Made by a program: the position numbers and the translations under genes | The notes under the pieces: generated by a model | Told to the model about the DNA's origin: nothing | The model's database searches: none | Seen by the model: the letters and a program-made list of their open reading frames with translations, nothing else | In this document: piece after piece, positions 1-64,000 of the stretch | Position numbering within the stretch: position 1 is the first letter of the stretch | How the letters are laid out: each line of letters starts with the position of its first letter | NCBI GenBank assembly: GCA_050084515.1 | Contig: CM114271.1 | Span: forward strand, 40,920,001-40,984,000 | Length of the DNA stretch: 64,000 bases | Direction of reading: 5' to 3' | From: Blasia pusilla | Taxonomy: Eukaryota

Positions 1-799
1 GATTTCTCCCAACGAAAATGTAAAATATGTGAAATTAAAAATCAGCAAGGTAGATGGTGCTCCCGAGAGCACCGGCATGGGGCAACCTGCCCCCATACTC
101 AATCCCTATCAAAAATTGGGGAGCGCTTCCTCGCGCCACTTTCTCACACAGAAAATCGACACATAAACGTCAAAATAGCGCGGCTCTTGCTCTCGTGAGC
201 ACTCCCATGAGCCATGACGTGGGGAACACGGTCCCCAACCTGTACCAAACATCGAGCAACGAGAGAGCTCTCCCATGAAGCTCTCTCACCCCCTCATTCT
301 CTCTTTGTAAAATAAGGTGAAATCTCTCTCAACACCATAGCTCTCAAATGTGTGCACCCTCTCTCAATGTCAAACCAAACCCACTCTCCTAATAAGAGGC
401 TTGGATTACTCTCACAAGGCAAGGGACGATAGTTCCGCAGCCTCATGCCAAAAGGTTCAACAAAGAGAGAATGAGCTCTCAAGCTCTCTCTCATTGAGGT
501 ATACCCCTCCCCTCTCCCAAGCTCTCTCTATGGTAACCTATGCTCCTTCGCTCTTGATCTCATGTAGGAGGTCAAGGGCCACTTACTAAAATAGAAAGTA
601 GATCATATACTCAAAATGGTACCTACCTAAAATAGTAAGTTCCTCAATATGGCTCAAAATGAGCCGAAACGAAGGGGAAACCTGCTCTCTCAAGTTTCAT
701 CGGGCCTCATTAGGTCATCCTCGACCTCCTGAGCTTGTCCTCCACTACTCACGAAGGCGTTCTACTAGATCTCACCGATCTATTCTAAAAGACGTGACA
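1..799 (-). mobile_element. LTR-like 5' terminal region of the gypsy-methyltransferase family, running off the window edge
   Basis: Reverse complement of ~9155-9976 with many substitutions. On the minus strand it begins TGTCACGTCTTTTAGAATAGATCGGTGAGATCTAG at 799, the same terminus as at 9155 (+) and 61985 (-). Confidence 0.75.
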
Positions 800-3700
800 A
801 CATGGAATTGCATGCTGGTAGCTAACCCGCAATTCCTTTTTTGGCTTAAGTCGTAAGTTATCCTTTGCAACACTTAGCATCTTCCCTTCGATAAGCCTAG
901 ATTAGTTTTTGGGAACTAGTCTTAACTATCAAATAAGCTAACTAAGTGTGCTACCTAAGACTTCTCTAGCTCACAACTCGTAAGCATCCCACTTGTTTAC
1001 ACCACATACAAGTCATACTACTTTCAAGTCACTCTCGTATTCGACTTACACGCGTCACTTAGTTCACTCACGCTATCACGAGTAAGATCACCCCAAGCCC
1101 CACGGACGCTAGGTCGAGCCCTAGTGTTAGTCACCCGACTCTTAGTCCTATTGTAGGTGCTTATCCAAATACAAGCACTTACCCCAAATACTACTTGTCT
1201 ATCCTCTTTACTTACATCCTAAGCATATGAGGAACTACTCAGTGCCATGCACTACACGACACAAATTGGAATTAAAACAAGCATCGAATCTAGCAAAATA
1301 TATTTTACATGAAAAATACAAAATATATTTTACATTCTATATTTTGCAAAATATAGAATGTTTCTCATAAAAATTAGTTTAGGGTTAAGGAATTTCATAT
1401 ATCAAGAGCGTGCCTCATTACGTCCAAATTTGTAGAATGATGAGAAGTTAAAATCTAAATTTTGGGAATAGTTCTTAATTATGCTTGAGCCTACTCAAAC
1501 TATTTCCCTTGATTCTTTCTTCGATTTTCAATTTTCCAAAATAAATAAATGAGAATATTAAGGCCTTTTCTTTCCAAATAAAAATTTCCTTTGTTATCTT
1601 TTGTCTTTTGAAATTTACCATGTTCTCTCTCACTTTGTATTTTTCCTTACTACTTATTTTGTTTTGTAGGCATAAAAGAGGTTGAGAAGGATATGGAGGT
1701 ATGATTCTTGGTTACTTTACCAATAAGATTACTCAAAGTAGGGATTGATTTTGCAGTGAAAAGTCTTTGGTTCAACTCCTATAGCAATTGGTTATACGAG
1801 GTAAGAATATGTTGGAGAATTCATTGTTTAATGCGTACCAAAATTTCCATTGTTTTGGTCATGGCACTCTCCACAAGTTTGAGTGAATGATCCACAGTTT
1901 CACATGTATAGCAAGACACTAGGAAGGTTCCTTGGCCCGCTACAACAGACTATTCGATCTTGAAGCATACTATACTATAGTTGAGTGACTCTTATATGTT
2001 GATGATTTCTTGGATAAGAGATAACATCTTCCATTAAACAAAGTCAAAGATAACTATCGTATGCTTATTGGTTTCAACGTCTATTTATATACCATTATCA
2101 AAACTAGGGTTTAAGGAATGGAAAAAGTTCTATGGATGTCTTATGTCATTTTCAAGATTTAAAGATTGTGTAATATTTTCTTTTCATGCATAATTATTTT
2201 CTTTATTATTTAAAAAATAACATCATTATTATTTTCAATGCCAATTTTGTTCATGTCCCTTTCATTCATATCATTGCAAATATTTTGTTTTATTATGACC
2301 TCATCAAATTGTGTATGGTTTTCTGAATAAGGTATTGCATCAAGGTGCACAATTATTCGATAATCAAGTTGTGGAATTATCTTTATGTGTCATTTTTTAG
2401 AACTAGTAGTTCAAGCACGTATGATGGTAAGTCAGAGGGATGGAAATTTGAAATGGTAATGAAAGGACCCCTAAATATGAAACTCCAAAAATGAACAAAA
2501 GGTTTGGTATGAAATTCCAGCAATTGAAAACATTAGGATTGGCTATTTTTATAGATTTTTTGGTTGGTGAAGGCTCATGTGTAAAATTCCAGGATGAATG
2601 TTCTTGAGGATAATATTTTAATCTAGATTTTTTCCAATGGTATATTTTTGGTAAGCTCAACAATTGAAGAACTGGTGTGTGTGAAGGTTGCAAATTTCAA
2701 TTCTAAATGCAAGAAGGTAACAAAAGTAATAATATAAGTAGGTTTCCAAAGAAATTTGCTTATGATGAAAAATAAAATTACATGAAACCCCCTTATTTGA
2801 AAAGAAAACAAACTTTACTCTCCTTGATTTTGTAAAAAACTGTTTTTTCCCATTCTTGGCAGGGAAAAAAGAAAATACAACTTCCCTTTACCAAACCTAC
2901 CTCCCATTAAAGAAAGAAAATTATTCTCATAATTTGGAATTAGTTTTTATTATAGCATAATTCTACCTCATCACGAGTTTTTTGTTTTTTTTTCTAACGG
3001 AGTGTGATTATTTTCTAATTTTAAATTTCAAAAGTGGGTAAAATTAAGGAATGTGAAGGATATTTGTGGAAAAAAACTTAAGAAAGAATTATTAATTCTT
3101 AATAAAAATTAGTATTACGACTTAATGGTATCGTTTTTAGCGTGAAGCGTTAAATTTTTTTTTCCAAAAGCTCCAAAGATGATGTGTAGAGAAAAAGGAC
3201 CCAACCATTTCTTTATTTTTCTCATTAAATCATGAGCATCTAACTAGCAACAGCCAACACATCCCACACATAACACATGGAATACCCTCATAAGCAAGAA
3301 AGTATACCGGTCTAAAAAAGTACTTCATGCGTCTCTTGTGTCAAAAAATGATACAACCTTCCGTTTCTTCCTTTCCATAGAATATGTTGAGAAAGTGGGA
3401 ATGAAAGAGTCCATGAAGTCCTTTGAACTCGAGGACGTACGAAAGGCAAAGCAGACGTGAAACGAGGATACATTAGTTCGGTACGAGCCAGCGAATCAGA
3501 GTCTCATGAATTAAACAGATTACTTCTGCATTGCTCATTGAAAATTGTTTACACTAAGTAGAAAGTTTGAGAATAACATCCTTCGAGGAATCGAGGAAGT
3601 TATGACATCACTCCACAATCTTTAAGGATTCCCATGGCCCCACAATCATCCGCTGGCGCAGCGGATGGACTCCTTCTAGAAGCGCGCCTATTATTGAATC

Positions 3701-4325
3701 AGTTGGAAATAGATCGAGTGGAATGTGCTTGAGCGGTGTTGAGTCGAACGGTTCGCTCCAGTACGAGCGCCACCACAAAAGAGTAAGTAAGCATCCTGTG
3801 CTGGAGTTTTTGGTGGAAATTAAATGAACCAGTTGGCAGAGTGGTGAGGTTGCAAGGGCGCACACAATTGCCCCACCGTCCAGCTTTCGGACTCGAACGT
3901 TTGACAGCTTTTTCATGGCACATTTCTACCCACCTGCAAGTACCAGGACGGTCATTAAACGCACCCGTGCGTGCTAACTGCTGGCTGAGCTTGGCTCCCT
4001 AAGTCGTCGGTTGGCCTCACAAGAACTGCAAGATTTCTTTATGATAAAGTGGAAATGTTGTGATACCATCATGCGGATCCTTGCACCGAAGCTTTGGACT
4101 GTGCACATGTGGGGGTTTTAAAGCCGTCGTCCGAGTGCGGTTGACTTAATGCTCGCAGCTTTTTCTCAGTCCGGAGATCGCAAGAGTAAGTGTGGTTTTT
4201 CTTTCTTTTGGGGTGCACAATGCTTGCAAGATTGTGACCCCCCCACCCCCACCATCATGCAGTGCGGTGTACTGAACTCCAGACATGGAGTTTCGGCCGG
4301 TGGAGATTTCTAGACATCATCGGAA

Positions 4326-6000
4326 TTATGCACGGTGGATGCTTGTTGCGGCAGTCTCTAAATCAGGTTCTCTACTTCTCACAGGTTCATGCATTGGTGT
4401 GAAATCGTGCGACACCGCCGGCCCAGAAGGTTTCTTCCCGTCTTGCAGTGTAGTGGACTCACTCAGGACTCGACAGGAGTCATGAAGCGTAAGAAAATAT
4501 GCGTGAGGTTTCTTTCAACTTGTACGTACTTGATTTTTGGAGCTTTCTCTGGGTCTGTATGCTCGGGAGATATCTCGAAAGAGCTTTCGTATCAAGGAGC
4601 ACAGCACTAAAACAGCGCAACAGCTCGTGACTATTCCAGCAATACTCGCCACAATCACCTGCAAGTCCTCATGCACGCAGAACAGACGGAACTCCCTTAC
4701 GAACAAAATCTGGGATTTCTAGTGCAAGAAAGCTTTCACCGGAGTGTTAGAGGCAGAGACATTCGCCGGCCGGTCTCGTAGAAATCAGACTTCCGCTAAA
4801 GAGCATGAAAATATAGTGCAATGTCGTTCGCAATCTGTGATTTACGAGAATCATAAAGCGCAGAGAAGCTAACAGCAGAAGCGAGGTGTCTTTCTCCATT
4901 CACTCGGCGCTCTCTCTTTCTCCGGAATATTTCACAGAAAGCATTCCACAAATTTCAACAAATCAATTCATTTCTTCTCTCGAAGGAGGTCGTGATACTG
5001 ACAATGGAATAAGATCGATCTGCGGCTCGCTCATAGGCCCTCCTCCTGAGAACGTAGGGATGTGTTGGGCTCATGCTATTACACCACGAGAATTGAAATG
5101 GATTTTGCGAGAAATCAGTCTCCCATCCATCGGGACATTTGCACGTGCGCTCGTCCGGGTCTGGTTCTCCTCTCGGCGTACAATTCAATCGCGGTTGGGG
5201 CGCGGGGAAATGGAAGCGAACGGAGCCCGTATCCATGCAGCCCTGTGCAACACGGCACTGCAGGTGAACACAATGCACAGAACAGCGACGCAGAGCTCGC
5301 ACTTCTGCAAAATGCGGGACCAAAGAGGAACATATCCAAGCCTCCACTATCCTCCCTACCAGATACCGGTTGTTGTGAACAGAAGAGATTTATCGTAGTT
5401 GGCGTAGCCTCTCTGGATTACTTTCCAATTTGTAGCTTGCGTCGCACGGGTTGTTCACGTACGCACTCAAGAGCTTAAATCGCGGAGGATATGCGTCCTC
5501 CAGACTCTGAAGGTTCAGGACTGTTGCTCTGCGTTCCTGGAGCGTTTCAGTTCATCTTGTGAAGCAAACTCGTGTCATCGTGAGTTTAAATTTTCACCTA
5601 TTAAATTATCATTGGACTTTCTTTTCTTGCCGGGTCTATTCACCGAGGTCAGGATGTACTCTAAGTTGACCTTCGACAAGACTGACTGACAGTGAATCAA
5701 ATGTAAATGGCACTATAGAGCATCCAGTCTTCTCGAATTCTGCTGGCTTAACAATGTTGGAATTTGGGAGTATGAGGGATGACCAACCTCGACAGGATCA
5801 CAAGGTTCACAGAGCCTTGTTTCGGCGTTCCAGATTGGTTTATCCTTGTATTTGGTGGGACAATCTGCTGCCTTCGCACAGAATGTGTAGTGGTTGATGA
5901 TCTGCACGAATTGAAAGAGCGTGTACAAGAAGATAGCGAATTGGGTCAGTGTTTCTTGAGGTATTGGATACCATCGATATTCTTGCGGAGTTCTTTGCAT
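4326..6000 (-). CDS. Tentative spliced gene for a small Cys-rich/EGF-like membrane protein
   Basis: Exon 6000-5788 encodes a hydrophobic stretch then CAKAADCP...CEPCDPVE and ends at a GT donor. It joins in phase to a CAG acceptor at 5243 (GCMDTG...NCTPRGEPDPDERTCKCPDGWETD...WCN). A TM-like exon (~4660-4530, VIVASIAGIVTSCCAVLVLCSLIRK) is bounded by cag/gtacgt. The last exon and stop are a guess. Confidence 0.3.
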
Positions 6001-9000
6001 TCTCCTAGTTCAGTCTAGATCAAGTACCTTCTAAACTTTCTCTCTTCCTCAGTTATGGTTGTATTGTCCCAACAATACGACCGGTAGAGTTTAATGAGCA
6101 GGTTCTCGTCCTCAGTCCCATGGCCCTCTTGGCTCCTGGTGTACTATATATCAAATCATTCGTTCTCTGGTTTCAACAGAACCAATCGTTCATTCATTCC
6201 TCTTCTAATTTGAAGGCCACCACTGCCAGTATTAGTTAGCAAATGTTGCGTCCAATTCAATTCCAGTCTCATGGCCCTATTTCATGAACAACAAATCAGT
6301 TCATTCCTTCATTCCAAGAATTCGTGAGCTCCACTGTGGCAAGGCTCTGATGGACACAACGTACTGAGTAGAGATTAGATCTTTCACAAGATTCTTTCCC
6401 AAGGAGAAGGACTGGGGCCAATACCTGTTAATGACATTGGGGGCAATCCCAGTGCCAGGGAGGTGACCCCTGATCCATAGCATGAATCATCCATGCTCGG
6501 ACGAGAGACCACTGCTGTTCGTAACAGGTGTGAACTTCTGCAATGCCCCTGGATCAAACTTGCAAATCCAGGGACGTCACTGAAACCAACTCCTTCATGG
6601 AGAGCCCTTCAAGCTTGGGAAACTTCAAGTCTGGTTTGTGAGGGGCTCGATGGATTCGGTGCCGTTGCACCCACACGGGGGGGCGGGTATCATAAAAGCC
6701 TATATACTTCCCGGGGACTAGAAATGAAATACAATGAATTCTAAGAATCATGGCCTCCTGGGGAACCTTGGATGATGAATACTTCGGAGAGTAGAAGATC
6801 CGAATCTGCGAGAGCAGAATCAGCCATTCTACTATGGTACTAGTTTATGAGTACAATCTGCAGCTCCATACCCACGGAGAAACCGTCTCGCAGTGTGGAT
6901 GATGCATTGCTTTTCTAGTTTAAAGCCTTCATGACGTTAGCTTCTCCCATTCTTGGACTACAGGCAGAAATATGGGGAATCGGGACTGGCTCTCTGATGA
7001 CAATTTGTCAGTTGAAGTGGAAAAATCAGCTTCGTTCAATTGCTCCACCCTGAAGTTTTGATGGAGATCTATTGGTTCCAGGAGAGATGGCTCAAGCTAG
7101 TAACATTTAGGATGACGAAGGTTCTCGAGACGGTAGGGCAGCCATGCCTCGCTTGGATAATGTAAAGATTTTGTATCCGCTCACTTCATTCTCCTTATCC
7201 ACCAAAAGTCTCCAGGAAACTCCAGGATCTTACCTTCAGTTCTTCATCAACGCTACAATCCACGCAGATCATTTTGGTTGATCCAGTGCCATCCGGTCTT
7301 CTCAGACAATAACCTAAGGTCAGATTCAACACAAATTGCATAGTCAGAACACCACATGTTTGGTGTGAACAGCAACCTTTCTTTCTACTGCTCGGCCTAC
7401 CTATGTGAGAAACTCAGACGACGTCTAGGTGATGAGAGCAAACTGTAGGATTGACTACTTAAAACTAAGGTGGCGCAGAGTCCAGATTCTAGGATTGACC
7501 GAACAGTATTAGTAATCAATTGCTGGGAGACATAAACAGCTGTTTCAGTACGAAGATCGTCACACGAACGAATGGTTGTAAAGAGGAACGGATGAATGAA
7601 TGTTGAACCCCAAGACGCTGGGATCCTGCAATCCCGTAATTCATGATGTTAATTTTGTCATTTTGAACGCAAATGAGAGTCGGGCAGACCTAGAATTGGA
7701 GGAGTTACATGGCGAGCTCAAACTGTAGTTTGACAGGGTGAATTCGAGGAGGTTTACGACTGGGATATCTATGAACTTGTCAGTCTTCCCCTTCGATTCC
7801 TTCCGTCACGTGATCATCACGATAGTAACATAGCAAAAGACACTGGATCTCTGGCGGTTCAGAACAGTAAAGTATGATCCAAAACCCATTTTACCCCGTC
7901 AAAATGCACCACACAAATGACAAGTCAGTGTGACGACATAAGAATCCTAATTAGCATTTATCGAGATCTGCCAATCATTGATCGGTTCCAGACCTTTTCA
8001 GGTGCTTCGGATCTCGGGCACTGTGACTTAGTGACCTAAACCAGCTGCAAAATAGACAGGAATCGACTTTTCCGTTCCCCTTTCTCACCAAATACTTTTA
8101 TTTAGTGGATGACCGATCCAGAGATCTTGGTATGCTGTGGTTTAGTGGGGCGGTGGCTTCATAATTTTCCTGTGGTAGTGTTTGAGCCAGTCCTTTGGTC
8201 CCTCACCGCCGTGAACACTACTATTGCTGAAACCAAAACTCATTCTGGCCTTCCTCAGATGCAACCCGAAATATCTGAAACGCCCCAGACGTTCTCCGCC
8301 CCAAGCTTCCAGAAATGATCGTGTTTCTGGCTCTGAAACCCTAGTGATTAGTGGATTCCAAAGACATTTCTAGAAGCGTTGCGCATTGGTTTGCACACCC
8401 CAAAAACATGCAGATTCTTAGACGAGGCCGGTCCAAAAGCGGCCGTTGCAACCCGAGAGTGTAAGCCACCGCCCGCGGAAAGCCGTCCGCGATCGCTAAG
8501 ATACAAATTTTTTCTCCGTCTCTACAGTGCACACAGATGTAGCAACGATCCTTGATTGGACAGGGAAAGAGAATTCAAAATTGGGTGCTTTTGGGTTTAC
8601 GTGACTTAGGCATGGCTAGCTGGCTGGCTGGATGCAATCGCTCTGCACTCCTCTTCCACTCGAGCTCCTGCAAATTACGCCAACTGACACCCGACAACAG
8701 CCGCACACAAATCATAACAGAATCGGGAGTCAGGATCTAGCATCACCACAAGCCCGTCATATCCGGCTTCGGCATTTGCGCGCACTGCATGCAAGCTTTT
8801 AAGTACATCTCCATAGATTTCTTTCCAATTCTGAGACCACTTCCGACTAACTGGAAAATAGCTTTCTTTCCTCGTATTAATTTTATAAGTATTCCAGAAA
8901 TAAAATTTTCGTGCCAAAAATGTGTTACTATGTTTTAATATTTCTTTTTACCAAAACATTTTTTATTTTCCGATGTACTGAAAATAAAAAGGTGTTTGAA

Positions 9001-9154
9001 GAATTTTTGCTACTATATGGCGCGTGAAAGGACTAATGATGTTACACACAAATTCAAATGTGAAACATTTTCTTGTTGCCCAATTGCCACGTGTCAAAGG
9101 GAGAGGTATTTGCAAATCAAGAAGACACTCTCCAATAATAGTATAGATTGCACA

Positions 9155-10117
9155 TGTCACGTCTCTTAGGATAGATCGGTGAGATCTAGTAGAGCGCCTT
9201 CGTGACTAGCGGAGGACAAGTTCAGTAGGTCGAGGATGACCTGCTAAGGCCCCGGGAAACTTGAGAGAGCAGGTTTCCCCTTCGTTTCGGCTCATTTAGA
9301 GCCATATTAAAGAACATACTATTTTAGGTAAGTATCATTTTTTGAGTATGTGATCGACTTTATATTTTTAGTAAGTAGCCCTTGACCTCCTACATCAGGT
9401 CAAGAGCCAAGGAGATGACTTGGGAGCATAGGTTACCATGGAGAGAGCTTGGGAGAGGGGAGAGGTATACCTCATGGAGAGAGAATTTGAGAGCTCATTC
9501 TTTCCTTGTTGAACCTCTTGGCATAAGGCCGCGGAGCTATGGTCCCTTGCCTTGTGAGTGTAACCCAAGCCTCTCATTAGGAGAGTGGGTTTGGTTTGAC
9601 ATGAGAGAGAATGCACACCTTTGAGAGCTATGGTGAGAGATGGTGTAGAGAGAGATTGGATCTTACTTTACGAAGAGAGAATGAGAGAGTGAGAGAGCTT
9701 CATGGGGGAGCTCGTTGGTCACTCGTTGTTTTTGCAGGTTGGGGACAGTGTTCCCCATTCAGCGGCTCATGGGAGTGCTCACCAAAGCAAGGGCTGCTTT
9801 GATTGTTCTTTGCATTTGCCGATTTTTTGTGTGGAAAAGTGGCGCGCGGAAGCGTTGCCCAATTTCTGATAGGGATTGATTATGGGGGCGGATTGCCCCA
9901 TGCCGGTGCTCTCGGGAGCACCTGTAGCTTGCTGATTTGTATTTTTACAGGTTTTATATTTTCGTTGGGAGAAATCAAGGCGGAAGCGCTGCCAAATTTT
10001 ATGTAGGAGAAAGAGACATTGGACTTTACGACAGTCCCCGTTAGCTTTACTCGAATGTCTGATTCTAAATATTTTTTGACGTTGTCGTAGATCGTGAAGT
10101 TGTGCACGCTGTGCAAC
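9155..10117 (+). mobile_element. LTR-like 5' terminal region of gypsy-methyltransferase copy 1
   Basis: Starts TGTCACGTCT, is homologous to 1-799 and lies upstream of a gag-like region. The right boundary (...GTGCAACA) is uncertain and no canonical PBS was recognised. Confidence 0.65.
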
Positions 10118-11189
10118 AAACAATGCGCAATTTGGAGTTGCGAGCAAAAAGTAATGATCAATCTTGCAAAACTGCCATTGCTAAGCAATTTTTAGGATTA
10201 AATTGTTCAAACCCTAAACCAGCCGCCACGCCGGCACTGGCCGTCGCCGTCATTGTCACTGTCGATGGTCAACCATCACCATCAACGGTCAACCGTCACC
10301 ATCAACGGTCCACCGTCCGTTGTCCACCCTTTGGTTGCCATTGCCGCCATTACGGAGTGGAGGGTCTTCCACCACGTTCGTTGATTCTCTAACTTGCGTC
10401 GCCACCACGTACTTTGTTTTGGCCGCCACCGTCATCGCAGTTTCGTCATCAACCTATGATGGCAGGTGACCCCGGGTTATGGAGTTTGAGTTTTCATTTC
10501 ATTCCGCTATGTTGTGATTGGTAGCCGCTTGATGACGATCGAGTACCGTGGCGTGATGCTCGTAGCCGCAACGTGCCGCCGATTGCTGCGCCATGCCGCT
10601 CGTGACCGCACCGCACCGTCTCGATCACGGAGTCGCTCCTTCACTAAGGAGCAGAGTGTGTGAATTTCTGGTTGAGGAGGGTTTGCCGTTGAGTGCCGCG
10701 TCCCATTCCCGAGTGCCGTGCCGTTTGTAGCCGTTCCGTGCTGCCGGTGCCACACTAGACCGGAGGAGGTTTGAGCAACGTCACTACGAGAGGTGTACGA
10801 CTTGTTGATTGGAGGAGTTGTCTTCACGACCGAGTTGGGGTTGAGATTTACATTTGCCGAGAAGCGACATCGACATTATTGTCAAGTTACCCATTCTTGT
10901 CTCTTACCCTGCACGTGTGAGGGGTTTCCGGATATTGGGAAGTTATTTGGGATATTGGGTTTTGTGCTGATGCTAGGAGCATCGTTGATGTATGGGTTTA
11001 GGGGACATAGACCTCTATGGGATGTCCAGAGTTGAGGATGGTTTGTCGATAAGACGATAGATCGGTTGATTTGCCGCACCACGTTGCTTGATGCCGCATA
11101 GCACACGTCTTAGTGAGAGAGTGTAGATTGAGTGCTGCATGTTTAGTTTGAGTGATTGAGGGATTACTCCCGAGATTGAGAGTGATCGT

Positions 11190-12325
11190 GTGAGAGGGGC
11201 ACAAGGGCCATCACGGCGTCCTTTCAGGATTTTGAGAGGCGAGGTAGTGGACTTGAGAGTAGCTCTGGAGGGTTTACCCGAAGTGGTGCGAGGTTTTCAG
11301 GGTCTCCACGTGAGAGACCACTCGATCTCCTTCTGTGTCGTCTCAGACAAGGGGGAGCGTATAGAGGAGTGTGTTAGTGATCCACCGTACACATTGAGTG
11401 GTCCTACCAGTTGGGCGTACGAGATGGACGACGGGGGCAGAGGACCGCATAGGTTTTTGGGTGTTGTAGGCACTATAGAGCTACATGAATTCATTGCGGA
11501 TTTTAGGAGTTGGTGTGACTCACAGCGGGCTAGGAACTCTAGAGAGTTCAACCTGTTTACAGCATGGAATGGTATGTTCCAGCATTTAGAGGGGGCACCC
11601 ATGGACGATTAACATGAGTTTTCCAACAGATATACCCAGGAGATTGAGGCATGGCGACTCTATTATGACCCACACTATGAATCATGGACGAAGTTGTTCC
11701 CAGATGAGGAAGAGGAGTCAGGAGAGGCTACTTCCTCTTCCACTAGTGACGTTTCAGGAGGGATCACTCGCATTGGAGCAATTGCATCGTCTAGTCGGGT
11801 TCGTCCCCGGTTCAACCCTATGGTTGAGTTCTTTGCTGAGTTGAGGGCGAGCTACCAAAGGGGTACGGACAGAGAAGTTGCGGAGCATCCACGACTTCCA
11901 AAGGCGCCCGGGTGAGAGTTTGCGTGAGGCTTACACTTGCTTGCCCCGTTTGATCAACGTCACTCAAGGGGTGAGAGAAGTTCAGGCTATCCAGTCATGG
12001 TACGTGATGCTGGACCGGACCCTGCGAACATGGGTACGGGAGGGGTGATTCTTATGAACACCTCCCCTATGTTGAGAGATTTTTTTAGGACTGCCGAGAA
12101 CATTGACGAGAACATGGCGGAGGAGAGCGTAGCCACCATGGGTTCTAGGCGAGAGCAGTCACAATTGTCTGCACCACCTGTGCAGCAACGTGGACTCCGA
12201 GATAGGTGGACTGTGGTACCACAAGCTCAGGGAGGATACCGGGAGGCCATGCCGCAGAGACCTGCGCCTTCATATGCGACTCAACAACAGCCGCCTACTA
12301 TTACTTGTTGGTCATGTGGTGGAGC
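11190..12325 (+). pseudogene. Ty3/gypsy gag-like region (stops/frameshifts), ending in the first half of a CCHC zinc knuckle
   Basis: Gag-like segments ELHEFIADFRSWCD...AWNGMFQHLEG and FNPMVEFFAELRASYQ. Ends ITCWSCGG, where unrelated sequence begins. Confidence 0.7.
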
Positions 12326-12999
12326 CAAGGTGCGGTAAGAGGAGAGGAAGAGAGGAGAGAGGAGAGAGGAAACTACCTTCAACCCAAAGAGATAAATTTT
12401 TTTAAGAGAGTTTCCGTTGGGTTGAAGAGAGGAAACTTTTTGTGTAATTTTTTTGCATTTGTCTTCTCAGTTCTTAAGCACTCCCACAAATTTTATTTTT
12501 TCTTCCACATTTTAGCAACCCATGTGAGTCCGACGAGTTGCAATTTGCACAAAATTTAGAAAACTCAAAAATCAGTGGAATCATAAGTGTGGAACCAATC
12601 ACTTTTCCATCCAAGGTGTGGAAAAAATCTATCATTTGCCTAGGGCTGAATAGAGTTCAAGCTCAAAGTGAAGGTTTTGGAAAATGAAAGTACAATCTAA
12701 AACCTCATTTTGCATCCTCAAAGTGGTTTGTTTAGAATACTTTGCACTTCTTCGAGGGACAGAATTGGTTGGTGGATTCCTACTCCTACCTCTGACTCTC
12801 TTTAAACTACAAGCAACACATAGTACATGTGCTTATAAGGGAAATATCTTTTGCCACTTGTCTCTCTTTGGATAAAGTTATCACATGAACATGTGGGAAA
12901 GCAACAGATGTGCACCACACACACCCCTATGACACTTGAATTTATAGTGTTGTTGCTGACCCAATACATCCTTCCTATTCCATTGCCACTGTGGATATC

Positions 13000-13545
13000 T
13001 TAGGTGGCGATGATCTCCATTTTTGCCTCTCGATCTGATGCAATTTGCTTTGCTCTCTCCACCATTGGCCTACACATTCTGTTTCTCTTCACCCCAGTTC
13101 TAGACTCAAACAGAAATAGTGGATTGAGATCATCCACCTTCTCCGGGTACATGTTGACATCAATCTTGGGTTGAATACAAAATACGAAGGTCTCTGTAAT
13201 GCAAACATGCTGTGAACTTCCTCTGTCTACGAGTCTGAAACCGGCACTTGTAAGATTGTCCACTTCGTCTTGAGTGCAATTCGTACCTGCGGCGCTGGGC
13301 CAAATCATGGGGATATTCCCCGGAGCTCCAATGGCAGCCGGATAAGACTTCCAAAAAGTGCAAGATTCATTTGGACAGAATAAGTACTTCAATTGATCCC
13401 CGTTCCTCGTGAAACGATCAAAGGTTTTGAGTCCCCAAAATCCAGGCAATGGTCATCCAATCCTTGTACAGTTCTTATTTAGGAAAGTGCCGCATGCTCT
13501 CCTAATGCCATCAGATCCTGCCCTGCAAGTGGGTCCAGTATTCTG
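13000..13545 (-). pseudogene. Cys-rich ORF fragment, probably the C-terminal part of copy B's transposase
   Basis: PTCRAG...RACGTF...*PLPGFWG...LFCPNESC...IWPSAAGTNCTQDEVDNLTSAGFRL. Same strand as the N-terminal transposase piece at 23241-24114, and cut where copy A begins. The assignment is inferential. Confidence 0.4.
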
Positions 13546-14239
13546 GCAGGAGAGAGGAAGAGAGGAGAGGAAGAGAGGAAGAGAGGAGAGTCTCTCTTAA
13601 AAAAAAAGGGTCAAATCCGCCTCCTCTCTTCAAAACTTTTGGACATATTTGAAATTTTTGTTTGCTTTCAAATTCATGAAATCTTTAGAAGAGAATAGGT
13701 AGTGGTCCACATTCGGGCCTAAAGAAACCTCCTTTTTCTAGAGGGCGAAAAACAAGTAGACATCATAAGACCATTACAAACATTTTTCCATCACTCTCCA
13801 TGTGAGCCTTAGTTTCTTCACATTGCCTGTCTCAGTCTACAGTAAGCTGTGCCCAAGGGTATTTTTGTTGGAGGACCATTGGCAAATAATTTGACCAGAA
13901 GTAGCAATCTCATCTCAATGAAAGGTTCAAATAAAGACCAACTTTGTGAAATATGAACACAGCATACAAGAATTGAACCAAAAGATTGTTAGCTGTATGG
14001 AGTAGAGAGAAACTGATGTCCCTTCATTCAGATCCTAAATCTGATAAATCGAGATGCTGCATCCCTCCCAACCAGTAGGAATTTTACAGGTTCCAACTCT
14101 TGCAATCCGTCGGAATCAGATGGCTTGCACCCCTTGCAAGCAAACTCACCATAACAAAGGAAAGATTTTTGGAAGTGATTCCATTCCACCCTGCACCCAC
14201 GAAAATTCAACTGTTTGGGAATCCGAAATGGCAATCCGA

Positions 14240-15365
14240 CAGGTTAAAGGAATCCAACATGTCTTAGAGAAGAAAATAAGCCTAAGAGTGGTTTGAAGAT
14301 ACTAGGGGAACGAGCCAAAAGTGAAGAAGCCCGCCACAATGCCTTAGAATTTGGTCTACCAAGGAAAGAGTCCGACCACTCAAGCAGCCAAATTGTAAGA
14401 ATCCGACAGTTTGCCTGGAAATGGTTGAAAAGTTGCAGTGGTCAAAAAGTGAAAAGTTGCAACCCGTCGGAATCACACGGGTTGCAAAATAAACATTCTG
14501 AGTAGCTAGACGAACACAATCCACAAGTCCAAAAAATTTTTCAGCAAACTTTTACAAACACCATTATCGGTTGAAAAAATCTCGTCCTTTATTACCTCCG
14601 AAGGAACCTTGGAAATGTACATTTGATCCAGTCTATGATTTCTTCAGCCTCGTCATCTACAAATTTACTCCTAACTCTCCTGGGTTCCTGTACAAAAGGA
14701 ATGTCCTGGGATACAAGTGGCTCCTCTCGCCGATTGGGGATAGAAAATGTTGGCAAATTCGAGAGCCTTGGCCCCCCCCTAGGTACACCATAACGGTCCC
14801 ATGTAACCTGATTTGAGTCCCACCCCCTTCCTTGGCAGTAAATCTTGTACGTTCTGCAATGTGACACCCATCCAGTATCAATATGTGCTCCGTCCTTGGA
14901 AATACCATGATGACAATCCCACAAGTAGTAGGAATCCAACACGTCTGAGAGAAGAGAAGAAGCCTACGCATTGTTTGACGATACTAGGGGAAGGTGCCAA
15001 AGTGAAGAAGCCCGGCAGAATGCCTCTTAAGTTGGTTCAATAGGGAAAGAGTCCGATCACTCACGCAGCCAACCAGTCGGAATCCGACAGGTTTCCTGGA
15101 AGTGGTTAAAAAGGTGCAGTGGTCAAAAAGTGAAAAGTTGCAAGCCGTGGAAATCCGACGGGTTGCAAAATAGAAGTCCTTGGAGTACATAGACGATCAC
15201 ATTCGAAAAGACATAAAAGATATTCAACAAACTTTTAGAAACACCACCATCGTTCGAAAAAATCTTATCCTTTATTACATCCGAAAGAAGCTCAGAACTG
15301 TACATTTCATTTATTCTATGAATTATTTTGCCCTCGTCATCAAATAAATCCCTACTCCAAACGCT
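14240..15365. repeat. Internal direct duplication (~14240-14680 vs ~14925-15365)
   Basis: Shared blocks GATACTAGGGGAA..AAAGTGAAGAAGCCCG and GCAGTGGTCAAAAAGTGAAAAGTTGCAA. The same duplication is in copy B (~30300-31240), so it predates the A/B split. Confidence 0.8.
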
Positions 15366-15397
15366 GCAGTCAAGCTGGGTCCTTGAGTTCTTTGAAC

Positions 15398-18300
15398 TCA
15401 CTCGTCATCGTCCGAGAGCTCTTGCAAAATTACTTTCGGCATTGCCCTCCCAATTTTTGGAATCGTGGGAAGTGACGATGGTGTCACTACCAATGGTGGG
15501 TCTGCAACCGGAGCTCTCGGCTTCGAAGGAGAGTTGTACGCCCCAACTAGCGTGTCGTAATCTGCCTTTGCCTCCTTGCAAAGGTCAAACAGTTCCTGCC
15601 TTCCCTCGAGGCAGAGAATGTCCTTGCCACTCTGCCAGGCGCCTTTGATACTCGCCCCTGAAAGGCCCACTAAGTCGAACACCAAGTCACCCAGGCTTGA
15701 GCAGAGCTCGATGAGCGTTTGCATTAGGGCTGGCGACTTTTCCCTTCCTCCAAGTAGTGGGGTACCGTCTTGCATGAAAATTTTCGGGGGGGGGGGGAGG
15801 GAGAATTGTATAAACTATCTAAGCTGTACCCATCGGAGCATGGATCCACAGGATCCTCGATCTTAAACACCTGGAAGTTATGCTCGGGCCGAACGAAGCA
15901 GTAAACATAGGAGTGGTCCATATGTAAAGAAGCACGTTGGAAACAATGTCAACAACTTGGCCACTAGTCTACTCTCAGTATGGTGACATAATGTGCAACA
16001 CGTCACCAAATAACTTTGCTTAACCCCAGAGAACTTCTTTATAATACTAACATTGGAGCAACCTGTCGGAGCTAGACGGGTTGTTTTTGTCCATGACCAA
16101 CCCGTCGGAAGGCGACAGGTTGCTGGCTTAGAGCAGCCCATGCTTGGCTGAGAGAAACCCGTCGCTTTCCGACGGGTTTCTCTCAGCCAAGCAACCTGTC
16201 GCCTTCCGACGGGTTGCTCACGGACAAAAACAATCCGTCGGAGAAATACAATGTGGAGACAGGAATAGAGCCTTACCCAAATTTGACTCGTTGCGGATCG
16301 GAGTGGGTACTTGTTCTTGATTATCCACAATTGCGCCGGCCTCCACTTTAGCAACCTCTTGACGCATTGGAGGTTGAAAAGCTCGTCCTCGCTCCCTCCA
16401 CTCAAAACTAAGAAACAACCCCTGTCACTGAGATAAGCATCTGCAAAGGAAAACAAGAGCGCGATCTGGTCATAAGAAAGGGGGACATTCCAGTCTAGGA
16501 CCCCGTCGGACGGATTCTCGTCCCACAAGCGCAACCCCGAGGGCAAATCACCGATCAAGAGATCCACCGCCACCTCTTCGACCACCCCATGGACCGTCCA
16601 GGGCCGTTTCGTTGAAGCTTCTGTCCCAGCGTTGTCAATTTCTCGATGGCGGGTGTCGATGCTTGGGAACTGAAACTTTTCAGCTCATCCAGTAGATTCG
16701 TGAAGTGAAGGATGACGCTTGTCTGGGTCGTTGTTTCTCTATGTCTTCCCAAGGATGATGGACTGTATTCCACATCGTGGTCTGCTCCTTGGGACAACCC
16801 TGGCGCCTCTCGCTTCCGCTTCTCTCGAGTCTGCGGTCGGCTTGTTGGGGTCTCTATGACCTCAGACTCTGGTGGGGTTTTTTTGCGGAGGACCTGGTCC
16901 GACCTTCTCTCCCCGCTCTCCCGGACGATTCGGCTCTGGCCTTGAATCTTCAGCCTCTCTTTGGGAAGACTCGGCCTTGGAATTCTTCGATCCCCTCGCC
17001 TTGGCTTTGAAACCCGTTGTAGATTTGTCTTTGGCTATGTGGACCTTGGAAGCCAACTCCGCTGTCTCGAGGGCTTGCTCTTCCGCATCTCCTTCGAAAA
17101 AGTCTTCAGGCTGCACAAAATTGGGGATGTCGTCCCGTCCTGCGGCCATTGCATCATAAAGCAGGCGTAGATCTTTCTCGGTTATGTCCTCAGGGTTGTT
17201 GAAGTCCAGCCAAATCGGGAAATTCTCCACCTCCCAATCGGACATGTTCTGAGCCATCTCCGTGTCGTACATGGAGAATGTCTCTCCATCAGGCGGAGAA
17301 GCCCATAATTTGCAGGCTGCCGGTATTTTTTTCCAGGTAACTGCATTCTTACAATGGACGAGGTACCTGAACACCATGCGTTGGGCAGCTCTTAGTCGAA
17401 TTGCATCGGCCGCCTGCTCTTGAAGATCTCGCTTCTTCTTTGCAAAATCCCTTTTTTTCCCCTCGATTTCTTCATCAAGGTCTGCCTGAGGGAGGATGCA
17501 ATCCTTGAACATCGTCTTGAAACCTGGGTTTTTTATGGGCTTGTCCCAGATGTCATCGAGCCAAAGTTCGAAATCATCAGCACTCTCCAGGTTTGCTTCC
17601 TCTGAAAGTGGCTCTATTCTTTTCAGCTCCGCATGGAGACCGTCGAGCATGGACTTCCCGATAAGCCGCAACGCGTCCCAGAACGACCATTCGCGGAGCC
17701 AGTGGGAGATCACTAGATCAAAGACACCCGAAGGATGGTGTGCCGCCCTCTTTTGGGCCTCTGTGCCCTCGAGACTGATTTTCATCACTCGTATTCTCCT
17801 AAATTCACTTATTCCAAACAAGGCAAATCGATGCACGCGATCGAGAGACACTTTCTCCCCAATCCGACCTTGCGGATCTTCATCCCTTTTCCGCTAGCGC
17901 TTGATTATCGCCTTCAATTCCTTGTAGAAATCAGGACCAAGTTCGGGGTTGAGAATGGCGATGTTGCGCTGCATCTTGCTTGCCGTGTACTTCGTTGCTG
18001 CAGATATTGCAGCTTGGATGAATTTTGCACGCTCAGACACAGACACTTTCTCCCTCCGCTCCTGCTCCAATGCAACTCTCTTCTTGGCGGCCTGTATCCT
18101 CGACGAGCAAAGGATTGTGATGGCTGCATCTTGGGAAATAAATCTATTTGCCCAAGTCTTCTTTTTGATTTGTGCACCCTTTGCCAGCATCTCATTTACA
18201 AGGGCGTCGCCCAAGAACCCCTTGTACTCTGACGGGTGCGTCGTTAGCACTTTCTTCACCCGATTGCAATCGTGGATACAGTGGTGGGTGACATTCCCCT

Positions 18301-20284
18301 CCGATACAATCCTGCACATCCAAACTCAATATAAGAAATTTTGTAAGGTACATGGGTTCTTGCAACCCGTCGGACTACGACAGGTCGTCACAGCTCAAGG
18401 TCGGATTGTAGCAACGAGCTAAATTTTGCAACCCATCGGAGTCCGACGGATTGCATTCAGATTTGTGATTGCCTCGTTTCAACTCGTTGGACTCCGACGG
18501 GTTGTTAGATAGTCCGTATCAAAAGTTAACATATCAACCCGTCAGAGTCCGACACGTTGCGCAATTTCAATGAAAGCTGCAATTTGACGCCAAAAATGTA
18601 GCTCCCAACTTCCGAACGCAACCTGTCGGACTTCGACGAGTTGCTTTCGGCCAAAAACATCAAAAAACCTCAAAAAACAGCTTTGAGTCAAGCAACCCGT
18701 CGGACTCCGACGAGTTGCTTTCTTCAAAAAACATCCAAAAAATGCGGCGAGTTGAGCAACTCGTCGGACTCCGACGAGTTGCTTTCTTCAATATACATCC
18801 AAAGAATCAATATACAGTCGAGCAACTTGTCGGACTCCGACGAGTTGCTTTGTGCCAAAAACATCCTAAACCTGTGGTCAGTCGAACAACTCGTCGGAGT
18901 CCGACGAGTTGCTTTCAGCCAAAAACATCCTAAACCAATGATCAGTCGAGCAACTCGTTGGAGTCCGACGAGTTGCTTTCCGGATGTTGCACCCCAGAAA
19001 CAGTGGCGACTCAAATAACTTGTCGGAGTCCGACGGTTAGCAGCAAGAAGAAACTTACGTGTTCATGGCATGCATGGCCATCTCCACCGTCGCCATGTGA
19101 TGAGGGTATGGATGAAGCACCACTGCCTTCACGTAAAAATGTGCCTCCAAGGAGTTTGGGCGCTCCTCTGCAAACTTTGTCCACGCCATGAACCTGTGAT
19201 TTCCATCCCAGATGAAGAAATACAGGTTCCTCATCCAACTGAATTCCGTCCCCTCTATCGCCCTTCTGAATTCCTGATCTCTCATCCTCCAGAATGTGTC
19301 GAGCGATTCCAAGTCCTCCTCTGTAACCAGCGCTTGGGTTCCATGGTCATCGTAAGGCTGAACATAGAACGGAGGGAAGTCGGCGACGAGGATCGCCGCC
19401 CGATTGTTTGAGTTTCGCAATATCCTCATCAGACTGAATTTCGCGGACGTACTCCATTGTCCGCAATTGGCAGAGTGGAATTCTCGGGGCGTTATGGCCC
19501 TCCATCAATGCCATCTGCTTTAACACTTGTCACAATGGGGACAAGATCAATAAGCTACACTGAATTGCCAATGAATTGCAACATGGACCTTCACATAATT
19601 CAAAAAACACAGATCCTCTCTTACCCTCTCGAAGATTGGGTTGGTGTCTTGGCCAGCCAACTGCTCTGAGACAGCACTTGGCAAGTCCACTGGAAACTCG
19701 TCGATCCGATAGAGGTCGATTTCTTCCGTCGGGCTTAGAGACGAGGATGACCGCTCTCGTGCTTCTTCAGCGATGTCCACCATCTCCACGCTGGCGGTCC
19801 TCATGACCTCATCGTCCGTGACTTGAACTTCGGCCGTTTCCGCTATATTGATTGTGTCCCCGGACTTCATCGGGGACATTTCCCGCATCTCAACACTTTC
19901 GGTTGGACGGGCAGGGCTTTCTTCAATGGCTATTGCTTTTTGCCTCCGAGCTTTAGCCAATTCAGCTCTCCTCACCGCCGCGTCTAGACGCTTCTTTTCT
20001 CGCTTTTTGTCGGCGACCCTTTTCTTCAAGGCCTGCGACGCCTCAGCCTCTGCGTTCTGTTTATCGAGCGCCTCCTGTATACGTTTTGCAAGAAGCTCCT
20101 TCTTGTGCATCTCCGCTTCCCTTTCCCGCTCCTCAATTTCTTGCTGCCTTATCTCATTGGCCGAACGAGGCCCTGGAGATGGTGACGCATGAGTCCTCAT
20201 GGACTTGGGAGTGAAGCTCCCAGTCTTGTTTGCTTGAGATTTTTCCTCGTCATTTTTCCCGAAAATGCCTCCACCTATGTGCAC
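15398..20284 (-). pseudogene. Spliced cargo gene, copy A: charged coiled-coil + ParB/Srx-like domain + linker + beta-class N6A/N4C DNA methyltransferase-like domain
   Basis: ParB-like: RIPLCQLRTMEYVREIQSDEDIAKLKQS...YFFIWDGNHRFMAW (DGNHR 19193-19207). Motif IV-like: VDLLIGDLPSG (~16535-16567). Motif X/I/II-like: REKSPALMQTLIELCSSLGDLVFDLVGLSGASIKGAWQSGKDILCLE. Introns: ~19625-19515, 19058-18312 (GT..AG, in-phase join) and 16276-15922 (acceptor mutated to AT). Contains stops/frameshifts. Confidence 0.75.
18361..19047. repeat. Intronic array of 11 palindromic ~27-bp motifs, ~64-bp period in the regular part
   Basis: GCAAC(C/T)(C/T)GTCGGA(C/G)TCCGACGAGTTGC-type copies at ~18362, 18428, 18480, 18535, 18618, 18692, 18756, 18822, 18886, 18950 and 19015. 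Spacers are related to one another. Confidence 0.9.
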
Positions 20285-20579
20285 GATGAATCGCTTGATG
20301 ATTCGCCTTGCTGATGTCGAGATGAGTCGCCTTGATGGGTAGCTCCAATTGTCTCTCGATCGTTCGCTTGTATCGTCTAGCGATGAGTCGCCGTGTAAAG
20401 CGCCCCTTGGTATCTAGTCAGCTGCTATGCGGGAGAGCAATCAAGATCGCGAAATGAAAAACCGGAAATGAGCGATTTCTCCCCTATTTTCTTCTTTTCG
20501 AGCTGTTGGGCTGACCGTTTGGTCGCATCGTCATTCCGACGGCAACGTGCCGGCCGTTATAGAAGTCTGGACGTGAGAA

Positions 20580-21570
20580 ACAACAACCCGACAGCTTCGA
20601 GGGGTTGCACGCTTCCCGAGGGTTCAAGGCATCCGTCCTCGTGGAAACCCGTCGAGTCCGGCAGTTGCGGCGCGCGCCTGGGAAGAGAACGCCGTCCTGG
20701 GAAGAGAACGCGGTTGAGCGCCTCCGCCGCCCTCGGACAAGCAACCGTCGGTACCGAACCTCGGCCCGAGACCGTTGAGCGCCTCCGCCCGACATCTCGG
20801 ACAAGAACGCGAGGTACCCGCGCAACCCGTCGGAGACCGTTGGGTTGCACGCTTCCCTCGTCAAGGGATAACAACGCGGGCTTCCCACGCAACTCTTCGG
20901 AGGCCGACAGGTTGCACGCTTGCTTCATGTAAGCGAAACAAGGCGAGGCCCTTGCGCAACCCGTCTGAGGGCGACGGGTTGCACACCTCGCCGTCTTTGG
21001 GCAAGAAGGTGCGGCACCCGCGGAACTCGTCGGAAACAGACGGTTTGCATGCTTCCTTCATGTAAGTGTTACACCATGAGATAATTGGGCAACCTGTCTG
21101 ATGCCGACGGGTATGTATCCGTGCAACTCGTGGGAGAGCGACGGGTTGCCAACTTCGTTCATGTTTGCGTTACAAGGTAAGGCAGAAGCGTGCAACCCGT
21201 CCGAAGCCGATGGGTTGCACGCTTCGCTGAGCTTGGGTTAATAGTTGAGTTACCAGGGCAACCCGTCGGTTGTCGACAGGTTGCACGCTTTCCTATCCCT
21301 CTGGAAACAATGCGACAACGTATTGTTCCGAGGAAACCCATTGCAATCCAACGGGTCACAAGATGTACCCTGAGTTGGACAATCCCGCAAAAACAAGCGA
21401 TATCTTGTGTTTGATGCTAGCAAAATCGCCTCAAAAGATCTTCGGTCGGCAAGAAGGGGGTATCAACCCAACGGACTCCGACGGGTTCCAACAAAATGAA
21501 GTGTGCTTCGCAACCCACGTCTCTGCTTCCCCAATCCTGTAACACACCTGAGTCCGACATGTTGCAACAG
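20580..21570. repeat. Cluster of the same palindromes between the divergent cargo and transposase genes (copy A)
   Basis: Repeated GCAACCCGTC...GACGGGTTGC variants about every 60-70 bp, e.g. 20822, 20889, 20956, 21192, 21259. Confidence 0.85.
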
Positions 21571-21716
21571 AATTGAATCCATTGTGTCAGACAATTTCAC
21601 CTACCAAACTTCATCTTGTCAGTCAAATTCTGTCAGGAGAATCTGAGTTCCTATTCACTATAAATTAAACATTCTCATTCTCATTCTGAGTCTCCTCCCG
21701 TTAGAATCTTCTGGGA

Positions 21717-23240
21717 ATGGATAATTAGGTGAAGCTCACTTGTGGCAGTCATCTAGCGGCCCTTCCTCAATCAGAAATCGTTCGACCGCAAGCTCTTGAG
21801 TCTTTCATAGCAGTGGATGAAAATTTTCTCTCTGTTCGATTTCTTCTCCAAATTGGAACCATCTTTGTATCCAAGGACGTTAGGATGGACGGTATGGAGG
21901 ACATAATAGGTGAGACAGTGATTGCAGACCGTAAAGTATGGAATCTCGTATCTTTAGCAAATGGTCAATACAGAGTTTACGGCTTGCCCTTGAATTTGTC
22001 TGTTTCCCAAGTAGACGGTCAAGAATTTCCTATTGCATCGAGCTCTACATTTGCAACTCCTAGCACAGTAGATCCGGCTTCGACTCTAACTTCATACGCT
22101 ATTATCAACCTCAGTGGATCTGTCGGACACCAACCGGGCCCTCTGTCCGACTACTCGTTCCTCTTGCGAGTATCAAGCAATAGTTTGCTATCGTCTCTGG
22201 CCTTGAAAATGTTCAAGCACATTCTTGTCGACGAGCTGCCGCCTACGTACGATGGAAATTGCATTTTTGAGTTGCCTCCACTTGCTGCTCCTGCTCAAAA
22301 GAAAGATGGAGGACGCCTGAAGGGTATGGACAGAAAGTCTAATTGTCATCGATGGTGTAGGCTTCAACGGACTAGTGCTTCAATTCTAGATGGTCCTTGG
22401 ATTGTCTCCCGCCGCCAATGCGTTGGAGCCTCGGAGTGTAGAAGTCCAGCATGACCGTATCTAGAGCGCAACGGGCGAGTCAATACGTCGCAATTCCCCC
22501 CCAAGAATGCACAAACTCCATACGAGGTTGGTGCCACCATACCGCCGGGAGGCCATCGATGTCCTCATTGTCAGGCATCGCCCTTCTACGTTGGAGCGTG
22601 TCCTGCATACATAGTTTTCATTATCCACAACTTGGGCTCCACATCAGAGTACACAAGGCTGGCAGTTCATGTTGGCTCCCACACTCATCCTGTGACTGAT
22701 GCAATTCAGAGACACATCAAGGAGGATGTGGCAAAGAAAGTTGCCGAGGTCTACAGAAACTCTCCGGGTTCAAATCCCGGAGTGATCAAGCTCACAACAG
22801 CATCACAAATTTGTGAACAATTGCTTGGAATCCCTGGATAGGGTGAGATCACGGCGGCTGAGGAGAAACAACTATGGGAAAATCTCGCATTTCTCGCTGA
22901 TCCTGAATGCTTCCGAATTTGCTGCGTCAGATACGGGTTCTAGATGGAAAGACGGCCGAAATGGATGCCATCGCCAGAATCAAGGCCAACTCCAGATTTC
23001 CATTCATTCAAAGATGGCAGTTCATGGGCCAAGGAGGCGAGGGATCCAGGGCCGATGTCTTCAAAATGTCAACCACAGGTCCGTCGAGTGGCCTCGATCT
23101 TATAGATCGAATGAGGGAAGGGGAAGATCTTTACGGCAGCTGGATAAGCTTTGATATTTGCTACAGAGTGTTGAACGGATGGTTGAAAATGGGTACTCAC
23201 GTTTATGACCATGTGGAGAAGGGACTCAAAACTATATTTG
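21717..23240 (+). pseudogene. Mutator/MULE-like transposase, N-terminal part (copy A), truncated
   Basis: Cys/His region CVGASECRSPA..CPHC..CPA..RLAVHVGSHTHPV resembles WRKY/GCM1-type zinc fingers. Followed by WISFDICYRVLNGW..HVYD, plausibly the first acidic residue of an RNase H-fold DDE core. Superfamily call is by resemblance only. Confidence 0.55.
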
Positions 23241-24114
23241 TCTGGAGTGGTGGCACCGACCTCATATGGAGTTTTTGCATTCTTGGAGGGGAATTGCAAC
23301 GTGTTGACCCGCTCGTTGCGCTCTAGATACGAGCATGCTGGACTTCTACACTCCAAGGCTCCAACGCATTGGCGGCGGGAGACAATCCAAGGACCATTTG
23401 GAATTGAAGCACTAGTCGGTTGAAGCCTGCACCATCGATGACGATCAAATTTCTGTCCAAACCCTTCAAGCATCCTCCATCTTTCTTTTGAGCAGGAGCA
23501 GCAAGTGGAGGCAACTCAAAAATGCAATTACCATCGTACGTGGGCGATAGCTCATCGGCAAGAATGTGCTTGACCATTTTCAAGGCCAGAGACGATAGCA
23601 AACTATTGCGTGATATTCGCAAGAGGAACGAGTAGGCGGACAGAGGGCCCGGTTGGTGTCCGACAGATCCACTGAGGTTGACGACATCCGGAATATCTTC
23701 AGGAAGTACAACATTGTTACCAACGTGTGAAGTTGGAGTCGATGTCGTTTCTACTGAGCTAAGAGTTGCAAACGTAGAGCTCGGTGCAGTATGAAATTCT
23801 CGACCGTCTACTTGGGAAACTGAGGAATTTAAAGGCAAGCCGTAAACTCTGTATTGACCATTTGCAAGAGGTAGGAGATTCCATACTTTACGGTCTGCAA
23901 TCACTGGCTCAATTGTCTTACCTATTATGTCCTCCGTACCGTCCACCCTAACATCCTTGGACACAAAGATGGTTCCAATTTGGAGAAGAAATCGAACTGA
24001 GAGAAAATTTTCATCCACTGGTATGAAAGACTCACGAGCTTGCGGTCAAACGATTTTTGATTGAGGAAGGGCCGCTAGATGACTGCCACAAGTGAGCTTC
24101 ATATAATTATACAT
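23241..24114 (-). pseudogene. Same transposase, N-terminal part (copy B)
   Basis: Near-identical protein to 21717-22540 (DENFLSVRFLLQIGTIFVSKDVR...YDGNCIFELPP...RRQCVGALEC). Confidence 0.6.
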
Positions 24115-24679
24115 TCCCAAAAGATTCCACTGGGAGGAGACCGAGAATAAGAATGAGTATAAGAATGGGAATGGGTATGAGAATGAGAATGAGAATGAGA
24201 AAGAGAATGTTTAATTTATAGTGAATAGGGACTCAGATTCTCCTGACAGAATTTGACTGACAAGATGAAGTTTGGTAGGTGAGATTGTCTGACATAATGG
24301 ATTCAATTCTGTTGCAACTTGTTGGAGTCCAATGGGTTGCAGAATTTGGAAATCAGAGACGTGGGTTGTGAAGCACCCAGTTCCGTTCTTTGTTTCCGTA
24401 TCCCAATGCAAGTTGGAACCCGTCGGAGTCCGTTGGGTTGGTACCCCCTTCTTTCCAACCAATGGTCTTTTGAGTCGATTTTGCTAGCATCAAACACGAG
24501 ACATCGCTTGCATTTGCTAAGGAAACCAATCGTTGGGGACTGTAACGGGATTGTCCAACTCAGGATAGACCTTGTGACCCGTCGGATTGCAAGGAGTTAT
24601 CTCGGAATTATGCGTTGTCGCATTGTTACCCGAGGGATAGAAAAGCGTGCAACCTATCGGTAACCCACGGGTTGCCCAG

Positions 24680-25150
24680 GTACCTCGCCTATTACCCCAA
24701 GATGAGGGAAGCATGCAACCCATCGGCCTTCGACGGGTTGCGCAAGTGCCTCGCCTTGTAACGCTTACATGAAGGAAGCGTGCAACCCATCGGCCTCCGA
24801 CGAGTTGCGCGGGTACCCCGCCTTGTTATCCCAAGATGAGGGAAGCATGCAACCGGTGCGCCTTCGACGGGTTGCGCAAGTGCCTCGCCTTGTAACGCTT
24901 ACATGAAGGAAGCGTGCAACCCGTCAGCCTGCGACGAGTTGCGCGGGTACCCCGCCTTGTTATCCCAAGATGAGGGAAGCGTGCAACCCGTTGGCCTCCG
25001 ACGTGTTGCGCAAGTGCCTCGCCTTGTAACGCTTACATGAAGGAAGCGTGCAACCCGTTGGCCTCTAATAAGTTGCTGTGTACCCCACCTTGTTATCTCA
25101 AGACGAGGGAAGCGTGCAACCCCCAAATCTCCGACGAGTTGCATGGGTAC
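24680..25150. repeat. 134-bp tandem repeat (~3.5 units), two palindromes per unit
   Basis: GTGCCTCGCCTTGTAACGCTTACATGAAGGAAGCGTGCAACCC recurs at 24746, 24880 and 25014. Confidence 0.9.
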
Positions 25151-25617
25151 CTTGCGTTCTTGCCCGAAGACGGCGGAGGCGCGCAACTTGTCGATCTCCG
25201 ACAGGTTGCTAGGATAGCTCGGATTTTTAACCCGAGGAGGACGGATGCCTCCAACCCGCGGGAAGCGTGCAACCCGTCGGAGCCGTCGAGTTGGTGGTTT
25301 TCATGTCCAGACTTCCATAACGGCCGACATGTCACCGTCGGAACGACAGTGCGATCCAACCGTCAGCCCAACGGCTCGAAAAGTATAAATAGGCGAGGGT
25401 TCGCTCATTTCCGGTTTTTCATTTCGCAATCTCGATAACTCTTCCGCGCAGCAGCTGACCTGGTACCAAGGGGCGCTTTACACAGCGACTCATCGCGAGA
25501 CGATTCGAGCGACTCAGCAAGGCGACTCATCGCGGCATCAGCAAGGCGACTCATAGAGGCGATTCATCGTGCACAGAAAGTAACTTTGTTGTCGAGGAGG
25601 AGGCATTTTCGGGAACA

Positions 25618-28600
25618 ATGACAAGGAAAAAATCTCAAGCAAGCAAGGTTGGGAGCTTCACTTCTAAGTCCATGAGGACTCGTGCGTCACCATCTCCAGG
25701 GCCTCATTCGACCAATGAGATAAGGCAACAAGAGATCGAGGAGCGGGAAAGGGAAACGGATATGCACATGCAAGAGCTTCTTGCAAAAGGTGTGTTGGAG
25801 GCACTCGAAAAACAGAACGCAGAGGTTGAGACGTCGCAAGCCTTGAAGAAAAGGATCCCTGAGGAAAAGCGTGAAAAGAAGCGTCTGGACGCGACGGTGA
25901 GGAGAGTAGAATTGGCAAAAGCTCGAAGGGAAAAAGCGATTGCCATTGAAGAAATCCCGGCCCATCTAAGCGAAAGTGTTGAGATGCAGGAAATGTCCCC
26001 GATGAAGTCCGGGAACACAATCAATATAAAATCGGCTGGGGAAACGACCTAAGTTCAAGTGATGGACGATGAGGTCATGAGGACTGCCAGCGTGGAGATG
26101 GTGGACATCTCTGAAGAAGCAAGAGAGGAGTCTTCCTTGTCTCTGAGTCCGGCGGAAGAAATCGACCTCTATCGGATCGGCGAGTTTCTAGTGGACTTGC
26201 CACCTCTTGTCCCAGAGCAGTTGGCGGGCCAAGACACCGACCCAATCTTTGAGCGAGTAAGAAACGATCTTGGATCTTTGAGTTATGTGAAGGCCCATGT
26301 TGCAGTTCATTGGCAATTCAGTGTAGTTTATTGACTTTGTCCCCATTGTGACAGGTTGTAAAGCAGATGGCACTGATGGAGGGCCTGAACGCCGCGAGAA
26401 TTCCACTTTGCCGATTGCGAACAATGGAGTACGTTCGCAGAATTCAGTCTAACGAGGATATTGAGAAGCTGAAATAGTCGGCAATGATAGCATCCTACGT
26501 CGACAGCTTCCCTCCGTTCTATGTTCAACCTTACGATCAACATGGAACCCATGAAGCGCTAGTGACGGAGGAGGACTTGGAAGCACTCGACACATTCTGG
26601 AGGATGAGAGATCAGGAATTCAGAAGAGCGATTGAGGGAATGGAATTCAGCTGGATGCGGAACCTCTATTTCTTCATCTGGGATGGAAACCACAAGTTCA
26701 TGGCGTGGACCCAGTTTGCAGAGAAGCGCCAAAATTCATTGGAGGCGCATTTTTGCGTGAAGGCAATCGTGCTAAACCCATACCCTCATCACATGGCGAC
26801 GGTGGAAATGGCCATGCATGCCATAAACACGTAAGTTTCCTCTTCCTTTTATTTTGATTGCTGCAAACCGTCGAACTCTGACGAGTTGTTTAACTAGTGG
26901 TAACAAAACATTGGATGCCTTAAAGCAACTTGTCGGAGTCCGACAAGTTGCTTGATAGGCCACTATTTTTAGGATGTTTTTGGCCGAAAGCAACTCGTCG
27001 GACTCGGACAGGTTGCATTCGTTGCCACGGGTAGGTGATCGGAGTAGGGGAGCTTGATTGTTGGCGTCAAATTTTGCTTTACTTGAAATTGTGCAATCTG
27101 TTGGACTTTGACGGGTTGCTATGTTTACTTTTTCCACGGAAACCACTCTCTGAACCAAATCATCTGACAACCCGTCGGACTCTGACGGGTTGTAACTTGA
27201 CAATCATAATTCTGAATGCAATTTATCGGACTCCGATGGGTTGCAATATTTAGCTCTTAGCTACCATTACGACCATGAGGTGTAGCAACCTGTCGGAGTC
27301 CGACGGGTTGCAGGAACCCATATAGCTTGCAAAAATTCTTATAGTGTGTTTCGATGTGTAGGATTGTATCCAAGGGGAACGTCATCCACCACTGGATCCA
27401 GGATTGCAACCGGGTGAAGAAAGTGCTAACGACGCATCCAACACAGTACAAGGGGTTCTTGGGCGATGCTTTTGAAAATGAGATGCTGGCGAAGGGGGCT
27501 CAAATAAAAAAAAAGACTTGGGCAAATATATTTATTTCCCAAAATGCAGCCATGACAATCCTTTGCTGGTCGAAGATACAGGCCGCCAAGAAGAGCGCTT
27601 CATTGGAGCTGGAGCGGAGGGAGAACGTGTCTTTGTTTGAGAGTGCTAAGTTCATCCAAGTTGCAGTATCTGCAACTACGAAAGACACTGCAAGCAAGAT
27701 GCAGCGCTACATCGCCATTCTCAACCCCGAACTTTGCCCCGATTTCTACAAGGAGCTGAAGGCGATAATCAAGCGCCAGTGGAAGAGGCATGAAGATCCG
27801 CAGGGTCAGATTGGGGAGAAAGTGTCTCTCGACCGCGTCTATAGATTTTCCTTGTTTGGAATTTCGGAATTTAGGAAAATCCGATTGATGAAAATCAATC
27901 TCGACGACACAGAGGCCCAAAAGAGGGCGGCATACCATCCTCTGGGTGTCTCTAATTTAGTGATCTCCCACTGGCTCCGTGAATGGTCATTCTGGGATGC
28001 GTTGCGGCTTCTCGGGAAGTCCATACTCGTGGGTCTCCAAGCGGAGCTGAAAAAAATAGAGCCAGTTTCGGAGGAAGCAAACCTGGAGAGTGCTGAAGAT
28101 TTTGAAATTTGGCTTGATGACATCCGAGACAAGCCCATGAAAAACCAAGGCTTCAGGATGATGTTCAAAGATCACATCCTCCCTCAGGCAGACCTGGATG
28201 AAGAAATAGAGGCAAAGAAAAGGGATTTCGCAAAGAAGAAGCGAGATCTTCAGGAGTAGGCGGTCGATGCATCTCAACAAAGAGCTGCCCAACATATGGT
28301 GTTCAGGTACCTCATCCATTGTAAGAATGCAGGTACCTGGCAAAAAAATAACGACAACCTCCAAATTGTGGGCTTCTCCGCCTGATGGAGAAGCATTTTC
28401 CATGTACGACATGGAGATGGCTCAAAGCATGTGCGACAAGGAGGTGGAGAATTGCCCGATCTGGTTGGACTTCAACGACCCCAAGGACATTACCGACAAC
28501 AATCTTCGATGGGTGTATGATGCAGTGGTCGCAGGTAGGGATGACATCCTGAATTTGGTGCAGCCTGAAGACTTTTTTGAAGGAGATGTGGAGGAACAAG

Positions 28601-30260
28601 CCCTTGAGACAGCGGAGTTGGTGTCCAAAGTTGTCACCGCCAAGGACAAATCTACAACGGGTCTGAAAGCAAAGGCGAGGGGATCGAAGAATTCCGAGGC
28701 CGAGTCTTCCAAAAAAGAGACTAAGAATTCAAGGCGAGAGGCGAAATTGTGTGGGCGAGCGGGGAGAGAGGGCCAACCGGGCAAGCATCATCATTCACTA
28801 CACGAATCTTCTGGATGAGCTGCAAAGTTTCAGTTCCCAAAAGTTGACACCCGCCATCGACAAATTGACAATGCCGGTATGGAAGCTTTAACGAAACGGG
28901 CACGCTCCCTGGACGGTCCATGGGGAGGTTGAGGAGGTGGCGGTGGATCTCCTTGTCGCTGATTTTCCCTCTGGGTTGCGCTTGTGGGACGACAATCCGT
29001 TTGACAGTGTCCCAGACGGGAATGTCCCTCTTATCTATGACCAGATCGCGCTCCTGTTTTCCTTTGCAGATGCTTATCTCAATGACAAGGGTTGTTTCTT
29101 GGTCTTGATTGGAGGGAGCAAGGATGAGCTCTTCAACGTGCAGTGCGTGAAGAGGTCGCTGAAGTGGAGGACGGCGCAATCGTGGGTCATCAAGAACGAG
29201 TTCCCACTCTGATCGGCGACGAGTCAAATCCGGGTAAGGGCTCTAAATCCATATACAATTTGTCTTGCTCCGACAGGTTGCATCTCTGCATGCAACCCGT
29301 CGGATTGTCTGAGTTGGTGACTGCGGTGTTGCAATCCGTCTAAAAGCGACGGGTTGCAAATTTACCACAAGTCTCCATTGGGTTTATGCAACACGTCGGA
29401 ACCGGATAGGTTGCAAGTGCTTATGCTTTTCCTTGTGTTTCTGGAATGATGCAACCCGTTTGGAAGCGACGGGTTGCTCTTAGCCAACCATGGGCTACTC
29501 TAAGCCAGCAACCTTTCCCCTTCCGACAACTTGCTCATGGCAAAAAAAATCACTAACACTTGTAAAACAACCCTTCGGATTCCGATAGGTTGCTCCAATG
29601 TTAGGACTATAACGAAGTTCTCTGGGGTTAAGCGAAGTTCTTTGGGGACGTGTTGCACATTGTGTCACCATACTGAGAGTAGACAAGCGGTCAAGTAGCT
29701 CTTTCTCGTTGTTGACATTGTTTCCAACGTGCTTCTTTACAGATGGACCACTCCTATGTTTACTGCTTTTTTCGGCCTCAGCATAGCTTCCAAGTGTTTA
29801 AGATCCTGGATCCATGCTCCCATGGATACAGCTTAGATAGTTTATACAATTCCCCCCCCCTTGCCGCCGGAATTTACATGCAAGACGGTACCCCCTTACT
29901 TGGAGGAAGGGAAAAGTCGCCAGCCCTGATGCAAATGCTCATCGAGCTCTGCTCTGCTCAAGGCCGGATGACTTGGTGTTCGACTTAGTGGACCTTTCAA
30001 GGGCAAGTATAAGAGGTGCCTGGCACAGTGGCAGGAACATTCTCTCCCTTGAGGGAAGGCAGGAACTGTTTGACCTTTGCAAAGAGGCAAAGGCAGATTA
30101 CGACATGCTAGTTGGGGGGTACAACTCTCCTCCGAAGCCGAGAGCTCCGGTTCCAGACCCACCATTGGTAGTGACACCATCGTCACTTCCAATGATTCCA
30201 AAAATCGGGAGGGCAAGGCCGACAGTAATTCTGGAAGAGCTCTTGGACGATGACGAATGA
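25618..30260 (+). pseudogene. Spliced cargo gene, copy B: ParB/Srx-like + N6A/N4C methyltransferase-like
   Basis: RIPLCRLRTMEYVRRIQSNEDIEKLK*S..FYVQPY..YFFIWDGNHK; VDLLVADFPSG (~28943-28975); REKSPALMQMLIELCS; DLVFDLVDLSR..GRNILSLE. GT-AG introns at 26257-~26366, 26831-27361 and 29234-29742. Several stops/frameshifts. Confidence 0.75.
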
Positions 30261-32312
30261 GTTCAAAGAACTCAAGGACCCAACTTGACTGCAACGTTTT
30301 GGAGTAGGGATTTATTTGATGACGAGGTAGAAGAATTCATAGAATAGATCAAATGTACAGTTCCGAGCTTCCTTCGGATGTAATAAAGGACAAGATTTTT
30401 TTGAACGATGATGGTGTTTGTAAAAGTTTGTTGAATATCTTTTTTGGTCTTGTCGATTGTGATCGTCTATGTACTCCAACAGTTTATTTTGCAACCCGTC
30501 GGATTCCCACGGGTTGCAACTTTTCACTTTTTGACCACTGCACCTTTTTAACCACTTCCAAGCAACCTGTCGGATTCTTACAGGTTGGTTGCGTGAGTGA
30601 TCGCACTCTTTCCTTGTTAGTCCAACTTTAGAGGAATTCTAGCGGGCTTCTTCACTTTGGCTCCTTCCCCTAGTATCGTCAAACAAGACGTGTTGGATTC
30701 CTACTACCTGTCGGATTGCCATGATGGTATTTCCAAGGACGGAGCACATATTGATAGTGGGTGGGTGTCATCTTGCAGAGCGTACAAGATATACTGCCAA
30801 GGAATGCGGTGGGACTCAAATCAGGTTACATGGGACCGTTATGGTGTACCTAGGGGGGGGGGGGGGGGGGAGAAGGCCAACATTTTTTATCCCCGTCTAC
30901 AATCGTCCAGAGGAGCCACTTGTATCCCACGACATTCCTTTTGTACAGGAACCTAGGAGAGTTAGGAGTAAATTTGTGGATGATGAGGCTGAAGAAATCA
31001 TAGACCAGATCAAATGTACATTTTTTAGCTTCCTCGGATGTAGTAAAGGACAAGATTTTTTCAAACGATAATGGTGTTTGTAAAAGTTTGCTGAATAACT
31101 TTTTTGGACTTGTCAATTGTGTTCGTCTAGCTACTCATAATGTTTATTTTGCAACCCGTCTGATTCCAACGGGTTGCAACTTTTCACTTTTTGACCATTG
31201 CAACTTTTTAACCATTTCCAGGCAAGGTGTCGCCTTTGACAATACTAGGGGAACAAGCCAAAAGTGAAGAAGCCCACCACAATGCCTCAGAAGTTGGTCT
31301 TACAAGGAAAGAGTCCAATCACTCAAACCAGTCGTAGGCTTCTTTTCTTCTCTAAGACGTGTTGGATTCCTATTTTCTGTCTGATTGCCATTTCGGATTC
31401 CCAACCTGTTGGATTTTCATGGGTGCAGGATGGAATGGAATCACTTCTCAAAATCTTTCCTTTGTTATGGTGAGTTTGCTTGCAAGGGATGCAAGCCATC
31501 TGATTCCGACGGGTTGCAAGAGTTGCAACCTGTAAAATTCTGACGGGTTGGAAGGGGTGCAGCTTCTCGGTTTCTCAGATTTAGGATCTGAATGAAGGGA
31601 CATCTGTTCCTCTTTACTCCAGATAGCTAACAATCTTTTGGTTCAAATTATCGTCTCATGTGTTCACATTTCACAAAGTTGGTCTTGAGCAGTCACCATT
31701 CATTATGGGGCAATTCAGGGGAGGCCATGATGCAGGCAACAATCCCTGCAAAAAGAGAGGTTGGCATCGTACTCGATGCACATCCGGGTGAGGTCTCATG
31801 ACACATTAACACTTCAGAGACACTTGGGAATGGCGGAAGCTCAACAATTCTTATTTTGGTACTGTGTTGCCAATGGTTTTCCATAATGTATGATGAGTAT
31901 TGATGCCTTCTGCAAGAAGAGTCAACAATCATTTACAAGCATTTCCTTGTGCCTTTCTTTTGCAAGAAGAGATGTCAATCCATAATGTCAACCAAATATT
32001 CTGTTAAACCTTGAAAAGCACCGTAGTCTGTTAAGACCATCGTTAGAGTCTTTATTTGAACCTAAAGAAACCTCCTTTTTCCAGGGGGCGAAAAACAAGT
32101 AGTTATCATAAGACCACTACAAACATTTTTCTATCACTCTCCATATGAGCCTAAGTTTCTTCACATTGCCTGTCTCAGTCTACAGTAAGTTGTGCCTAGG
32201 GGTATTTTTGTTGGAGGACCATTGGCAGATAATATGACCCGAAGTAGCAATCTCATCTCAATGAAAGGTTCAAATAAAGATAGACCATTGTTAGAGTCTT
32301 TATTGTCAGAGG

Positions 32313-33673
32313 TATGGTCATACACGCGCCAGGTGTTATGTTTATATCCTGAATTACGTCAAGAGCGAGGGCCAGAGAGGGCACCAGAGTGAGTAGCTGG
32401 TCTGGGTGGGCTAGAGATTGTATACTAGGTGTCCCGTTGGGGGACGAGGAGCTCAAGTTGCCTGACAGGGTGGTGGAGCTTCCCATGGAGGAGGTAGAGT
32501 ACCACCACCTAGATGCGCCAAGGGAGACGCCGGACGTGAGGGTGGGCTGGCTGGTCAAATACAGCAGCTACCAGAGCAGATTGCCACTATGGCATTGAGG
32601 TTACACGATGCCGGATCCGTGGCATCGACATCATATGGAGCAGCCAGAGATATGGAGGATCTTGGTTGGATGTGCGGGGTTGCTCAGATGGAGGCCGTCG
32701 CAGTTGTCATGCATGGAGCAACCGCAGAGTTGGATCCACAACGAGGGGAAGCCAGAAAGCATACTAGGCTTCCTCAGTCTTTCACGCTGTCTGAAGCGAT
32801 GAGGACCCCATCGATGGGTCCTCATCAAAGTTCCTAGAGAATTGGTGATGCTGTTGGTACGCAGGCACGGAGGGCGATGGGAGAAGCGAGTTTGACGACT
32901 CCTATTGTTGATGCTCATGAGGGATATGTGTCGAGCACGTTGTTGGGGGCGGGCACCATTGTGTACCGCACTCCTTTATTTTCTGCTTCTGATGTTATGA
33001 CGTTGGGGGGTACGCCCGCCGAGGCTTTTCGGCTGGCCGCTTCACTATGTGAGCGCAGTATGAGGATTCGCCCAGGACATCCCACAAATGAGTGTGTGGT
33101 GCGAGCTAAGGCGATAGTGACTGATGCAGAGTCCTACAACGTCTTGGTCATGGAGGAGTCAGCGTCCTACAGACCAGGATGGCAATCAAGTAATGGGCGC
33201 CTTAGCTCATTACCCATTCGATTCACAGGTGCAGTGATCGAGCGACGGCCAAGAGAGGTGGCGACCTTAGCAGCATTGAGCAGTGCCATCACTTGGCCTA
33301 GTGATTTGATTGAGGGACATCTCCATGCAGAGGATACTCCCACACCTGACATTTCTATGGAGAGGAGTGTCATGGTAGCCGCATCATTTCGTGGAGGAGA
33401 GGTGCCGTAGTGGGGCTCCACTGAGGAGCTTTGACGATTGGCAGATGAGCACGTGCAGACCGTGTGGAGCGAGGCGTTTGCACCGGAGTGTGACGGGTCT
33501 GAGCAACCCGAGGTAGTAGGGAGTGCTACGATGATACCCTTGGATACCACACCCGTTATGTGGCATATTCTGGAGGGGGTATTCAGGTGTTAGATCTCTT
33601 TGGAGGGGTTAGCACCGGATTAGTTGTTATTTTGCAAGCAGGAGTCCGAGTGCAGTAGTACTTGTATGTGGAG
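32313..33673 (+). pseudogene. Continuation of gypsy-methyltransferase copy 1: second half of zinc knuckle, partly deleted protease region, start of C5-MTase
   Basis: GHTRARC at 32316. Region 32877-33673 matches 60650-61900 (-). VLDLFGG at 33587-33607 and YLYVE at 33659-33673, after which homology stops. Confidence 0.8.
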
Positions 33674-34392
33674 CTCCACGTCGTCAAAATTGGTTCTTCA
33701 CGGGCAAGGCATCCAACTATTTTTCCCACTACGTGCCACTGTCTGATTTGATCACTCTACGGAAGAACTCTACGCTAGAGTTCTATCCTTCTAACAGTCA
33801 GTCTCATGCTTCATCACCATCAGGAAAAGGGATTGGTCAACTTCAATTGTAATTGTATTGTAGACTCCCTTTCGGATAATCCACTCGGATTTTGTTCTTT
33901 GAGCATGATCTCACATGTGATCCCATGCTTCATTACCATTTGAACGAGGGATAGGTCTACTTCAATCGTGCATTGTGTAGCGTCTCTCTTTTGGTAGTAT
34001 ATTTGGATTTTTTTCATTGAGTATGGTTCTGACTGGCGATACCGTGCTCGATCACCACTTGGATTAGGGATTGGACTCAAATTTCCGTTTGGATTTTGTT
34101 CTCAAGTACATTTTACCACGCTTGGTAGACCATGGTTGCGGGCGTTGCATTCATCAATTCGGACGTTCAATGAGGAAGCGACTTGCGATTATACGGTTGT
34201 TATTCCACCAACACCAATTTCTCACTCTCAACTCTTGATATTCTGGCATCTCATTCTCAGCTCATTCTTGATCTTCCTCTTGTATCGTCGTTCATATCAT
34301 TGGTTTGTTTGCTTGAGGTAGCGTCAATCTTGGGTATCGTCCAGAATTCGTTGTGTTTCTCTAAAGTATTACACTTGCTCGCAAGTCCTATC

Positions 34393-34709
34393 CATGGTTG
34401 CACAAAAATGGACAAGTCCTTCCTTAGGACGCACGTGGACGGACAAGTCTAGATATGTCCATGGACATGGGTTCCAAGAGGTGGGACCCACACTTTTAGT
34501 CCATGATGGAAGGCAAGGCAAGGATAAGAGGAGCAACGAGAGAGGAGAGAGGAGAGAGTGGAGGTGGAGGGAGGAAGAAATGGGGGAATATGGAACATGA
34601 AGGAAAATAAGGGGAATGAGAAAGAAGGGAAAGGTGGGGCCCATACGAAAGTCCTTCCATAGGACGGACATAAGTCCACAAACACGGACTTTGTCCACAT
34701 GCAACCTTG
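34393..34709. mobile_element. MITE-like element (~317 bp)
   Basis: Termini CATGGTTGCA / TGCAACCTTG are inverted with 1 mismatch. Flanking duplication AGTCCTATC (34384-34392) / GGTCCTATC (34710-34718). No convincing coding capacity. Confidence 0.7.
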
Positions 34710-37639
34710 GGTCCTATCCCTACATTTTACTCAGAAAATTGCTTCCTCCGATAAGTTATCCTACGGGGACAGAACTCATGCTACTTAGGGTTCTGCTTGA
34801 AGTGAAAGTTTAACATCGAAGTATTCGAGGTTGTGATTCTCTTTTTATCCACCTTCCATGTTCCCATCGGTCGATTACTAAGGTATGTCTGCCACAAACT
34901 AAATTCGAAATTCCCTTTAAATATTATGCGATGCTTGCTCTTTGTCTCCCTCCCTATGGGCAAGCCTTGGTGTGTGGATTGGTGATGCATGGATGCCGAG
35001 AATCACACATTGATTGTGCGTTTAGGATGACCTCTCTCTCTGAACTCTCTGCATTAATGGCCTGCCAAATTTCTAACCCAAATTTTGCGGTTGTAGTGAT
35101 TCTTTTCGTCTCACTCAGTGAGTAGCGCTCACTACTGCCCTGGACTCCTACTACTGTCGTTGGAGGAAGACATCCAATAAATAATTCTCTCCTGTTTCTT
35201 CATTCAAAGGATGTGTTAAGTTATGATTGGATGTTAGGGTACTGTGTGATGCTCAACTTTGAATTGGACTACTGTTTGATCATTGAGGCTGTGGAGGAAG
35301 GCATTTTTCAAAGTTGGAGTCTATTTTTTTATGCTGATTAGATGATGCGTGTTGCAAGGCCTTGGGGAATGCTGCACTGAGAGACTATTTCCGCCCGCTA
35401 CAATCTCTCTATTTAGTTGGTGAACGGAGTGTTGTGAATGAATAGGATTGATTTTTGAATAAGGATGGGAAGAATGCAATATTTACCCTTGTCTTCCACA
35501 ACCAAAGAATCAAACATGAGGCCCAATTCGCATCCGGATAGCGTCCTGGATGGCTGCTCTTCATTGTTATTGTTTGCAGAAAAGTGGCTCTTTGTTGGAT
35601 GCGTCGGTAGAGAGATCCACACCCACTATTCAAATTCTCTTCCATTGAGCTCCTCTGACATAATCTTGCAACACTTACCATCAACTCTTGTACCATGTGC
35701 TCTCTCTCTGTGGTTGGAAGGCTAGGATAGACACTATTTAATGAATACCCTCACTCACAAGTACCACAATCAATGCAAACCCTATGATTACAACGAACGA
35801 GAAGAGAGTAAGGTTTTCTTTTGCTTGCATCAGAGACTTTCAAGCGTAATTTGTTCCAACTTTTCAAGCGCTCCTCTGTCAGCATTGATTATCTACCTTT
35901 CATTAGATTCTTTCATAACAGTAATTGCTACGTCTACAGATGCTTTTTTTTGTCTTTAACTATACATCTGAAGCATCATATCTAAGTATTATAGGCTCTT
36001 TCCCACCCACTTCCTTTTCCTTGAATCTTTGAATCCCAGAGGTGATGGTTGGGAGAGAGGAAAATATGTCTTTTGCTAGTCGCTTATCGTGGAAAAACTC
36101 GCGATTTCTATCTAGTCATAGAATTCTCAAAAGACTACATGTGGGATGCCCACATTAGAAGACTATTGAGGAACGCCACAACAAGGTGGACGTTTTGTCA
36201 AGACTCTTGCGCTGCCATAAGATCACATTGTAAGCGGTAAATGATGTTTATCGGGTATCACTCTGTTGGATCTATGGTCCCAATATTACCACAAACACTA
36301 TTTAATCAGTACAATCTATTTCTTCTCTCTCCCTATCATGGCATCTTTGCTCAACGTGAACTCACTTTTCAATCTTGTGCATGTGTTCAACTGCAGCATC
36401 GCGTCAAGTGGCAGGTCCCAGGGTAGTTGTTTTAGTGACAATTTTCATCAAGTTGTCATAGTCGACTCATCAATTTTCTTGTGTTACTGTGCAGTAACCA
36501 TCTTCTCCCCTAGTCCTTGTTTATTTCATCGTCAATTGACACTACACTTGGATGCAATAAGATTCTCCTTCTTTGCAAGTGCTTTTATCTATTCATGTTG
36601 GTTTCTCACATTAGAATTTTATTCTTGCCCCCTAAATATGATTCTTGATTTCTAAGGGACTCGTCTTCAAGTTTGCAACGTTTTTTGATATCATAAAATT
36701 AATTAAGTTTCATGCTAACTAAACATAAATTAATTGTGCTTTAGAAAATACTTGAATATTTGTGGAAATAGATTCTCTCACATCTTAATAACGTGCAAAC
36801 TAATTTTACCTATACAATCTCAACCTGGTTACACCTTCTATTCTCCACAGTGATGGGCAATGACCTTGCACCCACGTGTCAAGCAAGATCTAGAAGGAAG
36901 TATCTTAGAAGATCCCTTGCATCAAATAAGTCCAAATAGGAACATTATCGCATGAAGAACATTATCGCATGAATGCATGAACTGGCTATTTGCAGATTCT
37001 TATCTGAGAAAATGGTAAGCAATTTTTTCACTTACAGTAAAGCAGATGCAACCATGGCTATTGTGGCTATGTCCAATATTTCAATCCACGCTCACGTATG
37101 TCAGTGGTGGAATCGACATCTAACCTACCATATGCCTTGCAATGGATTCTTGGTGAGCTATATAATACCTGAACCTAGAAAATTTCATGTCTGCAATTTG
37201 TGCATTGCCCATGAGCCGCGGACACACTTGAATGTCTATATGACTCCATCCTACATTAGAGGTTTGTTAAATCCAGATCCGTTGCAATTGCAACTTCTTT
37301 CTATAGTAGACTCCAGAATTGGAGTAAAAAAGAAATACAATGGTTTCCATAGGGGATTTTTCTCAGTAACCTCTCTTTTAGATTCTTCTTTAATTGGATT
37401 CAATGTTAGCAATGACCTAATTTCCATTACCTCTTCTATTCCAGCTACTATATACGAGTTGCTTAAAGTGAATTTTCATGTCAATCCCTTATACAAAGTC
37501 TATAAAGCTCTAGTAGAATTATCGAGTCCTTCATCAGGGATAGTGATTTTTCCTGCATCCTCGGTGCAAAGCATAATCAAATCCTCACAAGACAAAGGGC
37601 AAGTAACTCATAATATGAGTTATGATCCTTATGATCCTG

Positions 37640-40600
37640 ATCTTAACAACCATGTGATGTAATCTCCACTTCTTACTTAATGCAACTGCAACCACTGTTC
37701 TCCTAGTCGCCATCTTTGCAACATGGCTAAATGTTTCCTCATAATCGATACCATATTGTTGTGCATAGGACTTAGCCACCAATCTCGCTTTGTATCTGTT
37801 AATTGTACCATCTTGATTGCGCTTGATTTTGTAAACCTATTTGCAACCAATAGCTTCCTTACCGGAAGGTATATCAACCAACTCCCATGTTTGTTGATGT
37901 CTTAATGCAGCAAGCTCTTCCTCCATAACTTCCATCCATTCGGCTTTACTCGCAGTTTCTTCAAAACAACTCGGCTCTTGCTCTTGAAGGGTAGTCATCA
38001 TATATGCATGATGTGTCACAAGGAAACCTTCATTTATGAATATATGAACTGGATGTGTAACTCTACTTGATCTACGGAGTTGTTGTTCAAAGGTAGATGC
38101 CTCTGACACTTGACTCGAGCTCTGACTAGTGTTAACAGACTGAATATGTACTCTTCCCGTCCATGGACTCACAGATTTAATGGATGAATCTAGGACCTCT
38201 CCTAATCCTGCACTAGTACTTAGGGAAGTTGAAGACAATTTCTGTTGGTTTATAGTCATATTCTCCCCCTCAACAGACAAGTTTAAAGGTGGAATAGGCT
38301 CAGATGGAGCATATCATGACTTTAGCTCATCAAAGACAACATCCCAACTAATAATAAGTTTCCTGGAGGATGGAATGTAGCACTTATATCCCTTAGTTCC
38401 ATCAGCATAGCTAATGAAGATACATCTTTCATACTTGAGGCCTAATTTCTGACGTCTCTCAGAAGGAACATGAGCATAACAAATACAGCCAAATACTTTC
38501 AAGAAGGAAAAATCAGGTTTACTTCTTGTGAAGACTTCGAATGGAGTTTTATCATGAACTCCTGTTGTTGGAGTTCGGTTGATTAAGAAGACTGCACATG
38601 CTACAGCCTCTGCCCAATACACCTTAGGCATGTTCTTCTGATTCAACATAGCTCGTGTCGCTTCACCAATATGTCGATTTTTCCTCTCAGCCACTCCATT
38701 TTTTTGTGGAATGTAGTGGCAAGTCACTTCACGTTGGATGCCATTCTGACGTAAATAGTCATCAAACTCTGTTGAAAGATACTCTCCTCCTCCATCACAA
38801 TGCAATTTCAGAATGTGTTGTCCAGTCTGCTTCTCTACTAGAACTCTGAATGTTTGGAACACTGAGAATACCTCTGACTTGGCTTTCAAAAAGTATACCC
38901 ATATATACCTAGAGAAGTCATCAATAAATGAAACAAAGTACTGGCAACCACTAAGGCTCTATTGTGATGTTGTCCACACATCACTATGGATCAACTCCAA
39001 TATCTTGGATGTTCTACTACCTTGCTTTGAAAAAAGAAATCTAGCTTGTTTTCCTAATTGGCAAGCAGAACATACCTCTAACGTAGCAAGACTCGCTAAT
39101 TTAGGGAGTCCTATTACTATATTAGATGATGAAAGACTCTGTAATCTTTGAAGATTCATATGTCCAATTCTTTTATGCCACACATAGATCTCTGACTTGT
39201 TGGCCGCTTTGACCATACATTGTTGTTTGAATCTCTGGCATAAAAATATCTAATTTGAACATTCTGCTAGATCTAGTTCCTTTGGCTATCGTAGTCTGGT
39301 CATCCATTGTTTCAATGAAACAACCATCTGCGTTAAACTTCACTTGATAACCCTATTATACTATCTGTCCTACAGAGATCAGATTTCTTGCAATGGTAGA
39401 AACATAGAGAACATTTCCAAGAGCACAAAGACCATCTTATGCTATTAGAACTTTATCGGTATACATGATATGATGTTGAGTGTCATCTCCTATGAGCACA
39501 ATCGCAGGGTCTTTCACCGGCTCCAAACTACTGAACCATTTCGCTTGTGAGGTCATGTGATTTGATGCACCGGAGTCAATGTATCAATCTGCTGTCGAGT
39601 CTTTCTTGACCATTGCTCCCATATGATGAGTCATGACCAAGTGATCCTCCGTTTGTGAATGTTGTTGTTCTTGGTAGCGCTCTTGCTGTTGTTGCTCCAC
39701 ATAGTTTTGTTGTTGTAAGGCTCATATTTTCATATCTGCCTTCTTCTTGAAGCAAAACTTTGCATAGTGACCCTTTATCCCACAATAATTGCAAGATCCA
39801 GAAACCCTCTACTATTAACCTTGACCTCAACGGTTTCCACCATCCTCCCCATGTGATTGTGTTTGGTACTGGTTCGTAGTTGATTGAGTGACGTTATATT
39901 GAGTGTCTCTTCCTCCATATGCTTGATATCCACCACGACCATGGAAGTTTCTGCCACGACCCCTGCCTTTGTTTGATCCATAACCTACAAATATCGCACT
40001 CTCTTGCAGACTAGACGAGCTACCGCTACCTACTAGGCGCATCTCTTCACTGATCAACACAGGAACTAACTCTTGAAAGGTTGGATACTTCTCTCTCACA
40101 GAGATAGAGGTCTCAAAAGACTTGTAATCCTTTGGAAGGCCTTGAAGAGTGAATAAGATCATATCATCATCTTCTACTATCACTCCAATGCTATTCAACT
40201 GGTCAACAATATGTCTAATACTCAAAATATAATCATTGATGCTTTGCGATCCTTTCTTCGCTTCGTTCAATTTTTTTTTCAATTGAAGCTTTCTTGCCTT
40301 TGTAGATGTCTGGAACAGCTTTTCCAATGCATCTCAGGCCTCCTTCGGAGTATCAACATCTTGGATGTGACCTCTCATTGGCGAACTGATCGTTATTGAG
40401 ATGTAGTGGATTACTTGCCTTGCGCGTTTGTTCCAAGCGGGAACATTCAAGTCTGTTGAGTCACCTTCTGGCTTGGCCTCATCACCTGTGACAAGCTCCC
40501 ATAGTTCTTGACCCATGAGAAATTTTTTCATGCGAAACTTCCAGACATTGTAATTCTGCTTGTCTAGCTTCTCGCCTATGATTACTGCTGAAGAATACTC

Positions 40601-41430
40601 CATGATAAACGATTTCACTTACAAAAATTATTTTTTCATGCTTTCTACTGCTCTAATTGAAGCATAAATCACTCCTACACAAGAATCGACCTGAAATTTG
40701 CCAAAATTGATCAATTGTCTGAAATAACTAGTCGAAATTGGCCTGTAGAGAGCAAACTGCACAACTTTTCTTCACTAATTGCACTTTCCTATACTGAAAT
40801 TGCTGCTGCATGAGCTCAGAGTGTCAGAATCAAGCGATTGTGGGTGCGTTGGAAAGCTCTCAATGAGCTCTACCAGAAAATTACAACCAGCCTTTTTTAT
40901 CGTTTTATCCGATGCGGAACTTGACAGCTGAATCGACGGGGAAAGCCTTCAAAAATACCTTCAAAGTTTTATCACCATCAAAGCTCCACTTGAAATCTGC
41001 ACCCATTGAGCTCAGACTAAGATTTCCTTCTCCCAAACTGAAATTGTGCCTTCTCTTGCCTCTCTTCTCTCTTCAAACACCAAGTATTTCAAGTGATATT
41101 CTCCTCCCGCTCTGATACCACGTGGAAAATTGCTAAACAAGCGTAATTGGTGGAAAACGACTCTCACACACACACCACCATGGAGAACGAAATTTGCAAT
41201 GAGAGAATGAGTGGAGGCTGGTCCTCTTCTCAATTATATAGGGTATGTACAAGCAACCCTAACCCTATCCTTAACCATAGTCTCGAGTTAGCCTAACTGT
41301 GATTAACTAACCTTAGTTAAGATAATCGTGCTTAACTGACTAACCAAGATTAAGCTTCCCTACTTTGTGTGAGTGCCAAATGTAGCAGTTCATGTGTCTC
41401 ATGAGCTTGACTGTAACTCAATCTTCAATA
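37640..41430 (-). mobile_element. Ty1/copia LTR retrotransposon, degenerate, truncated early in RT
   Basis: Order gag (KLDKQNYNVWKFRM; CCHC ~39760-39795), protease (IDSGASNHMT ~39550-39580), WHKRIGH..C..C, integrase (HCDGGGEY..NGVAERKNR), RT start (QQYGIDYEETFS..W.LHHM.VK). No 3' LTR seen. Confidence 0.92.
41109..41120 (-). other. tRNA-iMet primer binding site of the copia element
   Basis: Minus strand reads TGGTATCAGAGC, immediately inside the putative 5' LTR (~41121-41430). Confidence 0.9.
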
Positions 41431-42385
41431 CTTTTGATGCACCAACGCAAGTGTTGACTGAAAAGGATATCCAATTTAGGGAAGAGTTTTAGACCTTGTG
41501 TGATAAGGCGTTGATACATCACTGCATCGAGTCTAGATATCATCTTCACGAGGATGGATTGGCAAAGAAAGTAGTTCAGGCAATGAAGAGAAGGTTATGC
41601 AAGGATGGCTTGCAACGAGGATATTTGATACCCACAATTGCCATAGTTGGGTAGGGAGTATCGCTTCAATCGACAACATCCTTGGCGTTGTTTTCACCGT
41701 ACTTTTTGCTCTATGGGAGAGAGCCGGATTTACTTGCATCTACTTGACGTGACATGACAGAGGTGTTGGACATTGATGATCCACATGTGTGGTTGCAAGC
41801 ATATTCTCAAAGGACAGATTTTTCATAGAGTTATGCCCATGGCATTTGAGAAATTAGCTATTGCTACCTCAATGCACAACAATACATTGAGGTGTGCAAT
41901 CATTCGTGGAGGTGTTACGGACCAAAGTCCTCATGGTGGAGGGATGGGATGATATGGTTTGGAAAGATCATGTGCGCAACTGTGTGCCATGTTATCTTCC
42001 AAACGTGGACGGGAAAATGGATCCAAACTTGGAAATGATATCTTTGGGCTTGTGTATGTTGTGTGGATCTACGAGGGTTACACCCACCATGTTAGTATGT
42101 GATGATGGTTCTCAAGGGTGGCATATATTGTGTTTGGCACCCCCTCTTGATGTATTTATCACGAGATGGTGGTTATATCCTAGATGTTTATAGGGTAGTA
42201 GGTCATGTCAAGTTCATATGATGGGAGTTAGGGAGACCGAACTGCCAGCTAGGGGCCGGGGCGGTTGTGCGGTCTCCATGTACACGCAAGAGTTCATTTC
42301 TTGTATATGTGTGAATCTACGTGTATGTTGGGAAGATCAATATTGTGTAGTGTGGATGTGATCAGCGATGTGTATGAGCACGATA
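41431..42385 (+). pseudogene. Older remnant of the gypsy family: integrase C-terminus, decayed PHD finger and 3' end
   Basis: WKDHVRNCVPC...CMLCGS..TMLVCDDGSQGWHILCL..PRC matches 56419-56838 (-). Ends GATGTGTATGAGCACGATA, like the terminus at 56112. Confidence 0.8.
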
Positions 42386-42387
42386 GT

Positions 42388-42973
42388 TATCATATCTTAG
42401 TTAGCGGCATATATAGTTCTACCGCGTCAACGACATAGAAAGTCAACGGGTTGTTTGGGTGTAACTTTATCCGGAGGTGTCGGATGAGGTTGACGACAGG
42501 CCTGCTGTAACGGAAATGTCATTTTTGCAATTTCCTTATTTTGGTCTTTGTCAACCAGTGACCAAGTCAACGATCAACCGAGTTATCGATTGGATGCCTA
42601 TTTTTAGGGGCAGAGCATTTTGGCTCTTCCAAAGCCTATAAAAGTGAGGAAGATGGCTTTCTCAAGTCATCTGTCTAATGTTGGGCCTTTGGAGCATCTC
42701 TCTTGCTGATGTGAGGCAAGAACTAGGATGTTAGCATCCGGATTGCCTTATAGTTGAGGGTTGTGACTCGATCTGCCGATATAGATTCAAGAGTGGAGTT
42801 GGCCATTTGAGCCATTTTACTCTGATTTTCGTTCTTCGGTCTCCATGTAATATATGAATGAGTTCATTTCTTGTATGTGTGTGGATCTACTCGTATGTCC
42901 GAGAAGATTGGTGTTGTGTGGTGTGGATGTGACCAACGATATGTATTTTTTAGCGATGTGTATACGTACAACA
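42388..42973 (+). mobile_element. ~590-bp LTR-like or non-autonomous unit
   Basis: Homologous to 52687-53346. Its last ~135 bp repeat 42270-42385. Confidence 0.6.
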
Positions 42974-43029
42974 AGGTGCTCCACATGAACTGACATTAGT
43001 TGCCCACATGTGATTAGATCGACGTCACA

Positions 43030-43600
43030 CTACCATTAGCCTCTAGCCTATTATTACTTGTTGGGGTGATATTAGCAACTTGCCTGTGATTAGCCTTCAG
43101 ACTACCATTAGCCTTAGACATGTGATTAGCCGTAGGACAACCATTATTATCCAGTCTATGATTAGTCATTAAGGTGATATGAGGAATCAGCACGTGATTA
43201 GTCCTTGGGCAACCATAAGCCTTCTCTGTATGATTTCCCGTCGGGCATACATTAGTAGACAACCTATGATTAGTTTTGTGGTTGATATTAGCATCCGACC
43301 TATGACGAGTCATCTGACAACTATTATCCTTCGCCCGATGATTCGTTGTTAGAAAACTATTAGCCTATGGTGTGTGATTACCCATTTGGCTAACATTAGC
43401 AATAAAAAATGGTTAGCACTCGGCCTATGATTAGCCGTTGGGTTGACATTAGCAATGGGCTTGTGATCTCTAGTCAGACTGACATTCGCACGTAGCTCAA
43501 GATTAGTCTTCAGGTTGACGTTTGCAACCTACCAACAATTAGTTGTATGACAACCATTAGCCTTTGGCATGGAAGTAGCCATTGGGTTGATTGGCAACAA
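43030..43600. repeat. Degenerate 36-bp minisatellite
   Basis: Units such as CCATTAGCCTTAGACATGTGATTAGCCGTAGGACAA in 36-bp register; gives a 12-aa periodic ORF on the minus strand. Confidence 0.75.
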
Positions 43601-45551
43601 ACACGCTATCAATATAATTGTAACCCCCTACTTCATAATACTCCTCTATAAAACCTCCTTGCATTGTATAATACACATTGATATGAACATTGTATGGGCT
43701 ACATAGTTCAACGAGAGGGCCCACATACCAACAAATTTATGGAGGGGGCTGATCTAGGAGTGAAAGTTCTCTAGGGTGCAACTTGAGCAACTATCTCTAC
43801 GACGCACACTACTTGAAAAAGGAATATCTTTGTTGGCGTTGAGAAATATGTTAGGAAGTGTAGCAACAAGGAGATAACGATTTACTGCGCATAACTTTGG
43901 CATCTAACCAATTTAAAAAGGCAGGCAACACATATCTCCAAAGAATGGATCATTTAATCATCTGTTTAATATTTAATTTCCAGATCCGTCGTTGTGGGCA
44001 ATTGATTAAAAAAAAGTACTATCATGGATTTATTGATTCTACATACAAAACTATGAATTTCAAGATTCCTTTCTTTGGAGTACTCATGATTCTTCAAGAT
44101 CAAAAAACCTCCTAACAAACAACAATGTGGATTCCAAAATTCAATTTATTATAATAACAAACTTCAAAAGAGGACAAAGAAAGACAAGGAACACATTTGA
44201 GAGGAATTGACCTTAAACAAACCCATATGCAAAAACATATACCTACTAAGAAAGAAAGAAAATTAGAAAACTCACTTGGTATGAAAGAACAAGCTCATAA
44301 AGATAAAAATCCAATAAACACTCCATGAGGAAATTTTTGAAAAAATTTAGAAACACCTCATGGGTTGTAGTTTTCACTACTCGCATCCTCTAGATGCGAG
44401 TGAAAACTACAACCCATGACATTGTAGGCCTGACCAGTAGCAAGAAAATAAGAAAAGGAAGAAGAATACTTTGAACCAAGTATAACTCGGAAAAGCACTC
44501 CAAGGAAAACACTATGTATGAAATTGCATCGCACTATGTGCATATTGAAGAGAGGAGATCCAAAGATCCCAAGCACTTTGGAAAACCCCCAACTTTAGTA
44601 CGAAATAAAGAGAACCCAAAATTCAAGCTCTAGAAGAAAAGTAGTTGATTATTGGAACGAAAGGCCATCAAACATCCTCCATATCCTCCCCAATTCTCAT
44701 CCTCTTCTTACAAACAACTATGAAAATAACAATTACAATAGTTCTGGGCATAACTCTCAACCATCCTCCATCTTCTCCTCAGTTCTCCTCCCCTCCTTGC
44801 AAACAACAAGGAATTGCATTTTTTTTAATCATGCCCCATTGGACGCTGCGTGATTAGTCCCATTTTCCATGAAGTGCATGCTTGATTGATCACATTTTCC
44901 AAGGCCCGCCGGACTTGCAAGTCAGATCTACGCGTTGAATAGGCATGTCCTTTGTCTCCATGGAAGAAGAGTGGCCTGTATCTTCAAAAACCAATTACTT
45001 CCTAACTCTTCCCTCTTGTTAGTTCACACAATTCACTATCTTGGCAAAATGGAGATGATGCTACAAATTCTATGATAACATTGCTGTGCATTGACGGATA
45101 GTATCGGACTTTGCCTCATATAGAATTGAAGATACCTTTGATCTGCTCAGATCAAACCTAAATGTTGTAAGACATAGTTACTTGGAGTTTACTATAGTGA
45201 AAAGTAACTTATAGAATTACTATAGTAACCTTGTGTTTTACCACAATAAATAATAATTTCTTGTTACCATAGATTTACCTCAATAATTCTGAGAATTATT
45301 GTGGGCAGCAGGCCCTAACCCTAAAAATCAAAAAAACCTAGAAAATGATTCTCTTGGCTGTATATAACCCTCAAAATTCCTTTCTCTTACACCTTTTTCA
45401 TTCACAACTCTCTGAGCTGAGGAGCTGATTGAGCAGCACTGAGTGGATTGTGCTTCTAACCTCAGTAGTTCAATGTGCTAAGCACTGAGTGTGCTGCTGC
45501 TTATAAACTGAGAGGTCTGCTGACCTGAGGGGTTCAAGGTGTCTAGTAGTA

Positions 45552-45625
45552 CTAACCTGAGTAGTTGCTATTGAGATGTCTAATGCTGCTAACCTGAGTA
45601 GTTGCTATTGAGATGTCTAATGTGC
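45552..45625. repeat. 37-bp tandem duplication with degenerate neighbours
   Basis: CTAACCTGAGTAGTTGCTATTGAGATGTCTAATG at 45552 and 45589; a partial copy at ~45681. Confidence 0.85.
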
Positions 45626-46418
45626 TTGAGAATGCTAGGTAGTCTGGTGGTACAGGTTGTCTAGTGCTTTCCTCTAAAAACTAACCTGAGTGATTGCTAT
45701 TGCACTAAGTGTGCTTTTAATAGCTAGGTTGTAGAGAAACTCTGATATTATAAAACTAAATAACCATGCCCGCATCATTGTGCCAAAAAGCTAGGTAAGT
45801 TCGATAGACACTTGGCAACCTGACCATTAGCCCATGCTAAATCCACTCCTCCTATGGCCTTATAGGATACTCAAATTTTTACTCTAGCAGACGAATCCCA
45901 CATTACAAAAGTGAGATAACTACCAAGTAGGCCCTGTGTGCAAGAGAGAGTGAGCAAACCGCATTTGACTCGATTCTGTCAACTGCAGCACGAAAACTTC
46001 ATCGACTATAGCTCCACTATCACACAAGTTTGGGAGTAACATGCACCATTTCAGCTCTTCCATTAAAAACTTTGGGACCTAACTCTTCAATCCACAACAG
46101 CTGCAAACACTGCCCAATGCAAAGAAAGGGGGCCTCCTCCATTATGGGAGGAGGCTTACAGGTGCATGTGACTTCTATGAAGAGCCAAACTGAGACCCCA
46201 TTTTGCTACTAATCCATTGATGAGATAGGGTACGAGACTGCTGACATCACGTTATGCATCAAGAGCTCGTTAGTCTCACATAATATCTTCCTCTCCTACT
46301 GCGAGCCCGAAGGTTCATGATTGATGAAACACTATACAGTCCTCCCTATAGTTAAAGGGAGATTCTTTCACTCATCAGAGACTGCTGGAAGCAATCTTGT
46401 TATTTTCATCATTCGCCA

Positions 46419-49400
46419 TTAAGGTGCAGCACCAGGAGCTCCACCCATACCGCCACCAAACTTGCTGAACATTTTGCTTATGATGGGTGCAACTTTGGGA
46501 TTTGCTTGGTGCTTTGCCAAATTTGCTGGATTCTTCATCACTGTACACAGACAAATATCACGACAGGCTGTGAATAAATACTATGCTGGACATAGTTTTG
46601 AAACCATACAAAACCACACTGCATGGCCCTATCAACTCAACCCTTGGCTGTAAATCCTTGGGAGATGATCATTAACCACTGTTAACTCTTTTCAGCAATC
46701 ACCCAAAAAATTAAGGAATCCAAAGACCAAATATGGAGGCAGAAGAATCAGCATGAACGAAATACAGACCATCTTGTAGGGCAGCCATAACTTCAGGGTC
46801 CTGGAAAGCAGCCAACAACTCTGGGTCCTGTTCAAAGGAAGGAAAAACAAGCCTTATTACTCCAAACATCTATACCAAATAAATCTCAACTTGTCTTCGC
46901 ACTGGAATAACCCATTGGATCCATAATATCATGTGCAGCTGCTTGGCTGCTTGGCTCAAGTATGAGTGAACAGTAAAACCGTTCTTCTATTTACTCAAAT
47001 ATTCACTAAGACCCATAAAAGTGGGAACTGACACTGCCTAGAAAGAAAAAGAACACCAAATACACACAAAAAAACCTCAGAACCTTTGAGTATACTTTAC
47101 AGTAAGACTGATTTGGAGACATGGAAAATCAGAAGCTTACACTTAGAATCTTGCTCATGTCAATTCCTCCAGGTCCTGCACCTGGCATGCCACCCATACC
47201 TGGCATCCCTCCCCCCATGCCTCCAGGCATGCCACCCCCAAATCCTGGTATACCACCCATACCTCCCGGCATGCCACCAGGGAAACCTCCCATACCTCCA
47301 GGCATGCCACCAGGGAAGCCACCAGGTGAAGCTCCTTGCCTCCTGCTAGATGAGGATTTTTCCTGCTTCTTTGCGGCTTCATATGCGTGCTGGGTCATAG
47401 TATAGACAGTAGTTAGCAGTTGACTGCACTCAAGCCTGGTCTACTGTTGAAATGGATGTAACCATGCCAAATTTGGTAGCTAAAATACCATCATCTCTTC
47501 TGCTGTACAAACAGTCCTTTGTCTTTGAGAAGATTTTGGCATTCCACATCATGAAATTCTATAACAACCAGCATTTGTAACTCTGGCTTCAAGAGTGCTT
47601 TCTAGACTATTGGGATCTGATCAGGAACAAAGCAACATTAGTTGGGCAATCCTAGGAACAATGCAACACTCAATGAAACAATCCTTCAGCTCGATATCCT
47701 TGGACATATATGATGTACCTGTGCTTCTGCTCGGCGCCTTTGCCTATCTTGCTCAGCCTTCTTCTCCTCCCTCTCCTTGTGCAGACGATCATACTTTCGT
47801 CTATGCTCTTCAATTTTATGAACATTAGGCTCCACCTACATCAGGAACAAGATACAGGTCAACACGAGGACAATTAAGCACCATAATTGTAATTCCAAAT
47901 TGTAGCTATCCTTCAAAAAATAGGGTTTGTTCAATTTCTTGTCCATGACATAGTGGATATTCTACAGAGGGAAGGATCAAAATCCATGCCAATCACCTTC
48001 TTCAAACTGGCTGCAATCTCTTCATCGTAGTCAAGTTTGGACGCAACATGCAGATCCTTGGCAGCTTCTTCCCACTGTCCAAGTAAAGCTTTTGCTTCCC
48101 CTCTCCACTTGTACCCCTTAGCTGAGTCGGGGTTTATCTGTCAGTCACAGCAATTATAACAACAAAAATTCCATTAAGACAGGCGAGACTGCAAATCAAA
48201 ATTTTCCACACTCCTGACCCCTGTGATTCTGCCAACCTGAATTATCTTATATGTAGTTTAAAGGACAGTGTCAATTGTTTCAATAACTTCACAACTGCAT
48301 GTGTTGTTAACCAATATATCTCCACGATTTCTTGCACATTAAAGTAAAACTCAATACTGACCTGGTAAGTCTAATCAGATTCTTCATAAAAGGGGTCTAC
48401 TTAAATCGTACTACCAGCTCCATGGTTCATTAGGAAAAATGTGATTAATTCAAGTGTTAAGTCCTTATTATCACTAATAAGAATATTAAAGCTCTCCCTT
48501 TTCAATCAGTCAGAATGAAGTGTAACAGATGAGAGGATGGATAGCAACCTTAATGGCCGCATCCGCATCTCTGATTGCAGCATTGGGCTTCTTCATCTTC
48601 ACATATACACCAGCTGCAAACAATTACCAGCCAACCAACTGCCCAATCAGTATATTTTCGTCATCTGTAACAGGTTTAGACTCCACTGCCAGTTAATCAG
48701 CGGTTTGTAACTCGCAATTCAAAATTAGTATTTGATTGGCTATCCAACATTGCTGCACTTCGGAGGCAGATATCCACAAACAAAACCACTTTGGTTAAAG
48801 GTTGACAAAGGGCGTGGAAGATGAAATATTAATATTATGATTATCAGTTCAACTCATCTTGGTGTTGCTCCACATCAAGTCCTGTATTTCACTTCCCATT
48901 CTTCCAGATGATGCTCCAAAGAAGGTCTTTCATTATGGGCAGAAATCAAAAATGTTGACTACAAGTGTCATTGGAACTTCAAGATCTTATTTTCAGTCAT
49001 TTACATCATTAACTTGAGTTCTAGCCTATTCAACTTTCAGGGGCCCATGGAAATTAACTGAGCATGAAAACTGAAATGTGAACAATCGTCTCAGATACTG
49101 GAGTAGATTTAACCACTTTGGACTCCCCAGAACAGAACGCCTAGACCACTTTTAGTACCTCTATTGGCATACAGGATAGCTGATGTGGGAGCTGACAGTA
49201 CTGCATCTGTGAGGTGAGTGATTGCATCCTCCAGTTTCCCTAATATGGAAACAAGGCGACTTTGTCAGTGATTCAAGCAGCTGCATCCTGGGAGAATTGA
49301 AATAAACTATCATTAACAGTATCTACATTTCCTGTGCATAGATGAAACACTCACCTTCAGATATAGCTTCCAGAGCCTTCGCCTTGGCTTCTTGGGCACT

Positions 49401-51208
49401 ATCCCGCATTTCTTCAGTGACCTCAATTGACGGATCACCCATCTGAAACATCAAAGTTTAAACATGATTTACTCCAGATTCAACAATCTTGCACCATGGT
49501 CTACAAAGGCCACGTTTAAGGGACTCAGAATGCTCCTTCTCAGATTCTTTTTCTGAAAATTTCTCAACTTTATGATCGCATCTAAAGACCATCTTCTCAT
49601 GTACTCTGCCATTCACAAATATTCAAAACATTCTTCCCTTCTATTGAAAGTAACATTTCCCAGGCAACAGAAAGTACCTTCTGTGGAGGCTCATCATCTG
49701 GTGGTATGACACCCTCGTTGTCCAGCTCTAAGTCTGACTCCACTACTTCCGGAATATCTTCCCAGGTTCTGGCAGATTCTGTCTTTGATGATGCAAATTG
49801 CTCCTCAAGCTCTGGCATGTCATCATCACTGTCTCCCTCAGCGTTGCCCTATTATTTACAACAATCCAAACGAGAGCAAGAAATTACATCAAAAAATGCA
49901 TTAGCTCATTTTGGGGATCACTCTCCCCACAAGCTAACTAACAACAACCCTCACCTCGGCACATCATACTCACACTGAATCTTCTTCATCATTCTTGGAT
50001 GCGTCAACACTTAGGAATATTATTCATCGCAGGGGAGGATCCAAGACATGTATTTTATGGCCTTTCCATTCTTCGAATTAAACGCTCTAGCAGAAGGTCC
50101 CAGATGACACGATTTTTAACCCCCTATCAAACCAGACTCACCGTCAGGCAACCCGTTGATCTTTCAGAAGGGTCCCATTTCACAAGGTTTGCTTCAAATT
50201 GTTTCCAGCTTCCAGAAAACTTAGGGTTTAGAGGGGTTAATCATTTAAGTGCTCAACTTCATGGTAATTAAAATTTGGCACTGCGACATCACCCCCACCA
50301 CACAATGTCGTTGTCGAGAGCTTAGGGACCTTCAATTAAATACCCATTCATGAAACTTCACTACTAGACCGTCGCTAGGGTCCACGAGGAGAATATTCTA
50401 CTTTTCTTTGAAAACCCCAACACCTTGGCCTGGTACTTGGAGACTTCGATTCGATCTTCCTGTTCCAAGACTGATCATATGGAATCAAGCTTCCCTAACT
50501 CATTGTAAGACTACATAGATTCCTCAACAATAATCGAGAGATTACTCACCCACTCCGCGTCCGGGGTTTTCTCTCCCGGCCCATAGGCAGCTGGTGGAAC
50601 TCTGGCTCCAAGCCTGCGGAAGTAAGTGATTGTTGTTAGGGACAAACCAACAGAGAAAAAAAGTGCCGAAAACTTGATTCCACATCGATGAGGTAAAAGA
50701 ACCAAGAAGTTGGTTAACAAACCGGCTGCAACGGTCTGATCGAACATTCTCTACCCGCTAAAACTACACCATAAAGTATCTGCAAGATGACGGCCAACAA
50801 TACCAAGACACACATCCACACCACGAATTGTAAACAGCCAACAAACCAGCAATGGATGGCTGAATAAACTAGTAAGAGTTAAGCCCCTCCTTGGTTCCTA
50901 GAGGAGGACCTAGAGGAGCAAAAGAGACATGTTCCGGTGGTGGAATGCGCAAAAAACTGAGCTGGAACGGCTACAAGGAAGAGGGATAAATTGCGTTATC
51001 TTTTCCAATCATTTGGAACTTTTCTAATTCACCCAAACAGAACAGAAACATGTTTCAAGTAATCCTACACCCAGTAGATCAAGGTCTGAGTCACTCACTT
51101 CTCCAGGTAATCACGGAAAAAGCGTAGTTGAGGATCCCGCAGCACAGCGGGATTCGACTCGCACTGCTTCACGAACAGCTTCAGTTCTGCAAGCTTCGCG
51201 ACGTCCAT
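46419..51208 (-). CDS. HIP: Hsp70-interacting protein (HIP / ST13 / FAM10 family co-chaperone), about 10 coding exons
   Basis: Approximate exons with GT-AG borders: 51208-51099 ([36 protein letters not shown]), 50613-50550, 49848-49678 ([21 protein letters not shown]), 49442-49355, 49238-49159, 48613-48549 ([13 protein letters not shown]), 48137-47997 ([16 protein letters not shown]), 47835-47719, 47389-47141 (GGMP repeats), 46827-46770 ([16 protein letters not shown]1) and ~46540-46419. Confidence 0.95.
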
Positions 51209-52686
51209 CTTATCCCCTTAAAGTCCAGAAAACGTCTCCCACTCTCCGCGTCCCTCTCCTGCTTCTCCTCCGGATTGCGTCTTCCTATGAGTAACGACAG
51301 AGTGAGCAATTCTTCCAGACAATCCCAACCTTCGGCACCTGCAGCTCCGACAAGAACACCTAAACCCAAACCTTCTCATGCAACTGCACAACGGTAGATA
51401 TCCTTTCCTTCCACTTAGCTCCAGCTCACCGCTATGGGCTAGTTAGGCTAGTCAGTGGGATATGGGTCCCACTGACTGGTTCCACGGATATCCTTCTCTC
51501 CGACTTCTTTCCATTCTTTCCTTTGACCGTTCCATGCGACGCGATGCTTCTGCTCCTCCCCTCCATCGCCAGCCGCCATCTTTCTCACCGCTGCTCTAGG
51601 AGTTAAGTTACGGGCGCTCAGCTTCACTGCTATTCAACAACGTCTGACACTACGCTCCGCCAATTCTGGAGGTTCTCTGAATGTGTGTACGATCATGGCG
51701 GCGCTTCCACGGACGGTATAGGTTTCATGGACGAGGTGGCCGTGCTCCTAGGTTTGTCTAGTTCGTAGGTTCGTACGAGGTTCACACCATTTTTTTTAAA
51801 TGATTAAGAATGATTTACGAGCCAAAGGCTAAACCCCGAACTTCGGCAGCCATATATGGCGTCCACATTCACATTTCTCTCGGATCTCCGCAACCACGTG
51901 ACTGTTGAAGTAACTGTCTTGGGGCTAGTGTAAGTACATTCAGTAGCGGATTCGACTTTGTAACCCAATACAAGTGTCAAAGGTGTGGGTATTGGAGGTG
52001 GGTGGGCCGGGAAAAAACTTATAGCTCGTATATAAAAATCACCTTTAGTTCGTAGGAGAGTAGGACGGGAAGTTTTGGCACCATGGAGAGAAGAAAGAAT
52101 TGGAAAGACTGAAATAACATGTAGGGAAAAAGAGAATAGGACCAGAAGTTTTGGGATGGAATTAATAGGAGGTATTCTTGTGCTACATGTTATTAAAGTC
52201 ACACGAATATTATTACACAGATCTATTTGAGACATAAATGCAAAACTTTGATACATTGTATGGAGAAATCACACAAAGATACACTTAGGGGTCGTAATCA
52301 AGGCTTCCATTCATATGGAAGCCTTAGACATAAAATTACCATATGACCACGCGTACCTGTAGCTTAGCATAACCCATCCAATATCCTTGGTTTAGGAGTT
52401 TTTAGATGGAACACCAATGACTATGGAGCCCATGACGATGGTGGATGTTTTCGGTCTAAATAGCAACCCTTGCAACTTTCATGTCATGTCCTTGCTCGAT
52501 TCCCGCATGCGTGACAATCGTTTGTGAGGCATGTCCTTGTTATTTGTTCCTTCATATGTCCATATGTTCAATTTATACACAACCCACTAAAACTCGCTGA
52601 ATTGAAGATCATCAATATCTTAGGCTCTTTCCATATCCTTCTCTCTCAATGGTTCTCATGTCTCTTACTCAAAGATATCTAGTGTT

Positions 52687-53346
52687 TGTCACGTCATAGT
52701 TAGCCGACATGTAGAGTTGTATCATGTCGATGGCCTAGAGAGTCAATGGGTTATCTAGGTGTAACTTGATCCTAAGTGGTCAGATGAGATTGATGACATC
52801 TCTATTGCGTCAAGATAATCATTTAGGAAAATCCCTCTCTTTTGCTATTTTGCTCTAGATGACCGATTAACCAAGTGAACGATAACCTGAGTGCATGGGT
52901 TACCATTTTGAGTTGTTCTTGGGGGAAGAACACTTTTGGCCCTTCCCAAGGGTGTTAAGGTGAGGGAGATGGCCTTCACAAGCCATCTTTCTCGAGTTAA
53001 GCATTTGGAGCACTCATCCTTTTAGGGTTTGATAGGAGCTTGGGTATTAGAGTCTGGACTCCCTCATGGCGGAGGGTAGATATGGCTTGATATGCACATG
53101 TAGATTCAATGATGGAGTTGGTACGGCCCAAAGAAGACGAGATACTTTGTGGGTCCGAAGGGCCGGGGTGTGAGTCATTTTTGCTTCCATTTTTTGTGTG
53201 GTCTCGGTGTACATATATGAGTCTATTTTTGTATGTCCAAGCATCGATCTATCCGTGTGTTGGGAAGATTGACGGTGTTTATTATGTGGATGTGAACTGT
53301 GATGTCAATAGTGTAGTGAATACTAGTGATGTGTATGCACATGACA
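52687..53346 (+). mobile_element. ~660-bp solo-LTR-like or non-autonomous unit
   Basis: Starts TGTCACGTC and ends GATGTGTATGCACATGACA; homologous to 42388-42973. No TSD seen. Confidence 0.65.
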
Positions 53347-54000
53347 CCACTCTGTCTCATCAATGTTTGCCTACTTGCATGTTGACTCCTTTGATATTTG
53401 CGTCTCTATCACTTGATCGAGTTCCTCTCGAGACGTGAGGAAGTCTTACCGAATTTGTATTGTCCATAGGATCCAATATCTATATCATGACATATGTTTC
53501 TTTATAACATATGTCATGAAGAAACATGACATATGTTATAAATGCCAAAGCATCCTTAATGGTTATTATTAGTACATGTATACTCTCCATATCCCCCTTT
53601 TGACACAAAATATCTCCAAAGTCTTATTAATGTGTACCTACTATCATTCACAATGTTTCCTTCCATGCAATGTATCTATGTGAATCTCTCATAGGATCAC
53701 CTTTGATCCTTATTGGCCATCAATTCTCGTATCTTTTGTTAAGAGATACATGTTTTATATGTCTTCTACAAGATCCCTCCAAATTCTTTCTAGCCACACG
53801 TTTAGACAAATTGTAATCCTCTGGCAATTATAGTAGCACTTCTACACAAAAATCCTCTCATTAAACAAAGAACCAAAAATTTTGAAGTTCTCTTAAGCAT
53901 CCCCTTGAGCCATGGAGTGGAAGAAAAAGGTCCCCAAACTATAAAAAAATTGAAATAAAAAACTCAAGTGGCGCGTCTCCTCTCCAAAAATCTTGCATAA

Positions 54001-54003
<3 letters not shown>

Positions 54004-54059
<56 letters not shown>
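54004..54059. repeat. (CT)n microsatellite
   Basis: Uninterrupted TC dinucleotide run. Confidence 0.98.
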
Positions 54060-54063
<4 letters not shown>

Positions 54064-54350
54064 AGATCTTCTCATTCTATATTTATAAAATCTGATATCA
54101 TCAAGCACACTCACACTCCATATCTCTCCTTGATGTCAAACCAAACTTATCTTCATAGTGAGAGGTTTTGGTCACTCATAAGGCAAGGACCACCATAATT
54201 CCGTTGCATAATGGAAGAAGATTCAACAAAGAGAGAATGAGCTCTCAAGCTCTTCCTCCTTGAAACATATCTCCTTTCCCATCCCAAAGATTTTGCTCCT
54301 TGAGATATACTCTCTCTCCCTTTCCCAAGCCCTCTCCTTAGTGAGTTGCG
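54060..54350 (-). mobile_element. Degenerate fragment related to the LTR-like sequence at 290-540
   Basis: Shared ATGTCAAACCAAAC and TTCAACAAAGAGAGAATGAGCTCTCAAGCTCT. Confidence 0.7.
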
Positions 54351-56418
54351 CACCATGTCATCCTTCTCTATACGAAGTCATCCTTGACCTAACATGATTG
54401 ACATGCTTATAACCTTCCTAGGTACACTGTGTAAATACTCTCTACTCCAATATAAAAGACATGGCAACTTGAATACTTAAGCTAGTGCACCCCAGATTTC
54501 TTAGGTGTCTTAGGCTTTAAGGTTTGGAGTGAAGGCAACACTTTCTTATATGCTTTTTAGATTTCTCCAAAATTGAGCCTTTTTGTGAGAAAAATGATAT
54601 TGAAATTTCTTGATGATTTTTTTATTTGGTGCCTATAATTGGAAACTTGCAAATTTTTCATAGAATGTAAGACGTGCCAAACTAAATATCACCAACGGAT
54701 GATGGCTATGGTTTTGATAAACAAGACATCATTATTTTGGTCGTCTGAGATTGTCTTAACCTTGAAGAAAGTGTTTCCTTCACTCCAAGCATATTTTTCC
54801 TCCACCGCTTAAATTCTTCTCTCCTCAAATTTTCTCTTTCTCTACTTGCAAATATCCTACTTGCCAATTGATTCTTCTTACTCTTCAATGCAACTACAAA
54901 CTTTGCAATGCAAAGCTAGCAAACACACATTCCCCTCAAAAAAACAAACAGACACTACTACTACTACTTTTGAAGTAACTCGAGCTTATTTGGCTATCCT
55001 TTCAGTCACGTCATTTATTATTGTAATTTGGAAGAAAAATCCAAAGAGTTGTGGAAAGAGCTTCACAGCAACTATATAGTTGCAAGCTTGCGATAGTTAG
55101 AATTGCAAGACAATCACATATTGTGATCCCAAGCCACACTTTGCAATTATGCCGTAGACAAGATATGTCATTTTATTACACTTGCAACACAATCGCATGA
55201 CACTTGCAATCAACCAAAAGTTAGCCGCATGACAACCATCAAGTACTCGTAAGCTAGTTGCAAATTTGCAATTCTCACTTGCATAGCATCTGCAAACTTG
55301 TCGTAAAGAAGAACTATTATTTCTTAATAATATTAATTTTTCAAGAAAATCTGCAATTTTGGCCAATAAAATTCACATTCCATATTTTAACAATTGCAAA
55401 ATCTCCCAAAATCCATTTTAATACAAAATATTTCCAAAATTTCTAGTAATCTACAACGAGAATCATCCTACTATCTACATCAAGGTCGTGCGTCTAACGT
55501 ACCACACCCACGGGACTATGCAAGATGGGATCACCGGATCATATGGCTACTTACTAGTAGGACCCTCACTAACTAGCCTAGAAGTATCCATTTGGTGCCA
55601 ACTACGAATAGTCCCTCTAGATCCACTAGGCTTATTGCTGAAGGATGACCTCCTCGATTTGAGGGTAGGTTCATGATTTATGAGGTGACTCTCGAGCACC
55701 TTATCATTTTATGTCATGTTCTCCTCCTACTCCCACTTCTCCCCCTCCTTGATGTAGGAGCCTTCATCATACAAAGGGTTAGATTCCACAATCTGATTTG
55801 ACCCAAGTTGTATTGGAGGACGTTCCTCATCAATATGAGGAATGCTTGACTACACACACTTTGACTCACTTACACTAGTATTCTGTAATAATCTGAAAAT
55901 GCTTTAAACATAGAAACACTCTATAATTTAGGTACTTACCAAGGCTACTAGGATATCCTGATTGGCAAAGATGTCCTCTTGTCTCCTCCAACCTAGCCAC
56001 ATAACCTCTATCACCTCAATAGTGGGGTACTCACTATACTTTGTGAATTGCACAAGACACTCACGTAGTTAGTTAAACATTCTAAAATGTCACTCATATA
56101 TTTTAGGAATCTGTCGTGCGCATACACATCACTACACAACATAGATCGTTGTCACCGAACACACACACAAACACACACGATCCCATGCTAACTCATGGCA
56201 TCCAAACAACAAGACAAGAAGTACCAAAATATCTCCAATCGCCCCCTAGATGGTGGTTAGGTCCCTCTAACTCTAGATAGCCATCTATCCCTACCTACCA
56301 TGACATACATCTCTCCGACACTAAGAGCAAGAAGGCCGGGTGCTCATGTGGCCCCATCGTTAGTCGCCTTCTTGTCATCCATGTCATAGACATAAGTTGA
56401 AATATAGAACTACCTACT

Positions 56419-56570
56419 CTATGAACATCTGGGACACATCCATCGTTCCTTAGGAACCCTAGTGAGAGGTGGCGTCAAGCATGCCATATGCCATCCTCTC
56501 GAACATCCATCACACACTAGCATAGTGGCTGCACCACAAGCTAAACCACACAACATACATCGCAAGCTTG
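56419..56570 (-). other. PHD finger at the integrase C-terminus
   Basis: CMLCGLACGAATMLVCDGCSRGWHMACLTPPLTRVPKERWMCPRC is a complete C4HC3 pattern with the conserved W. Confidence 0.95.
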
Positions 56571-59500
56571 CAGGAACTACTGCTAAGCTTGGATCAATTG
56601 TATCGTCAATGTTCGGAAGGTGACACGGTGCACAGTTACGCACATGGTCCTTCCAAACCATACCATCGCGTCCCTCCAATAAGAAAACACTTGATGGCAA
56701 AATCTCACGTACTCTCAAGATGGTGCGCTCTGGAGTCACATCCAACGTCGTGGGTGCCGTCTGCTGCAAGTAAACATAGTCTCCCTCATGAAACCTCCGG
56801 ATAGTAGGTCGATAACCACCCCCCCAAAATAGTCGCATACCTCAATGTATCCCGATGCTACGCAATCGCCAAGTTCTCAAAGGCCATGGGCATCACTCTC
56901 TGAAAAAATTCAGCCCTCTAAGAACATGCTCGCATCCATACATCACGGTCATCAAGGTTCAATACCTCACCAACATCTTGATGAATGGTCGTAGGTAAAT
57001 GGCTCTCAGCCATACAAAAGCAAGTACGGTGAGAAAGACGTTAAGGATGCCTGCCTGCTGAATTTGTATCCCATCGCCAACCACGGCAAGTGAAGGTCCC
57101 AATCTCCTATGTGACCTCTCTGCAAGCCATACTTGCGTAGTCCTCTCTTCATCGTCTGCACAACCCACTCCGCTAGTCCATCCGCCTCAGGATGATCTTG
57201 TGAAGTAGTGTCATGGTCGATTAGTGCCTGATCACACAAGGTCTGAAACTCCCCACGAAACTATGTACCCTAGCCTGTCAACACCTCAATTGGTGCGCCG
57301 TAATGACTCAACACTAGATCTAGGAAGGCATACGCTACTCCCTCACTTGCTTTGTCAGGCAATGCAACCAACTCTATCCACTCCGAGAAGTGCTCGACCA
57401 TCACCAACACATAACGACTATGGCGCTTTGTCAAAGGCAAAGGTCTTGAAAATCCAAACTCCATCTATAACCTAAACCCATGATCGAAAGTGGATGCAAC
57501 TGTGGAGTCGAACGATGCTCGGACTCGATCACACACCATGCATCTGGCAACAAACTGTTGAACATTAGTCTGCATGCCTCGCCATCAATACTGAATCTGG
57601 AGCAAGCTGTACGTCCACTTCACTCCAAAATGACCCAAATTCTCCTAGGCATGACGCACCAAATGTGCTCTCTGCAAAGGATGAGGCACTACACGCACTC
57701 TACCATCCTCCCACACTCGCAACACATGTGTGCCCTCCCACCAGAACCGTCTGGCTCGCTATAGGATCCGATCCCGCTCTCTAGTACCCACTGTGCTCGC
57801 AACGTTGCCAGTACGCAGGTACTCCAAGACCACTCCATCCTTGTGAATGTCTCGGCCACTTGTCGTCTCCTCACCGGCCTCTAGATCTAAGGACTCTCCA
57901 TCAGACCTTGCCATCGAAGTCTCAAAAATCTGGCTCTCCATAGCCAACAAGCCCAAATAGGCTCACGCATGCCATCCTGACACCAACTCCTCATCACTCT
58001 CACCATGCCAACGAGCTCCAATCACATATCGCTGACTTGGGCATGGGTTACGGCTCAAACCATCTACATCCTGGTTTAGCATCCCAGGTTTATGCACCAC
58101 TTGGAAGTCATACTCTTGCAACAAAAGAGCCCACCTTGCAAGCTTCCTTGTCAGCTTTTCCGACTCCATCAACCACTCAAGTGGCTGATGATCAGAAATG
58201 ATGGTAAAGGGATTGCTGAATAGGTAACATCTAAAATGTGCGACAACCTACATTGCAGCCAAGCACTCACCCTCATACGAGCTATACTTTGTCTCTGCGG
58301 CGTTGTTCGAGCGACTAGCGTAAGCCACCACGAACTCTCTATCATCATTGTCATGCTGGGTGAGCACGGCTCCAATCCCCGACACGCTTCAATCGCTATG
58401 CAACTGGAAAAGACGCCCCCTGATTGGTCTCCTTAATATGGTCGCGGATGTCAATCTGTCCTTGAGCATCAGAAATGCTCTCTCCTGCTCATCCCCCTAG
58501 TGCCATTCTTGATCCACCTTGGTCAGCAAGGTTAGCGGCTTTGCAATCCAACTGAAACCCTTGACGTACCGTCGATAGAAGTTCGCCAATCCCATGAATG
58601 CACAAACTCGACTCATATATGTAGGGCGTGGAATGCGTGAAATAGCCTCTACCTTCATCTCTTGCACACCAAGGCCCCCTGGGTATATCGTATGACCCAA
58701 GTACTCAATCTGGTCATCGAAGAACTTGCACTTGCTTGGATGTAGCTTCAACCCATGTAACTGTAATCGTCGAAACACCTCCTCTAGATGTCGCTAATGC
58801 TCCTCAACCGTGGCGCTAAAGGCTACGATGTCATCAATATTATATCTACCAAAATCCACACCTGCCAAGATCCAATCCATGACCCTCTGAAACTCTGCCG
58901 GGCGTTCTTTAGCCCAAATGGTAAGAACCGCCATTGATACAAATAATCCTTCTCGTAAGGATCAATGCCCCAAAATGCCGTCTTCAACTTGTCCTCCAAT
59001 CTGATAGGCAGGTGATGGTATCTGACTTGCAAATCCAATGAACTGAAGACCTTTTGCATGTCCAATCGCATCAAAGATCTCCTCAAGGGTGGGCATGACA
59101 TACCTATCGCACTTCGTGTGCTGATTTATAGGTTGGTAATCTCCACACATCTGCCTATCCGTCCAGTTGCCTGCACATCCTTCTTGGCGGGCGTGACAAT
59201 GGCAGATGCATACTCTCCATGCAACATCTCCACTAGTCCTACGCCAACCAAGTCTTGGCTCCTACTCTGAATCAAATCCCTCTTCATGTCACTGTACCTA
59301 TAGGGTCATCGGAAGATCGGCTTGTCACTTGACAACTCAATGCGGATCCCTGGACCCTTTAGCGAACCCAAATCCTGCATACTAAATGCAAAACAACTCC
59401 TATAACTCCTAAGGAACTGATGTATCTGGCGCCACTCCCCTCTTGTCAACTTAGGCCGATATATGGCTCCCAAGTATCCATCGTGACTACAGTAGGATTC

Positions 59501-59839
59501 TCTGGCGTGGGTGTTGGTGGTTGCTATGGTACAATCCCGTCTTGGACAACAAAACTCGACTGCTCCCCTGCAGCCTACTACAAAATTGGATCTCCATTTG
59601 AAGTATCCTAAACCACGCTCGATGTTGTGGCTACCATCTCCTTGGGTACCTGCAAAACATCCCAAGAAGTCCAAGGGTGTCTCTCTCGATCATCCTTGGT
59701 GTGTCGATCTCCTCAAGTCTCGCCCCCAGCCACTGCCTCAACCGTCTTGGTAGGCATGGCGCTCACCAATGCAACTTTTGTGATCTGTCGTATTCTCAAA
59801 CGACGTTGCTCAGCTACTCCTAAGTTGAAAATCCATGTC

Positions 59840-60745
59840 AAGCAGTTCATGTCCATCGCATGACCCAAGACATGACATCGTGATGCCTTCGATAGTGACG
59901 GTATTGCCGTCACTCCTGTGGGGAATCCCATTGCTTGCTCTCGCTCATCGGCATTGGGCTCCACCAACATCTGTACTGGTCATCTCAAACCAAGCCAGCT
60001 CCGGCCTCCTTGAATGCATAGGAAGGGGGAAAACTCACCAATGTGGGAAAGGCTGCTCGTGGCATGCCAATCCTGTTGACCATAATCAACAGCGATCGAT
60101 CATCGTGCCTCATTTCCTGTGATCGACGGCCCGGATCCAATATAGAATCCACCAACAAATCGGAGGGATGCTCCACTCTCACATAAGCCCTCCGCAACAC
60201 CTCATGTGGTACCAAGTTGGTCCACCAAAGACGCAGGCGGTGTGCTCTAGAACCTACACTCGCCCTATCTAAAAACACTGTCAGGCCGATCCATGCGCGC
60301 ACTTGATGTGCACTCGTCACCACGCGGGACCTCGAATCGCCCCAAATCGGCACATTCTCCAAAATGTATGTTGGAGAACGAGGTTGATGCTCATGTAAAT
60401 ATTGCAATATCTGCATCATCTCCCAAAACAACCTGGACCAAGTATCAGCTACCTTGTCCATCACTCGATTGGCCCTGACACGGCCAACCACCAATGACCA
60501 AGTCTATGGTCCCTACCCGCTCCAAGCCCTGCACCCCCAACAATGAAATGTCCCTCGATAGGGAACTCTGGTAAACCTAAATGGCGGACGTAGACAAGAA
60601 GTCGGGAAACTGCGCCACATGTTGAAGTGAAGCGCGCCTCGCAACATCGTCAATCTCCACATACAGGTATTGCTGCACGCGCACTCCAACATGCAAAACA
60701 ACAGCTAACCCAATGTTGATCCCTCCAAAGAGATCCAACACCCAA
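59840..60745 (-). pseudogene. C5-cytosine DNA methyltransferase domain within pol (frameshifted)
   Basis: Motif I VLDLFGG (60721-60741), II YLYVEID, IV DLVIGGWPCQG (~60472-60505), VI YILENV (60351-60368), VIII HRLRLWWTNL, IX/X EREQAMGFP..SRCHVLGHAM, all in canonical order. Confidence 0.93.
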
Positions 60746-62639
60746 ATATCCTCCTCTAGAATACACCACACAATCGGGGTGGTGTCCAAAGGAATCATAG
60801 CAGCACTCCCGCCTACTTGGGATTCCTCTGACCCGTCACACTCTAGTGCAAACGTCTCGCTCCACGCGGTCTGCACATGCTCACTGGCTAAGTGTCGAAG
60901 CTCCTCAGTCGAGCCCCAAAGCGGCACCTCTCCTCCACGGACTGATGCTGCTACCATGACACTCCTCTCCATATAAATATTAGGAACGGGCATATCCTCT
61001 GCATGGACATGTCCTTCAATCAAATCACTAGGCCAAGTGATGGCAGTGCTAAACGCTGCTAAGGTCGCCATCTCTCATGGCCGTCACTCGATCATTGCAT
61101 CTGTGAATCAAACGGGTAATGAGCTAAGGCGCCCATCACCTGACTGCCATCTTGGTTTGTAGGACCCTCAATCCTCCTAGTAATATAGGGAAAACCCCAT
61201 CGGGTATAACATTGCTTCACCAACCAAGACGTCGTAGGACTCTGCATCAGTCACGATCGCCTTGGCTCGCACCACGGACTCATCTGTAGGATGTCCCAGG
61301 CGAATCCTCACCACCATCTCTTGTCAAGTGATATAATGTGTGGTATTTGCTCATCCAAGGATGTCTGTATCCAGAATGGACAATGCTCCATATCGGCTCT
61401 CGTCAAGCCCAATCCTCTAAATGACGCTTTCCCCAACATCAGGGGTTGCGATCCTGAATCCAACAAGATGCGCTGCGGACTAAAACCTCTACCTCATGGA
61501 CTCACCAACTGGAAGACCTTTCCCCAGTTACCCAGCAAAATAACACCAAGAGAAGCCATGGCATGCTCTATCGCGGATCTAGCGGGCATCTCCGCCATCC
61601 TAGCAGCCACAACCTGCCATGAATATGACGTGGACGTATCAAGCTCCAAGGCCAAGTCCATCACCTTCTCTGCAATCATCTCTCAACATGATGCAAAAAT
61701 TCCAACTCCATGCTCACATAGCATAGCGACCAGCCGAAAAACCTCGGTGGGTGTACCTCCCAACGTCACAACATTCGAAGCAAAAAATAAAGGAGCGTGG
61801 TACACAACGATGGCTGCCCCCAACAACGTGCTCAACACATGCCCCTCCTGAGCATCAGCAATATGAGTCATCACACTCGCTTCTCCCATCGCCCTCTGTG
61901 CCTGCACACCAACAACATCACCAACTCTCCATGAACTTTGATCAGGATCTCTAGATCTCACTGATCTATCCTAAAAGACGTGACAAATGTTAGCCATCTC
62001 AACTAAATGTATCCTCCTCTGGTGGGTTCCTAGAACCACTTCTAGAGGGATCTCCCCACTAACCCCCCCCTCCCTCTTTTTCCATGGAAAGAAAGAGAAA
62101 AGAAGCAAGTCGTAAAATGACAAGGGCTTTGCTACATCTCCAAGGAGTCTCTTTGGCAAAGATAAGGCAGAATCATAGGTTGAAAATTGCGGAATGAGTC
62201 AAATAAAGGGGTTAGTGGCAATAAATCCTTTGTTTGGCGTTTGCCATTATCTTGTGGCTATGTTGTGATTGACATCGCCATTATTTGTGCGATTGTCATG
62301 CGAGTATCAAGAGCCACAAGAAAATTGCATGGGGATTCAAACTTTGCAACTACCTAGCGACTATGGGCACTTGCATACAACGTGTGGCTATGAGAAGTCG
62401 CAATCGAGACCGTAGTTGCAATCGCGGGAAAAGTGGATGTCATTAATCAACCACATAGTGAGCACTCACAATTCATATTCACTAGACAGCCACAAAGCAC
62501 CCATACGTAAAGGTAGAGACAAGGAGTGCTTGCCATAGAATCCATATGAACAAGCCTATCACCTTATGTTAGATAGTGATTTACGTATACATGTTACTTT
62601 TTGACTTGTGAATCTAAATGTCATAGTATGAATCTACAT

Positions 62640-63560
62640 GAGTTATATTGAACTTGGGCATATAAAAAGAATGAGACATACCATCAAGTAAAAAGGAGGG
62701 AAATGAATTTCCCTAAGGCATAAAATGGTCAACACATCCTCTTTTGAAGATGTGAGATTCGTAAGATCCCATATTTCCACACAAAGTTGATGAAACACTC
62801 GTGACATATGCACAATAGTCATCCCCACAACAACTTTCATGAAACTTCATAAGCAATATGCAAGCAAAAATTGCATACAAACATGAAAGACATGGGACTT
62901 TAAACTTCCAAAATTTAATCTTGACATTTGCTTTTGTAAAGCACGTACATGCATAAGCACTTGGCACTTTGAGTGCACCCACTCTCACATTCAAAACTTG
63001 TATCCTATCAATATCAATAGTTATTACATAATCTACTTCAATTTCAACTTAACTTGGCTCTACTAGGATAAGATTAATGCCATAACTGAAGATAATTATC
63101 CCGAAAAAATTGGTGTTTATAATGATATCAAAATCATCTTTGGGTTGTGTAAGAAGGATTTTGTCAAATTTAGGCAAGATATGAATCAAATCCAAATTAT
63201 GTTGAATCAACAAGTCTTGAAAAATGCCCAATGTAGAAGTAGGCATTAGACCGAGAATATTAATTGGGATATTGGGGCACAAAATGAGAAAATTTGAGTC
63301 AGGTTCATGTCAAAATGTATGTTGCTTCTTTAGACACCACATTTTTTTTAAAGGATCTACAAGTCAAGGTTCACATCTTCTTTGCCTAATTTTATGGGCA
63401 ATATCAAACTCCATTTTTTTTGGGTTCGCTAGAATTACCTCACCTTAACACTTGATACTCAAGCTGGATTTGCACATGTCTCAATCGTCTTGTTGAATAA
63501 GTGTGCCATATAGCTTCTCCATGTATGGATGATCCCTATCTTTGTACCGTCTATGGCATT
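62640..63560 (-). pseudogene. CACTA/En-Spm transposase remnant
   Basis: GSLKSHVFHVCMQ...SRVFHQLC...TILCLREIHFPPF resembles the CACTA GLKSHD.H..MQ / LC.LE..FPP.FFD blocks; DHPY near 63530. Confidence 0.65.
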
Positions 63561-64000
63561 GTGTGAAGGTTTAGAGTAGTAAAAGTTCACTCGTAGTCTA
63601 CAAACAAAACATCCTTGCTAGTTATCCTTTTGTGCAATGACTCAAGAGGATCCCACATTCGGTATCATTAAAGACAGAACAATATCTAGTATCGAGTTAT
63701 ATATACAATACAAATCATTGAATTTCCCTTGCATTTTCCCTAAGTCTTTACTTGCGGCCTAATCCGCAAGATGGATATGTAGTAAGGAGATACGTGTAAA
63801 TAATGGTGGGTGGATGGAGGTGGAGGGGTATGTATTAGTAACATAGTTGGAGAGGGTTATGCCACCATCTTTTATGAAAGGGCAATGTCATTGGCTGCTT
63901 TATTTGGCAAGGGAGGAAAGTATTATAAGTCACATACACTGTAAATGGATGCATTTGTTTGAGCACTACATTGAAGATGGATTGAAGGCTTTGGTCTATA

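Follow-up and report, generated by a model that had tools for sequence, protein, structure and literature searches.

Clustered 27-bp palindromes and a ParB-like accessory gene in a decayed transposon of Blasia pusilla

Which protein, if any, reads a palindrome that recurs dozens of times within one transposon, and to what end? This question is raised by a 64-kb stretch of Blasia pusilla DNA (the window), for which an initial annotation suggested parS-like sites or transposase binding sites.

Architecture of the insertion and its palindromes

The palindromes lie within an insertion of ~20 kb (12318-32306) that interrupts a retroelement gag zinc knuckle and comprises two nested or rearranged element copies. 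These are decayed, inverted copies of one DNA transposon, 79-89% identical. In each, the transposase-like gene is truncated and the other strand carries an accessory (cargo) gene of four exons. The left copy (13934-23247, minus strand) has its cargo on the minus and its transposase on the plus strand; the right copy (23248-31686, plus strand) has its cargo on the plus and its transposase on the minus strand. TGT is present on both flanks of the insertion, from either microhomology or a duplication of 3 bp. At the insertion junctions, which share only 3 bases, no terminal inverted repeat was found, and one end looks rearranged. Both copies at this locus are dead. The cargo dN/dS between them is 0.31 (95% interval 0.24-0.40, 923 codons), indicating that they diverged as working elements, and on this ground a mirror duplication after insertion was rejected as the origin of the two arms.

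The transposase-like gene survives in broken pieces: 5' parts at 21717-23247 (left copy, plus strand) and 23248-24100 (right copy, minus strand), both cut at the copy junction, and a 3' fragment at 12790-13540 (minus strand) ending in a Cys/His motif that we take to be SWIM-like. The gene looks MULE-like by eye (N-terminal Cys/His finger, C-terminal SWIM), its catalytic domain being mostly deleted, and the pieces presumably resemble a MULE DDE transposase. Mutator-like (MULE) elements duplicate 9-11 bp of their target and are bounded by terminal inverted repeats. Four pieces gave no Pfam match, no PDB match was found either, the 3' fragment lacking both, and a word-based protein search returned nothing among 479 and 162 candidates. 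The left N-terminus is 30% identical to a Riccia protein, and in one Riccia gene model the transposase N-terminus is linked with the cargo exon after intron 2, which suggests that the two genes are neighbours in Riccia too.

In the left copy, the cargo gene (minus strand) begins with a charged, low-complexity N-terminus at a predicted start (exon 1, 19625-20257), followed by a ParB-like N-terminal domain with a DGNHR motif and one frameshift (exon 2, 19059-19514). Exon 3 (16277-18311) encodes a ParB/Noc-like DNA-binding domain, a helical region, a linker and the methyltransferase motif IV region, and contains a stop and frameshifts; the frameshifted exon 4 (15398-15921) encodes the C-terminal half of the methyltransferase fold with the SAM-binding motif I region. 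The right gene (25618-30256, plus strand; exons 25618-26256, 26367-26830, 27362-29233 and 29743-30256) also has stops and frameshifts.

Each palindrome consists of two 13-bp arms and one free central base. Allowing at most 6 mismatches to the 27-mer of the initial annotation, we found 54 sites, all within 12515-31551, and with at most 3 mismatches 22 sites, compared to none in each of 100 dinucleotide shuffles. An iterated weight matrix identified 63 palindromes scoring at least 12 bits, while none of 20 Markov-shuffled copies of 12-32 kb contained any site at this threshold. All 63 fall in the non-coding DNA of the element (8,484 bp, ~8.5 kb). None occurs in the cargo exons (7,136 bp), which lack even half-sites, in the transposase sequence (3,135 bp; ~10.3 kb of exons together with the cargo) or outside the element in the window (44,011 bp). 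The annotated confinement of dozens of palindromes to the element's non-coding DNA, for which a weight-matrix scan had been proposed, is thus borne out across the 64-kb window in which restriction was assessed.

The cargo introns hold 28 of the 63 sites: 11 in left intron 2 (18312-19058, spacing mostly 64-66 bp), 4 in left intron 3 (15922-16276), 7 in right intron 2 (26831-27361) and 6 in right intron 3 (29234-29742). These four intervals begin with GT in every case and end with AG in three, the acceptor of left intron 3 being mutated. Palindromes do fill cargo introns, as annotated, but the intervals represent two introns seen in two inverted copies, not four, and a third intron of 110 bp (19515-19624 in the left copy) is palindrome-free. 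A further 23 sites lie between the two genes. They form the two largest arrays, with 11 palindromes spaced mostly 66-67 bp apart on the left (20822-21565) and 12 in 67/134-bp tandem units on the right (24314-25209), both between divergent genes. Downstream regions contribute 6 (left, 14068-15166) and 5 (right, 30491-31551), and a single palindrome (12515-12541), recovered by both the mismatch scan and the weight matrix, is the only one past the transposase 3' end. The sites run through the interior of the element without restriction to its ends.

GANTC occupies the centre of 28 of the 63 palindromes, in 23/30 of the intron 2, downstream and end sites and in 5/33 of the intergenic and intron 3 sites; we take this to be the CcrM site. 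As the least conserved part of the palindrome, the GANTC centre is a lead only. An exact scan with the degenerate palindrome gave no match in viral, metagenome and prokaryote genome contigs, collections with little plant DNA, so that the palindrome is not a common prokaryotic site, and the scan says no more than that. Palindrome arrays and cargo gene together are demonstrated at this locus only.

The accessory protein and selection on its domains

The cargo combines, in order, a ParB-like N-terminal domain, a DNA-binding domain resembling ParB/Noc and a beta-class N6A/N4C methyltransferase fold; the methyltransferase-like domain had been missed in the initial annotation, as had the algal precedents described below. 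It has many relatives in the liverwort Riccia, including full-length ones, and all 10 sequence clusters looked up for relatives were from Riccia. In ParB of partition systems, the N-terminal domain carries a GxxR nucleotide-binding motif. DGNHR or a close variant was present in 13 listed proteins and in the window copies.

Structural re-alignment of the cargo DNA-binding region placed B. subtilis Noc on its site as the best of 224 chains (Z 6.6, rmsd 3.2, 105 residues; runner-up Z 4.9). In a structure search of 48,161 chains, ParB, KorB, Spo0J or SopB DNA-binding domains accounted for 5 of the best 23 (Z 4.3-5.1); all ParB structural Z scores for the cargo were below 8. Six of nine Atlas structure rows carried ParB_N and one more was named ParB/Sulfiredoxin, at TM scores of 0.29-0.40, and the Atlas features were ParB_N (11% of members), DUF3723 and DUF6551. 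When profiles were compared with those of 82 bacterial ParB-like sequences, the N-terminal domain had a collinear, weak match (E 0.034, reaching E 0.002 only once a 40-residue insert was removed) and the DNA-binding region reached E 0.38. The N-terminal domain was poorly modelled. Other searches were negative: Foldseek with a 576-residue cargo model found no match at E 0.001 in PDB and viral libraries; a Pfam scan of 30 proteins found no ParB match; profile comparisons against individual SopB or F-plasmid ParB-like sequences found nothing; and a word-based search with the ParB exon found nothing among 192 candidates. A metagenome protein pattern scan returned 73 matches and no relatives, one of its two patterns spanning an intron, and cargo pieces searched by tblastn in plasmids and phages had only weak methyltransferase matches or none. 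The evidence supports, short of proof, a ParB-type domain at the N-terminus and, after it, a DNA-binding domain of ParB/Noc type.

The C-terminus has a beta-class amino-methyltransferase fold, as shown by Foldseek matches to CcrM (E 3e-10) and M1.HpyAVI (E 2e-9), a profile match to M1.HpyAVI (E 0.025), Pfam N6_N4_Mtase on a Riccia relative (E 2.5e-5), the PHROG DNA methyltransferase family (E 1e-7 for a relative and 5e-4 for the window exon) and the order of motif IV before motif I. Motif IV reads DLPS, not DPPY, in the left copy and DFPS in the right, and across nine relatives and both window copies it is D or H-[LMF]-P-[STI]. The catalytic (D/S/N)PP(Y/F/W) is absent, its aromatic residue kept in none of the 11 sequences that reach motif IV. 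An intact DPPY methylase was rejected.

Purifying selection acted on all cargo domains while the copies diverged, with dN/dS of 0.21 for the ParB N-terminal domain, 0.32 for the DNA-binding region and 0.32 for the methyltransferase. CpG counts, an indirect view of methylation, are neutral. CpG observed/expected is 0.77-1.31 in the element compared to 0.45 in a Copia fragment, but the excess of CpG transitions between the copies, 1.65-fold, is similar to that of other repeat pairs in the window (1.3-2.4). We see therefore no sign of lasting 5mC escape, and escape from CpG decay was rejected.

The parS-like suggestion of the initial annotation gains from the ParB-like N-terminal domain, the Noc-best domain that follows it, purifying selection and the interior position of the sites. 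No ParA partner was seen: none of the 25 of 104 ORFs scanned belonged to a ParA-like family, and the element frames are explained by two genes. A chromosome-style partition is thus not implied.

Candidate readers of the palindromes

We propose that the palindromes are binding sites of the element's own accessory protein, serving self-regulation or marking, an explanation that as a whole we consider evenly poised. Judged from sequence, the cargo rather than the transposase probably binds the palindromes, as a dimer coating the element. Each 13-bp arm would be read by one of two DNA-binding domains on double-stranded DNA, and the N-terminal domain would bind a nucleotide (CTP in bacterial ParB) and close a clamp. 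With loading at arrays every 1.5-2.8 kb, the protein could come to coat the entire element along with its exons. The methyltransferase-like domain may write a mark or, since the catalytic aromatic residue is absent, serve as a SAM- or DNA-binding module. Given binding, an anti-silencing or self-marking purpose seems fairly likely by analogy; self-regulation, in which divergent promoters and gene bodies are kept active against host silencing as by VANC, would be the most likely form. A fuller version, in which a land-plant transposon family has a working ParB/parS module whose CTP-gated clamp shields the element from silencing, we advance tentatively, as the less likely outcome. There the clamp would load at the 27-bp palindromes, spread and deliver a domain of methyltransferase fold, either with a novel catalytic loop or as a pseudo-enzyme reader, and the central GANTC would be a candidate methylation target. 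The 27-bp palindrome exceeds the 20-22-bp duplexes used in ParB/Noc crystals (PMC7383237).

The cargo might instead bind as a KorB-like repressor or as an end-pairing scaffold for the transposase, silencing marks being uninvolved. This is unlikely in our view. It would suit the KorB domain among the structural matches, the two largest arrays between divergent genes, the altered motif IV and CpG decay like that of other repeats, but the methyltransferase domain is itself under purifying selection, and intron arrays, which match the VANC pattern, are needless for a promoter repressor.

We regard it as similarly improbable that the N-terminal Cys/His finger of the transposase reads the sites, either as subterminal sites or for its own transcriptional activation, and less likely than the parS-like reading. 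Palindromes do occur near both insertion ends (12515; 31491, 31525), and the AtMu1 transposase is reported, in the available part of that study, to activate cognate copies sequence-specifically (bioRxiv 10.64898/2026.08.24.746577). The distribution over cargo introns and intergenic DNA, with one site beyond the transposase 3' end, speaks against it, as do TnpA motifs, which are reported at element termini; the ParB-like gene would then be left without an evident target.

The annotation also held the palindrome to be better conserved than its flanks, a claim that stands among repeat units and arrays (0.71-0.75 for the motif, 0.30-0.42 for flanks) but does not extend to overall identity between copies (palindromes 0.842, spacers 0.767-0.891). 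Motif identity is 0.71 between different arrays, compared to 0.30 in 15-bp flanks (1,447 pairs), and 0.74 inside arrays, compared to 0.41. The same palindrome word occurs in four unrelated sequence settings. Class-by-class site versus spacer tests between copies had a mixed outcome. Half-site positions A3, A4 and T9 are invariant at 95-99% (126 arms) and identical between copies in 158 of 161 aligned columns; none of 41 indels between copies opens inside a paired site, a partly circular measure. That the palindrome is a passive minisatellite or fold-back unit spread by slippage, with no reader, is very improbable: several arrays are tandem repeats with units of 64-67 and 134 bp, site identity between copies is no higher than that of spacers and the locus is itself a large inverted arrangement, but the word is kept between arrays while flanks drop to background and also stands out within arrays, isolated single palindromes occur, and exons lack sites altogether.

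Mirror-image changes are not in excess within arrays (23 versus 19.2 +/- 3.3 expected, p 0.16; p 0.03 against all arms), and the palindrome therefore fits a duplex DNA site better than a hairpin. Three of four tested palindromes fold far more stably than shuffles (z -4.6 to -14), as any palindrome would, and one in left intron 3 extends to a perfect 24-bp stem (16141-16193). That the palindromes work as hairpins of RNA or single-stranded DNA, whether to aid splicing, as a source of small RNAs or as cruciforms, is nonetheless the least credible reading, as compensatory change within arrays is not in excess, a one-base centre makes a poor loop and 23 sites lie between divergent genes, probably outside transcripts.

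Related systems and significance

Algal transposons have already been reported to carry accessory genes of ParB-methyltransferase type and inverted-repeat arrays nearby. The available text on Ectocarpus Sola1-1_Ec32 describes an accessory protein of ~1,100-1,200 aa with ParB-like and N4C/N6A methyltransferase domains, encoded on the strand opposite the transposase and suggested to act on its own transposon by binding and modifying it (PMC12477816). The cargo shares the two domains in one protein and the opposite strand, a likeness of domain content. Sola1-1_Ec32 is a brown-algal element of the Sola superfamily, whereas the element here is from a land plant and differs in its transposase, its 63 defined sites and its altered motif IV; the main text of that paper, as far as available, does not contain 'palindrom' and defines no site. 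Red-algal Plavaka elements have, in the part of the preprint available, a ParB-like accessory protein for which self-binding is proposed, adjoining tandem inverted-repeat arrays and an N6-adenine methylase (bioRxiv 10.1101/2025.02.11.637652). In these elements, with PAG2 and PAG3, ParB is fused to a 2OG oxygenase, the methylase (with SET) is a separate gene and the arrays adjoin PAG3, whereas arrays here fill introns, intergenic spacer and downstream region.

Arabidopsis VANDAL21/VANC21 is the only tested model for such a layout. Its target motifs are reported in tandem repeats, introns, intergenic and terminal non-coding DNA, are 8-9 bp long and non-palindromic, and VANC has no ParB or methyltransferase domain described in the available text (PMC5735166). 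The arrays here likewise occupy introns, intergenic and terminal non-coding DNA and are absent from exons, but the cargo has other folds and shared no Pfam family with VANC in our scans.

Compared with bacterial ParB, Noc, KorB and SopB (PDB 7ol9, 6s6h, 1r71, 1vz0, 3mky), the cargo has the same order of a ParB-like domain at the N-terminus and a helical DNA-binding domain after it, and the sites are likewise clustered palindromes. The system here differs in the ParA not seen, the longer site, the introns, large insertions in both domains and the fused methyltransferase fold. The bacterial sites named for comparison are parS, NBS, OB and sopC, of which sopC of F, a 43-bp tandem array, lies behind sopB. 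The methyltransferase half resembles CcrM, M1.HpyAVI, rotifer N4CMT and Marchantia MpDN4MT1 in fold and in a catalytic loop preceding the SAM-binding loop; the cargo has D-[LMF]-P-[STI] in place of beta-class (D/S/N)PP(Y/F/W), and MpDN4MT1, described as a host sperm enzyme, has TSPPY. By Atlas features the clusters nearest the ParB half are DUF3723 (score 0.95-0.97). DUF3723 proteins are described, in the text available, as auxiliary genes of fungal Starships, which are tyrosine-recombinase elements (PMC11162782); the cargo, likened by features alone, is likewise an auxiliary gene of a mobile element. A literature search, to which most subscription journals were closed, found no paper with both 'DUF3723' and 'ParB' and no land-plant report of a cargo and array pairing. 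New here are the land-plant case, the defined candidate site and the altered catalytic motif.

As a reading from sequence, the locus points to a putative system by which the element would recognise and mark its own DNA through cargo and palindromes. To our knowledge, recognition and re-marking of a transposon's DNA by the transposon itself has been shown only for VANC and TnpA-type proteins, and a CTP-switch DNA clamp is so far known to us only from prokaryotes, their plasmids and phages. The red- and brown-algal papers propose the same role for ParB-like accessory proteins but do not test it. Both halves are present at this locus, a cargo with full-length liverwort relatives and a sharply defined site, so that the algal proposal becomes directly testable in vitro. 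If the reading is true, a CTP-switch DNA clamp would work on plant chromatin, and such a protein-site pair could serve for targeted epigenome editing. Together with the algal cases, it would then represent a class of self-recognising transposon proteins that recurs among eukaryotes, every one with a palindrome of its own.

Palindrome arrays in the element's non-coding DNA

The 27-bp palindrome consists of two 13-bp arms around a free central base, with A3, A4 and T9 nearly invariant in each arm and the inner bases more variable. It is a real feature, well above chance: 22 matches with three or fewer mismatches were observed compared with 0 in 100 shuffles, and an iterated weight matrix (sites of at least 12 bits) identified 63 sites compared with 0 at the same score in 20 shuffles. 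The initial annotation held that the palindromes are confined to the non-coding DNA of the element. Within the 64-kb window this was borne out: the non-coding part of the element (8,484 bp) contained 63 of 63 sites, and the matrix found none in the cargo exons (7,136 bp), the transposase sequence (3,135 bp) or the 44,011 bp outside the element. Lone half-sites were distributed likewise, with 6 inside the element, none in exons and 2 outside it. Site-to-site spacing peaked at 63-67 bp; the spacers of the different arrays are unrelated to one another.

Two local features of the arrays were also seen. The downstream regions of both copies (14228-15365 and 30318-31232) contain a 450-bp internal duplication, each unit of which carries two palindromes 71 bp apart. 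In the left copy, a single intron-3 site (16141-16193) is lengthened to a perfect hairpin with 24-bp arms (-32.7 kcal/mol, DNA fold); none was seen in the right copy.

Two inverted copies and constraint on the sites

Positions 13934-23247 and 23248-31686 are inverted copies of a single element, 79-89% identical, each comprising the four-exon accessory (cargo) gene and the 5' portion of a divergent transposase-like gene. The copy-copy junction truncates the two transposase-like genes, and a 3' fragment is present at 12790-13540; the simplest history would be that one copy inserted into the transposase of the other and a deletion ensued. Stops and frameshifts are present in both copies, and the intron-3 acceptor of the left copy is mutated. 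Cargo dN/dS between the copies was 0.31 (923 codons), indicating divergence under purifying selection; the copies were therefore formerly separate working elements, and this value ruled out mirror duplication of dead DNA as their origin. The transposase had no Pfam or PDB match, and we tentatively call it Mutator-like from its sequence motifs alone.

The whole block (12318-32306) interrupts a zinc knuckle in a retroelement gag, and the knuckle's CX2CX4HX4C spacing is restored across the junction. The flanks of the block, 11900-12317 and 32307-33700, are the separated parts of a gag-like fragment, the right part matching a second copy at 60655-61947. The insertion ends showed neither a terminal inverted repeat nor a long target duplication. 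A 220-bp piece in direct orientation (94% identical) lies at either end of the paired copies, at 13718-13937 and 32049-32280, the latter with perfect 15-bp inverted ends flanked by 23-bp direct repeats. Elsewhere in the window, an inverted pair of about 800 bp (1-799 and 9155-9976, 84% identical) surrounds 8.4 kb and could represent a long-TIR element or a pair of LTR-like copies; part of this repeat recurs at 54123-54263. The minus strand carries decayed Copia-type gag and integrase fragments (37700-40600), a host gene with multiple introns and GGMPGG-type repeats (46400-51200), by eye presumably Hsc70-interacting protein, and decayed Gypsy-like pol fragments (56400-61950, by eye).

The palindrome had also been described as better conserved than its flanks, which held between different arrays (word identity 0.71 vs 0.30, the background level, for flanks) and inside the same array (0.74 vs 0.41), and failed overall between left and right copies, where site identity (0.842) was not higher than that of spacers (0.767-0.891). 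Tests by base class between copies gave results in both directions. The core A3/A4/T9 was the same in 158 of 161 columns and 0 of 41 indels opened within paired sites, both measures leaning on the matrix-based choice of sites. Evidence for constraint on the word as a family feature is thus good, and that for constraint between the copies is mixed.

An accessory protein with probable ParB-like domains and a methyltransferase fold

A full HMMER search with cargo exon 3 returned 35 relatives at 24-36% identity. The ten that were looked up all come from the liverwort Riccia sorocarpa, where these hypothetical proteins occur in multiple copies; one of them is 1,207 residues long. Breaks in the Riccia gene models coincide with introns 2 and 3 of the cargo gene. 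In one model, the cargo exon following intron 2 is fused to a transposase N-terminus that is 30% identical to that in the window (E 4e-19). The C-terminal domain has the fold of the beta-class amino-methyltransferases (CcrM, E 3e-10; M1.HpyAVI, E 2e-9; rotifer N4CMT, E 3e-6). Pfam and PHROGs detected its SAM-binding region, but the aromatic residue of motif IV is missing from 11 of 11 sequences.

The N-terminal domain carries a DGNHR motif and resembles ParB-N in both features and structure in Atlas, a protein-cluster resource; its sequence-profile match to ParB was weak (E 0.034; reversed control 0.77). The following domain, putatively DNA-binding, was well modelled (pLDDT about 90) and matched Noc on its DNA site (Z 6.6) and, at Z 4.3-5.1, four further ParB-family entries and another SopB entry, all of these scores lying below the level regarded by the comparison tool as safe. 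Sequence profiles lent this domain no support (E 0.38), and Foldseek alone, run on a 576-residue model against PDB and viral libraries, found no match at E 0.001. In favour of the assignment, two structure sources place ParB-family domains in ParB order along the chain. The ParB half of two Riccia relatives (P0010 and P0003) also resembles fungal DUF3723 clusters (0.95-0.97 by Atlas features), a hint of ParB-like character in the DUF3723 proteins of Starships; a literature search found no paper naming both DUF3723 and ParB.

Candidate roles and precedents

Binding of the palindromes by the cargo protein, taken alone, is probable. The most likely fuller account, which we give roughly an even chance, is that a cargo dimer would read both arms, load on the arrays and spread across the element, where the methyltransferase-like domain may mark DNA or recruit additional factors and thereby keep the element open to expression. 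Against anti-silencing stands the frequency of CpG transitions between the left and right copies, which equalled that of other repeat pairs. That the cargo protein acts as a CTP-gated ParB clamp and marks its own element is doubtful. A KorB-like repressor or scaffold role for the cargo protein is unlikely, and we rate recognition of the palindromes by the transposase equally low. That they are passive repeats is improbable, and hairpin function slightly more so, as mirror-image changes were not in excess within arrays.

The proposed cargo-palindrome system would resemble VANDAL/VANC in its working, a likeness short of demonstrated membership; VANDAL/VANC motifs occupy introns as well as intergenic and terminal non-coding DNA (PMC5735166). 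It differs from ParABS in that no ParA was seen in the element, which is therefore not a ParABS system. The cargo architecture matches that of the Ectocarpus Sola1-1 accessory protein, described as a ParB-methyltransferase of 1,104 residues (PMC12477816), and in red-algal Plavaka inverted-repeat arrays are reported to adjoin a ParB-like gene (bioRxiv 10.1101/2025.02.11.637652). Self-binding is proposed for both, with no test reported in the relevant passages (PMC12477816; bioRxiv 10.1101/2025.02.11.637652). ParB-linked methyltransferases are also described in chlorophytes and phages (PMC4738411). A literature search found no land-plant report of a ParB-methyltransferase accessory gene together with palindromes. 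The feature itself is real, and the Blasia element is a variant of a kind already proposed in algal transposons.

Follow-up and report, generated by a model that had tools for sequence, protein, structure and literature searches.

The 64,000-nucleotide stretch of DNA analysed here (the window) carries on its minus strand, from nt 61985 to 56112, a pol region of Gypsy type that encodes protease, C5-methyltransferase, reverse transcriptase (RT), RNase H, integrase and a PHD finger. Taken as a whole, it is very probably a decayed and internally deleted copy of a 'Gypsy-DNMT3' element, from a family that would work as proposed below. The window copy itself is, to judge from its sequence, a dead relic that does nothing. 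Between nt 61856 and 56674 the frame order by tblastn is -3, -2, -3, -2, -1, -3, -1, -2, with 8 stops in the HSP at 61374-60448 and 13 in that at 59153-56997. In total the copy has no fewer than 7 frame changes and over 20 stops, which bears out its description as frameshifted in the initial annotation.

The methyltransferase domain (59785..60792, minus strand) lies between the protease and RT in four collinear pieces, and its reading frame is interrupted at 60577-60579 (stop), near 60448-60503 (frame change) and near 59980-59987 (stop and frame change). A family profile HMM made from 9 relatives (350 positions) was searched against 1689 six-frame ORFs of the window, and matched these pieces at positions 3-76, 79-119, 121-276 and 281-344, with E-values of 2e-17, 1.2e-12, 8.5e-67 and 1.2e-28, respectively. 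The next best ORF, a second copy aside (see below), gave E 6. Alignment (tblastn) with the Marchantia protein Mp_8g17980 (P0004) placed the following motifs in order: I (VLDLFGGINIGL), II (YLYVEIDD), IV (LVIGGWPCQGQS, with the Pro-Cys-Gln and catalytic cysteine at 60475..60483, minus strand), VI (YILENVP, with Glu-Asn-Val at 60351..60359, minus strand), VIII (GSRAHRLRLWWTNL) and X (EPNADEREQAMGFPTGVT). All of these had been listed previously, along with motif IX, which was not separately identified in the current study. A suggested check with the Pfam DNA_methylase profile was only partly successful. Single window pieces gave no match even at E 10, because the frame breaks split the motifs, but 7 of 8 scanned relatives scored above the cut-off (PF00145, 34.9-43.0 bits vs 22), over positions ~48-155 of the 324 in the profile only. 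In phmmer searches of the PDB, piece 60577-61074 matched DNMT3A and 3C only (E about 0.7-1.6), and piece 59985-60503 gave chance matches only.

The affinity of the domain is clearer at the family level. When a profile of 9 family domains was compared to PDB sequences, 29 DNMT3A/B/C sequences ranked first (E 2.9e-21 to 8.9e-15), followed by six DRM sequences (4.1e-11 to 2.4e-8), then M.HaeIII and M.HhaI (about 1e-6), with DNMT2 far lower (about 1e-4). An AlphaFold model of relative P0002 (pLDDT 68.2, pTM 0.73) was submitted to Foldseek, and the listed matches to rank 50 were all DNMT3A or DNMT3B (best E 4e-15; target-normalised TM up to 0.72). Profile, motif and fold matches thus agree with the earlier description of a DNMT3-type C5-methyltransferase within pol, between protease and RT. 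The solved host enzymes DNMT3A/3B share the catalytic fold and motif order, including motif VIII (AHR.R..W.NL) and motif X (E.E...GFP) in the profile alignment. They differ in having only ~22% identity to the family, whose motif IV reads PCQ where the aligned human DNMT3A has PCN, and the family has no PWWP or ADD region, carrying instead a PHD finger at the far end of the polyprotein.

Instead of methylating DNA, the domain could be a pseudo-enzyme with a structural or DNA-binding role in Pol, or an RNA methyltransferase (acting, for example, on the element's own transcript). Among 196 full domains of the wider family, motif IV often has Glu-Cys rather than Pro-Cys (GWECQD in 60, GFECQD in 14, GWECQG in 11), an uncommon reading in C5 enzymes that are active. 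The Glu-Cys forms still retain the catalytic Cys, however, and the window copy and the entire bryophyte clade keep the canonical FGG, PCQ, ENV, RxR and the GF of motif X. The dN/dS of the domain is 0.24 (L003-L024) and 0.21 (L004-L024) between diverged lineages, and 0.17 and 0.21 for window pieces compared to locus L003. This range of 0.17-0.24, in a set where dS is saturated in 4 of 9 pairs, agrees with the purifying selection described for Gypsy-DNMT3 elements and counts against the alternative; between two near-identical copies (dS 0.06) the value is 0.77. The nearest solved relatives are also DNA enzymes, with DNMT2 far behind. On the other side, the isolated Gypsy-Dnmt3 domain of Klebsormidium gave no DNA methylation in yeast in the only test known to be in print (PMC5890265, section 10), which its authors called inconclusive as human DNMT3B failed too. 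The discussion in that paper also raises RNA methylation, for a LINE-borne DNMT (PMC5890265). On balance, a domain that does not methylate DNA is unlikely.

The window copy is broken around the domain (stops or frame changes flank it on both sides and also fall within it), as might be seen if a host DNMT3 fragment or an unrelated insertion had landed in a Gypsy element at one locus. Such an accidental juxtaposition is effectively ruled out by recurrence. The same order, DNMT followed by RT and RNase H, is found in Marchantia protein P0006 and in loci L046, L029, L003, L010 and L053, and the algal relatives L067, L069 and L071 each have the domain in one unbroken ORF (2027 to 3609 aa). It also recurs within the window. 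A second copy (plus strand) has the end of gag, protease and DNMT motifs I-II at 32514..33733 (tblastn, family profile), where 33503-33655 matches profile positions 9-41 (E 2.3e-8). The DNA is 79% identical to 61310-60655 and breaks off after motif II. Both the second copy with motifs I-II in the same context and the proposal that the domain is a family trait are therefore upheld. Further parts of this second member are a 5' end with repeat A and leader (9155..9976, plus strand; 84% identical to 799-1, and including the terminal 35 nt) and gag (11424..12332, plus strand; tblastn with P0004 residues 4-325, E 8e-37). A third member, recognised by sequence identity and the terminal 35 nt, is represented by a 5' end (1..799, minus strand) that runs off the start of the window. 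Separately, a 343-aa ORF belonging to a large inverted duplication has a low ESM Atlas score (0.82), with low recognition.

The element has its 5' end at TGTCACG (nt 61985) and its 3' end at GCACGACA (nt 56112, minus strand). Host DNA reads part into dissimilar flanks exactly at both positions, with 157 loose read ends before 56112 (agreement 0.39) and 225 behind 61985 (agreement 0.38), so the limits given in the initial annotation are the true ends. The flanks carry a putative 4-bp target-site duplication, CATT (61986..61989, minus strand) vs GATT (56108-56111), in which 3 of 4 bases match. The 5' terminal 35 nt (61951..61985, minus strand) belong to repeat A and are 94% identical to 765-799(+) and 9189-9155. 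Inward of 61951, a different sequence is shared by 439 DNA reads and the copies at 765-799 and 9189-9155; the window copy has lost the remainder of A by deletion, together with the leader and gag. What follows (all minus strand) is the end of gag and the aspartic protease region (61308..61970; tblastn with P0004, P0006 and P0235), which has several in-frame stops and one frame change, and where ILLDSGSQ occurs in ORF 61308-61493 (DSG at 61452-61460). Beyond the methyltransferase are RT and RNase H (57717..59452; pieces match Pfam RVT_1 and RT_RNaseH), a region that contains numerous stops and two frame changes (53% identity to P0006 by tblastn, with 7 stops in one HSP), and a DDE integrase with zinc-binding region and rve core (57000..57884; Pfam rve on piece 57270-57464, and tblastn alignment with P0020 residues 1092-1386).

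A purine-rich tract, CTAGGGGGCG (56240..56249, minus strand), resembles a polypurine tract and is directly upstream of repeat B, just as CTAGGGGGGCGA precedes B1 in L046 and L029. Repeat B (56112..56239, minus strand) is present in a single copy, ends in the terminal sequence given above, and is delimited by read depth and inward read divergence: DNA depth is ~460 in its bin vs 4-20 within the element, and 592 reads diverge inward at 56239. Raw RNA reads on the window (98, 160 and 122) are mostly 95-99% alike, lie mainly at the terminal repeats, and are nearly all of one strand (the sense strand, assuming a conventional stranded library). They indicate family-level transcription at most, not expression of this copy. 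The CpG observed/expected ratio, 0.68 in the element vs 0.41-0.44 in its flanks, is uninformative since the value in the element is no lower than in the flanks.

No direct or inverted repeats of at least 40 nt occur in 52000-64000, and the organisation of the ends is best seen in relatives. In L046, A1 (1676-2017) matches A2 (10350-10691) at 92%, and B1 (10238-10350) matches B2 (10693-10805) at 94%, giving the arrangement A-coding-B-A-B; in L029, which is organised in the same way, the corresponding identities are 86% and 91%. Other relatives show B-x-B (L010, L053, L067) or A...A (L003). The complete relatives have TG...CA ends and 4-bp target duplications, which are exact in L046 and L029 (AAGG and TCTC). 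A full element of this lineage is ~9.1 kb (L046, L029) and reads repeat A, gag, protease, DNMT3-type methyltransferase, RT, RNase H, DDE integrase with PHD finger, B-A-B. The window copy is without A2 and the second B. Approximately 100 host DNA reads join 61985 to 56111-56114 (3' end to 5' end), compared to the 157 and 225 that enter dissimilar flanks; the joining reads contain the junction from B to A as present in sibling copies. Together with the relatives, they suggest that the window copy derives from an element with the split-repeat layout. The original label of Ty3/gypsy (LTR) retrotransposon is therefore true of pol only, as the relatives carry split direct repeats and not plain LTRs. 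Assignment to the canonical LTR retrotransposons (Metaviridae) was rejected, the window copy being without paired LTRs and complete relatives having A...B-A-B; TG...CA ends and the 4-bp duplication are traits in common with that group. Membership of the DIRS/Ngaro/PAT group was also rejected, as Pfam finds rve and Integrase_H2C2, and no phage-integrase domain, in window pieces and P0020.

A PHD finger at the C-terminus of the integrase (56425..56559, minus strand, in ORF 56419-56841) was absent from the initial annotation. The Pfam PHD match is well above threshold (E 3.3e-10; 40.3 bits vs a cut-off of 24), and the best PDB matches of the region are PHF12, KDM5 (Lid/5A/5B), CHD4, KAT6A and PHF21A. 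The region is 72% identical to the corresponding region of L046 and L029.

At E<=1e-30, 479 representative protein clusters were related to the domain; the best 150 were all below 1e-70, and many of these are polyproteins of 1000-3400 aa. Precomputed PF00145 annotation was present in 17 of the first 20 matches. Close relatives occur in Marchantia, Calypogeia and Sphagnum, and in Closterium with the same domain order, while in chlorophyte relatives the domain lies between RNase H and integrase. In the domain tree the window piece is sister to Calypogeia, within a clade of Marchantia, Calypogeia and Sphagnum. Named relatives of a Copia element, also in the window, are from land plants only, save two bacterial-labelled records. 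Both observations support the earlier view that this is a land-plant occurrence, with a placement that appears liverwort-like from its transposon relatives. The claim of novelty fares less well. The land-plant occurrence stands, but it is not isolated, and the novelty is smaller than was thought, because annotated family proteins are already in public records for Marchantia, Calypogeia, Sphagnum, Closterium and chlorophytes. In the literature searched there was no description of DNMT-bearing Gypsy elements in liverworts or mosses, nor of the Marchantia gene ids.

Members of the wider family do not all have the domain in one place: bryophytes and Closterium carry it before RT, 112 other leaves of the tree carry it after RNase H, and so the module has been moved or exchanged at least once. 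This variability, and the lack of any Klebsormidium protein among the named matches (including 30 cluster members, with one search excluding proteins >2000 aa), would fit a liverwort family that took up DNMT3 independently of the Klebsormidium elements, converging on them from outside Gypsy-DNMT3. Such an origin is improbable. All 255 domain-bearing proteins match one profile over its full length, the 'before RT' form is one clade without any of the 112 'after RNase H' leaves, and both forms have a PHD finger after the integrase. The rare combination of A-coding-B-A-B repeats with a DDE integrase is also common to the Klebsormidium elements (PMC5890265, Fig. 4c legend).

Among bryophyte-type loci from metagenomes, the DNMT reading frame is intact in 3 of 62, and none of those of at least 8 kb has a plus-strand ORF over 646 aa. 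The bryophyte-type copies recovered are mostly dead, which makes it doubtful that the family is active in land plants at present. A broader history can be offered tentatively, as one possibility: an ancient, integrase-bearing A-coding-B-A-B lineage, spread across the green lineage, would combine a DNMT3 'writer' with a PHD 'reader'. The DNMT would have moved from behind RNase H to before RT in the stock of Zygnematophyceae and land plants, and bryophytes would have inherited the element by vertical descent; a few of their copies may still be active, providing de novo methylation not of host origin.

For the Gypsy-DNMT3 family as preferred here, the methyltransferase would be made as part of Pol, and may act de novo, at cytosine-5, on new cDNA or on DNA at a new insertion. 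The PHD finger would tether the integration complex to histone H3 tails, probably those with unmethylated K4, and may thereby direct insertion to sites other than active promoters. The internal B-A junction could be the template from which complete ends are restored in reverse transcription, a role proposed for elements with split direct repeats. Cytosine methylation is the main weapon of hosts against transposons, and a transposon with its own de novo methyltransferase is consequently a paradox. The data point to a streptophyte form that extends to liverworts and Sphagnum among the land plants and is widespread in green algae, to a DNMT that is always accompanied by a PHD finger on the integrase, and to an unusual split-repeat layout retained despite a DDE integrase. 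Members have been in public protein sets without comment, and as Marchantia is genetically tractable, the role of the methyltransferase would be testable in a land plant. Transposons that carry such an enzyme are so far known in print from dinoflagellates and one streptophyte alga.

The closest known system is KnitGypsy-Dnmt3 of Klebsormidium nitens, described as having a Dnmt3-type domain, not circularly permuted, in the Pol ORF of an element of Gypsy composition (de Mendoza et al. 2018, PMC5890265), with A-coding-B-A-B repeats and a DDE integrase (Fig. 4c legend). The Gypsy composition (PR, RT, RNase H, DDE integrase) and the Dnmt3-type Pol domain are both present here, as are the repeat layout (in relatives) and a streptophyte host, and selection on the domain is similar (Ka/Ks < 0.2 in that report vs 0.17-0.24). 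The host is an alga there and an apparently liverwort-like land plant here, and the terms 'PHD' and 'chromodomain' are absent from the main text of PMC5890265. The repeats place the family within an already known kind, and shared architecture and layout, with KnitGypsy compared by its description, support kinship with Gypsy-DNMT3 elements. SymbioDIRS-Dnmt3 of Symbiodinium likewise has a Dnmt3-type domain in Pol, A-coding-B-A-B repeats and a domain order shuffled between subfamilies, but is described with a tyrosine recombinase (PMC5890265), in contrast to the DDE integrase (rve), TG...CA ends and 4-bp target duplication found here. EpiLTRs are also LTR-type elements that pair a cytosine methyltransferase with a chromatin reader. 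Their DNMT, as reported, is sister to DNMT4, and an adenine methyltransferase and a chromodomain accompany it at the 3' end of pol (bioRxiv 10.64898/2026.05.21.726589), whereas the present family has a DNMT3-type enzyme and a PHD finger; the same source lists streptophyte Gypsy-DNMT3 as a separate acquisition. Chromoviruses, the Ty3/gypsy elements with a chromodomain on the integrase, resemble the family in fusing a reader of histone tails to the integrase C-terminus. Membership of that group was rejected, as the integrase C-terminus has no chromodomain and bears the PHD finger in its place; the family also differs in having no paired LTRs and in the addition of a methyltransferase.

The element runs on the minus strand from nt 61985 to nt 56112, exactly the span given in the initial annotation, and at both positions reads diverge into the flanks. 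Its coding content was read from stop-to-stop ORFs and Pfam matches, and from high to low coordinate comprises protease, methyltransferase pieces, reverse transcriptase (RT), RNase H, integrase and a PHD finger. The protease region is recognised by ILLDSGSQ in ORF 61308–61493, and is followed by three ORF pieces with methyltransferase motifs (nt 60577–61074, 59985–60503 and 59713–59979), RT pieces (RVT_1), RNase H (RT_RNaseH, E 1.1e-12), an integrase core (rve) and, in ORF 56419–56841, the PHD finger (PF00628, E 3.3e-10; score 40.3 bits, cut-off 24). Protease, RT, RNase H and integrase are in Gypsy order.

The window pieces alone are weak evidence for the nature of the methyltransferase, since no single piece matched Pfam DNA_methylase even at E 10, and a phmmer search of the PDB with piece 60577–61074 returned only DNMT3A and 3C (E about 0.7–1.6). 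A 172-aa window piece retrieved 20 longer proteins (best E 3.4e-53, 60% identity) from Calypogeia fissa, Marchantia polymorpha and metagenome records, 17 of them with a precomputed PF00145 match. Seven of eight rescanned relatives passed the Pfam cut-off (22 bits) at 34.9–43.0 bits, and in one related protein, P0006, DNA_methylase is followed by RVT_1 and RNase H. Alignment of the Marchantia protein Mp_8g17980 to the window (tblastn) placed motifs I, II, IV (GGWPCQG), VI (ENV), VIII (RAHRLRLWWTNL) and X (EREQAMGFPTGVT) collinearly, in agreement with the order of these six motifs first read from the sequence. An HMM of nine family domains (the A1 profile, from alignment A1) matched four collinear window pieces over positions 3–344 of 350 (E 2e-17 to 8.5e-67); together with the ORF and Pfam order, this confirms the proposed position of the methyltransferase between protease and RT. 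Against all PDB sequences, the first 29 hits of the profile were DNMT3A/B/C (E 2.9e-21 to 8.9e-15) and the next six were DRM sequences (E 4.1e-11 to 2.4e-8), with M.HaeIII and M.HhaI behind these and DNMT2 far behind. All Foldseek matches listed for the AlphaFold model of the related protein P0002 (pLDDT 68.2, pTM 0.73; low confidence at residues 1–28 and 264–304) were chains of DNMT3A or DNMT3B (best E 4e-15). Profile ranking, fold match and motif order together indicate that the window domain is a DNMT3-type C5 methyltransferase with unpermuted motifs. Most algal family members (P0020 to P0258) have Glu-Cys-Gln rather than Pro-Cys-Gln at motif IV, GWECQD being present in 60 of 196 full domains, while the bryophyte clade retains Pro-Cys-Gln. 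A yeast assay of the Klebsormidium domain is described in the available text of the 2018 paper as negative and inconclusive (PMC5890265).

The window copy is heavily decayed. Between nt 61856 and 56674 relatives align in frames -3, -2, -3, -2, -1, -3, -1 and -2, which bears out the earlier description of the copy as frameshifted, and in-frame stops are numerous (e.g. 8 in the HSP at 61374–60448 and 13 in that at 59153–56997). The methyltransferase domain is broken by a stop at nt 60577–60579, by a frame change directly after motif IV (near nt 60448–60503), and by a stop plus frame change near nt 59980–59987. Despite these three breaks, all key catalytic residues can still be read. Where sibling reads differ from the window, A/T in the window against G/C in the read (A>G at 37 places, T>C at 42) is commoner than the reverse (C>T at 16, G>A at 17), as expected if the copy decayed by C-to-T transitions. 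A (CT)n-type microsatellite, one frame of which reads as SL repeats, is present at about nt 53990–54095.

No direct or inverted repeat of at least 40 nt was found in nt 52000–64000, and the window copy therefore has no LTR pair. It begins with TGTCACG at nt 61985, ends with GCACGACA at nt 56112, and is flanked by CATT and GATT. When raw DNA and RNA reads from the same organism were aligned to the region, DNA depth was about 0–2 in the flanks and 4–20 within the element, but about 460 in the bin holding nt 56112–56239 and about 92 in that holding nt 61951–61985. Reads passed into unlike flanks from nt 56112 (157 reads) and nt 61985 (225 reads), and a direct join of nt 61985 to nt 56111–56114, with 1–4 letters between, was seen in about 100 DNA reads as well as in a few from RNA. 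This junction of 3' to 5' end, almost as frequent as the true flanks, is at odds with plain LTRs and agrees with split direct repeats. In the inward direction, 592 reads left the window sequence at nt 56239 and 439 at nt 61951, the latter with one common continuation. The 35-nt terminus recurs at nt 765–799 and 9189–9155, in the two other copies, and there runs on into that same continuation; because it continues differently in these copies and in the reads, the window copy must have lost the rest of its 5' repeat, the leader and gag. It is a dead, deleted Gypsy-DNMT3 member of the bryophyte-type lineage.

The split-direct-repeat layout was settled in eighty related loci from metagenome contigs, of which L046 and L029 are complete. 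In L046, repeat A1 (nt 1676–2017) is 92% identical to A2 (nt 10350–10691) and B1 (nt 10238–10350) is 94% identical to B2 (nt 10693–10805); L029 has the same layout (A pair 86%, B pair 91%). Partial forms are B-x-B in L010, L053 and L067, and A...A in L003. In these relatives A starts with TGTCATG, B terminates with CACGACA, two letters separate B1 from A2, and a purine tract, CTAGGGGGGCGA, lies upstream of B1, with a counterpart in the window at nt 56239–56249. Target duplications are of 4 bp (AAGG and TCTC). The region bounded by A1 and B1 comprises, in order, gag-protease, methyltransferase, RT-RNase H, integrase and PHD. The original Ty3/gypsy label thus holds for the order of the pol domains, but not for the ends, since there is no LTR pair and relatives are arranged A-coding-B-A-B. 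That the methyltransferase is a family trait, as had been suggested, is upheld by its position ahead of RT in P0006 and in loci L046 and L029.

A large inverted duplication, each arm about 9 kb long (nt 13718–22539 and 23248–32280, 78–94% identity), lies within the second Gypsy-DNMT3 copy, between gag (to nt 12332) and the protease region (from nt 32514); its ORFs, of up to 343 aa, gave no Pfam match and only low ESM Atlas scores (0.82). A plus-strand integrase-PHD fragment at nt 41421–42198 shares only 67–70% DNA identity with nt 57296–56414, and probably derives from a different subfamily of this element type. Short tandem repeats follow it at nt 42264–43274.

In comparison with L046 and L029, conservation of the window element is highest in the PHD region (72% identity). 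The nearest solved relatives of the finger are PHF12, KDM5 (Lid, 5A, 5B), CHD4, KAT6A, PHF21A, DPF3, AIRE and UHRF1 (E 1e-13 to 1e-7). Many members of this set bind H3 tails with unmethylated K4, and because of this a tethering role may be proposed for the PHD finger of the element.

For the methyltransferase domain, dN/dS was 0.21–0.24 between intact diverged loci (L003 or L004 against L024). Two window pieces compared with L003 gave 0.17 and 0.21, and the near-identical pair L003–L004 gave 0.77; dS was saturated in four of the nine pairs compared. The frame of the domain is uninterrupted in 3 of 62 bryophyte-type loci (L001–L062, a class assigned by similarity to P0002 and without taxonomic meaning) against 7 of 18 others; these seven are the algal-type loci L063–L065, L067–L069 and L071, some with a single ORF of 1500–3600 aa. 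RNA reads are few, mostly 95–99% alike and clustered at repeats, and indicate at most that the family is transcribed at a low level.

The A1 profile, searched against 1.84 billion representatives, matched 479 clusters at E<=1e-30, the best 150 all below 1e-70. Bryophyte records are from Marchantia, Calypogeia and Sphagnum fallax. Closterium contributed 6 of 10 proteins in one set of cluster members looked up, and further algal records are from Mesostigma, Chromochloris, Scenedesmus, Haematococcus and Cymbomonas. Of 255 domain-bearing proteins, most with other domains are RT-RH-DNMT-INT-PHD (72 complete, plus partial forms), and the methyltransferase stands ahead of RT in bryophyte, Closterium and some unnamed proteins. 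A midpoint-rooted FastTree tree was built from 172 domain rows (unless named, any row with over 90% identity to one already retained was dropped), with the window represented by the 172-aa piece only. This piece and Calypogeia are sisters (support 0.877), within a 12-member clade with Marchantia and Sphagnum (0.944). All leaves with the methyltransferase before RT fall in one 33-leaf clade, which includes none of the 112 leaves with it after RNase H, at a support of only 0.716 and with 26 of the 33 having no second domain by which to judge position. A Copia-type element at about nt 36000–40400 (minus strand; Retrotran_gag_2 gag, integrase core, SH3-like domain) has named relatives in a fern, a conifer and angiosperms (50–64% identity), the sole exceptions being two bacteria-labelled records. 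The suspected land-plant occurrence is supported by this and by the placement with Calypogeia, Marchantia and Sphagnum, which in combination indicate that the host is a land plant and probably a liverwort.

No description of liverwort or moss elements of this kind was found in the literature searched. In the available text of the 2018 paper, Gypsy-borne Dnmt3 is given only for K. nitens and the species table is without Marchantia (PMC5890265), and the accessible part of a 2026 preprint takes 'streptophytes (Gypsy-DNMT3)' as known (10.64898/2026.05.21.726589). The A-coding region-B-A-B arrangement was reported for SymbioDIRS-Dnmt3 of Symbiodinium by de Mendoza et al. 2018, and the legend of their Fig. 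4c gives KnitGypsy-Dnmt3 of Klebsormidium nitens 'the same' repeat structure with a Gypsy domain composition (PMC5890265, as available). L046 and L029 resemble both elements in this layout. The present results extend the published description, in so far as that text covers it (PMC5890265), by a distribution that takes in land plants and a wide range of green algae, by a PHD finger that is constant, by a methyltransferase module with two alternative positions, and by confirming the A-coding-B-A-B arrangement in elements that have a DDE integrase, TG...CA termini and target duplications of 4 bp.
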